Notes: generated from the sequence alone by a model not told the origin. Positions 1 to 64,000 are shown, counted from the first letter of the stretch. The stretch: DNA of 64,000 bases from Balanoglossus misakiensis (GCA_040954595.2 CM082592.2:5176506-5240505), one strand, 5' to 3'. Program-made: numbers and translations.

Positions 1-3000
1 TCCATTTGCACAGGTGGCGCCGTTTCTGCAGGGGTTGCTCGCACATTCGTTAACGTCTTCAAGAGAAATGAAATGTATGCTTTTGCAGTTATATAGCATT
101 GGTATCGATTGCAATGGACTCCGTCAGAAATTCCCGGTACAATCAGCATTTGAAGTCACGTACCTTCAGCACTGTTTGCATATTAAATCATCACATGTTC
201 ACATTTTACAAGTACGAGGTTTCTTACCTGTGTCGCAGTTAACTCCAGTCCAGCCCGCATCACACTGACATTCGTACCCGGAACCACGTGAAATGCACGT
301 GCCGTACACACAAGGGGTACTATCAGCACAGATATCTACCACTAGACAAAAATAAAAACATATTATTTTTAATTTATGTGAAAATCTAAATTCCGCACTG
401 CCAAAAACTAGACTTTGGTCTCTATGGGGCGAAATTGGCCTATTTTCAAAATATAGTTCCCAATTACCCCAAAAGAATAAATGTGACAATCACAAACGCG
501 CACAACAAAAATCTACCTTGTTCGCAATTGGTGCCACCAAATCCATCCACACAGAAACACGTGTAGTACGTGTTGCCACTGACGCAGGTGCCGTTATTGG
601 TGCACGGGTTGCTGTCGCAAGGATCAGCAGCTGAAAGCAAAACAAACTTTGATAATAAAATATGTATGATTGCACTGAAGGCATATTCATGCTTGTAGCA
701 ATTGCCGTTTCTCTGAGCAGTAGGTGGGGCCTAGCGATAACCTATAAGTTTACGTGCACGCTCTGGCCAACGAAAAAAGACGAAATTCGTCTCTATGTAT
801 CAACCAGACTCTGGCTATCCAATTTTAAGTTTCATCTAATATATCGGTTGCAAAAACTGGTTTTACTTACGGATGGTACATCTGTCGCCCCTCCACCCTT
901 GTGCGCAATCGCACACGAAGCCTTGGTTGACCTCACGACAGGTCCCGCCGTTGCTGCATGGGCTTGTGGAGCACGCCGAAGTGGCTGAGGGTTAGATACA
1001 AAATATAAATGCAGGTATGCAAGACCGAAGTAATGAAACGCGCTTAAGACTTAAAGGGCGACGATCGTCTTCTGCGCATGTGCCAAACCAGAGACTCTGA
1101 TTACAAAAAATGTATACGGTCAATGCCATAAGGCAGTGTGCTGTCCCAAAAACAGACAATATCATCTAACCTTAAGGAAAAAGAGTAATAGGGTCCACTT
1201 ACATATGCTGCATTGCGCTCCTGTCCAACCGTCTGCGCACGTGCAGATGAAACTGTCGATGTAGTTCACACAAGTTGCACCGTTCTTGCATGGGGCAGAT
1301 GAGCATGCGGTCCCTATAGGCAAAACGGCAAGTAGGGTTGTTCAGTTCTCTTCGTTCACAAATACGCATACGAATGTCAGAAACAACAAATTAAGATCCC
1401 TAACAGGGAAACGACTGCATATACGAAACGGAAAAGGCGGGAAACTGTACTGACCTGTCTGGCATAGCAGTCCCGTGTATCCGTTAATGCAGTTGCATCT
1501 AAACTGCCCATTCTCGTTCACACACGCTGCGCCATTAAGACAAGGGTTGCTGTTGCAGGGCGGAGCTACAAGAAAATTACATTTTTGATGTGTGTTATTC
1601 CTCGACTATTATGACTAGCCAAATTACGATCGACATCCTCAATTTGAATGGGGCAAATGGAATCACAGAGGGGCGACACCATGTATTGAATACACAGAGG
1701 TAAAGCCGCTTTTTCGCTACTTTCTTTTATTTCAGTTGATTTTAATGTTGTTTTGCTCACTGAGTATATGCTCAACGACCTGCAATCACAATTCAAGTCA
1801 CACGGTGATCCATATTGTGGGCTGTACTTACGAATCTGACAGAACACTCCGGCGAAATCGTCGACGCAGGCGCATTGGAAACTGTTGGACAAAGGCACGC
1901 AGATGCCGTTGTTGAGGCAAGGGTTACTGCTGCAGAAGCTGACAACTGCAAAGAATATGGAAAGTAACATTGTGAAAAAAATAGAGCGTGGCGGCCATCT
2001 TGGAGAATTGACAAGTACCCAGAGGCGACCCTATCTGGTACACAGACCAAGAATGATGACGCAACGATTACATGTACTTCCATCAAACTTACCAATTTCA
2101 CACGTATCACCTCCAAACCCACTTTCGCATAAACATCTGGCAACGAGATTGCCCTGGTCATCGGCTGTCGTGTAGCACGTTCCATTATTCAGACAGGGGT
2201 TGACAGTGCACGGAATTTCTGCAAATATGCAATAAGAAATATACCATCATTTGTTGAGAAGATATGTGTACCACATGTAAGAAAGTTGACGGCCGTATAG
2301 CACTTTCTTCGACATCTTTTACAGAATTAAACTGTCTCCTTACCGGCTTCACAGTTGACTCCGTAAAATCCCGGCAAGCAGTTGCAGCCGTATCCCGATG
2401 CTGTCGAGTAGCATGTTCCACGATTACCGCATGGTCCATTGTTGGCGCAGAGGTCAGCTAAACAAGAAGCACATAGCAATTGGAAGTTGGAAGTACAACA
2501 TTTAAGACAAAGCCTACAATTTCAATGTTATATCACGTTGTTTTAAAACCAGGTGTTCGAACAAGGCTATTTTTCGGCAGCGAAAGCGCATAACGTTCCT
2601 GTCACGCTCTAGTACAATACATTTACCTTCGTGCAAATATTTCAGTCTATTAGAATCACAAGCTTACCTTGTTCACAGTATTGTCCACGCCATCCCACCG
2701 CACACGAACAAGAGTAGCTGCTTCCTTGGGGTAGACAGGTTCCGCCATTGATGCACTGGTTATTGATACAGGGGTCAACTGAAATTGAAAACAAAAATAC
2801 GTTAGGAAAATGTGATTTTTATCTCTTTAAGAGGGTTTGTTAAAATGGTTCTTGAAGGAGGCTTTTACCTACTAGTATTTACTAAGCTTTAGAAAATACG
2901 ATCTGGGGTCTACGAGTATATTATTTCATGTCAGTTTACTGCTGGCATGTTGTATCATAATTCAGCTTCTGTTTTTCTGCAAGCACGTTTGCAGGTTATT

Positions 3001-4440
3001 CAAAATTGGCCGAAGTTGCCGAGTCAAACCCATGTCCCAGATTTATATATTACGCACAGTCGGAATGATTGAGATAGACAGGTAGGTACTGCATGTAACA
3101 AATATGCTTTTCTTATTGAAAAGGGCCCTAATCGATACATTTACAAGACGTGTATCTATATCTACTCACTGACGTCACACCTGTCGCCCTGGAAACCCTC
3201 GAGACAGGTACACTCGTATGAACCAGTGGAGACGACGCGACAAGTGCCGCTGTTGAGGCAGTAATTAACAGGACAAACTGTTGGTGCAGAGCAAAAAGAG
3301 AGGTTTCCATCAGGTGAAGACACAGAAAGAGGTGTGTTCAAGAAATTACATTTGGTACACACACAAAACATACCTGAAATAAAGCCAAAAGTTACAGACA
3401 CTATTCAATATACATTTCGACACCTCAGTTTCTTTCAACTGTACTGTTTCCAATGCGGTTGTTGTATATACCCACACGAATACAACTATGGAAATAAGGA
3501 TTGAAGCCAGGCTCTGTGTCTGGAAATGTCTCCTAATTTCCATCAGTCCAAAAGATGTGATGTCGGCAAGAAGATGGACATTCAAAGGCTGACGTACCTT
3601 CCAGTTCACACTGCGTGCCGGCAAAACCAGACGGGCATGCGCACGTGTAGCCGTTGCCGTCGACAGTGCAGATGCCGTTGTTGTTGCAGGGGTTAGGGGT
3701 ACACGGCGCTATAAGACGATAAAGCAAACCTTATTAGGAATTCGGCATCCGGAAAAGAGGGAGGGCACAAACAATCCGTCAGTTTCAGTTGCAAGCGTAC
3801 TGCGAATCCCCCGTGACACCTTGTGCCCACTTCATTCGTATGTACAGTTATTTAAACGCGCTGTTGGCAGATGGCATTTCCTTTGCGCACACTGAGACTG
3901 GTCAGTGATTGCAAGACAAGCGAGCAAGCAAGCGCGGGGAGAATTAAGGGAGAGCCGGGCTGAGGAATTGCAACAGTGTTCCATCAGCGGGGCCAGGCTA
4001 AAAGAAAATACATGCAGATAAACTGTTTATAGCAGAGCAGCTCTCTTTAAGAATACTCCATTCTGTCACATCCCCTGCTGTGCAATATAAAGCTGTAGAA
4101 AAAAAAAGCAGTATTATACTTAGCAGCATATTAATGGGTTTATATAATGTATATATCGGTGACTGAATATTTTAATACGGTAAAAGGACAATACTTCTAA
4201 ATGATGACGGGAAGCACGCATCGGTGGATAGCATCAGCAATGGCTGCGGTGTTGGAAAACAAAATACATGAGCGTTAGGCGCAAAGCATGTAAAGCAAGC
4301 GTCAATGGTTATTCTGTTTGTCAACAAAATGATTTAAAAAGCGGGGGAGGTTAGTAATATCAGAGTTGACACGAGTTGCTTTGTCACTCGCCGTGCTTTC
4401 ATTCTGAATACTAGTATGTCTGTCTGCATGTGTCCGTACA

Positions 4441-4473
<33 letters not shown>

Positions 4474-7400
4474 CAGTCAGTCAGTCAGTATGTTCCTCTG
4501 CCTCTGATATTTGTGCCTTCAGAACATCAATCTCTCGGCCCTTACTTGGGATGGTACAATCGGTTCCGGTAAAGCCTGGAGTGCAATAACATATATGCGA
4601 AGATCCCAATACTTCGCACCTGCCGCCATTTTGACAGGGCGATGGCATGCAGGGAGCTGCCGACACAAAGTAGAAAGAAAATTAGCAAAAACACTGCAAA
4701 TGAACATTAGTGCGTAGAATGGGGAACTAAGTTACACGTTGACTTTAATCACAGAATTAATATATATATACAAACAAACAAATAAATAAATTCAGTTCAT
4801 AATACCTATTTCACAGAATTCGCCAACAAAGCCAGCTGCGCATGTGCAGGACATGACTTCATTTATAAATGTACAGGTGCCACCATTTTGACAGGGATAT
4901 GATACACACGGTGCTGAGAGGAAGGTGGGGATTGCACAAGGTCAGAGTTGAAAGGTGAATGTAGAGCAAAAGACATTGCATTATCACATACAAAGAATTT
5001 TACAGTGGTATTGTAGCTGTAATACTTTTTCAGAATAGCTATACATGTAGTAGGAAAAAACAACTGGTGCCTTCAAGCGAGGGCTAACGACAATTAAATG
5101 TCGTCTTCTAAAGAAAAAGAACTGAAGTTTCGACGAGTTGCATTATGACATACACAAGATTTACTACCAAAACGATATACAGTACATGTAAGGTAGGGAC
5201 AGACAGAAATTCTCGGCGGACGTAGCGGCAAGTTCAAACGGCTAAGCAAATAAGCCTTCTCAACAGCATGGCGATTTCGTCAAAGTGAAAGTTACCTATC
5301 TGACAAATGGTCCCGACGTAACCCGACTGACATGCGCAGATAAATGTATCCGTTGTGACGTAGCAGATACCTCCGTTCAAACACGGATTGGGGAGACATG
5401 GCGCTAAAAGAGTAAACATTTGGAATCAAAGCGTTAACATCTAAATTATTGTTTCCGAGTTTTCTATTCTGCATTTACAGAAAAGGTTAGAAGCTGTGCT
5501 GAAGAAAATGTTCGTCCGACCAAAAATATTGCTTGTTAATCATAATTGGAGTTCTTAAACTCGACTTGTTCGGTAAAGTTGCTTACTGGTGTTTTCACAG
5601 TTAGTTCCAAGGTAACCGTCGGGACACGAGCAAAAGTAGGAACCGGAGAATGTAATACCACACGTCCCGCCATTCAGACACGGATCAGGGTTACATGGGG
5701 CTGATGACGGACAAGGAAGAGGGAAAGTAAGTAAGGAATACAGAAGAACGATGAACACAATTTCTGATCAGTTATTTTAATCTATCAATACGTTTGTTTG
5801 TGTGCTTGTTTGTTTATCTGGTTGTTTGTTTCAGCCAATGACAACAAAACAACAACAGCAACAAAGAGAGACAGAGCAAGAAAGAAGTTCACGTACATAT
5901 TTCACAGTTAGTGCCGATGTATCCATCCGCACAATTACATCTGTATCGGTTGATGTCCACGATGCACACGCCGCCATTTTGACACGGGTTAGACTGGCAT
6001 GGAGCTACACAATAAAAGACGTAGTCATAGCAACGGAAACAAACATTGTTTTAAGTTAAGAGATGTGCGAGTAAAAGTTAGCACTGGCAGAGACGCTCGC
6101 TCGTGCAAGAGGTAGAAAATGAATAGAAATTCACGTAGCACCACATAAAATGTCTTCTTTGCAGAAACCTGCACTTCTTCATGGTACGGGTTCAATCATT
6201 GAACTAATCACATACGCATGCGAATCAAACGAGCGGCGCAGCAGCGAGACCCGGAGATAGGCGGGTTGTCGGCAAAGCTTTGCTTAAATTTACATCCTTC
6301 ATACATTCTCTCCAAACAGGTTTACCGTATGTGAATTTGCAGGCGCAAGCTATGATTTGTGACTGGCAATTAGAATCACAATCGTGCCCAGGCTTTGTTA
6401 ACAGATTATGCGAATAAGCGCACTATAACGGGGTCTGCGAATTCAAAGCAGGTCAGCGAATAAGAAGCTTAAAAGTAAGAAGATTAAATAATAAGAGAAC
6501 TGGTGACTGGAACGCCTGGTTAGAACAGGGCAATGCGGCAAGGGAAAGAAAGTGTCAATTAATCGCATTAAGATCTTCAGCGCAAACTACAGTAACTTGC
6601 GCCAACAATAATGCATGCAGCAGTCAAGCAAAGTGATCATCTCAGTTTGCTAGCTTCACGGCCTTGAATAGCAGCTCCAAAGCACTAAGAGGCGTTCCTA
6701 TAGCACAGAAGCAAAAAAAATCAGTTATTTAATAGCATCGGGGGAAAAACAGAGATGTGTAACCTGTTTCGCAGTTTACTCCAATGAAACCGGCTTCACA
6801 CGAGCAGAAGTAGCCACGGGGATCGCCATTCAGGTAGCACGAGCCGCCATTTTGACACGGATTCGGATCACAAGGCGCTGAAACGGAACAAGTGATTACA
6901 GCTAAAACCATGGAAACGGGGTTTTAAAGGTTAAATATTCGAGAAATATACACATAGTCAACATTGACACAACTGTGACCAACGTGTCACTGTGTAAACT
7001 TAATTCGGATCCCAGGATTTGGATAGACTAGTAGCACAGTGAATTTCCCCTTTCAGCTATGCCTGCCTGCCTAGGGGGAAATCTGTGACGGTACAGCGTT
7101 TACTGTTAGGCTCGGCTTGAGGTTGCAACATTCACTTACTGGTTGCCTCTACCGTGCAGTTGATTCCAGTAAAACCCTGTGGACAGTTACAGAAATATGT
7201 TCCATCTGTCTGAATGATACACGCCCCGCCGTTCAGACACGGAGACGGATTGCACGGAGCTGCAAGAAGCGGTGAAAATATAAATTAGTGTATTTGCGCG
7301 TGTGGCTCCACCTGGCCATCTCGCGCTCCTAGGACAATAGAATATCTTTCTATTGTCTATTCTCGGGCATAACACTCGAGATAAACGCAATATACAGTTA

Positions 7401-10400
7401 CTATAACAACAGTAGTTATGTCTCCGCAAATATGGCATACAGCATGACAGTACCAGCTGAAAAGTAAGGCTGGGGTTTTAAGTTGACATCAGCGTCGGTG
7501 CTGAAACGAAACCGGTAGGCTGCCATAACCCAGTTCCCACGAAACGAGGGGGTGGTACTTACTGATTTCACAAACAAGTCCCGAGAAGCCTTCAGAACAG
7601 GTGCATTCAAAAAAGTTGCCGACGATGGTGCACTGTCCGCCATGTTGGCACGGATTGGGCAAACAGGGAGCTGTCAAAATAGACAAAATCAGAGTGGTTT
7701 ACATGCGATATTTTCAGTTAAATAGCACGTGATTCTCATGTGGTTGAATTGGCCAGTATTACGATTCATATTTGGTCTCCTTCCCGGATTTTCGTTATAG
7801 CATGGGGTTTTTAAGTCATTTCGCTTTGGTTTTGGTAAGTGACAAAATGACAGATTTTCGTTCACGGCGGCAAAAACACAACTGAAGACAGATATCTTCT
7901 TACCAGTTTCGCAAAGGTCACCAACAAAACCGTCGGGACAGATGCATATGTAGTTGGTGTTGTCGAACGAGTTGAAACAGGCTGCGCCGTTTCTACAAGG
8001 GTTACTCGAACACGGATCGACTGAAAACGAGGACAAAAAAAAACGTTTCAAAATTTTCAGTGGCGGTAGAACCACACTCGCCTCGTTCATAGCGAAAGTT
8101 GAAAATAGGTGAATTGCAGCAAAGTGTTGCAGTTGTTATAATAGTAAAGGGTGTGAGACGAAAATGCGCCTTGCAGCTGCATTGACTGTCTGCGAAATGA
8201 AAACAAAGTTAGAGTTAATAAGCGCTGATTTTAGCGAGCATTAAATAAATGAAAGTTGTTATATAGTTATTACTTTATGTAGTTTATATATACGTAATAC
8301 GAGAAAATCAAGAAAAGACAGAAAATAGTTTTATAACTGTTTTAGTAATCTGAAATAAAAACAGTTTTACAGCTAATAGATTGAAAACGGCTTTAGAACT
8401 AATTTAAGACGTCCGGAGTGTTAGTACATGTAATAGTAAAAAGAGAGATTCTTATTTTACTGTTACATAAAATTAGCAGTCTACTCTACAGACATAAAGG
8501 CAATTAACACACGCACGAAATCTACAGTTACATCCGGGAATGTGCTCGACTTATCCAATGAAACTAAAAGTAGATCAAGATATTGCATTTGGTACACAGA
8601 ACAAAACTACAGGAAATAAAGCTAAAAGTTTACAGCTAATGTCCCTTTAATGCAACTGATGACTTCCAGTAATATGCAACGGCCGGATAGTGGACACTCA
8701 CGAATGTTACAGACGTCGCCTGTGAAACCACCCAGGCACTGGCAGTCGAATGAATCGGTCGTCACCGTACATATCCCGCTGTTCAGACAGGGGTTTGGAT
8801 CACAAGGGGTAACTGGAGAGAGAATAAAAATTGTCGGTGAAACATTTCGAGAATAATCCTCAATTAAAACGAGTTAAAAATCATGAAGATTTTCTGTGAC
8901 AAGAAATGTGTTTGCGCAATTGCGTGCATGCTGACTTGAATGCTCCTGTATGGGAGATTGGTCCTTCTTTACTCAAAGCAACACATCCACCATTCCTGGC
9001 TTATACGTGTGTATAAAACAGCAGCTGAACAGTGACCTATATAATTATGTATTTTTACAGTATTTAACAGAATAGGTGGTTTGTTGACTCTTGATATTCA
9101 AGAAAGCGCTGGGTTGCCAAGGTTTCAACTTGTGCTGTTATCAAATTATACGCCGCAATTATGATATATGTAAACATAAGCGCGGGAAAAATAACGGAAC
9201 TATTGAGCTGAAGCAGTTAACTGGGGATATATAATGCGGGGGTGTTTTCTGTAAGGAAAAGAAACGCATAGTTTATTTGTGATTATCGGGTCGTTACTTT
9301 TATCGCCAAAACCGCAGAAAGCTTCATGTGCGTCGAAAATGCAAGGTTTGTCGTAGACTGACAGACAGGAAGTGACGTCATACTTAAACAGGTGTCACCA
9401 ATGTATCCGCTGGGGCACAGGCAACTGAACGTTTCGCCGAACGACGTGCACACGCCGCCATTTTTGCACGGATTCGTCGGTTGACAAGCGTCTCGCACTG
9501 TAAAGCAATCGATTCTGTTCAGTTAGTGCGTCAGTTGTGGTTGTCTTCCATTTGTCGGGGGAGGGGTATAACGAAAAATTCAGATTCTGTAGCTCGTTGC
9601 TATGAGGGACAGGTCAGTTTCCTCGGCCTGGGGCGGTGGATTCTATTTATGGATATCAAAACGTGACTTCCCCCACTCATTGAATATGGAAAAATCGGTG
9701 ACTTGCCCCCCCCCCCCCCCCCCCCCCATTACCCAATTCCAAAACAGGGTGGCCTCCCCCATGAATACACCGCCCCCGGGCCAAAGAAACTGACCTGTCC
9801 CTGGTAAAATTATTGCCATTACAGGGTCGTTTCATTCTCACATATACATGTACTAGCTTCTCATCTTGATTCTTCTTGTCCACTTGGTCGTCTTATTGCG
9901 TACAGAATGAAATTCTTCTCGCTAGAGACTTTGTCATACATGATGCTCACACACAGATTCCATGCAGTGAAATATAACAATTAATCATAGAAATTCATCA
10001 AAAACCACAACATTTTACTATTTATGAGTCTTATTAAATCAGAACCCTATATCAGGACATCCCATCGCATGAATGACGCATGCGTTCAAAGTTGACCGCC
10101 TGATTAGTGTCTGCCAATCGGCAACACGTCTCTCAAAACTGTCGTGCTCTGAAGATAATTTGGATTGACGACGTTACCTGCACATGTCGAACCGCCATAC
10201 CCTGTTAGACAGTTGCACTCGAACGTGGTGGTGCCGGTCACAACACAGCCCCCGCCATTCAAACAAGGGTTCGGCGAACATGGAGATCCTGAAACAAGAT
10301 GGCGGAAAATTAGCATGAAGGCTGCGCATCAATACTGCGTAGACTCATCATGAAATTGTGCATAATTAATGTAGTGTTGAGTCAACACACACCTACCAGC

Positions 10401-13400
10401 ATTTTTTTTCAAAATGCCTACGTACTAAAACAGAACATTCTTTATGTGAATAAATTTAATTAACGCGATTTGTGTTTGATTTGGAAGAGGCAAGACAATA
10501 GTGTATGCCAGTACAATGTACATGTATGTACAAAACATGGTCTGTTTCTATAGGTGTCCCAAACTCACCTTGATAGGCGTCACAGTTCTGGCCGGTGTAA
10601 CCTGACGTACATTGGCAAATGTAAATTGTCGAGTCCAGGCGAGTGCACACCCCTCCGTTTTGACATGGATTCGGACTGCACGGATCTGTTATAATCGAGA
10701 AATCACCAGATCAGTAGAGTTTTAATTTAGGGGACATATTTATCAAACTTATTATTTTGATGATCGAACACTTCATATTCAATTAAAATAGGGGGATAAA
10801 TACGATAATATAATATGTCGTCGGGGTATATAGACTGACCTGGTTCACATCTTTGGCCAGAGTACCCAAATGGGCAAGTACACGACCAGCCGTTGTTGAA
10901 GATACTGCACACGCCACCGTTCAAACATGGCCCCGAAGCACAAGGATCAAAAGTGCCTATAGAACCAAGAAAAGATGTTGACTCAGAAATCTTTGCACTG
11001 ATGCAATATTCAGTCTGTCTTTTCAAACCAATCGGCCCAGGCTACACACAGTAATCGAACCTGTGAGTATGTCAAAGCACGTTTGAAAGATACCACCACG
11101 GTCTAGGGCCAGTCATTGTCTATTACTCAGTGATGAAACAGAATTATCTATGGACAGATGCGACATTTAGCAAAACGTGAGTTCCATATCCACTTACCAG
11201 CGCTGTATGTCAGTTCAGGTGATGTTAAACCCAACCAGTAGATGTCAAAGGACCACGCCACAGTAGCCCTGAATTGACAAAGAAAAATACGTCTCTTATA
11301 AAAGCTACTGTTTGCGTTGTGAACGAGTTAAAAAAAATTGAAAACGGGTACTGCACATTCAGAATATGCATAACTTTGTGATGTCCTACCAACTGAACAC
11401 ACGCTATACTCTCAAGTCCATCTTTAATCTGTAAAGTTGCCTAGGGTTTTATGACTACTACAAGAGTCATCCACGAGGATATGGTATTGCTAGTATCCTC
11501 GGGCTCCCTCCCATACTTACACAAAGTGGATATTTCCAACCGACGAGCTTGGCGGTGTCCACGTAAACGTGATGTCGTTTTTGCCGTTGGTAGCCGTGTG
11601 GGTGGCCGAGTCGGCAGGCGACGTGCAATCGCTGGTTTTTGTGTTTATGGGCGCATCGGAGAATGTCCCCACGGGTATAGAGCTTCCTACGGGTCGGGCC
11701 TGGAGCAGAAACCCGGGCACATAGCCGTTTATTATCACTGTGGATAAAACAAGCAGAAACGTTGCATACTAAAGTATTTCATGCCGTGTCTGTCTCGTGG
11801 AATCTTTTCTACAAACGTTCGATGATACAGAAACAGTGCTATCCGTACGCACTGGTAACACTGCCTACTCACATTCATTTTATGGGTGCAGGTGAACTTA
11901 GTTTCCTGATAAACCTAAATCGTTGACACTGAGACCGTCACTTTCGCGGTCACTTCGGGTCACTTGACCCGCGGATCAACTGAAAAGCTGAGGACTGTAC
12001 GTTGGCCGAAACAAGGACACGTGAATATTAAAAGGTCGTGGGTAGCTAAAGTTATTTGGCTTTCAACAAAATACTTTAAATAGCAGGCACAAGAGCGAGG
12101 TCACGTCAACTGTGACCCAAGATATTTGCATAACAAAGACAAGAGTCGTGGAGAGATCCCTGGGTCATGTGGGTGGGTATTTTCATTCGCTATCCGGCAC
12201 AGCACTGCCACTGGATGGGTGATACTTGTCGAGAACACAGCGATGAAGATATTAAACAACATTTACTGGATTAATGATAGGTAGAAGATTTGAACTTTGT
12301 TATTGTGGAAAATGTGAAAATTTGGCAGCTCATGGGGCTTTAATGAGTGCAGCACCCTACTATAACGACGGATCAGTGGTGCGAACAACCATAAATAAAC
12401 GGAACCTTGCCCTCGATATGCGTCGTTTGAAAAGCGGCATCTTCTGGCATTCAACAAACTGTTGATGTCTAACTTAATCACTGATGTCACGTGACCTTAG
12501 GTGCCTATAATTCATCAACTGCATGTCCTTTCGTTATTTGACACCAAACAATCATGGAAAACTCTTGTTTTTTTGCTATTTTTGTATTCGGACGCCGTTG
12601 AAACGACATCGAATTTGCTGTCCACACTGTCTTATCCGATTCGGTCTCAGGGCGTACCAGTCGCTTTTGTTTGTTTATACGTTTGTCTGTTTTGTTCGCA
12701 TCCAGACGAGGAGGGCGTCGACGGTCAACAAAACGAGTTATGACAATTGGAGGAGTGAATTCAGGCAGGTTATTTATAGTACCACTGTTCTATTGAATAT
12801 GTGGTTAATTGTACGGCAGGGGTTCTTGGTATCAACCTTCTCTTGTTATGTTTCATCATACCGAAATATAGGCTTTTCGTTGTCACGTGTATGCTGACAA
12901 ATGAATCAATGAATGACCTGAGTTCAAGTTTGTTTTGAACTAATCTCTACCACGAATTGTTCCTGTGTACACAATGTACTGCATGTCTCGAAAACATCTT
13001 CGTTTGAATCCGGCGATTGGGCGACGTCTTAATTAAATCATATAGGACAAAAAAGTGTGAGTTGATTGTTTTTCAAATACAAACACGTGTATGGGTGTGA
13101 ACGTCTATAATGTATTGTGCTGGCATTCTCTGGCGTTGATTCACCAGTTTGGCCACGCAACGATTTTACTAACGTGCGATGTGGTGCCGTGTGTTGCGGT
13201 GGCCATTAACAGTTACATGATTTCAAATTCCGGTTAACAACCACTGAACGGTTCCGGGCGCGTTCTGAAATCTCATATTTTGTTTGAATATACACTCATT
13301 TGTTTTAAAAGTGGGACCATCTAAAACGTCTGGTTAAAAGTATTAAAAGTTGATAGTAGGCGCTATTATCATCATTTCCTCGATTTCGATGCGTTCGCAA

Positions 13401-14289
13401 ATCACTCGCTGTAGAACCTTTTCACTGGAGTCACTGAATAAGCCCAACGTGCTTGCATATTGCTGGTCGGTTATGTCATCGGCATGACAATAGAGAGATA
13501 CAACCCTTACATCGACAGAACTATGGTGAAAACCGCTTGTCATTTGGCACTCTGCTCGCGAGATCAGTCCCGGTTGTAAAAGACTAAATGTATATCCTCT
13601 GCACTTTTCAGCCATTGACTGTCTCAATCTTTCAGTCCCCAGCTTTCAATATCTTTTACCACGGACTACGGTTTAAGACATAATATTACAGGAAGTCAAA
13701 CTGGCCGATATTAATGACACACAGGTGTCCGTTCTACTGTTTGACTCAACAAGACTTAGCTTTTTTTCAAGGGGTCGTGTGATAGCTATTTCAGGTACTC
13801 AATTTTGTAAGGGAAAGTAATACAGCACCGTTCTCTTATGTCCTTACTTGAGATGGGCACCATAAAAGTTGTTGACATTGGCGCAGTGAAAGACATGATA
13901 TGTAATTGGTTGTTTAGAAGGCTTATATTACCAGACGGCAGTTTTTCAGTCGTTGGACAGTCACTCTGGGTCGTGTATGATATTTTTTGTAGGGCTGAGT
14001 GTATAACAGGCGATATTTCGACTTCGCGCATAACACGCGTTTCGTAACGCCAGCCTATATCTACGCTGGTCTTACCTTGAATGGGCTGGTTGGGTGTGTA
14101 CGTCACCGAACTCACTGAAATCGTATTTTGCGGAGGGGTCTCCTGCGGTTGGGTGTTCGGGTGCCCCGGTGTCAGAGTTTCACAGGCCGACGACGGAGCA
14201 CCGGTGGGTCGACTGTGGACGTCTGCTATCAGAGCGGCGCAGAGCAGAAGAGCGACGGCAGCGATTCTACTGTGACGGTACACCGCCAT
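1..14289 (-). CDS. Reeler domain + multi-EGF (fibropellin/Notch-like repeats) protein with signal peptide; 3' end lies outside the window
   Basis: Exon 1 14076-14289: signal peptide [26 protein letters not shown], then the Reeler start [17 protein letters not shown]. Exon 2 11521-11737: GFLLQAR...VGTF...DC...SATHT...ITFTWTPP...GNIHF. Exon 3 ~11198-11268: [11 protein letters not shown]. Then 26 phase-1/phase-1 EGF exons: 10840-10956, 10569-10685, 10178-10288, 9384-9497, 8702-8812, 7904-8020, 7563-7670, 7140-7259, 6764-6877, 5897-6004, 5587-5700, 5296-5403, 4806-4913, 4546-4656, 3598-3708, 3170-3277, 2668-2778, 2344-2457, 2093-2218, 1832-1945, 1455-1565, 1203-1313, 871-984, 517-630, 228-341, <1-56. 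All have GT-AG ends and the 25 complete ones have lengths divisible by 3. Confidence 0.9.
4417..4488. repeat. (GTCT)n/(GTCA)n microsatellite, intronic
   Basis: Directly visible tetranucleotide run. Confidence 0.9.
9605..9802. mobile_element. ~200-bp MITE with ~40-bp terminal inverted repeats (PIF/Harbinger-like GGG...CCC ends)
   Basis: Left end agggacaggtcagtttcctcggcctggggcggtggattc matches the reverse complement of the right end (agggacaggtcagtttctttggcccgggggcggtgtattc). Internal poly-C tract. Putative TSD imperfect (tga/tgg), so the superfamily is tentative. Confidence 0.75.
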
Positions 14290-15188
14290 CTTGATTCAAC
14301 AGGTCAGGTATGGAGAGTGAGCGATGCTACGGGACACCACCCTTCATTGTGTGAAAGTGCTTTTATTTTCTCATGCAAATGCGGCGACGTGAAAAGAAGG
14401 CGCACACAGTTAAGCATACCTATAGTATTCATATGTAAGCAGGGCCATTTAGGTCAGCTTTGTCCATCACATGATATCTATCATGAAGCCATCTTATCAA
14501 TACCAAATATCAACCATGTGGTAGACAATGAACAACACTGCACTGAAATATCATATTTTGTTGGAATACACGCGCACATGTGCACGAAGATGTGCTCACG
14601 CCAAACTTTGTCCGAAGTATAAAAACTGACCATGGGACAGGTATGCATCGATGAATCCGATTTATTTCAAATATGCTTACATCACTACCCGAATAGATTT
14701 TCGTCTCCGAGGCAATAGTCATGGTAACAATTATGACAATTGTCGCGCATGTGTCTTACTGCTGTTGGCTGTGGTGATTGGAATGACCCCCCCCCCCCCT
14801 CCTAAATTTCGTTCACAAAATGTGTCTGAGAAGGACTCGACATATTGAGTTTTTCTACCATCAACTTAAATTAACATTAATTTCACTCGTCCATCTTTGC
14901 AATAACAAGTATTGACAATAAGTGCATTTAGTCTACTTGGAGAAAGAAATTGCATCAAATTCATTAAATTTTATAACTCGAAATCGTCACCATTGTCTGT
15001 TGCAAAGAGTGGAGAAAATCATTTCTATGAAAATCTCTCACGTTTGAATGTGGTTAATTCTGCGTGCATTCCTGGGTATTATCATGACAATAGTTGAGCT
15101 AGGCCTTTCCGCCTACCAGCGCGGAATGGCCGTCATAACCACCATTGTTTTCATTCAAATGTCACGGGCCTTGACTCGGACGGTAAAG
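14290..15188. promoter_or_regulatory. Probable bidirectional promoter between the two Reeler-EGF genes
   Basis: Only ~900 bp separate two divergent ATGs (14289 minus, 15189 plus), each followed by a signal peptide. Start sites are not mapped. Confidence 0.55.
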
Positions 15189-18100
15189 ATGGCGACGCCT
15201 AGGTTGGCCCTCCCAGTTCTCGTAAGTGTCTGCTCTGTTCTGCACGTCCTGTCCGCCGCGTCGAACTCCAGAACCCGACCGTCGATATGCCGTCACGTAA
15301 AGGACGGCCAAGCAATGTTTGACGCCCCTGCGGAGTCCGACTGGGTTCTGTGGGCCGGGGAGGGTCCGGATGACCAGTCGATCACCGGTATGTACACATA
15401 GCACAATGCTGAATCGTATATGACTGTATTATCTGTTCACAGTGGCCGGATAGTGGTCCGAGGAACCGTCGCTTATATCAGTGCGGTCATCTCATGTAAT
15501 TTAGCGCACATTTTCATTTCTGCCATTCAGGCTAGACTCTCCATGTTAGATCATGCCCGTCGGAAGATTGCGAAATACAGTATTGGGGTTACACACCCAT
15601 TGTTTACAACGTCTACCGAATACTCCCTTATACACAGCGCCCATAAAGGTTGTATACTTAAAAAGGCCCGATTCAATATACGTCACGCGGCTTTTGTGTC
15701 GGCGATCTTTCAACAGCAAAAAACTATTTGCTTGCACTAGATTTAACTGCAACATTAAATACTGTACATCGAATTCAGAAGCATTTTAAAACGGGTCGGC
15801 GGGGCGGATTCCACCTTTGTCAATACATTTGAATTCTAATACAAAGAGCGCTTCTGTACCTTTAACTCACGTATTAAAAGACACTGTTTTTCTGTATATA
15901 TGTCTATACGTCTGTCCATACGTCTGTCTGTCTATATGTCTGTCTGTCTGTCTCCCATCTATTAGTTAGGATAATTGGTTCTTCAAGTGTAGTGACCGAA
16001 CTGGAGCTCCTGGTGCGCTCACTACAACAATCCCACACATCCATGAGATGGGCATCCACGACAAGTGACGTCAGAATTACAACCTGTCGTTCAGACAACG
16101 ACACACTACAGTACAAGTACTCCCCGTCGTACTCAACGCAAAGCTTCAGGCTGAGTAAATCAAAACTCAAAACGGAACCATTTGAAATAATGTAAGTTTT
16201 CAAGTCTCAAAATTTCAGCTTTGACTACTAAGTAATTCTGTGGTGGAATATAACACACAATGCAGTCACCGAGCAGCAATGTAAATATAGTGTGCTACTT
16301 CAGCTTGTACGTTTTTATTATTTTCCAGTGTTTTAATAAATCGAAGTTACCCACACGGTGTTGAGTCATCTATATTGAAATGGAGACAACTTGGAAACAC
16401 GCAAAATAAATTTCAGCGAAAAGGTAAGCAGCAAAGGGCGTCCTCACCCGAACTCAAAACTTTGGGGGGGGGGGTATTCCTAACTTCGCCTCCGATCCCA
16501 GTATTGAGGGTGAATAACCAGAAAACGTGCGACACCATGATATTAAATATACATGTCACCTTAGAAGAAAATTACACTGGGGACTGCCGAAAGTCAAACT
16601 GGCTCTGATTGGATGGAAATCTCTATCACTGACGGCAGCCGTCAACGCAAATTCGCTTTCACTTTTTATTAAACCTTCAGCTCGGGCTGTGGAGTGTGAC
16701 GTCATCGTTTGCGAAAATGGCGGAGTGTGTGTTACCACAACAAATACCTGTGACTGCGCAACGGGATACATCGGGGGACACTGCGAGTGTATGTCATTTT
16801 ATTCCACAGTTATAGTTTGTCTAGATAGGGACAAAGTAAATAAAAAAGTTAAGTTTATGCATTTTATAAAATATGTGTGAGGAAGATGTCACGTTTTTCT
16901 TTGCTTGGGTACAGTTTTAATTGTTTGCCTTTCAAAGCTAACTTAGATTCTCTTTGCATGTGTACAGACCGAGACCTATGTTCAAGTATGCCCTGTCAAC
17001 ACAACGGGTCTTGTTTACAACCTGAGACCAGCGACAGATATGTGTGCACTTGCAAGGATGGATTCGAAGGAGTGGACTGTGAAATTGGTAAGTTCGAATT
17101 TGTTGTTTCCGAGGCTACTGTCTTGTATTGTCCGAGATCACCGTGGCAGTTCAAATACGAATACAAAACTACTTAAATGATTTTTCAACATGCCGCTACC
17201 TTAAAACTACTGTTATTTTTTTAATCAGAAAAATAAGAATTTTAGCCCTTTTCGCGTTATTTTGTGTTTAACATTATGGCTGCGTACCTATTTCAGAATT
17301 GCCCCAAGAAATATCCTGTAACGACATGCCTTGTCAAAATGGCGGCACCTGTTACCAAAGCAACGACCATGATCTCGGATATGTCTGCACGTGCCCACGG
17401 AACTTCATGGGTGTCAACTGTCAAATAGGTAAATTATAATGTTATAAAGTGTGGTTGGGTGGATGTGTATTCTTGTCGGCCTCTATACGTGTCACTCTGT
17501 ATAGAATCGTTCCATAAAGTTGCATCTCCGCTTAATTTTGTTCTGTTTCAGCTACGGGTATGGACAACTGCGCTTCAAATCCCTGTGTACGCGGAACGTG
17601 CTTGAATGTTGCCATAGGTTATTTGTGTGAAACAGGTAAGAATGAAGTACATGTACTAGTTAACTCACTAGCTTGCACGCATTTTGTGTTTTTAAAATAA
17701 CGTACAACCGATCGAGGCAATATTGACTAAAGTAACACGGTTTTTGTTGATTTCCAGAAGTCACCACATCTTCACAGAACAGCGATTCATATCCAAGAGG
17801 TCCTAACCCCCAGCCCTCATCGAAAAGTAAAATTGATGGTACGTTTTGCAAGTCTCTCGTTCTAGAAAAAAGTGCTGACGATCATCATCATTTCGGTGGT
17901 TACGCGACGATTTGCGTGTCTTGTTAATCTTCGTTGCACTTTCCGCGCCATTCGATTGCGTTTTTACTTAGCATAAACATGTATGTATATGTGGTCTCTC
18001 ATCAGTTGGCGTGATCGTTGGGATTGTCGTCGCTATGATACTGGGCGTCGCCATAGGGATAAGCATTTCAATTTTCATCTATTGTTTCAGGTAAGTTACT

Positions 18101-18703
18101 TATCATCCTCAGTCTGTAACCACCCCCTCCCTTACCAGAATTGAACCACCCAGAAACCTAGCATTTATTTGATTTGATTCGATTCGCAGGAGAAACAGTC
18201 GTGATGATGAATTGTACGCCGAACGCGGTCTTGAACGCACACGGGGCGACCAGGAGAACCAGCGGCGCCAACGCAAAGATGACGCGCGCGAGTTTCCCAT
18301 GCGCTCGTACGAGTCGATGACGTCGATATACGACGGACTGCCCGACAACACTCCCGTGGTTTTGACAGGGGAGCATCACCACGGCAACGGAGTCGACGAG
18401 GCGCCCGCCTCTTCGACCGACAATCTGGCGGCAGGTTCGCAGCACCACGGCACTCCACAAGAGCGCAAAACTCGCACTCCACACAGTAACCTCGCTCTGT
18501 CCCCGGAGAGTGTGCAACTGCACGAGGAACGTGCGTCGTCAGCCCGCCCGACAAACAGTGAACAGTCGAGAAACGCCACTCCGGCTCAACATACAAGTAT
18601 ACCGCTAAACATAACGCACACAGAAGCGAGGAACATAAACGACACCGAATCCAAGTCGTCAACGAACGATTCGAATTTCAACCAAATCGAGCAACCCGAC
18701 TGA
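15189..18703 (+). CDS. Type-I transmembrane protein: signal peptide, diverged Reeler-like domain, 3 EGF + 1 truncated EGF, TM helix, low-complexity cytoplasmic tail (~520 aa)
   Basis: Exons 15189-15387, 15966-16191, 16329-16423, 16681-16788, 16968-17087, 17297-17428, 17552-17635, 18006-18090, 18190-18703 join in frame (1563 nt). Signal peptide MATPRLALPVLVSVCSVLHVLSA. TM VGVIVGIVVAMILGVAIGISISIFIYCF followed by RR. AATAAA at ~19217. Confidence 0.85.
15901..15952. repeat. Degenerate (GTCT)n microsatellite just upstream of the exon 2 acceptor
   Basis: Visible tgtc repeats. Confidence 0.75.
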
Positions 18704-19391
18704 CCAGTAAAATATGGCGCCGGGATAAAATTTCCAAGAGCACAATTCAACGCGCCAGTTTGGTTCGGGAAAAAACATTCTCGACAACGAAAAATACAAT
18801 AGCCATCAGAGATTCGATTTAATTTCTTGATATTTGCTACTTGATTCTCAGATGTGAGATAGAGAAGATAAAAATTCACGTTTGCAATTCCCGATGCGCA
18901 AACGAAACTCAATGAATTTAGGGCCTACTTACACGTGTCGATTTTACAATCCACCAACAGGCTCAAAAACACAACTTCCATGCATTGCGAAATCTTTAGG
19001 ATTTCACAGTCTTAAATCTTTAAAATTATTTTTTTTAAATTATTCAAGATCAGTAAACATGACAACTAACATATATTTATTGAGAATATTATTTACGTCT
19101 TATGTAATATATACTGCCAAGTTTATTTTTAATTTCATTTTAAAATGCGGAGAACTATCACATTGTGCCTTTTAGCTGTTTCTGTGGTGCTGTGGCTATA
19201 GTCCCGTAGATGCTTTAATAAAACTTAATATAAAACAGTGATAAATTAATGGTGAAGGCGGTAATTCAGTTGCCAATTGCAAAGTGAATATCACTACCTT
19301 ATAATATGTGGGGAATGCACTGTTAACCTCCAGTTAGGCCTATTTATTGTTGCAAGTGCCAATCTTCCAGCTGTGAAGTCCTGTCACGGAG

Positions 19392-20785
19392 TCACTGATG
19401 TTTTGAATTGTCCGGGTGAGATTCTTTGACGCTTTCCTGTGTATGACAATAAAAAAAACTTAGACCCTATTACAAAGCCAAAGAGGATGATTCAATTTCA
19501 CAAACCAATCATTCTTTTCTTTTCTTCTCCTTCTGATGACTCGCCAAACACTTTTAAGCCAAACTGAGCTGGAGGTTTCCATAGGAGTGTATACGAAACT
19601 TTTACCCCCCCCCCCCCAAATTACAACACCATCTGAAAATGTCCACTGCCGAAACGACGTTCGCCACAAAATTTTATAAACGACCTGTATCAATGAACTC
19701 ACCAAGAGAGGGCGTCCCGCGGTTTCTAATGGTAAGAGCAGACATGTCACAGCTACCACGAAATTGAAAGCAACATAGAGACACAGAGCAAGTATGGGCG
19801 ATGATGCAACTAATGCCTGCAAATAGAATTTAAATAGTTCAGTGAACTCAGTGCGGAAAGGGACATAGCTGGATAACAGCTATTCCATACATGTGTATAA
19901 TGGAACAATTCCAATAATTTCATATTGTTAGGCCTACACATAAATTATGATAACCATGACGAATGCAATATATTGCTAACTTACTACAATAGGTTTGAAC
20001 ACCCGCTTGTCTATGACTAGGCTCTTGCAACATCTTCAGGGAGAAATGTATACCGTTATGTATATACAGAAAATGCCCAAGTGAACAAGTATGGGCTTCT
20101 ATTTCAGTTTATGTACCGAGGCGTCAATTTTCCACACTCACTTGTCCCAAGTATGGGGTCACCATTTCACCTAATCTGCTGAAACTTTGACACAGGACCA
20201 CACCAGATGACCTCACTGTAGTAGGGTAGACCTCACTTGTATAAAGGAATGCCATGTCAAACAAGGCTGTACTAACGGCACGGACCAAAAATCCAACGGC
20301 GACAAAATACGTGCTTGAATAAATAGGAAAGTAAGCTGAGATATTGCTTCGATCAACGTAGTATATGCCCTGGCACATACCCACGCACAGACCAATGCGT
20401 ATACACCCATCCATCCATACACAAACATACATCCATCATCCGATGGGTTGTTTTTCTTTTGCATATATCTAATCAAAGGCTTGTGGTTATCCCAATTTTG
20501 ACTTCTTGAACAACTTATACTGCTCGTGTGACCCTGGTGTGACCCCTACCTGTTCACGCAAACCATCAGCAATAGATAGGTGACAGCTGTAATCACTGAG
20601 AGTAAAGCCATGCTTCGTTTTCTTCCCAGCGCATAGTCGGCGACAATGCTAACTGGTATTGCTGCAGATGGTGGAAAGATGTTCATTTTATTCTCGTGAC
20701 AATGACGACAGACAGGAGACAGACAGACAGACGGACGGACGGACGGATGGGTGGGTGGGTGGGCGGGTGGACAGACAGACAGACG

Positions 20786-20816
<31 letters not shown>

Positions 20817-23640
20817 ACATACTTCTTACATGCACACCTCCGTGTATTACACTCCAAACATACCTAGAGCTTCCCCACACGACGTCAATATTGTTACCAG
20901 GTAAAGCTCAGACGTCACCGGACGGCAGTCACAGCCCCACTCACTCGCCGTGACCGTGGAAACACCTCCTTTGATCGCTGAACACACATCCGAAGTACTC
21001 TGTAGTGTTGTGATGACATATACCGCACCGTAATAGGAAAGACCAGAACCAAACCTTTTTTTCAAAAGATCACAGTAAGATTTTAGTTTGCTCCGTTGTC
21101 CCACGACAGACAGCGAATAGATCATGTCTTTCTCATCTGTAGCATTCGACATGTTAATGTAATCGTTCCGTTTCAGATCGGTTGAGCCATTTGAACCACT
21201 GTTGTTTTGATAGTACATGTATGTCTTTATGACTTGTCTATTCAAAAAAAGAACCATACAGTCATGGTAATACTGTACTATACATGTACGACTGAGTGGC
21301 TATATTGGCCGTCATGCCTGTATTAATAACTTAGATTAATAATCTAAATGATCGTTATTTTTGTACTCACCACAAGATTGCCAGTAGTACAGTGACCCGT
21401 CTGTACTTTTTATTGAACAATTCCCCCATTTTCCCTCGTTCACTCTGTAAATATAACAAAAGGAAGGTTTTCACGTAGTGTCCAGTCTATCTACTTGAAT
21501 TTTACGGGATTCGAACCTCGATGTACCGCTTCAATTTTGCGATTGCTAAGGTGGCGGATAGGTCTACTGTGACATGGGCGAGACATAACGCTTTACAGAA
21601 AATTGCATACATACATACATACCTTTGTTTCGACAACGCCCACCTTCAGCCGTCCGGGGGGTAAGTTGGTTTTATTTGTATCAGCTATCTTTTTCAGAAT
21701 GTTTGTCGCTTTCTGAATGTCTCCTGATGCCACGCAGTAATGCGGTGACTCTGGAATATACTGAATATGCGTAGAAATAAAAATGTTCTGAAGGATTACT
21801 TGCGTTTAAAACATCATAGAATGACCGATTTGAATATTTAATAAATTTCTGCAATCAGGGATATAAATTGACATTTACTGCGTCACAATTGATAAAAATT
21901 GGTACAGACATTGAATTCGTAAACTTGATTGATCTGACTGCATATTGGATGAATTTTGGTCTTAATAACTGCATATTTTTTATGAAACTTGCTACAGATA
22001 TTGATCGCCTGTGGTAAAACGTATAAGAAGGCTTCGTGGGACGACTTACCGGCAATCCTAACAACAATAAGAAGAACGGCAACGAAGATATCGCTACAAC
22101 CACTCTCCATCCAAGTGTTGGTATGATGACGTAATCAAGCACGCTCTGGAGGATGGTACCAAATACCCACGTGGTCTGGAAAAGATAGTTGCACCATCAT
22201 TACATCTCTGAGTTCGATATGAGATGACGTATGTACATCAGGACAGATACTACAATTAATGATTTTTTTCGCTCATTTACTCACCCAAAATGCCAGTAAA
22301 AAAGACCCCCGGTTCGCGCTTGGTAAAAATTCGGCAGCGTACGGAAATGCGATAGGCCCGCCTCCGAGGGACACGCCCATCACAAACCTTAAAAATAACA
22401 GCCAGCCGTACGTAGGTCCGAACGCACTGAGGAGTCCATAGTAGCCTCCTATCACAGTGACAGCAAACAATACCTAAAACAAGAAGAAATGCAAGGGTTG
22501 ATTGTACATTGATTGGTGTTTTTTTCATCAGTGAAAAAAGTCCAACACGGGGAGTGATTCATATAATGTGCAATTCACCGTGGTTTCGGGATGGGTTGAG
22601 AAAACTCTGTCCGACGTGAGAATGTTAGCTTTATTTTGCCTTGACGACAAGATGTTGTACCTGATTATGCAAAACGCAGAAAGTTCCATCCACTCACATA
22701 GCGAACTGACTAACAAGAACAATTGACAGTCATCTGGTGATAATTAGAATAATTGCTCGGAAGGTGCGAGTTGAATTCCGATCAGATGACGTGATTGTTC
22801 TGTGCCGCTGAGCAGAATAATATCGATAATTTCGATATGGAAATCTTATACTCCCAAAAAAATGACTTTTTAGATTTTGTAAATTTAGATATACGCAAGC
22901 AGTGATTCTTACCGTCCGACGCCCGAACTTGTCTGCCATTACTCCCCAACCGAAACATCCCAAATACGCGCCAAGAAACACAACCTGAGAAATGCAAATG
23001 AACTGTAAATGACCGCTGCCTCCAGCAACAACAACTTCCTCGCTGAATTATCGACAATTGGTGGAAAGGTGGCGAAAGTGTGTGACTTACGGCTCCAATT
23101 GCAGCTGTCTGGGCGTTGGATAACATCCATTCACACTGAACTGGTCTCGAAACAGCGGAAATCAGCAGAGACTCGAAGGCTTCCGATATCTGTGTAACAA
23201 AGATACAAGTTAAAGGCCCATGAGCTGCCAAGTTTCATACATATATATCATATATTGTCCCCCGCAACAAAATACTTCAAGTCTTCTTCTCCTTATCATT
23301 TGCATCGGTTTGTCTTGGTGACGCATACAACGATAGCTGCGTACTGTTTGCATGGAGTCTGATTAAACTGGTGCAGCACCAGTTGAATGTATCACTTGTT
23401 CAAATTGCAATATACAGCCACAATGTTTTTTGTCTACCACAATTTATTTTTTTTCCAAGGGGAGAACAATGGTGAGATATCGAGCTTCGTTGAAACGGGT
23501 GTCGGTTTCCCACTCACATTTCCCATTCCTAGCATGATTAAAATAAACACTTGAAATCGTCCAAAGCCAATTTTGGTCATTGCTTCCTCGACGGTGAAAG
23601 TCTGGTCCTCCGTCACTGTACCATAGTGACCGTCGGCCAT
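19392..23640 (-). CDS. SVOP: SVOP-like (synaptic vesicle 2-related) MFS transporter, ~484 aa
   Basis: Exons 23518-23640, 23091-23189, 22913-22984, 22285-22473, 22050-22175, 21623-21760, 21371-21444, 20864-21054, 20550-20661, 20142-20313, 19703-19816, 19392-19436 join in frame (1455 nt). Motifs TFTVEEAMTKIGFGRFQ, QCEW, WGVMADKFGRR, YAAEFLPS..RG, LGWR, IPESP, YTSEVYPTTVR, LPLETAGRPL. Could be an SVOP/SVOPL paralog rather than the ortholog. A 5' UTR exon probably ends at a donor near 24326. Confidence 0.88.
20706..20815. repeat. Compound (GACA)/(GACG)/(GGGT) microsatellite in an SVOP-like intron
   Basis: Directly visible; it generates the spurious CLSV/TDRQ ORFs. Confidence 0.9.
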
Positions 23641-26600
23641 AGTGTAATAGGCACAGTTCCTCTGCGGTACAGGGTCGAATCCTCGCGCGTTTGCACTTCT
23701 TCTGTTGGAGAAGGTCATGTAGAGATAAAGTGACAAGCGTCGTTCAAAAGTACTCTTGGCAATATTGGTTTCATGTAAATACCTGAAATTTCTTTCCGTG
23801 TGCATGTGAAATGCTCATTTCCAAGATGGCTGATTTTCTTGCACCTCATTTCGGCCTACCCAGCTCGGTAAATTATACCGTGGAGTGTCCTCGACCGATT
23901 TCAGCGAACACCAGCATGCATGTTTAGCTGTTGTGTGGAGCAGGTCTGGGGTGGAGCTGCAATCGGTCTCGGCAGGTTGTTTCTGACTGGCCAGTTCCTT
24001 TGTCAATTCACTCTAAAAACAGGTGCGCAACAACAGGTGAACGCATGGTATACCCAATGAGAAGGCACTCACCTTGCAAGGCTCTGCGCATTGCCTCATG
24101 AATGTACAAAACTGTTCCACAACTTCACGTTTAGATTTGTGGTTATCAAACTGTGATGCATTTCCGTTTGCTATCTTCCAAAACGTGTACCTCCACCAAT
24201 TCGCCCGCCTTTCTGCATTCATAATTCTTCGTTTCTTAGATCTGGTAATTTAGTTTACTTTGTATGATAATGAGCAACGGGCCTAAAATATACCGTATAC
24301 CACATATATCTTGTGTGCTATTCTTACCTTTGTGTTAAAATCGTTCCCTTCTGGTGTTTCTCGTTCGAGCTATCCTGTCGCACTGTGCAACAATAGCAGA
24401 ATACAACAGGAGGTACATGCACTATTAGCATTCATATCATCAGCATGATCAGTCGCGTTGCATCGCGTATACTGTAGTGTCTCAACAGGTTGAAATAGTC
24501 ACAATCATTGCTCGGCCGAAAGGTACATTACATGTAATTATACATGCAAACCATGGCTGGACCCGGAACAATGTATGCATTATAAAACGACAATGCTTCG
24601 TGAAACGTGTTGTTACTTGAATGAGGAAGAGACGCAGAGATCACGTGACAGCATTATGGGTGGCAAATTGTGTGCAGATTTTGTCACTTGTATGTCGTTT
24701 GTGACCGAGAGCCTTGAAAGTATGCAAACTATATGAGTTTTCCCTGCATTCGCTAAATTCACGGCCTTGTATTCCAAATAATATCACGATGGCCGATATT
24801 TTATTATTACAGATAACACGATTTGAAAACGCAGCAATTGAAAAATGATTATTCTGTCAACTTTTATACAATCATGTTCAACATTAAGTGTTTCCATGCA
24901 CTTTGTCCATACAATACCTTACCGAGAAAAGAATGAAATGCAATAATATTATCAGAGATACGTAACTACCAAAATAGATGTGTAATAAGCTCAGTTTATT
25001 CATTAAAGGGGGAAAAAAGGGAAAAGATAGAAAATCTGATTCCAGACTTTTGGATGTCGGTACACACAGTCTATAGAAATATATACAGGCATTGAAAAGT
25101 GTACTAAACAAATACACTTACACAAATGCACATATTGCACTAACATCGTCAATTTCTTCATTAATATTCATAAACATTGATATTCATGACCACTCAAAGT
25201 CATTTTCATGAGTTTCATAACTGACATTCAACAAGTACAATGGCTTATTATAGCCACGACTGACAACAAAGTTAAACAGGAATGAATAAACCAGTACAAT
25301 TGACAGGCATCAAGCAATTGTCTTGTGACCAAAAACAAGTTTTAACTAGACAGTACTGGAAAGATGAAAAATGGAAACATAATATGTTGGTTACATAATA
25401 GCTATCTTTCAGAACTGTTTTATATGCTACAAATTTTAGAAGAAAAAAAAACTTTCAAAAAACTTGCAAAAGCAGGTTTGCTTGTGATGTTTTGACCGCA
25501 GGGGCGGCGAGAAAACTAAAGTTGCCAACAAAACTTCAACACTACGAATTCATTTAACAGTTCAAATATAAGTGTATACTGAAATGTTAAACTTGATTCT
25601 AAAATGATTGTAAAATGATTGCAAGATTTTGAAATACGGTTTTGAAAACAGGTGTATTTACCTTTACGGTAGTTTTCTCTTGAAGTTGTTCACATAGTGG
25701 TGAAACACTCACATTATGATTGATTTTTTTACTTATACAGTCTTAAAGTATCATCCTGCCCTAACATTGACTGATACAGATCACTTGAACTTAATCCAAA
25801 TCGTGACTATACCGGAAACTTTTACATCTGAACGGGGGCTCTTTGGCTCAGTGGTACATTTTCTACTATTAAGAAAATGATAAATTTACAAAACAGAAAA
25901 ATGTCCATCACAACAAGGAGATTTTTCTGATTCCCCACACAACAAGCGATCGTCTGAGGGCACTATAACAAGCCTTGGAGCCGACACACTCGGCCTGGGC
26001 TGATTCAGAACACTTATACAGCGCCCTCTATAGTGACTGACTACTGCACTTTACACGATCGGATGGCTAAACTTTGGATCCCTACGCGAGATTTACTTGT
26101 CTGAAATCCTTCCAAGTGCAAAGAACCGTGCTTTACATCACTTCGATTTACCATGCATTTTATATAGTTTTGAAATCACAACAGATTTTTTTTTCACAGG
26201 GTGAAAATTCGTCACACAAATACACAAACAAGACATACAATCCATGTGGCACAAGTTGACTTGGCAAGCTTTAGATGACTACAATCTTTGACGGCTCATG
26301 TAAAATGTGACCAACATAATACTTGTGTATTTCAAATTTGGATTCTTCAAAATGCACTCTATAAAAAACGTGAAACTCTACGTATTTGGATATGTCCTGT
26401 TTGATATCATGTATTTGTTAGCTGAATAACTATTCACTGATCATATCAATTGAAAATAATTTGTATGACAAAGTCAAGCAGCATCTAGTTTAGGGGACCC
26501 TTCAACACAATTTGTCTGATAAATACAGTGTTTTTGGCATTTTGATCACTGACAACAAAAATCAATAGCTTTAGCCTGCAATTTTCCATATAACTTATAT

Positions 26601-28282
26601 TGTCTAATTAAAGAGCTCAGTTTACTATTAGTAATATTTTGAACACAGACTGTATCATAAAAGCCACCCCACCCTGCAGGGTTATGATACAAATTCACTG
26701 CCATAAATTCATAATTTAGGGTCTCAATGGACTGGAAAATGTTGATTTATATAAACTGTGTACTGTTATACTGCCTTGTGTATGGAGCTACAGCGATTGG
26801 GTTGGTGGGTCAAAGTAATGCTGGAATAAAACTGTTTGAACTCAGTTTATCTAAAGAAGAAACAATTCAAAAGAATCTGGCAATAGCAGATTATTCACTG
26901 GTTACTGTAGTAAATCAGTGTTCAATATGACAACACAAAGTTCATTCATCTGATATGGAAAAAAAACCTAAGTACTGGTGCAACTTGGATGTGACACAAT
27001 TGAAATCTTCTACCCAAATTCTTCCTAAATCCCTTAAAAAGTTGTGACTCTGTATGGTTAAATGGTATAAATCAGCATCACCTCCCCAAGCCCGCCTACC
27101 CTACAAATGTCCATAATGGAATAGACACGTTACCAGCACAAAGCCATCAGGACTGTTCTACTGTGACCATGGGTAGAGAAAGACACAAAACAAAGAAAGA
27201 CAATCTTACAATAATACTGGACATTTGATTTTAAGTATAACTACCTGGTGCATTAGAGAAAAAGCTTTCATATTTTACCAAGTATGTTGTGACCACCTGT
27301 TGTGTCTATTTCTGTACTAATATGCCTGTCACTACCAGTGCATATACCTTATAAGGATATTAAGTAAATATTAATTAATTATTCATGAGGATGACATGGC
27401 TATTGAGGTCACAGTTCACCAAATATTAAAGCTTCTGATAATGTGGTTTCTGATATATCTTCACTGGCAGCGATTAATACCAAGTAGTGTCTTAATTAAG
27501 CTCTTCTGGTCTGTACAACACCAATTTGATTGGCGCAAACAGAATGAGTTTGTTGAATGTACCGGTATGCATCTTTTCTGGAGATGGGTGCCGCTGCACA
27601 TGACGTACACAATGTACTCCTGCCGCACTAATGACTTGTCTGCATGGTTGTCATGGGTACAGCCACACGGTAGAGCTAGCATGGCAGCCATCTTGAATGA
27701 GCTCCCCACAGCTGGAAATTGCTGAAATCTCTAACTTGGCACGACAATGGCATGAACCATTTTCCACAGAAACTGAATCCGTCTCTCACCAACAGGGCAT
27801 TTTCAGTTGACAAGTAGAACTTGCAGTCACACAAACAACACAATGACAACGATTGTTCTGTTCTCCAATGGGTCGGTTCTGATGATGAAGTGAAATGCTA
27901 TGCAGAAGACGCACGAATGCAACCATCTTGCTGCTTCACTCGAAAGTTGAACTGGTCTGCAGAATCTGTGTATTTCTCACAAAAAAAGATCTTCATGAAG
28001 AACACTGACTACAATGGATAACTTGTCCCGAGACAAAACTGAAGAAACATCTACACCTGTATCCAAACGACAATGGCAATGAGACATATCCGATATATAT
28101 ATATGTCAACAAGCAAAGCTATACAAACACAGCCGCTTGCCACACAAAATGAGCTTCATTGAAAGAAATCGGTCCTTCATCCAGGCAATAAATAAATAGC
28201 AATTTCAGACTTGTACAAGCACTCCATTTCAACAGTACATATACACACACTGTGATAACAGTCCCCCGCACTCATAGCACTA

Positions 28283-31200
28283 CTAGCTGACGTCTGGCAT
28301 TGCCACATCGCTCCCGTCGAGGAACTCGCGACTCCTGTTGCGAAACCGCAGCTTTGAATCTGGCGGTAAGGGCGCACTTTCCGGACTCTCGATGGAGCTG
28401 CTTGATTGAGCATCTGATTTGTTCCGCATGCCTCTCCTCTTGGCTAGTTGTACAGCATGCTCCTTTTCCATGTCTTTCTCTGTGATGTGTAGTCTTAGAC
28501 TCTGTGAAAATAACAGTATGGGAATGGTAAGGTAACGACAATGATAATTGCCTTGTGAGCCCGAGTGATTTCTACATGTAAGCCATCCAACATACATGTA
28601 AGTAAGAATGCCAACTACTATTCACAACATCCGGCTGTGTTGTTGATACCAGTGATCGTGTTGTTCATTCAGCCTTTGAAATCATTCCTGCCTTATTTGG
28701 TAATGATCAGTCAAATTATGATGTCATTAATGCCTTATATGGTAACCCTCACTGATTCCTTACCTCTCTGACTAGAAACTCCTCTTCCATGATATCTTCC
28801 CGTATATTTCTAAGTCTGTCCATGGTTTCATAAAGACCTTGACTCTTGGCTAGTTGATCAGCTCTGCCTAGTGTATACCGAAATAACACTAGAGCTATGC
28901 GGAACATCACCTTCACTCCTACAACACACAAAACAATGACAGTATTAAAGTTGTGGATAAACTGGAGCTGGGGGTGTAGTTGTCAGAAAACAATTGACGG
29001 CTTTACTAACCTTCACACAGAAACATATCCCAGACTCGGAGTACTGATCCCCATGGCAACGTCCTCACAAATACGCACATAAACCACTCTGTCATGTAAA
29101 GTATCGGTTCTACTTTCCACTTTTTCTGAAATGATGCAAGAATATAAGGTATGAATGAGAAGAGGGTAACACTAAAATGTATGGCCCTGTTACACTCCAA
29201 ATTCAAATCCCATGTTGATAATATTTCTTCAAAAGAATATTGGAATGTGGAAAAATCACAAACCAATGAAAATACACTGTACAAGAATGAAAGGTTATAC
29301 TGGGTCACGTGACTGACCACTTATGATCACATGATAATCTTTAGCCAACCAGTGACACTGTCCCCTTCAGTGTATTGCTCATGCCATAAGCACTGCGTGA
29401 GTTATTGTAAAAACACAAAATCTTATAAGTCAAAGCAACATGGAATTTTGAGATCAAACTAAAATGCATACTCACTAAATGTCTGTATGTATATGGGAGG
29501 ACTTTTTTCAACAATCCAAACAACACATCCCCGTCAACTTGAATGGCTTCTAGACCTGGGCTGAAATACCCGACAAGGTATTTATCACATATCGACACCA
29601 TCATCCAGAATGCTTGCTGTTATAACGCAAACACACAAAGACAAAAGATAACATCTCATTACTTTGTACTTTTTTAAGCTCTGTAGGAAGACTGGACACT
29701 GCAACTTGTTTGTTTTTAAAAACCTTGTTGTACCCAATGTGACATATGAACTGACATACAGAGAACGGCAAGGGAAAGGGGGAAATGCTAAAGTCTATCC
29801 ATCACACAATGTCACCCTGTTGCTTATATGATTACTTCCCTATACCTGCATCAATCGCTTGTCAGCTTGACATGAACGATTACAACATTTTTCACAAACC
29901 ATATTTACAACAGTTGACTTGTTGAATATATGACGGCTGTGTTCCTGATTTTGAAAATAATTGTCAGCTTAGTAATCCATCTGTTGTTGTTTTTTCAGCC
30001 AACACTTTACCGTACCCCTTACTGCACTGACACGTAAATTCTGTCATTTTGAATGGCCTTAGCTCATTAGTAACACTCTGCCAGGTGAAATACACTACAA
30101 GAGTCCTCCCTAACAGCTCCACTCTAACCATTTTTCAATGAGTCCCTTCACAGCATGATACACTACAAGAGTGTTTTTGTTAAAGGGCAATGATGTTCGT
30201 TAAATTTGACCAGGGTACCTTGATTCATATACCAGGGTTCACTGTATCTGGGGTGACGGAAACATTACCAGGGTTTGAAAATATTTCCCTACGGACCCCA
30301 ACCAGAAGAAGCCCTGACTACAAGCGCCGACGAATTTGGTATTCACTCCTATACAATACACAGTAACTTAACGTGTACAGAATGCCTGCAGTCATCATTT
30401 GCAAGTTTCAAATGTCAGTTATATTCATGATATGATTGTTAAGGTAGCTGCTAGGTTTCCATGGTTATTACGTACAAAATTCAAAAAAAATATTTTTTTC
30501 ATCTGGTCTACAAGTCATTGTGCATTTTCAGCAAGTCTTAGTAAACACAGCGAGACTGACAATTCTGTGAATGAAAAAGGGGCAAAATGTAAACGAGTTA
30601 TGACCATGGATACATATCGATGGGTATGATTTATTATCAAGCATGCACGCTCACCTCAACAGGCATATGCATAAGTAACACTGCGGCAATCGGAGCCTGC
30701 GCCTGACAGTATCCATCTCTTGGATTGTGTATGCTGTACGCTTTAAGTACCCTGAATAAATCTTGCTGGCCGTAACCTCCTCTCTCGGCGAACATCTCGT
30801 GCCATGGGAACTGCCGATGGATGTCTCGTTCAATTTCATCCACCCATCGCGGGTCACCGGCCATGGCGTCGATTTCCTGATTAAAAACCAAACCATGCAG
30901 TGATATCAAGTGTGTGAACTAGGTGATTGAGGTAACATAGACCTTGACCCTGTTTGGTCATATCTTGCAGTAAAAAAAGTGTGAGCTATTGTTTTTCTGA
31001 TATCTTTCAGTGTAGTAAAATATAAAAAGAAATGAACATGTATCTTGTATCTTGAACGTGGAATGTATTCTTTTGCATCAATTCAAATAGTGTGCTACAC
31101 TACAGATTTAATATTATTACTTTAAATAAGACAATATTTCCATATTAGGTATAATTAAATTTCACTTCATCCTAGCTTCTATAGTCATGATTACACAGCA

Positions 31201-34200
31201 CTTCGCAGTGCACATACCAAACATATTAATCTAATAACTTCCCCGGAATATTTGATTTTTGACCTGTTTAGGGAATTCTTTTCATTCACAGTCAGAACTC
31301 TGACCTGTATACTGTGACCTTTTCCTCAAAACAGATTATTATTAAAATGAATGCTGTTTAATACTTCCACAGTGTAAACATGCCATATGGTTTTCTTGTT
31401 GAAAGCAAATGTTTACAAATCATTTGGTCCAGATGGTACATCAATATAAAATATTTGCCTCTCTGTCGGAATAACTGTGGCTGAATTTTATTGCATTTTA
31501 TGAAAATCATCCGTTACCATGACTATGTTCTGCTATGATTATGTTACTCTTAGACTTGTATAGTAAATAACTGTGGTTCTCCTAAATTCACAGTGAGATA
31601 TACAGTACTTTTTATAACCAACACAATCACAGTAATTACACTTTTCAGAAATGAGAAATTATAGGCATATCTTACAAACGCTTACAAATCCTATACAGAT
31701 TAAAATTTAAAAACCAATCGATAAGAATTTTTGTTTTGCGTTGGTTAGATGTTATGTAATGGTGACAGGTAAGAACTGCCAAAAATGTTTGCTCATCAGA
31801 GGAATTAATTAGCATAACTGAATTTTACGTCTGCAAGATGTATGAATATCAGACACAAGCAATGACCCCCTGAGAATGATCACGCATTGGTGAAAAGAAT
31901 TTCCTGTGGAATTTCACATTTCAAGACTCCTCACATGCCAGAAATCTGTCATAATCCACGGAGGCCATGTTTTCTCAGCCACTGCACTGACCTCCGCAAA
32001 ATTCCTCATCAACTAATGATGATGATGATGCTCTCTGGAATCTGTTTAATTTCAATATAACAACTCTCTGAATACGTGGAAAATACCGACAACTTGAATG
32101 TACGGTAGAAGAACCTTTTGGGGATAATGGCCACAGGGATATTGATCTTGGTACCTTGCAATCATTCTGATCAAAATCAGGTGTAGAGTTCAGCGCTAGT
32201 GATAGTTCTGGTTGTTCTGTTCTCTGTCTTGGCTGTTCTCGAGCACCCCACAGAACTTAAATTATTTGATATCTCCGTGTTGGCGATATACACGTATGGG
32301 ACCAGCAACACACACTCTCAGAATAAATCACCATAAATTAATCATTAGCGTATCCTTTAACTCACATCAAATTTCCCTTTGTTTTTGTCCATTAGTTTCT
32401 TGCTGCCACTTAGGTACTGCCACGCCCTGGCTCTGAGCGCAGGCGGTACGCCTTTGCGACATCTCTGTTTTACCTGAAGGCAAAAAAAAAAAAAAACAGC
32501 ACTGAATAAGATAAACATGGAATTTACAACATCTAACTACAATTGCAACATATCTTGTTTGGATGAAGTTGTTTTGATTAAAGGGACAAAGTCTCTCTCT
32601 CGCTGCCCTTTTTCCATTAACCATGTTTGATACAAGACACTGTTAATGTTATTCTACATGTGGATATATAGTGAATCAACGTTCGACCAGACACAACTTC
32701 TATCCTGTTTGTAGGATATGAGAGTAAAAACCTCGCCAAAATGAATAAATGGTAAACACCGATTATTCATTTTGGCGAGTTTTTTCACTCTCATGTCTAT
32801 AAGTGGGATGGAAGGTGTGTGTGGTTGAACGTTGATTCACTATATATCCACATGTACATTCACATAAATGGTGTCTTGTATCAAACATAATTAATGGAAA
32901 AAGGGCAGCGAGAGAGAGACTTTGTCCCTTTAACTGTTATTCCAAAGATAAATTTTAAAACAGGGCGCATATGCACAAAGTCCCCCAGGATTCCCGTTTT
33001 TCATTTCAAAAATTGCCTTAATTGTATTGCTGACCTTCTTAAACCTCTTCGACATCCAGAGATCCCAGTGGTCCAGCATATCCAACCATTTCAGTTCTCT
33101 CTTCCTCAGAACTTCAACTGGCATTACTTTGTTCCTGGAAATAACAAAGACAATTTCATTTCTTTAATAAATTTGATAATTTAAATTTTGCAAAAATGTT
33201 TATAGTACACCAGTCAAGTGAGTTTGTGACAGAACCAGGAGTCCGTAGACTTTACACCAGGATCGAACAGAATTACATTACATCAGTTGCCAATGACCCT
33301 ATCTATACTGACAACACTGCACAGAATGCTTATCAGATCAACTTACTGCCCGGCACTTCAAGCTACACACAGTGCACCATATCTACTTTATCATGGGACT
33401 TCGAGTCAGGATACATTTCCCCTCAACAGACTAGAACAAAAAGTAAACTAATTCAATATGGTCTGCTTTTTCAACTCTGATCTTTAAATAATGCCTTCGA
33501 CCCATAACATTTAGTCTTGCTCCTAGCAGAATGCCATCTTCACACAGACTCAGTGGAATTAACTACACAGCTATGAATATCAACTTCATTGGACAGTCAA
33601 GCGCTCACTTTTTATCACTTCTTTCAGATTTTTTGTGTGCATATCAATAGTTTTTTTCCTTTTTCCTATGCTATACACATGAATGATTATAATGTTGGTA
33701 AGTAGACATTTAGCGTTAAACATGACTGAGGGAATGCGTACACACAAACGCACACACATGACTTGTAGTATACATTTTTGGCTATAATATGAATGCAAAT
33801 TTTTTATAGAATGCAACTGTAAAGCTGGTTACCCAGGTTCATAGAACTCCTCGGCCCTTTAATGACCGTGTATTCACCCTGTGTCCCTTGTAAACAAATA
33901 CAGCTGCTGACTCCTGTGATCTCTTATTTTTGTTCGAATCCCCCTCATAAAACAGCTGCCACCACTATCATCCCATCTTATTGCCACCAAATGTAAATCC
34001 AGTGTTAAGTACTATAAATGTTCATAAATAAGGCTCCACACAGATGATGTTTTTTCTGGTATTTCCTGAGAGCAAGTTTTCTGCAATATGTTTCCCGTAT
34101 TTAAAACGGATTCCAGCCTGATGAATTATGAATAACATCTGAGAGGAAAGGAACTCTATCTGAACAAGGCCACTTATCTCGACCATGACTTTGAACTTGC

Positions 34201-37200
34201 TGGTCAAAGTTCAGAGTGTTGATCTCATGATATGGATACTGGGTTGGGCAATATTTTGCGACAATCAGATATGGATGTCCATGGACTAAAAACACAACCA
34301 ATGACTGTATTTTCTCCCTGTTGAGGACTCGCATAGAATGAGCAGCATGAACAAGATATTTTCTCAGCCTGCAGGTTCTCTCCGTTGATCATATCTACAG
34401 CTCTGCAAAATAAATTGCTTCGAATGGGAGACTCGCATAATACACTACCTATCCTAACTCAAACAGCATTCACAAGAATGCGCAATTCTCGTTTGCCCTT
34501 TACACAGGTATGTCAACTATGCATTAGCCCTGCAGTGTAGGTGGAGAGTTAAAAGCCCAGACACGTCTACACAGCATTTCGCCCTGCAGTCTGACGTGCA
34601 GGATGTAAATGCTTGATTAGCTGCCAGGTCTGACTGCAGACATTGATCCCTGAGGTTATTCCTGGTAGTGTATTTAGTGTTGGAACACACACAATGGCTA
34701 TCATATGTTGACATAATTGAGAGAGAATCCATCCTGAGATAATAAATTAATGCTTTTAATGATAATTACATTTTTATCATTTTTTTCTATTCTCACGATA
34801 AGGTTCATTTTCTCTTGTACACAAACGGGTCACACAGTTATGCCAGAGTATAATAGCGCTAGACAAAATCTTTTGCCATTTTATTGGTTATTCAAGAATT
34901 GACTAACAAACCGCATTTTTGATCATCATTCTATACTCCCAAATAATATCAAACTTTATCCGGGCTATCTCATTCACTGTTTCTTTATAAACACTCTTGG
35001 GGTGGCCTGCTGAAATATCCACTTTCAAATAAATGCTGCCACCAAAGCGGTTGAATGCAAATTGTTTCTGATGTTCCCCGAACATTACAGAAGAAACGAG
35101 CAATGGGTGTAACATGAAACTGCTGCCCCATTGTAATTTTGTGCCTTATTCAGTCTATTCCAAAGAAAAGCCCTAACTGTCTGAGACAATTCCACACAGG
35201 GTCGGGTGTTCGAAGGCCAGTAGGATGAAAGAAATCCTGAATGTCAGTTGATTACATTCTTAACAGGAAATCCCAGGAGGAGAACTTCAGGATTTCACAA
35301 CAGAAAAGGTGAAACACTATACGGTACAGTTAGGGTCTGCATTCAGAATATATTCACATACATTCAAGATCTGTGTTTTGAAACAGGCATTGTCACTGGT
35401 GTTTACATCCAGACCTATCAATTCAAATCAGAGATGATTCATATTTACATTCAATAATGAACTCTTCCCAAACCCATCAAATAAATTTTTTAAACTGGAA
35501 GATTATTTCTGCCATTGAGATTGAATTTATGATATTTTTTTATCTAGGAAGGTCACAAATGCCTATACAATTAATTTCATAGTGAATTGACATATTCACT
35601 GACAAAAGATCATGTCCACCCCACGAATTCATATATATTTTCATTTCCAAGCTTTTAATAGAAATTGAACGCGAGAGAACATGTCTCTTCAAATTCAAAT
35701 AAATAGAAACATGAAAAGCTATTTATTATTCTGTCAATCATGGGAACCTTTTGTTACCACTGCAACTGATATAAACAGAAGTGAAACAGTGATAGTGACA
35801 CCTTTAATAACCTTGCAGCTATAACATGAAATATGCTTGATAATACCATCGCGTCTAACACACGCACACTACCTGGAAACTGGATGTTCTGAAATGATTT
35901 ATGGCTCTTATTAAATCAACACTATATAAGTATAACAATGATCAGTTTTATAAGCTTCAGGGTATTTCTGTATTGCTAAGTGCATCTTCCGAGCACTGTA
36001 AACACATTGAATGTGATTTATGAGCCGAGTGGGGAAATTAATGGGATTTTTCTGGGTAGACGTAATGTAGGCCCCACCATGCCACATCATGCTGTTAGAA
36101 TATTGATCATTATGACATTCTATTTTTAATTTTTAAAGAAATCAAAGCCTTGCATGCTTTTAATATTGATTTTTTTCTGCTGGTATTTTATACTAATGTG
36201 TGGGGGTTACAGTTCAAGGGTCACAGGTCAGACTTGTTTATTTAGATTCATTGCCTGTATTAATTTCAACACAAAGTACTTTTGAATGAGAAAATATTTT
36301 ACCGGTATATGATTTGCAGCGTTGGTTTACAATTTCATTTTTGGACGATCACATCAGAGTTACCACAGCCTGCGTGGGGTGTGCATTCTTCATCTGTCAG
36401 GAGACTGGAAAACATTCGCGTCCAAATCAAAACACATGGGAAGTCGGGGGCTAGGGTACGCCAGAAGCAGAAGTCGGAGGAGAACGCACAGTCACGTCAC
36501 AGGTCACTTAATTAACACAATTACATCAAAACATGGGCGACCACCTCTGACACGGTTCTTCTACTGGCAGCCACCTGCTAGCATTCTACCACAGTGCAAC
36601 AGAAGGGTCACTGCAGGACACTTAGGGCCATGTGCAGGTCATCCTCTAGTACTGTAATACTGCAAGAAGTCAGACTCATCAACAACTAATAATACTAATT
36701 ACAAATAGTCATGTCTTGTTTTGATTTCAAATGTCTTCCATGGTGGCTAATTGCTCGGAGTCATTTCTGCAAGGGATGTAGGTGTTAGGGGTTATCTAAA
36801 ACGACGTCATCTGTTCAAACAGGCATCACTGTATACATGACTTGTGGCTCTGTCTGCACAGCCAATGGGTGTCAGCTTACAGGATCTGATGAAAACAGTA
36901 ATGTTTCCTCAGTTCATATTTCAGTAGGAGTCTACTAGATTTATGTCACAAGCACTGAACATTACTGGGAGTAATAACATTTCTGATATTTTTTTTTTTC
37001 ATCTTATGTTTGTTGCATCCTCAGATGGACAACCTTAATAAAAGCAGTTGAAATATACATACTTCCCCGGAAACATGGCGATTAGGGAAGTCAGTAGTTT
37101 TTACGAGGAAGAGTTGACTTCCTAAAGCCTGTACATGGAATATCTCAATTGGTTTTATGCCGGGAGTTCGGATCTGCTGTAAGTACCATCTCCGCACTGG

Positions 37201-40200
37201 TGGTCAAGTGATACGTTAACTCTATGAGTACTTTCAAATGTTGGCTACAGATACCAGCACTTGAAATGTGCAGATAACGAGTTATGTGTCATTACGGAGA
37301 GTTCCTTGTAGTCTAATACTGTATGCTGTTATCTGAGGTGGGGTGAAAGTCTTCAAGAAGTAGAGATTAACAGAGTAATGGTTTCAGTGCCGACGCTATA
37401 AATTATTCCAGAATGTCATGGAATGAACACCGGCGTGCCAGATGCTGGATCATATGCCATGCAGGGAATTACTGAGTTTAACTAATCATACATGGATTTC
37501 ATTTGTAGAGCTAATGAAACATGCATAACGTTTGCGGCCTGACTTGTTTGCTGTGTCAAGTATCCATTGCTGCCGGTAGTACCCGGTAATATGTCGGAAT
37601 TATCATGGCATGCATAATGTTGCACACTGCTGCATGGGTTTTGCCAGACATTTTTCAGAACCTTGTCAAAGAAACAGGTCACACTTGTTAAAGTTTAACT
37701 GAGAACAAGGAAATCTACGACAGAAATTACACGACTTTTATCAAAATATTCAGGAAATCAAATCAATACTTTGGTGTGTTGTGTTGATTTTATCATTTGG
37801 CATGCTTCCAACTCTGAAAATTTTTTTTTACCAGTCATAGCCTTCCAGAGGTTGTGGTCAACATCAAAATAAGGCTGGGTTCTTTCGCTATATTTTGCTC
37901 TGACAGCTTTCATGGCAGAGTTCATGGTCTGAAATATGAGACAGTCATAATAAATAGAATTGTGTTTTACCAAACATCTAACAAGTGTTGTTTGTGTATG
38001 AATTCTTGAACTATGGGCGAGAGGCAGATGGCCATGCATATATGGATAACCAACTGCTGTCTTTATTAAGAGAATGTCCAACAGTTGGGAAATGGTTCTC
38101 TGGCGGAGAAAATCCCATATTGCCAGCCATTTTTTCCTTCCCAGACTACTGACCAGCATGAATATATCAGCTGAGATAAAAATAACTTTTCATCACTCAT
38201 GAATTGCAATATGGAGGCAAAGCAGAGATTTGATGAGTGAGAACAACTGTCCTGGTATGGGGGATATAATGACATACACACTGTAAAGGTCATATGGTGC
38301 TACTACCAGCTGATAACGATTCTATGACCTTCCTGAGGTCACCTTCATAACATGTCCTGTGAACATTCCTTTAGATAGCCATTGCCCTGAGCCTATAGCA
38401 AAACACTGTACATTGTATTTCTTTTAGTGTGTATAATTGAAATAAGCCATTTGTCTTGAAATTTTACATCTTAGGTGAGGTGGTTTTCTTAGATATACCA
38501 CTACGAAAACAGCATGGACAGAAATGTGGTACAACATCGACTTCACCATGGTTGGAGACTCTGAACAATATTGGGTGTACTTGCATTTTGCAGTTTGTTG
38601 ACCCGAAATATCTTCCAATTTTCTCGAAATACCTTTGAATTCCAACCACTTAACATTGGCTGTGATACAGAGACATTTGTTGGCAATGGGACTGCGTGGA
38701 CAAGCAAATTCAATAATGGTTTGTACTTGAGTTAGGAGGTCTCACAATATATCCCTCACATCATGCACATCAAACATGATATGTGCAGTGAATCCACTGA
38801 ACTGGGGATGTGTTACATCATACAAAGCAATGGACTAAACTTGACACATTCCGGTATATATTTATATGATCTGACAAACTTGAGTTGAGCGGGCATCAAT
38901 TATGACTCATGATTTTTGAAACTGAATTGAAGTCTAGTTTCTATACTATATTAGGTTTGTGAAACATTATCACTTTCCAGTCTTGCATTATATGAATGCC
39001 TAAGTCAAATAGAGTATTATGGGTGTGCTTATTGTATTCCAATGCGTAAGCCCAGCCAAGAAGCAAACATTCAAAATGCAGCAAAAGATGCAGATCATAC
39101 TACAATTATTTTATTAATATAGACAATGATACAAAAAAACGAGGTTATACTGAACTAAGGTTTGTCGATGCGTCACAACTTTTCACTAAAGGCCATCTTA
39201 AACAATGGCTTCATTCCGGACATGCAGATAATGATATCATCTATTGAAAATCTACAAAATCTATTATCTTTGAGAAGACAGGCAAGGCCTCTGAAGCCCC
39301 ATATAAATATTGCCATCAAACTGGTGTGCTTGTTGGTGACATGATAAGATGTAAAACCAGCAACAGATGTTCCAGGGTTCATAAACTGAGACACTAGCAA
39401 TAGGGTGTCAATTTCTTGGGGACTATTTTAAGGGCACACGTGTTGGGCTTATGACAAGTGGTCAACCACTCCCTTGCAATGAGATCTACCAGCTCTCCAG
39501 ACATGTCATGGACACATACATCTCATTAAAAATTTCACCTTTTTTTCCATCCAAACGAGAGTTTCCTTGATCGTTATCGTGCTAGATGGAAACAAAGAAC
39601 TGTTGCTTGTCTTCCACATCATTAGATATATACAGGTACCTGGCAGTGCATACTGTGCAAGTTAATTCATGAGTAAACAAATGAATGGCTTATGTGTAAC
39701 CAGATGGCACTTTTCTAATGCCTGCCTGTACTTTTGTAATAATAATCGAGAGTTCAGACGGATCATATGAATGGTTTCAGGAAGAACCCATTATAAAAGG
39801 TCACTTGGTCTGGATAATACACCATCTGCAAATACCATCAAATATTATCAAAACCACAGTGAAGGCACACTGACCGTGTTCTGAACAAGCGCTCCTTAAT
39901 CCACCCATGCAACTACCTAACCAACAAATCCCTGGATGGTTGTGTAAAGGATGCTACATGTACCCCGTGCCTCAAATTTCAAGACTGCTTTGTTTACCAG
40001 CCATTAAAAGGAAAATCTCTGCCATGCGTCCTTCAGGATTGGTATTGATGTCCACTCCCACCAAACAATGATCTATTGAGCACACGTGTGCACTAGGTAA
40101 TCGTTTTTATTCACAAACACAATGCCACATTTAAACAGGTAACTTAATACAAGTACATTAACCCTTTTCAGATCTGCCTGTGAGGCTGTGACGTGTGAAA

Positions 40201-43200
40201 GTCCAACCTCAGTAAACTTACATTATCCATACATGTATCTCTTCCTCTGAAGAAACATTCTAGTTGTGCCTGAGTTTAGCCGACAAAACAGTTTTTGTTT
40301 AATTTTAGCACCAAATACGCCAAATATAAACTGTGGCTCATACTAGGTCTATGAAATGTACATTTGAAATGTACATCCTATAACTTCTAGGAGGCCCTAC
40401 CAAACACAGTTCGAGGATTTCAACTGTTTTAGAGAAGTCACACGGTATTTGGTTACTAATAATAAATACCAAAGGGTACTTAATATGAGCCCCATCTGAC
40501 TGAGCTTTTAAACAAGGTTGTCATAATGTGCCTGAGAGTCCCTTTTGAGGGACAAACCCATTTAAATATTTAAAATGAGGTAAGAGTTGGTTTATTGTGT
40601 TTAAAAACTGTACAAAATAATTTGTTTATCCCTAAAGATTCAATGGCAATGCTGGACATTTAACAGACTTTGAACACACTATTGATTTATATCTGGTAAC
40701 TAACAGTAAGACTTGAGGTATCAAAAACATTTAGGCTTTAGGGACTTGTCTTGGGCAGAAACAATGCCGACTACGGCCCACTGTCCTTGTGGGAGGAGTG
40801 AAGAATGACCAGTTACAGCTGCCAACCATTGAGGAGCCTAGCCCAGACCCAATGCAATGTCCTTGTCAAGTATTTTTAAAGAACTCTGCGTTTTTGACCT
40901 CCAGATATACTGACCAGTGATTCAAACATACAGATTTACGTGAATCCCATTGTTATAAAAGGGCATAATATTTTATGTATTTGACAATGGTATTAACTTG
41001 CTATGGTGTGACATGGTTATGTCTGACACAAATGACCAATGAATAAACAATGATACTACATATTTTGTAATACAAAGTAGATTAGTAGAATTCTACAGTT
41101 TACCACATACAATCTGCTCATTTCAAGACAGATAATTGGTCAATTAGATTCATAATGGCTTTAGGATATCATATTGAACCTCTGTAATTGTCCATATATG
41201 CTACATAGAAATTTCCACTTTCCATTTTACATCTCGTATGCATATAATGGAAATAATAATACAGTACATTGATAAAACCCCTGCAAGGCCCTCACTCTGT
41301 GGGGACAGCCTCACAACATCATTCACAACATCACGCTACCTGTCAGTATGCTTTCAGTCATCATCACCTAACAATTTACCATGGTAAGCATATTTTGATT
41401 GGATGGGTGGGAATAAACAATCACTTATCAGAATCATTCAAACCAATCGGATGTTTACTACCATTGCAGCTGGGTCAGTCATCTCACCTGTGTCAAACAT
41501 GCAAATATTGCCATGGGAAAATCCACATGGTAGTGTAATATATTCCCTAACACATTGGTTATTTGTTAATTTCTAGATTTGCCTTCTCCATGGTAAATGT
41601 CGAACTGATGAATGCGCCGTTTACAATGTTGATCAAAACATACACATACCCTTTGTGTGTGTCCTCCCCAATAACACCTTATGGTTAATTTTAAAATTTG
41701 CATTCATCTCCAAAATAACAGCGCTGTCATAAACACATTAGGCAAAAGTTCATGACATCTATTCAATGCTTTTTCCAAGCTGATAAATCTAATCACATCA
41801 CATTCAAAGCAAAGGAAACAGCTTTGGCGAGATTTTCATCTTGTTTGTCGAATATTTTTTACAACAGACTTATTGACATGTACTACTGTACAGGTATTAT
41901 CATATACTGTATTTTTCCATGCAGGATGGATCTATTTTCTGACCTGGCAGATTGTTTTGTTTCTATTTTCTATTTAATTTGAAAAATGAACACAAGTATG
42001 ATCCAGACTCCCTTTTTTCCCCTCTCCTTTGAGTAGAAAGACTTCAGAATCTACCGTAGATGGCTTGGCCACCGGGTAAATCCATGATTACAACACATAA
42101 TTTTCAATCTGCTACTTGCATTGTATCATGAAAGGAACACACTGATGTATGGCCCACAGGTTTCCAGGATTGTACCACGTGCCACGCTGAGAGCTATCAA
42201 CTATGTGCAACCGTATCTAATGAAAACCGAAATCCACTTTCAATCTCCATTAAAGTGTTTTTCAAATTGCACAAGATGCTGACAAGACATTGATAGTGAA
42301 TCAATGAAAGCTGCCAGTGGTTCAAAGACTGTCCTCCTATGAGATATGACTTTACTTATGTTATTTAGCTGATCATGTTAGGCTGGCAAGACTACCAGTA
42401 TGTTGATATAACAGAATTTAATGTTGGAAGGTAGCAAAGGTGATACAGAAAAATACATCACCATCATTTACATTGCCTGGAAGCCATGATTTAATTTTTA
42501 ATGCCGTATTATGACTCATCAGATTCAACATGATAAAATTCTCACAAACTCTGCCTTACAATACATGCTGATTATAAAATCCTATAGAATGTCTGTTTCC
42601 AAACTCAGTCACACTTTATTACCTTAAAGCAAATATTAAATGCCATCCTTGTACAAGCAAAGTGTGACCACCTACAAATAAAACACACCACTATATCAAT
42701 ATTGTCATGTATAAAATTCCGCTTTACATAGTCATGTCTATGCAAGAATTTTAGAGTACATTTAGCTGTGGTTTAACAGCAAATGTTGCAATTCCAGTGG
42801 GGACATGATTCTCGTCAGCTATGGTAGTCTTGTTTCACTAAAACCTTAGACCCTTGAGAAACTGGAGGGCTAGATCCACAGTGATGTGATGAAAAATATT
42901 GTCAGAATCATGGGTATTGCCATGACAACACAGACAGCCAGAATGACACAGTATCCATATCGCCATTCAACTTATGCAGAAGTATTGTTTCCAATATGTA
43001 ACACAAATTCAAGGACAGCTAAAATAAAGAGAATAAACAGCTTTAAGTGGTTTGAAGCTCACATTTGAAAGCATGCGATTACCGCAACCTCTTGAGACAC
43101 TCACATGCTTGACAAATGCAAACAACAGTCACAGACATCGGTTGCACCCAGGAAGGTTTGTTCAGGCGGAACAAAATTCTCGTACTGATAAATTTTCGGA

Positions 43201-44372
43201 CACATATAGAATGGACGGGTCATTATTATTTGTGTACCATAAAACTGTTGGCTTACACATTGGTGCCATCTCTGGGTACTCTAAGTCTAATCTCTTCGCT
43301 TATGATTAATAACCTCTGACGGGGTCAGAGGTCATATTTTATCTGTACCACAAGGGCCGGCTGTATCAGTGTAGTCACAGTTTGCCGAGTCATGAGTTTC
43401 CTCATTGCGCCTGATGATTTAGTAAACCCCTGCTTTGCCGATCACCGACTAGAAACTCTTGATATAAACTTGAGTGGGTCTCAATATCTTGCATGTCTAC
43501 AGTCATGACTTGACAAGGGTCAGCTGACTATTTTGTACTAGCCCTCAAGAGCATTCACTGAATTAGCATGTGATGATCACTGGCAGTATTACCTAGATGG
43601 TTGTTCAAGTCACCATGTTCCAGTTGGTGGTCACAACACAAAAGACCACTCTTACATGAGGAAAAGTCAAGATACAGGGAAACCTGTCATTACTGACACC
43701 TTATCAGGACACATCTCTGTTGTAGACAGATTCTTCAAGACAAATGTTATGATTTGAATTATAATTGTTCCTATTAAAGGACACCTCTCTTTTCAGGACA
43801 TTTTCTGTTCCTGAAGGTGTGTTAAATTAATTAATAATAGACAGATTTCACTAATCTAAGTAAGAAAAACTTTGGCTGTTACAAATTCTAAGCTTAGAGA
43901 TGAGTGAATACAAAGGCAGTATCCCAAGTTTGGGGGTTATATCCTTTGTGTTCACTAATGGTCATCCCTCTTCATACACACAAGTATAGCAGTAAAAGGA
44001 TCAAGTTAATCTTGCTGGACTTTAATTGGTTTGGTCGAATATTTTCATTCTCTTGTGGAAATTCTATGCGCAGAGTCTGTGTTCGGACATTGCACGATAA
44101 CAATCATTATATATGTATCATTGACAGTAATATTTAAATAAGTAAATGATGTAATGTCTCCTTTGGACACGTTACCTTTCTTCAGTATACTGCTTTCCTC
44201 CAGTAAATCCATATCTATCCGGTTGTCTTGGACCATTTAGAGAGCTCATACTGCCCCTAATACTGCCATTATAGACGCTGTTATAATCGTCATCACTATC
44301 GACTGTACTGGCCACTTCGAGCCTGTCATCTTCGTCGACCATCGCCACATCCGTCGGTCCCATTGCCGACAT
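28283..44372 (-). CDS. TBC1D10A: TBC1 domain family member 10 (EPI64/TBC1D10A/B-like) Rab-GAP, ~418 aa
   Basis: Exons 44176-44372, 33035-33134, 32366-32473, 30655-30876, 29476-29616, 29011-29125, 28764-28918, 28283-28501 join in frame (1257 nt). Motifs [47 protein letters not shown] (arginine finger), [18 protein letters not shown] (glutamine finger), [20 protein letters not shown]. Probably co-orthologous to vertebrate TBC1D10A/B/C. Confidence 0.93.
32582..32929. mobile_element. 348-bp fully palindromic MITE, Kolobok/T2-type (TTAA target duplication, AGG...CCT termini)
   Basis: TTAA at 32578-32581 and 32930-32933. Arms agggacaaagtctctctctcgctgccctttttccattaa... and ...ttaatggaaaaagggcagcgagagagagactttgtccct pair over ~165 bp up to a short central loop near 32750-32763. 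Confidence 0.88.
37482..38930 (-). pseudogene. Decayed intronless ORF remnant of uncertain family (weak Mab-21/cGAS-like resemblance)
   Basis: Track ORFs 38424-38645, 37758-38159 and 37482-37682 share one frame. Manual translation gives ~480 codons with about a dozen stops, fewer than expected for AT-rich non-coding DNA. Confidence 0.4.
38990..40080 (+). pseudogene. Possible frameshifted Mab-21/cGAS-like (cGLR) remnant
   Basis: Fragments in several frames, in the expected order: [17 protein letters not shown]; [26 protein letters not shown]; RWHFSNA; [10 protein letters not shown]; [10 protein letters not shown]. Recognised by eye only. Confidence 0.3.
43675..43853. mobile_element. Degenerate Tc1/mariner-type MITE
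   Basis: ta|cagggaaacctgtc ... gacagatttcact imperfect TIRs (CAGTGAAACCTGTC-like), with internal gacacc sub-repeats. Confidence 0.5.
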
Positions 44373-44559
44373 TGTTCAACTCAAACCTCAGCGACAACTC
44401 GAAAATCCGTTCCAGATTATTTCGCTTGTGAGAATTTTTCAAGAAAAAATGAAGGAGTCGCCAGGCGTGATGGAGAACGGTCGTGTCTCATCCAGCGAAC
44501 CTGCTCTACTTACGTGTAACCCTCGCCATAAGCACAGAAATTATTACATGCAGCTAGGT

Positions 44560-44900
44560 AGAAGTAGAATACGATTTCACAGCATACACTGACATGTAGG
44601 TTCGCGTTCGTTCGGTCACTTCCTGATTTTTTCAATGCACATGTCAGTCAGTGCTCAAATCTCCACGGAAGATGTGACGAACGGCTCTACTTGTGTGAAA
44701 CTTCTTTCCGGGGATGTCCGTTCACGTTAGGGGAATATAGTTCCAAAATGAAGTCCATTATATTCCAGTTTTTTGCTATAATCACAGAGTTTACGTCGAC
44801 CTAGTACCTCCTCATCAATACATCAATATTTCTTAGCGCTCGCAGTAGACGCATGCGCATTATAACGATCTATGCCTCGCTTTCAATCCTGAAACTTTTT
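44560..44900 (-). promoter_or_regulatory. Probable housekeeping-type promoter of TBC1D10
   Basis: Locally CpG-richer DNA upstream of the ATG. NRF1-like cgcatgcgca at ~44850 and ETS-like cacttcctg at ~44617. Confidence 0.4.
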
Positions 44901-46197
44901 TTCGGACGAAAATTTTACTCTGGAAAAAATAATAATACACATAGCTAAAAGTGCGAAGTCTATCACTTTAATTTTTAAAATTTAACTGAACTTATCAAAC
45001 CACAGAAATTTGGAGGTTTTGTTGCAGCAAAATGTTCTATTTTAATTTGCGCATATTGTCGTATATCCGAGTTACAAGTTTGATGATCGGACTGAAACCT
45101 GTTCGGATCATTCATAAGTGAACAAGTCTCATGTCGATGAAATTTTACCTCACTAGTGTTGTTAAGTTCACACTATTTTTATCGTAGGGGTAAATTGGCT
45201 TGCATAGAACGCCACCCATGCGCCAATACTGTTGCAGTTAAGGGTCGTCGTAAGTTCATGCAGTGACGGAATATCTAATAATGGAAAGTTAATTTCTACT
45301 GCAATTTTGAACAGACTATGAAGTACGCCAACTCTACGTATACCTTTTTCCAAGTCAATCATTTCAACTGATGAGCCCTGGCCTGTTGCCATCGCGGATA
45401 ATTGTTCGGAGTCATTTAAGATTTTACCCCTAAACCGTGTTTCTTGTCAGATTTCAATTGATCATGTGAAATGATTCTTGATCGGACTCATGTAGAAATA
45501 TAAGTGCTCTCTTTGTACTGGATTCAATAAAATTTGACTGGACTAATGCAAGGCTTTTGTGGCACAAGGGTCATACATACATGTATTCAACAACAGGCCG
45601 TATACAGTTGTAATTGAAATATATAGTATTAAGACTTTCTGACTTTGTTCACATTTCCTGACAGACAGTTGCGATGCCGTCAATACAGCCAAATTTCGAA
45701 GTCATTGATTCTTTCGGGCAGATCTGTTAATCTACAGCAAGTGTATAAACGAACTATATTGTGAAGAGAGCGATAGAGAAGAGATAAAGGAATGTAATAA
45801 CGTACTAAACTAGTAGGTCGGAGAAAATCGATGTCTTTACAGACAGCACATTATAGAAGTTGAGGGCGCCAGACGTCAAATTTCGTCATGAACACAGACA
45901 GTGGCGTTACCCACGTCCACCTTGACCAGTTTCATTATCCGTTTCAAATGAAAGTTGTTCTATCGCTCGTAAAACTTACTTGAATGTTTTCAATATACAC
46001 TATTGAGGTTGTATCAACTTAGAGTTTAAGCATTTTCGTGTTTACTGTTGTCAACGAGACTTTGAAATGAACACATGAAATCGAGACAGGGCGCCCTCTG
46101 TGGTCCACAGGGAAACTTCTTCACGACTCACACCATTCCCTCTCATGCAAAACAGGAACACAAGTCACACCAACTCATAAAATTAAATGTCTGTCCT

Positions 46198-46203
46198 TTT
46201 ATT
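46198..46203 (-). terminator. Candidate polyadenylation signal (AATAAA) of Ataxin-2
   Basis: tttatt on the + strand, followed on the minus strand by GT/T-rich sequence, ~900 bp past the predicted last coding exon. Confidence 0.45.
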
Positions 46204-47085
46204 TGCAAACTACTAATGAGCACATTCAGGAATCTTTTCCCAATACCACCACTCCCATGCCGTGGCAGAGTATCGGAGCGTTCCCAATGGGTTGGTATTT
46301 TGTGTCCGGCAAATTCTCCAACTACATTTCAGTTTGACCACATTTGGACTTTGCAGCACTTGCCAGATTTCTGGAAGAAGACACCACACCGCATCAATGT
46401 GTGCTCCAAGTAGAGTTACTTTTTGTTTTTCAATCCCCGCTCTCAGGAAAAAACAGGCCGTTGGCGACATCTTAATGTTCACCCAAGCCAGCTTTTTAAA
46501 AAAAATCTCTCGTCTTTCCTCTGACCTCACAAACTCTTTTTTGCAGATCTGCGACAATTCAAACAGCATGCACGCGATGATGATGAACAGTGTTTTTCGG
46601 TTCTCGTTTACGAGCACTGACAGAATTCCACAGTTCATTTGACGTGCACACGACAGCGTAACATCACAGGGTAGCCCATTTTACTCCGGAAACCAGCTTG
46701 CAGCCAGGCATCTATAAAGCATTGTTTTTTTCTTTCCGCCTGACGTCTAAAACTCCCCGTCTCAAGAGTGGGTAACAGCTACACGCACGCTGTCTTCAGA
46801 TCCACAGGGTGGCGCCAGAACATAGCACATTGAACTCAGATAACATTTTTTTTTTCGCTTTGTATTGTTTTTCATTAGTTTGCGTATTTCCCATCTATTG
46901 GACTAAACTTGTTCATTTAGCATCTGCGAGGTCTCCATGGAAGCACACAACCATGGTTACCGTTTCTTTCTGCTATCCGCGGCATCTTTTGGCCGCAGGG
47001 ACAGAAATTTTGAAGCGACTACTCGTCATTCTAGAGTGTAGGGATCTCCTCTTTTTTTGCTATTGGTGCGTTAAGACTAATTTGT

Positions 47086-50000
47086 TCAACTCATAATTTT
47101 TTTTTTAAATATATTTTTTGTCGTAATATCATTTCGAATTTCCCATGTCATAATTGACTTGTTCCACCAGCTGGCTATGTCTTCCGCCATTTTCTCATAC
47201 CCTGCAAAGAGAAGTGGGAAAAGGTTACTTAATTTTCTGGGCACACTTTCTGGGCAGCAGCAGAATCATTTATGTGCAATGCTGACACAATGTCGTTGTG
47301 TTCATTTAACCCTTTCACCGCCATGGTTTGGTCCAACTCGGATTGTTTTCCAACAGCAATACTGGATCTTTATACGGGAAAACGGGTGGACAGGGCTGTT
47401 TTCTTAGGTTGGAGACATCGCTTACCTCAATGAGATTCATAACTGCTGCTTACAGCCTGCGGTCTAATTGTTCGGAGGGTAGGATCCATGAGGTGGCTGG
47501 GAATGAGCGGGTCCTGCAACGCAATGAAGAGATACGGTATTCATTGATCTGGAAGATTCAATATCAACATTGGGTGTGTGATATGATGACCACACCGCAG
47601 CATTGGACTCTGAGGTTAATATCGTTACTTCAAAATGCGCACAGCAAGATTGAGATCAGTGAATTTAACAATGATCTTCATTCGACTGCCATTCTCAGTA
47701 TGTGCTGTGTATGGTAATAACTTCTCATGATATGCCCCAAGCCATGGTGTCTAACACTCATGCCAAAAGCAGTACATTTGTGAGTAAACTGCCAGCAATG
47801 ACTACATGAGAAATATGGCATTCAGCCAGCACACTTTTGACAGGTTTGGCCATGCTGTTATTTGATCAGCCAGTTTACACAAGCAGATTTTTTGCATCTA
47901 AAATTTGACAAAAACTATTATTTAGAATCAACCTGGTCTGGTTACAGAACATGGCATTATCGTCACACAATGAAACATGCTTCACTAACAACACAGACTG
48001 TTAAACCGGACACAGAAATTGACATTGCATGATGGGATTAGAGGATCCAGGGGGGAGGGAGGGGATAGCACGAAAGGGGTAGGGATGACATTAGTTTCAC
48101 AGAAACAGGAAATCAGAGTGGAAAACTATCATGTAATGTGAAAAGGATGTGCCAGCAACAACCAGAATGTTCCCCTCATGTTATGGCAATGTAACATGAT
48201 AAAAGTCCATGTGCATATCAGGATGTATCAGTATAAAGCCAAGTTAAACATCACTACTTTCATCTACTAAAAATTGTCAAGCAGGTAATATTTTGTTAAT
48301 ACAGGTACACAAAGCCACAATCAGTTTGTTTGCAGCTGTGGTTTGAAGCAATCATCAAGATAATTTCTTCAGTGATTTCAGATATCACTGCAGGCCATGC
48401 CCAACAACAGTGCAAGTGTGTGACAGACATTAAAATGCTGTGGCAGCTGTACATTGCGACAGGTCTGCATCACAACTGAATCCAGATGCACCATTATAGG
48501 AATTCACATCTGCACATTCACTGCCACAGAAACTTTAGTAAGACTTCCACACCCCATAAAAAACAAAGGCATGTCCCTGTGTGATTCTAAAGCTGTTAGA
48601 GACACTACTTTGCCACAACAGCTTTTTGACGAGATTCATGTTAAAGGTTAACACAAATTGTGTTTGTGAAAGAATTTAGCTCTTGTATTAAATTTAATCC
48701 AATCAAATCTGGCATGCAAAGTTAAACCTAGCGGTAAGAATACCAATTTATGTCATAGTAGCTACAAATCATACATAACATTAAAAGTGAAAACCAAGCA
48801 ATTACAGGCCAGTAATTAAGTCAATTGAGTTAATGTCACACTCACAGATGCTTCAATTACTTTTTCAGTCTTTTCGAAATTAAGAATGAAACATGCAATG
48901 AGCACTTGCTGGGTATGCTTTAGGGGGAGAAAATAAATTCATTACATGTATTCTGCTCCAGCTGTGTTTCATTGCATACAAAGACTGTTTTGATACAGCC
49001 ATTGATCTTTTTGAGAGCAATTTTTCAAGAAACTAGAAAATAATTGTCTTACTTGGCCTCAAGATTCTTGAGTCACAGTGACTCTTGATATGATAAAGTG
49101 TCTCAAATCGATCTAATTTTGTGATGTACTTGGAGAAAGCACATGTAGATGTGAATGCAGCATTGATTTCACCCCCTGTGAAGTTATTTGTAACCATGCT
49201 TTGTGCAGGGAAACCCCACAACCCAGTGAAGTGCTGAAACGTTTTTTTTCTTCTTCTATTGGGGTAATAAACCATGTTAATTCCAATGCAATGTGGTTCC
49301 AGAAAACAGATAGACATTTTTTTTAGTTGAAGTGAAAAACCACTACACCAATCTCTACCAGGAATGGATGCACTATGGTTTTGGTGCTGTATATGGAGGT
49401 ATGCTGGTAGAGGCTTATATTATGTTCAATTCTGATCAAGACTTGATTTTTCATTTCAACTAGGCTATTCTTGATGATAATTAAATGATATAATTTCTTG
49501 TGCTGCTTAATGTGGACTAGCTGGCAATTACAGTAAACTGACATTGACAAAGATGGTAGCTAACGAACAGACCCCAAATAGAAAATATCTGCCAATAACA
49601 TGTAACGTTCTTTTTATTGCACTGAAAACATTAATTTCATTTTGACCAGCATACCTCCACTACGCATTGATGTGTTTAGACAGTGGCCACAGACTGCATG
49701 TTAAAAAGCACATGTTACGATGTTGTTTTTTGATGGGGGAAATGGTGTTTTTTTTCACCTGGAGACCCGAGTCTGGGCGCTGCACTGTAATAAGCATTAC
49801 CCTCTGTAAGCACCACAACCTTGCCATCAACTGGAACAATAAAAATAAACAAAACAGAAAAAAGAACAAAAATGTACTAACTGCAGACATAAGTTTACAC
49901 AGGGGACTGTGCTTTCAAGACCCATACATTAAACCCTGCCACAGAACACTCGCTTTTCACTTGTCTTCAGGGCCTATTCATTATCTCATGGAAGGGGGGC

Positions 50001-53000
50001 ATCACTATGATAACACTAAGGTCAAGCCCTTCACGAATGCCAACATGACAGAGTAGATTTTGACAACACATTACATCAGATGATAGCATGGCAGCGTAAG
50101 AGCACACACACACATCCAATGAGCAGGATGCAGCATTTACTTTTGCGAAGTTTCAACAGCGAAAATATTGCTCTTCACATTCCAAGTTCTCTGTCGCGAT
50201 GGTAATATCCAATAAGGCTTATGACTTACAGCTTTTGAAAATAGCAGACATTAATAGTAGGACTCGCTCACAACATATAATAACATCCTTATATGTCAAC
50301 CCCCTTACTTTCAGTGATCTACTTTACCTACAGATTGAAAGGATGTTGACTGAAAATCAACAATGGCACTTTTTGCTGGTAGCTATATGCACATAGCTAA
50401 CAAGTTAACACATTGTAAAACACACAACAGAACTGAAACAGCGACGACATCAAATGACGGGGATACTATGAGTGCTGATGTAGGAAATGGGAGAGAATGG
50501 AAGACTACCCACCTTGTAAGTAAGGAGCAGATATTTGCGCAGTAGGGGTTGGAGCGACTACACCAGCGGCACCAGTATGTCCGGCAGCTGAGGGACTGTG
50601 TGCATGTCCGTGACCCTGTTGTGGTACCATCATCACCTGTGGCTGTATAGGGGGCTGCGTGTGCGTGTAGGGTTGTGGGTGCACCGGCGTGACCGTGGTG
50701 ATATGTGCGTTGGCCGTGTGGGTGGCCACCGGCACCTGCTGCTGGATCTGGTGAGGCGGGGCCTGCGAGTGGGCCTGCTGGGGCACCCCCTGGGGCGACT
50801 GCGGCGTGTGCTGCAGGGCCTGCGGGGCGTGCTGCATCTGGTGCGGGGAGGGCTGGTACAGGATCTGGTGCTGGTGGGCCTGGTGCGGCATGTGCTGGGG
50901 CTGAGTTGGCGGCGGCGGGGCCGAGTGGGGCACCTGGTGCACGGGGCTGGGCGCCGGGTGCGAATTGTGCTGCTGGGCCGGCTGCGGCTGCTGCCCGGCC
51001 GCCATCTGCCCCGGCTGGTGCTGCGGGTTCTGCCCCTGCTGCTGGCTGGGTTGCTGCGGGGGTGTGTGCCGCTGCTGGGAGTGGGAGTGGGGGTGCAGGT
51101 GGGGCTGCCCCTGTGGCTGTGTAGGGTGTGGCTGGGGTTGGTGCTGGTGTTGTGCCTGCGGGTGTGGCTGGGGGACTTGTGGCATACCAGTCGCTGGTGA
51201 CACTGCAAAGACAAACATCAAGATAAAACATCAAGCGTTGCACAATCTAACAACTTTTCAGAGAAATGTCTCCATGGACGAAAACATGATAAAGTCAGTT
51301 TCACTTCTAAGCAGACCCTTCTCCCTTAGTCAACCCAAATCACTACTCTAAAAATACACATTAGCCTCTTTAAAAATAGCGTCAAGGACACTGTGGTCCC
51401 ATTTGAGGACATAGCAACATAGCAATAAGCATATCTGCTCTGGGTGCCAAGATATGGAAAAGTAGGTCAAAGGTCACCTGAGGTCATGCAAAATTTGGGC
51501 AAGAAATTTTGACCCTATACTGGTCCATGTTGAACAAAAACCAAACCTATAGCCCTATTGGTTAGCCTGTAATTAGGTATGCACATAATTAATGAGATAT
51601 GCAGGTGTCACAGGTGACCCATATTTTGGCTTTTCAATTTTAGTCCCAACCCTCCAAACGCGAAGTCTGTATCTGCTCTGGATGCCAAGATATGATAAAG
51701 TAGGTCAAAGGTCACCTGAGGTCATGCAAAATTTGGGCAAGAAATTTTGACCTTATACTGGTCCATGTTCAATAAAAACCAAACCTATAGCCTTATTGGT
51801 TAGCCTAGGATTAGGTATGCACATAATTAATGAGATATGCAGGTGTCACAGGTGACCCCCAATTTTGGCTTTTCAATTTTAGTGCCAACCCTCCAAACGC
51901 CAAGTCTGTACCTGCTCTAGATGCCAAGATATGGTAAAGTAGGTCAAAGGTCACCTAAGGTCATGCAAAATTTGGGCAAGAAATTTTGACCCTACACTGG
52001 TCCATGTTCAACAAAAACCAAACCTATAGCCTTATTGGTTAGCCTGGAATTAGGTATGCACATAATTAATGAGATATGCAGGTGTCACAGGTGACCCCCC
52101 AATTTTGGCTTCTCAATTTTAGTGCCAATCCTCCAAACGCCAAGTCTGTACCTGCTCTGGATGCCAAGATATGGAAAAGTAGGTCAAAGGTCACCTGAGG
52201 TCATGCAAAATTTGGGCAAGAAATTTTGACCCTATACTGGTCCATGTTCAACAAAAACCAAACCTATAGCCCTATTGGTTAGCCTGGAATTAGGTATGCA
52301 CATAACTAATGAGATATGCAGGTGTCACAGGTGACCCATATTTTGGCTTTTCAATTTTAGTCCCAACCCTCCAAACGCCAAGTCTGTACCTGCTCTGGAT
52401 GCCCAGATATAGGAAAGTAGGTCAAAGGTCACCTGAGGTCACCCAAAATTTGGGCAAGAAATTTTGACCCTATACTGGTCCATGTCCCACAAGAACGAAA
52501 CCTCTAGCCCTATTAATTAGCCCGGAATTAGGTATGCACATAATTAATGTGTTAAGCAGGTGTTACAGGTGAGCCCAAAAATTTGCCTTTTATTTTGGCC
52601 CCATTGTGCTCACTGGCCAATAGACAGTCACTGTACAGGACTATTGCACAGACCAGAATTCCACAATAAGACGTGGACATAGCTTAACCATAGAGGTATA
52701 AGTAAAGGTATAAATTTAATAAAAAGACTAAAAAATTCATAAAAAATAAAACATCCATGATATCAACTTAACACTTACAGGTCGGTGTGAGGTTGACATA
52801 AGGTACATACATATCAATTTTCAAAGCAATCTGACCAGTAATTGTTGAGTTACAGAGTTTTGATCAATTTCACATTTTACAAGCTAATTTGCATATTTTT
52901 GGGCCTGGCAACTTCGTTTGGACAAACTCCCATCTACAGCCCAGCCTGCACCTACACACCAAATATTGAGGTGATACGCGCAGCGGTTTTCAAGTTTTTG

Positions 53001-56000
53001 ATGTGGACGGACATACAGACATACATCCATACATCCATACATCCATACATCCATACATCCATACATACATCCATCCATACATACATACAGACGCAACCCA
53101 TCCCATAAGGTCCCATGGTATATAGGCCTATACCAATGGGACCTAAAAATGCACTCGGCCTAGGGCTACAGAGGAAAATATTCGGCAAGACTGACATACC
53201 ATAGACTTGAGCAGCTGAGGTTTGGAGATCTTGGGGATATGGCTGCCCTTGAGGATGGGGTGATCCCAGCTGTCCTTGGGGAGTTGGTGGCATCATCCTA
53301 TACACCTGGGGCTATGGACACACACAAAAAACACCAGTGAAACACAAAATATAGACAACTGAAGTAGTGTACAAGAAATTCCAGAAATATGTATCTGTGT
53401 CATAGTTCTGGTCAGCAGTGCACAATTATGAAGCGGTGTTGCGAATGACAACACAATGGTCTTGGAGTTCAGCACATGGGGTCTAACATCACAACGGACT
53501 TAATTTCTGTGCCACAAATAAAGCATACATACCTACATCCTATCATACATTGCGCTTACCTTTTGATACTGCAGGTTGTGTTGATACTGTACATGGTGCT
53601 GGGGTATCATCTGGCCCACCAGGGCATTCTGGTGTTGGGGTTGCGCGCCCGGCGGGTACTGCATCAAGTGGGTCTGAGAGTAGCCGACCGGCGCCACTAT
53701 GGGCTGACCTGTGGCGTGTGACACCTGCATCATGTGACCCGCGGGCATGTCCGGGTGATGCTGCGGAGGAGGTCGCTGCTGTATAAGATGAGCTGCGGAG
53801 AGTTGGAGGAAGAACAATGAATGCATTGAGAAATCCCATTGTGGCTGCTACAGTGACCAGAAGCAGACTTCAGTGAAGCCTCTCAACCCAAGAAGCCAAA
53901 GGGGTGTCGGAAACTGGTTAAGTGGTTGCCAGGTGTTGGTTTCTACATAATGTGTTGTGATTATTCTACAGCAAAGAACTGGAAAACTTTCCCTGAAGCA
54001 TATACATGTACTACCTTAAAATCTGTGTATGTACACTAACTAGATCACCAAAGTACTTACGCCTCTTCTGGAAACCACCCTGTTTCTGCTGCACTTGAGC
54101 CATCCCGGGATTGACGATGGTCGGGGCGGCGGCCGGCAAGTTCACCTGCATGGGAGTGCTGGTCATCACAGTGTACTGCTGCGACATCCCGGCAAAGACG
54201 GGCTGTCCGGCGTAGGCCATGTGGTGGGGGTGCTGCAGGTTGCCGCCAGGCTGCTGGGCGGGCGCCATCAGACCCGGGCTGGGCTGCTGCGGTCGAGGAG
54301 GAGTTGGTGCCTTGGCGACCGTTACTTTCTGCAAGCAGAGAAGCACACTTGTTACCTATCTATTTGGCTGTCAGGAGTAGACAGACATCATACTGTTTGT
54401 CTAAACATTTTTTTTCTATATATACTGACCATGAAAGCCACTGAGTATGGATAAGAAAAATAAACGTCTGGTATTATAAGCTTCAATCAGCATGAGGAAC
54501 ACTACTAAATGAGAAACACATCAAGGAATTCATAAACTGTATCATTCAGAGATGGTGCTTATAGGCACTAATTATATCGTTCATACTGGTTCTGAGCGTG
54601 CATGTGACAACACAGCAATTCTCCATTACAGTACAAAGTTTCTCAATCAAAGTCTGCAACATTTCAGGATTCTGTGAAGATTCCAGAACATCTTAACAGA
54701 ACTGAGTACAACCAATCACACTTACTGGAGCAAACGGTTTCGCTTGAGGATTTAACTTGAACTCCTTGGCCTCTGGATTCAGCTTGGATTTCTTGGTTAC
54801 ACTGCAACAGAAGAAAGCAATTTTTTTTAAACAGAAATCACAAACATTTCGTTTCTACCAAATTATTTTCAAATTCTAAAAAAAAATTCCGTTCCCCAGC
54901 TATTGCTGTGAAATTAACTCGACTACAGTGAGTGACATACAGTAACTCCAGTGGAACATCAACAAACTGAAATTAATGATGGGTGATAACACCCATGTAA
55001 TGTTAGCGTCGTCAAATACACACCGGCTATTTTTAGGACATGTAAGTGATGGCGTGCAGAAGCCATGGAACGCACGCGGTAAAATTTATGGCAGCTTTGG
55101 CTGAGCTGGTGATCAGTGTGATTTATCCATTTACATTCTGTTTGTGCTCTCTTCCAGAAATTACCACAGAATTCCCGAGGTAACTGAAGCCTGCTTTTGT
55201 GGAGATGTCTAGATTGGAGGCCGCAGTCTTCACGAACCGATGATTATCACAACCTATACATCTATAGAATGATCTTCAAAAATGCGGGACATAAGACATC
55301 TGTCTTCATAACAGCTGCGGGCCAAGTTTAAATTTATGCATTTTTTTAAGTAGCGTGACAGCGCTCGGGTACAGTTGAGTCGCAGCAGGGAAAGCTAGCA
55401 GCAGTTTTATAATGAAATATCACGACCTTTATTGGTTGATTAATTGTGGGCAAAGGCATTGGTGATTACAGCTGTGGTAAAAACCAGGGTCACACTAACA
55501 CAATTAATACAATGGTCAAACAGCTGATCACCATTTTATCAGTCCAACCACAAAAAAACAAAACAAGAGACAACTTACTCGTCCACTTTCGGGTTCTCCT
55601 TATCCTTGCCCGTTGGGGGCACCGTCTTTGGTGACGGGGAATCTTTGGGAACATCTGTACTACTACTACTACTACTACTGGCAGTGGTCTCTACACTGGT
55701 TTCAGCAGGTTTCGCTTCCTTGTTCTCCTTGGGGTTTTCCGTCTCTGCTTCTTTGGCTTTCCCACTGGTCTCCGGTTCCTGCTGTTGGAAAGAGAAGAGG
55801 AGGGTTACTCCGAGATAGACAGCAATCCACCCAAGCAGAATTCAAGAGACCCAATTTCATATGTTTTTACAAAATATTATTCTGAGGCATGTACTCGGAG
55901 AGAAATAAATGACATATGCAAGGTTTCAGAGTAAGTACTATGTTGAATGAGGAGAATATCACTTCATTACTGAACAAAGTGTAATTGTTTCTCACCTTCC

Positions 56001-59000
56001 GTTCACCAATATTAAATTCTTTTGAAAATTTCTTCAGCTCTTCTTGAACTTCACTGCGTGCTGCAACAAAAGTTCACAAATCTAACCTTAGTACAATTTT
56101 CATTTATTTTATGACAACAGCAACTTCAAGAATTTTTTTGTCTCAGTACATCAAAAGAAAGCAACGATGGACCAAATTTCATAAATAACAGGACTAAGTT
56201 TCAATCAAACTTACATTTGAGATTTTGTTTCTTCTCTAACGTATTAGCTACGGGACTATTCTCCGGCTGCTGCTGTGGCGACGCAGACTGTTGCTGCGCT
56301 TGTGACTGCGACGGCTGCGGCTGTTGGGCTTGCGGTGGCCCCTGAGCCACTGGCGCCTGCTGCTGTGGCGCAGCAACTGGCACGTTGGCTGCAACAGCTG
56401 GTTGTTGTGGTTGTGGTTGTGGTGGTGGTGGCGCGACTTGTGCAGGCGCTGGCACTGGATTACTGCTGCTAATACTCGAGGTAGGTGGTGGCTGGCTTGG
56501 GGGTTGTTTGCCGTCGGCCGGTGCGCCCCTGCCCCTGACCACGTCGCTAAGTTTCCTCCCGGTCTGGTACGCTGATGGTGGGCTGACACCTGGCGGGGTG
56601 TTCCTCCCGCCGTCCAACACTTTTCTGTCGGCCCTATCCACTGATTTGAGAAAATGCACAAACATTCATGTCATAAGAATGTGTTGACTGGGTGTCAAGT
56701 TAAAATTATGATTTCCCAATACTGACACGGCAAAATTAGTCATATTCAAAGAAATCAGTCCAAAAAAATTTCATAACAAAATAACTTCAGATGGATTATG
56801 TTTTTGGAATGAGTAAATGCAATAAAATTTACCTCCACCGTTGACATTCATTTGTACATTGTCCGGTGCGTGATGCTCTCTGTGCATATGTGGCTGAGGT
56901 CTGTTGTATTGTGGTGGCCCTTGTGAAGATGGCTGGGGTCGCCCTCTGTACTGTGGTGGTCCAGGCTGACGATTCCTCAAAGCTGGAGGAACATACCTGT
57001 AAGAGGTGGGCAAGATATTTGTCTATAGAAATCCCAACGCCAAATGCCTAAATGCAAGACTAAGTGTTAAGATTTATAGACAAGTTAATTTCGTGACAAA
57101 ACATATGTTCACTAGGAAGGAAAACCTGGCAGTGCCTTTTTTTTTCTTCTGAGAAACAACACTTTGCAAGATAACTGCTGTGTATAGCTGTAATGAATAG
57201 TGCATCTCTTAATTCAATCTCGGCCTGTCGCTTACTTGTTAGGCTGGTGTCCATGCATGTTGGGACCGCCGGGGGGCATGACCACAGTAGTATCACCGCT
57301 GTTGTTGGGTCTGTGCACGGCGCTGTATTTGTCCTCCTCGGTGCCGTCCTCCACCTCCTTGGCCTGCCGCGTCTTGTGCGCCGGGCTGGACTCGATCTCC
57401 TTGGCCAGTCTGGCCGCCTCCATCTCCCTCTCCTTGTACTCCTTGGTGTCCTTCTTCTCCAGCTCCGTGGTGTACTGTGATAAGTTTTCTTCGAACGTGG
57501 AGCTGACACCGAATTTCGCCGTGTTGGTGCGGAACATGTCGTTCACGTCCCAACCGTTAGACTGCCAAGAGATGTGAACAGAGTTACAGACGGCACACAG
57601 CCATGCACATTCAACATGTTCATTTGCGTACCAGTTCTGGAGTTCAAGCTTCAGTTCAAGCTTTCAGCAGTTATGAAACACAGCATACGACTTTAACCCT
57701 AAGTTAACCCAATGTGCATTTGCACATGGTGACAAAAACCAACCACTTGACTGTGCAAGAACTGCAACGAAAAATCATGTTATTTACTTACAGTTTCTGA
57801 ATCTAGTGTGAGATCTTCAGGCTGAGTATCTCCTTGCCAGGGTTGTAAATCTCGTTCATTTATCTGACCATTCAGCTTGCTGCCACTAATCATTGAATCT
57901 GTAGCGAAGGAATCTGCAAGGCAATGGCATGACCAGAGGAAAATATTTATTATATTTATTGTTGTTGTTGTTGTTTACTAGTATAGTTCTTCTCCAAAAG
58001 TTGTAACAGAATAATTTTCTCATTTCATGCCCTTACGTGGGTTACATGTTTCATGGAACATTGTTATGTAGCTGAGAGATGAATTCTTCCCGTTGGAGAG
58101 TTTTATTCCGGTCAAGCATCAGCGAAAAAATCACGCCGGAATCAGACTGATCAGCGGGGACAAGAGCAGCTCATGCATGCAAGAACGGTAAATGTCAAAC
58201 GGAAGCACTCTGCCCACACACACACTGGGTGGCTGGGTTTTACTGCGGGAATCCATGCATGTGAAATACATACGCGGCAAACATGGTGCTAGTACACAAC
58301 CCTCGCAACATGACAGATGAACGACGTCTCTGTGGATCACGAGAGATTCCTGGTTTTCTTCAGATTTCTAAATTCAAAGCACTGTACTCGCCACATGTCC
58401 AGAAACGTAGAATTAAGTCCCAAATACAAATGACTGTTTAATGCTATCCCTTCTCCAGGGATGCAGAACTTAATTTTTTTTCCTGGAAGTAATTATCTGA
58501 ATGCTTGTTTGCCAATGGTGATGGTGCATTCCCATTTTCCTGAATCACCATCAATATTCTTTGTTGGATAGCTGTGATTCCGATGAATGCACATGCAGGT
58601 CTTAAATGCATATTTTTCCCCCCGAGTGAAGAAATCATGGTATTATCAAAATCTGAAGGAGCCTCTACATGGACATTTTTTTCCAACAATAATTCTGGAT
58701 CACGGCAAGTATCACTATTCATGATAAATTTCGGTGTCCTCGTTAATTTTATTCACTGTCTGCTTCAAACAGACAATAGGATCCCCGACAATGTAGATAT
58801 TCTGAACGATACAATTCCTATTAGGCTGATGTCGTGAAGAACAAGACAAGTCCATTGTCATTTTGAGATGGGGAAAAAAGCCTTACAATAAAGAGATTTT
58901 GAGTGATACGATTACTGTTGGGCTATTGTCATGACAAGACAGACAATTCCATTGTCATATTGAGAGAGAAAAAAAAAATCCCGGGCATCCAAGTAACTGC

Positions 59001-62000
59001 TTTCCACATGAATGACTGCTCGTTTATTGAGGCTCTTTGCGATAACAAAGACCTGTCATTACCATCAGAATAGCTATTGTTTTCTACCATCCCTCTTTTC
59101 CCCCCTATTCCTGGAAGTGGCAAGCCCGTACAGGCCCCGAGAAGTTTAACTGCTAATCTCAAAGAGGTCGGCACACATTGTCGGCATACCTTTAGTTGCA
59201 TAGTCAAGATCGACATCTTCTGCTGTTAATGACACTATATCTTGAGCTTTGAGAATGATTTTGTCAATGATGTGTTCGCGTGTCGGAACTGCTGATGCTA
59301 CATCGTGGTTGGCGATCTCGTCGTTAATTTTACTTGCCATTTCCAGCACAAACTCAGCCTGTGGGAGAAAAGGAAATTAAATTGTAAAATAAAATAAGAT
59401 GCAGTTTGCAAAGACGGAGAAGAAAACATTAGGGTTTTGGTTGAGTGTAAAGTTGTGTGTGAAGAACCTGATTTTCCATTGAACCAGCATTTTCACAGTT
59501 GGTGATTTTTGCACGGAAAACACTTACCTTTGAGGAAGCTGTCCTAAATATTCCTTCATATTGACTTCCATTTTTAACTTGAATTTTCACACCACATCCC
59601 TGTTTGTAAGATAAAAATGTAAAACACTTAACCTTGCATATCTGGCCAATGTGTGTAATCATCAACACAAAGACATACACAGGGAAACATGCTTCAATCA
59701 TCTTTCCTTGCCATGACACCATAACTCATCATATGTTGACACTACTGGCTGTCACAAACAAAATATTTATTATAAATTTTACTTCATATTTAACTTCATT
59801 ACAAAAGCTTTCATTTGCAGGATTTGTATTTTGCATTTTCATATATATTTCATCTTCACATTCCAGAGTCAAAATCCCTTAAATGTAAGTGACGCCTACA
59901 AATCTGCAACGTTTTGATCATGACATGCACCGAAAAATAAAATATTTACCAAAGATTATAGACCTGACTTCTTTACTTATAAGGTTTACAGGAGAAATAA
60001 TCCCCATGGATGAAGGCTGAGTTCTATACAGAGAACAATGCTAATGCCGTATTGATTTTTCACAGTTCTGTTTAATTAGTTGAGCAGGGAAATTGCTCTC
60101 CAGCTGACACCAGTGTGATCAATCAATTAATATCACCACTCAAATTGATGTCAGCAAAATATTTAAATGTAAAATACACTAAATGCCGCCCCTATACTTT
60201 TCCTAATCCACTGTCTGGTTTTACATATTGGGTAACTTGAAACTGCTGGGTGGTGCTGAGAAAATTCAAACCCTGATCACACACCTCAGTAATAGGTCAG
60301 GAGGAGCAATGTTTGTTATTGCATGTCTCCTTCTCTCATCTACTGCAGTGAATGTGTAATTACACAAGAGCTTGTCACATCACCGCTTGTGTGAAAAGCC
60401 GAGACAAACACAAATTTGTCAATATGTCACGTACGAGAGCACCGCGCCAAAAGATGGCTTTTGGATCAGGCCTCTATTTCTCGTGGCCAAAAAAATGATC
60501 AAGCGATCACGCTACACTGAGTATTTATAAATTAATGATGCTAAAGAAAACACCTGGCAGATACAGGGCCGCCCTGACATCTCACATTTACCATACACAT
60601 GTACCACTGGGGATGGGGTATAGTTTTTACTAGCCGCACACCTACACATGCTAGCAACTAATTTGTCAAATATGGATGTACATTGTAGAGACCTTTACAT
60701 CTGATAAAATTAATTGATAACCAGATATCAATGGCAACACACACTTACAGAAAGACACACTTCACCAGTATTATAGCAGTGTACATTTCATTAAATTTAA
60801 CACATTTTTTCAATAAATTGGATATAAATTCCACATGGCCATTCGGGATTACCGGTTAATTGATTTTTACTTGCAGCATTCCAATCTCTCTGAGCCTCTA
60901 CACAAAGGTTTAAAACAAATATTCTTTTAAAAAATTCAGAATCTCAATAATTCCACAAATATACAACCAAATTCTTTTCCAATATATCATCACCAAACAC
61001 CTTCTTAATATTCCATTAACAAACACTATCCATCGTAACAACCGGCGGCAATGAAAAAAAATACTAACGTCCTTCATTTCCCTAGTGAGTCATCTGCTGA
61101 AGAATTTCCATAGCCTTGCTTCTATTATTTTTATTGTCTGATTTCAAGGACCCTCCCCAATGATAGGAGCTTAGATTAAAATTCACAGACAAACCAATTA
61201 TAATCGACACACTGCGGTGGATGAAGTCACCAAGATTTCTTAAATCCACCAGTTCAGGGCTGTTACATTGTAAATTTGATAATGCAATCACGAAGTAAAT
61301 ACCACCACAATTCAACATAAATTGACAGTTGCGAAATTTCTATCAATATGTAAATTTATTTTGTGGTCTGGAGCATTACTAAATTTCCCCAATATTTACC
61401 AAGAGTCAAGTATGACTTTCTATTATCATACTGCTTTCAGAATTTTTTTTCCTGAGAAGCTAAACGCCTAAGCACGCTAAAATTCAATTTGTTTGCATGT
61501 CAAGAACACTTCTATTTGCACATACATAAACAGTATATTAGCTTGCCATCGGTGAGGCGGCAATTTTGATGATTTATTTGTAAATTATTTAAATTGTCAA
61601 ACAGTTTATTCCCACTACATATTTTGTACAATATTTGTGTCCAATATTAAAAATATCTTTTTCTGTAAATTCATGATGTACTTACCGTTACAGCAGCTAA
61701 TACATGACTAAAACGTGGATTGGAATATATTCCTTCAAAATTCTGAAAGTTGAAAAAAGGAAACAGAAAAATCTATTATTTATGTACATTTGATAAAATA
61801 ATCTAATGTGAGATCTGTCTTGCAAGTGCTGCATGATTTTCTCTAGTGACATTGGTTGATTCATAGAAACGTTCAGTGAAAGGTCAGTCTGTTTATAATG
61901 CACCAAGGCCATGGTTCTTGGAAATGCTAAGTATGAAATGACCTGTGACCCTGTGCGAAAAGGTCGCCCTACTGTTAACTTTCGACTCACCGCAACTAAC

Positions 62001-63094
62001 CCGACTCCTCTTTATGTAGGTCAAAACCCCCTCCATTTAAAAAAACAGCGTCACCGCACATGAGTGCACTCATTGCGAGGGCTTCTGAATCACACCCACA
62101 CACAGGGAGTAGGTGGGAAGTGTGTGTCAGCTCTGGATGTATGACAGACAGAATCCTCACATTGATGAGGTGAGTCTGTCTCCAGTGTCAAGGATGTCAT
62201 GTGAGTGCCCTCAAGACAAGACTAACACCCCATCCTTCCGCTTTCTCTCTCTCCCTCTCTCTTGAACGGAGTCAAGTAACGTCAGTCACTCATCATCACA
62301 CATGGATTGCATACAGCGAGTCTCGGTTGCATCATCTTCCCACTCAAGTATCATTTCAAAGCGACTTACATGATTTGAAACTCTTTTGCTACGCAAGAGA
62401 CATCATCACTGGCTAGCAAACTGCAACCGTTTCACCCTCACAGAAAGATTTATCACATGTAATAAACACTCTGATTGTTGTCTGTTGGATTGAACTTGTG
62501 TGTACTTTTTCAACAAGGAAAGTTGGATAGCCTGGATACATAATGACCTTGACACCAATACCACCAACTTGGCCTTTGAGTAATCTGATTTGGCATCAGT
62601 TTACTTCACAATTTCAGTTGGCCTTCACCCACTTTCCTCTAAATACAGGTTCAGTCTTTCCATACAGTAACATGAAAGAGCATCCACTATGAATCCCAAA
62701 GCCTGCATTTTCCCTGCAAATATTCCTTCCCCGCTCTCCCTGAATAATTAGACGTGCATGTAGTCAAGTAATCACTCATGGAAACGGAGTAAGACGAACA
62801 AGAACAATTTTCTCGGCAGCGTCTCAAGATGATCAATGGCGACGAGCAGACAGAATGTCTTATTCGAACAAAGCTACCCCCAATGATAAATTGCAGACCA
62901 GGGATTTCCTCTCTACTTGCAGATGGAATCATACCTACATAACAATGCAGAGAAAATGCGCAATCGAAATGGATACTTTGGATTGGAAAGAGTGGAGGGG
63001 ATGGAGTATGACAGCTGTACATACATCATAACTTACGGACTGAGCATTCTGCGACCCAGGTCCCTTGGTGCTGATATTGCCACGACCACCGCTC
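47086..63094 (-). CDS. ATXN2: Ataxin-2 homolog (LSm, LsmAD, PAM2, Q/P/H-rich C-terminus); 5' end outside the window
   Basis: Exons 63037-63094, 61686-61742 (FEGIYSNPRFSHVL), 59528-59599 (IQVKNGSQYEGIFRT), 59190-59358, 57792-57913 (FATDSMISG), 57236-57561 (NGWDVNDMFRTN...FEENLSQYT...EAARLAKEIESS), 56833-56996 (KYVPP), 56215-56640, 55996-56060 (ELKKFSKEF), 55579-55781, 54726-54801 (PAM2), 54061-54328, 53560-53792, 53200-53305, 50513-51202 have consistent phases. Terminal exons 49759-49830 and 47086-47201 are tentative; an alternative stop lies at 50505-50507. Confidence 0.93.
51433..52600. repeat. Tandem array, ~4.9 copies of a 238-240-bp unit
   Basis: The unit marker ctgctct(g/a)g occurs at 51435, 51673, 51912, 52152 and 52390. 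Units are highly similar and the last is the most diverged. Confidence 0.97.
53005..53092. repeat. (CATA)/(CATC) microsatellite inside the HINE-like element
   Basis: Directly visible. Confidence 0.9.
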
Positions 63095-64000
63095 CTGCAA
63101 GAAGAACAGAATGAATACACAAAGAGGCGTTAGAAAACAGACGTCACAGCATTTTCATATCGTCATGTTGCACGATTGTAACTAATACAAGCAGGACACG
63201 GCAGTTTTTGACTTTCTTTCTTCTAATAAAGCATTTCATCATGTATGACATGAGCGTGATACCTAACAGTCGAATGGCATTTACCCAGAGGCCCTGTGAA
63301 GGTCAACCATTTATACATCTTGCGGTTGGTTCAGCTAAACAGCTGAAATAATACCACAGCATTATATCCAACTGCCTGATTTCATAAAAAAACATCTCTT
63401 GCAAGCTCATTTGACGATTCGTTCTCTGGGTTTACATATGTGCCAAATATAGATATGCGTCATATATTATGTACACTTTTCTGATGATATAAGCAATGCA
63501 GGTCAGACAAGTCCCCCAAGTGATATGCTCATTACGATATATTGTGTCGTTACGCTATCCTACACTCGCAGGGGCACACGCGTGCAATCCATCCGCCATT
63601 CGCGACCAGTAGCTGCTATAATATCAGACAACATAGGGTATAACCACCGATCCGGGTCGTGGCCTGCTAACATTTGGCTGCATAGACAGCGCCCAAAGTT
63701 ACTGAACCTGTGTTCAGGGTCATACTTTTAACATTTCTACTGTGACATGTCACGAGATGAAAATGTAGTTGTCATAAAAAGCTGACATCATTAGAAAGAA
63801 TGAATTAAACTATCCTTTAAGCATATATTCTGTCATAAATTCTACAGTTCTACTGAAAACCCCACCTACCCTCAGTAGCATGTCTTTGTACCCATGTCCT
63901 CAAGGGACAGATAACTAAAGAAAGGGCAAAAATCATACACAAGGATCTACCAGATAGGCACTGGGAAGTGATCAAATTTGACAGCGAGGGAATTCCCTGA

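What the first reader, a model, noticed from the sequence alone, without database searches (positions are those of the whole stretch)
11198..18703. Head-to-head Reeler-EGF pair: a giant Reeler/multi-EGF protein and a receptor-like paralog with a cryptic Reeler domain
Seen in sequence: the N-terminus of the plus-strand gene aligns with the Reeler domain of its divergent neighbour. [18 protein letters not shown]...NQPIQ| corresponds to SNSRTRPSICRHVKDGQ...DQSIT|. [39 protein letters not shown] corresponds to ELELLVR-SLQQSHTSMRW-ASTTSDVRITTC-RSDNDTLQY with no gaps. Both cysteines are kept, and the first three introns fall at equivalent positions with identical phases (1, 2, 1) before the EGF exons begin. 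Inference: an old inverted duplication produced a very long Reeler-EGF protein and a short membrane-anchored partner whose Reeler surface diverged almost beyond recognition, sharing a ~900-bp promoter. This looks like a co-regulated ligand/receptor, decoy or recognition module. Established: Reeler domains occur in reelin, F-spondin, ferric-chelate reductase and insect immune (Noduler-type) proteins. I do not recall this paired arrangement being described.
Basis: partly seen in the sequence, partly recalled or inferred. Interest (0 to 1): 0.8.

Follow-up and report, generated by a model that had tools for sequence, protein, structure and literature searches.

The report
Hidden Reeler tip on membrane receptor
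In this likely acorn-worm genome, two genes face away from each other: one encodes a long rod of EGF repeats tipped by an ordinary Reeler domain, the other a membrane protein that databases call "delta-like" but whose tip is likely a heavily eroded Reeler domain, making it a probable cell-surface recognition protein; that the two bind each other is untested.

Summary
Observation confirmed; interpretation partly supported. Gene 1 (minus strand, ATG 14289): signal peptide, Reeler (Pfam E 6.5e-13), at least 26 EGF exons, running off the window. Gene 2 (plus strand, 15189-18703; 10 exons, 547 aa): signal peptide, N-domain, 4 EGF, TM, tail. A Ptychodera flava orthologue (XP_070571940.1, 'delta-like protein A') supports the gene model and points to a hemichordate. 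Pfam misses gene 2's N-domain, and free pairwise alignment to gene 1 is not significant. It is still likely a Reeler: introns 1 and 2 split equivalent codons; a 64-residue gapless alignment anchored at intron 2 scores z 3.4 (orthologue 5.5); ESM Atlas features give Reeler for the ten best family hits (0.89, a lead only). Two low-confidence AlphaFold models gave a beta-sandwich without a Reeler hit (inconclusive). Reeler+EGF proteins are already a 100-member, mostly echinoderm database cluster, so the architecture is not new; a membrane-anchored, eroded version is an unrecognised variant. Shared promoter, co-expression, sister-paralogy, synteny and binding could not be tested. No earlier finding of this scan matched. 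Interest 0.4.

The parts
14076..14289 (-). Gene 1 exon 1: signal peptide and start of the Reeler domain (Cys1); phase 1
   Evidence: Pfam Reeler positions 1-34, E 0.099
11521..11737 (-). Gene 1 exon 2: core of a canonical Reeler domain (Cys2); phase 2
   Evidence: Pfam PF02014 E 6.5e-13; ESM Atlas features 0.94, Reeler
11198..11268 (-). Gene 1 exon 3: last Reeler strand and linker; phase 1
   Evidence: no Pfam hit on its own
1..10956 (-). Gene 1 EGF array: 25 complete one-EGF exons (all phase 1) and a 26th cut by the window start; the gene continues outside the window
   Evidence: O-fucose consensus in 10 of 25 by my pattern
14290..15188 (.). 899 bp between the two divergent start codons (UTRs plus promoter or promoters; transcription starts unknown)
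   Evidence: CpG o/e 0.85
15189..15387 (+). Gene 2 exon 1: signal peptide and start of the likely Reeler domain (Cys1); phase 1
   Evidence: (orthologue)
15966..16191 (+). Gene 2 exon 2: core of the likely degenerate Reeler domain (Cys2); phase 2
   Evidence: 44% identity to P. flava XP_070571940.1, E 3.9e-7; anchored gapless match to gene 1 exon 2, z 3.4
16329..16423 (+). Gene 2 exon 3: end of the N-domain and basic linker leading into a conserved RKAR motif (completed by exon 4); phase 1
16681..17635 (+). Gene 2 exons 4-7 (16681-16788, 16968-17087, 17297-17428, 17552-17635): four EGF domains; the fourth has only 4 Cys and lacks the C5-C6 loop present in the orthologue
   Evidence: Pfam EGF on the orthologue, 4 stretches
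17758..17838 (+). Gene 2 exon 8: short Ser/Pro-rich stalk
18006..18090 (+). Gene 2 exon 9: transmembrane helix, 26 of 30 residues identical to the orthologue, two GxxxG motifs and a juxtamembrane Cys
   Evidence: hydropathy peak at residue 349; motif label from recall
18190..18703 (+). Gene 2 exon 10: cytoplasmic tail of about 170 aa with conserved blocks (acidic Tyr site, MRSYESM, VVLTGEHH, C-terminal IEQPD)

Best explanation
Gene 2 encodes a conserved single-pass membrane protein whose tip is likely a degenerate Reeler domain, and gene 1 a canonical Reeler domain on a rod of at least 26 EGF repeats; they are likely old duplicates of one Reeler-EGF gene that now do related but separate surface-recognition jobs. 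Shown: both architectures, the orthologue, the intron correspondence, and conservation of the TM and tail motifs. Inferred: gene 1's long rod holds a standard Reeler (in other animals a binder of heparin, matrix or microbial polysaccharide) far from the cell or in the matrix. Gene 2 holds a re-surfaced Reeler close to the membrane on four EGFs, binds some extracellular ligand, may shed the tip at the conserved basic RKAR site, and reports or is internalised through its conserved TM helix and Tyr motifs (YESM fits the YxxM / YxxPhi pattern, label recalled). The ligand is not identified and need not be the gene 1 product.
For: Orthologue with the same layout: identity 12/24 signal, 64/150 N-domain, 91/141 EGF, 8/24 stalk, 26/30 TM, 69/140 tail. 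Intron-anchored gapless alignment to gene 1 exon 2: gene 2 z 3.43 (24 of 20000 shuffles), orthologue placed on gene 2's columns z 5.51 (0 of 20000, 13 of 64 identical); against natural 64-mers from 147 bacterial ORFs, 91 of 45815 and 1 of 45815 score as high. Global alignment gene 1 vs orthologue z 3.36 (5 of 2000). ESM Atlas on orthologue residues 24-176: best three hits Reeler at 0.89, 195-199 of 256 features shared, ten of the ten best family hits in one family; by structure the highest TM (0.66 over 136 residues) is to a Reeler+EGF cluster. The two-sequence profile scores above 60 of 60 column shuffles against both a 24-sequence bacterial Reeler-like profile and gene 1. The nine predicted strands fall where the anchored alignment places gene 1's motif blocks (my reading). 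Reeler ligands: heparin (PMC3117680, passages); microbial polysaccharides and cells (PMC12113285, passages).
Against: No Pfam or NCBIfam Reeler hit for gene 2 exons or the orthologue at E up to 10. HH-suite probabilities only 3.3% and 0.8% (gene 1 as positive control 68%). Two AlphaFold models were low-confidence (pLDDT 60.7 and 52.0) and listed no Reeler structure among the rows shown in four searches. In the Atlas structure search the only row meeting the bar for a name is DUF11 (TM 0.58), and feature scores under 0.9 are leads only, uncalibrated for parts of proteins. Gene 2 EGFs show no collinear match to gene 1's first EGFs (best matches scattered: EGF10, 24, 9, 25), so sister-paralogy has no independent support. 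No expression, binding or cleavage data.
Confidence: 0.6

Rival explanations
1. The two products are a dedicated ligand-receptor (or ligand-decoy) pair: the long gene 1 protein binds gene 2 through a Reeler-Reeler contact, both are driven from one bidirectional promoter, and gene 2 signals through its Tyr motifs.
For: Start codons 899 bp apart, divergent. Reeler domains can form weak homophilic dimers (stated in PMC8011033 citing Tan et al. 2008; passages; the original was not held). Both gene bodies keep CpG (o/e 0.95 and 1.14, against 0.51-0.53 for two housekeeping-type neighbours), as expected for genes without germ-line body methylation (inference). Conserved TM and tail.
Against: Adjacency is what a local duplication leaves by default. 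Gene 2's tip shares only 7 of 64 residues with gene 1 in the core, so an ancestral homophilic surface is unlikely to survive unchanged. Gene 2's core is not charge-complementary to gene 1's (16 basic/15 acidic against 4/8). Gene 1 may itself be membrane-bound, since its end is outside the window.
Confidence: 0.15
2. Both are Reeler-EGF family members but not each other's closest paralogues; they lie together as remnants of a larger family cluster or by rearrangement, and have no special functional link.
For: Reeler+EGF proteins form a 100-member, mostly echinoderm cluster. Intron positions may be ancestral to animal Reeler genes (recalled for F-spondin, not tested). No collinear EGF similarity; no long inverted repeat between the genes (longest arm pairs are 32 nt or less).
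Against: The same exon-2 length apart from 3 codons, and direct head-to-head placement, are most simply explained by one duplication; no third Reeler gene was noticed in the remaining 45 kb of the window (ORF lists, not a dedicated search).
Confidence: 0.17
3. Gene 2's N-domain is another Ig-like beta-sandwich and the protein is an atypical Delta/DLK/DNER-like EGF membrane protein unrelated to its neighbour's Reeler.
Against: No DSL or MNNL match at E up to 10; anchored alignment statistics, two kept Cys and two exactly placed introns; ESM features.
Confidence: 0.08

Closest known systems
Reeler domain family (Pfam PF02014): F-spondin and reelin N-domains, insect Noduler, crustacean Reelers, ferric-chelate reductase 1
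   Same: Gene 1 has a canonical N-terminal Reeler right after the signal peptide; gene 2 likely has the same fold, with both Cys and the intron pattern.
   Different: Gene 2 has lost most signature residues (PGH, GF..Q, G.F, TH, the Trp before PP) and sits on a TM protein with a conserved tail; none of the described Reeler proteins in the passages read has Reeler directly on an EGF-only stalk.
Echinoderm Reeler+EGF proteins (ESM Atlas cluster auto-named 'adhesive plaque matrix protein 2-like', 100 members, Reeler 100%, EGF 98%)
   Same: Same domain order; best TM-score (0.66) for the orthologue's N-domain.
   Different: Representative is 649 aa with a Pfam-visible Reeler; gene 1 is over 1100 aa, gene 2 has a Pfam-invisible one plus TM and tail. 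Database entries only; no paper found in 10 searches.
Delta/Serrate ligands and DLK/DNER-type EGF membrane proteins
   Same: Type I membrane protein, short EGF array with O-fucose and O-glucose consensus sites, cytoplasmic tail.
   Different: No DSL or MNNL domain; the N-domain points to Reeler. The database name rests on the EGFs (inference).
Choanoflagellate Sema-FN1 (PMC8011033, passages)
   Same: Membrane protein tipped by an N-terminal Reeler, proposed there to aid dimerisation.
   Different: Sema, PSI and FNIII domains instead of EGF; canonical Reeler.

Membership tests
Reeler domain (gene 1) | Pfam PF02014 score above the curated cut-off | tested here: met
   49.8 bits against cut-off 21 on exon 2 alone
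Reeler domain (gene 2) | Pfam PF02014 match | tested here: not met
   no hit at E up to 10 for exons 1-3 or the whole orthologue
Reeler domain (gene 2) | Two conserved Cys at equivalent positions | tested here: met
   Cys2 at the same distance from intron 2 in both genes; Cys1 33 vs 36 from intron 1; both kept in the orthologue. The disulfide itself is not shown
Reeler domain (gene 2) | Sequence homology to a bona fide Reeler | tested here: met
   anchored gapless z 3.4 and 5.5, natural-sequence null 91 and 1 of 45815; free pairwise gene 1 vs gene 2 not significant
Reeler domain (gene 2) | Reeler beta-sandwich topology | tested here: inconclusive
   AlphaFold all-beta, pLDDT 60.7 and 52.0, no Reeler among listed rows; Atlas model TM 0.62-0.66 to Reeler clusters, under the bar for a name
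Reeler domain (gene 2) | Binding to heparin, matrix or microbial glycan | not testable with these tools
   needs binding assays
Delta/Serrate Notch ligands | DSL and MNNL domains before the EGF array | tested here: not met
   Pfam on the orthologue lists only EGF-type families and a TM match at E up to 10
Bidirectional co-regulated gene pair | Divergent orientation, starts under about 1 kb apart | tested here: met
   899 bp ATG to ATG; transcription starts must lie closer unless UTRs overlap
Bidirectional co-regulated gene pair | Co-expression and conserved synteny | not testable with these tools
   no RNA holder listed; no genome held; the orthologue's neighbours could not be read
Ligand-receptor pair | Physical binding of the two products | not tested
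   gene 1's Reeler is split over three exons and no database copy was found, so no whole domain could be handed to the complex predictor

The most novel reading that the evidence does not exclude
Acorn worms (and perhaps echinoderms) have an undescribed Reeler-tipped signalling pair: a very long Reeler-EGF rod and a short membrane partner with a re-surfaced Reeler, encoded head to head, binding tip to tip, with convertase shedding of the tip and signalling through a conserved GxxxG helix and Tyr motifs. It would be the first receptor built on a Reeler domain and would mean that many 'delta-like' or 'notch-like' entries in deuterostome invertebrates hide such receptors.
Probability: 0.15. Interest if true: 0.7.

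Novelty: new variant of a known kind. Interest (0 to 1): 0.4.

Why it matters
Reeler domains are known as tips of secreted matrix, shell and immune proteins, and their ligands are poorly defined. A conserved membrane protein with an HMM-invisible Reeler, filed as 'delta-like', corrects an annotation, warns that counts of Notch-pathway genes in hemichordates may include such proteins, and offers a natural pair (canonical and eroded domain side by side) for asking which Reeler surface does what. It is modest unless binding or co-expression is shown.

Full report
1. What is in the sequence. The window is intron-rich animal DNA. Gene 1 starts at 14289 on the minus strand with three exons (214, 217, 71 nt; phases 1, 2, 1) for a signal peptide and a Reeler domain; exon 2 alone scores 49.8 bits on Pfam PF02014. 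Then come 25 complete single-EGF exons, all phase 1, and a 26th cut by the window start: at least 1109 codons, end unknown. Gene 2 starts at 15189 on the plus strand, 899 bp from gene 1's ATG, and has ten GT-AG exons with an open 547-aa frame: signal peptide, a domain of about 140 aa with two Cys, a basic linker, four EGFs, a short stalk, a TM helix and a tail of about 170 aa.

2. Gene 2 is real. A search of 1.84 billion representatives with exon 2 gave 2 hits; one was a repeat artefact, the other a 543-aa protein at 44% identity, which RefSeq names 'delta-like protein A' of Ptychodera flava, XP_070571940.1. It aligns end to end with my model: N-domain 64/150 identical, EGFs 91/141, TM 26/30, tail 69/140, continuous across the junctions of exons 1-7, 9 and 10. 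The window is likely from another enteropneust hemichordate (inference from this single best relative).

3. Is the N-domain a Reeler? Against: no Pfam or NCBIfam hit; free local alignment of the two window domains is at chance (z -0.47) and global alignment marginal (z 1.77); HH-suite probabilities are 3.3% against a 24-sequence bacterial Reeler-like profile and 0.8% against gene 1, where gene 1 itself reaches 68%; two AlphaFold models of the orthologue's domain (pLDDT 60.7 and 52.0) are all-beta but list no Reeler structure in four searches, and I had no positive control for that route. For: intron 1 splits a Val codon in both genes and intron 2 splits the equivalent Val/Ile codon at phase 2; Cys2 is the same distance from intron 2; fixing the alignment at that intron gives 64 gapless columns scoring z 3.43 (24 of 20000 shuffles), and z 5.51 (0 of 20000) with the orthologue's residues placed on gene 2's columns. 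Only 91 and 1 of 45815 natural 64-mers reach these scores (windows over recognisable Reeler-like domains were left out). Of the 21 slid registers tried none scored higher, though one (11 residues) came within 2 points. Both HH-suite scores exceed 60 of 60 column shuffles. The ESM Atlas returns Reeler clusters as the best feature matches for the orthologue's residues 24-176 (0.89; 195-199 of 256 features; ten of the ten best family hits agree), and of ten structure rows the highest TM, 0.66 over 136 residues, is a Reeler+EGF cluster; the tool calls scores under 0.9 leads, and the only row meeting its bar for a name is DUF11 at TM 0.58. I put Reeler homology at about 0.9.

4. The third matching phase is nearly forced by the EGF exons, and exon 3 differs by 8 codons. 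The first two introns show homology, but from recall the vertebrate F-spondin gene has introns at the same places, so they may be ancestral to animal Reeler genes (not tested here). Reeler+EGF proteins already form a 100-member, mostly echinoderm cluster in the Atlas, so the architecture is a wider family, and gene 2's EGFs do not map collinearly onto gene 1's. Local duplication remains the simplest origin but has no tree or synteny behind it. 'Shared promoter' rests on ATG distance only. 'Ligand' assumes that gene 1 is secreted; its end is outside the window.

5. How it most likely works. Shown: gene 2's TM helix is far more conserved than an anchor needs (26 of 30) and carries two GxxxG motifs and a juxtamembrane Cys; the tail keeps an acidic Tyr site, MRSYESM, VVLTGEHH and the last five residues; a basic RKAR precedes EGF1 in both species. 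The N-domain (43%) is no better conserved than the tail (49%) and much less than the EGFs (65%). Inferred: a cell-surface recognition or adhesion receptor whose eroded Reeler tip binds an extracellular ligand, may be shed by a convertase, and whose TM and Tyr motifs couple to dimerisation, endocytosis or SH2 adaptors (motif labels recalled). Gene 1 presents a standard Reeler at the end of a long rod. Known Reelers bind heparin (PMC3117680, passages) or microbes and their polysaccharides (PMC12113285, passages), occur in shell matrix (PMC9365450, passages), and can form weak homodimers (PMC8011033 citing Tan 2008, passages); EGF arrays are common in marine adhesives (PMC9382459, passages, which never mentions Reeler). 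Both genes keep their CpG (o/e 0.95, 1.14) whereas two housekeeping-type neighbours are depleted (0.51, 0.53), which fits restricted or inducible expression but does not show co-expression; the neighbouring MFS gene is also undepleted (0.93). Direct binding between the two products is possible (0.15) but has no evidence.

6. Comparison and novelty. Gene 1 is a member of the Reeler family. Gene 2 fails the Pfam test, passes the Cys, intron and anchored-alignment tests, and is inconclusive on fold: likely a degenerate member. It is not a Delta/Serrate ligand (no DSL or MNNL). Reelin combines Reeler and EGF but with reelin repeats between (PMC4882317, passages); choanoflagellate Sema-FN1 is a Reeler-tipped membrane protein with other domains. 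Ten literature searches listed nothing on a Reeler-EGF membrane protein or pair in ambulacrarians (listings and abstracts only, open-licence papers only, supplements not seen). Verdict: real, unrecognised variant of a known kind; interest 0.4, rising to about 0.7 if the pair proves to bind and signal.

Noticed in passing
window 17552-17635: Gene 2's fourth EGF has four Cys: 11 residues covering the C5-C6 loop of the orthologue are missing in frame, and no replacement is coded in the next intron. The C1-C3 and C2-C4 pairs could still form. Lineage change, allele or assembly error is open.
   Followed up: partly
window 14284-14292 (minus) and 15186-15194 (plus): Both start codons sit in the same 9-mer AAGATGGCG, which occurs only three times in the window; it resembles the YY1/Kozak overlap motif (label recalled).
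   Followed up: partly
window about 20100-23800 (minus): MFS/sugar-transporter-family gene converging on gene 2's 3' end (weak Pfam MFS_1 and Sugar_tr hits); SVOP-like by recall.
   Followed up: partly
window about 28200-36300 (minus): Rab-GAP TBC-domain gene (Pfam E 1.6e-16).
   Followed up: partly
window about 50300-60000 (minus): Ataxin-2-like gene (LsmAD and SM-ATX) with a long Gln/Pro/His-rich C-terminal exon at about 50500-51230.
   Followed up: partly
window 1-24000 against 28000-60000: Sharp change in CpG content (o/e about 0.95-1.1 against about 0.5), as in mosaic gene-body methylation of invertebrates.
   Followed up: no
window 9605-9802: Intronic inverted repeat (29-nt arms, 90%, 140 nt apart, with a C-run between), MITE-like.
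   Followed up: no
window 1-1565 (minus): Towards the window start gene 1's EGFs gain hydroxylation/calcium-binding consensus features (EGF21, 22 and the partial 26th), suggesting a stiffer segment beyond the window.
   Followed up: no
L001 1417-2883; L003 1278-2744: Bacterial proteins from metagenome contigs with a Reeler-like (choice-of-anchor V type) N-domain bearing a Cys-x4-Cys-His motif share the FTWTPP stretch with gene 1; gene 1 exon 2 also hits NF041895 weakly (E 0.017).
   Followed up: partly
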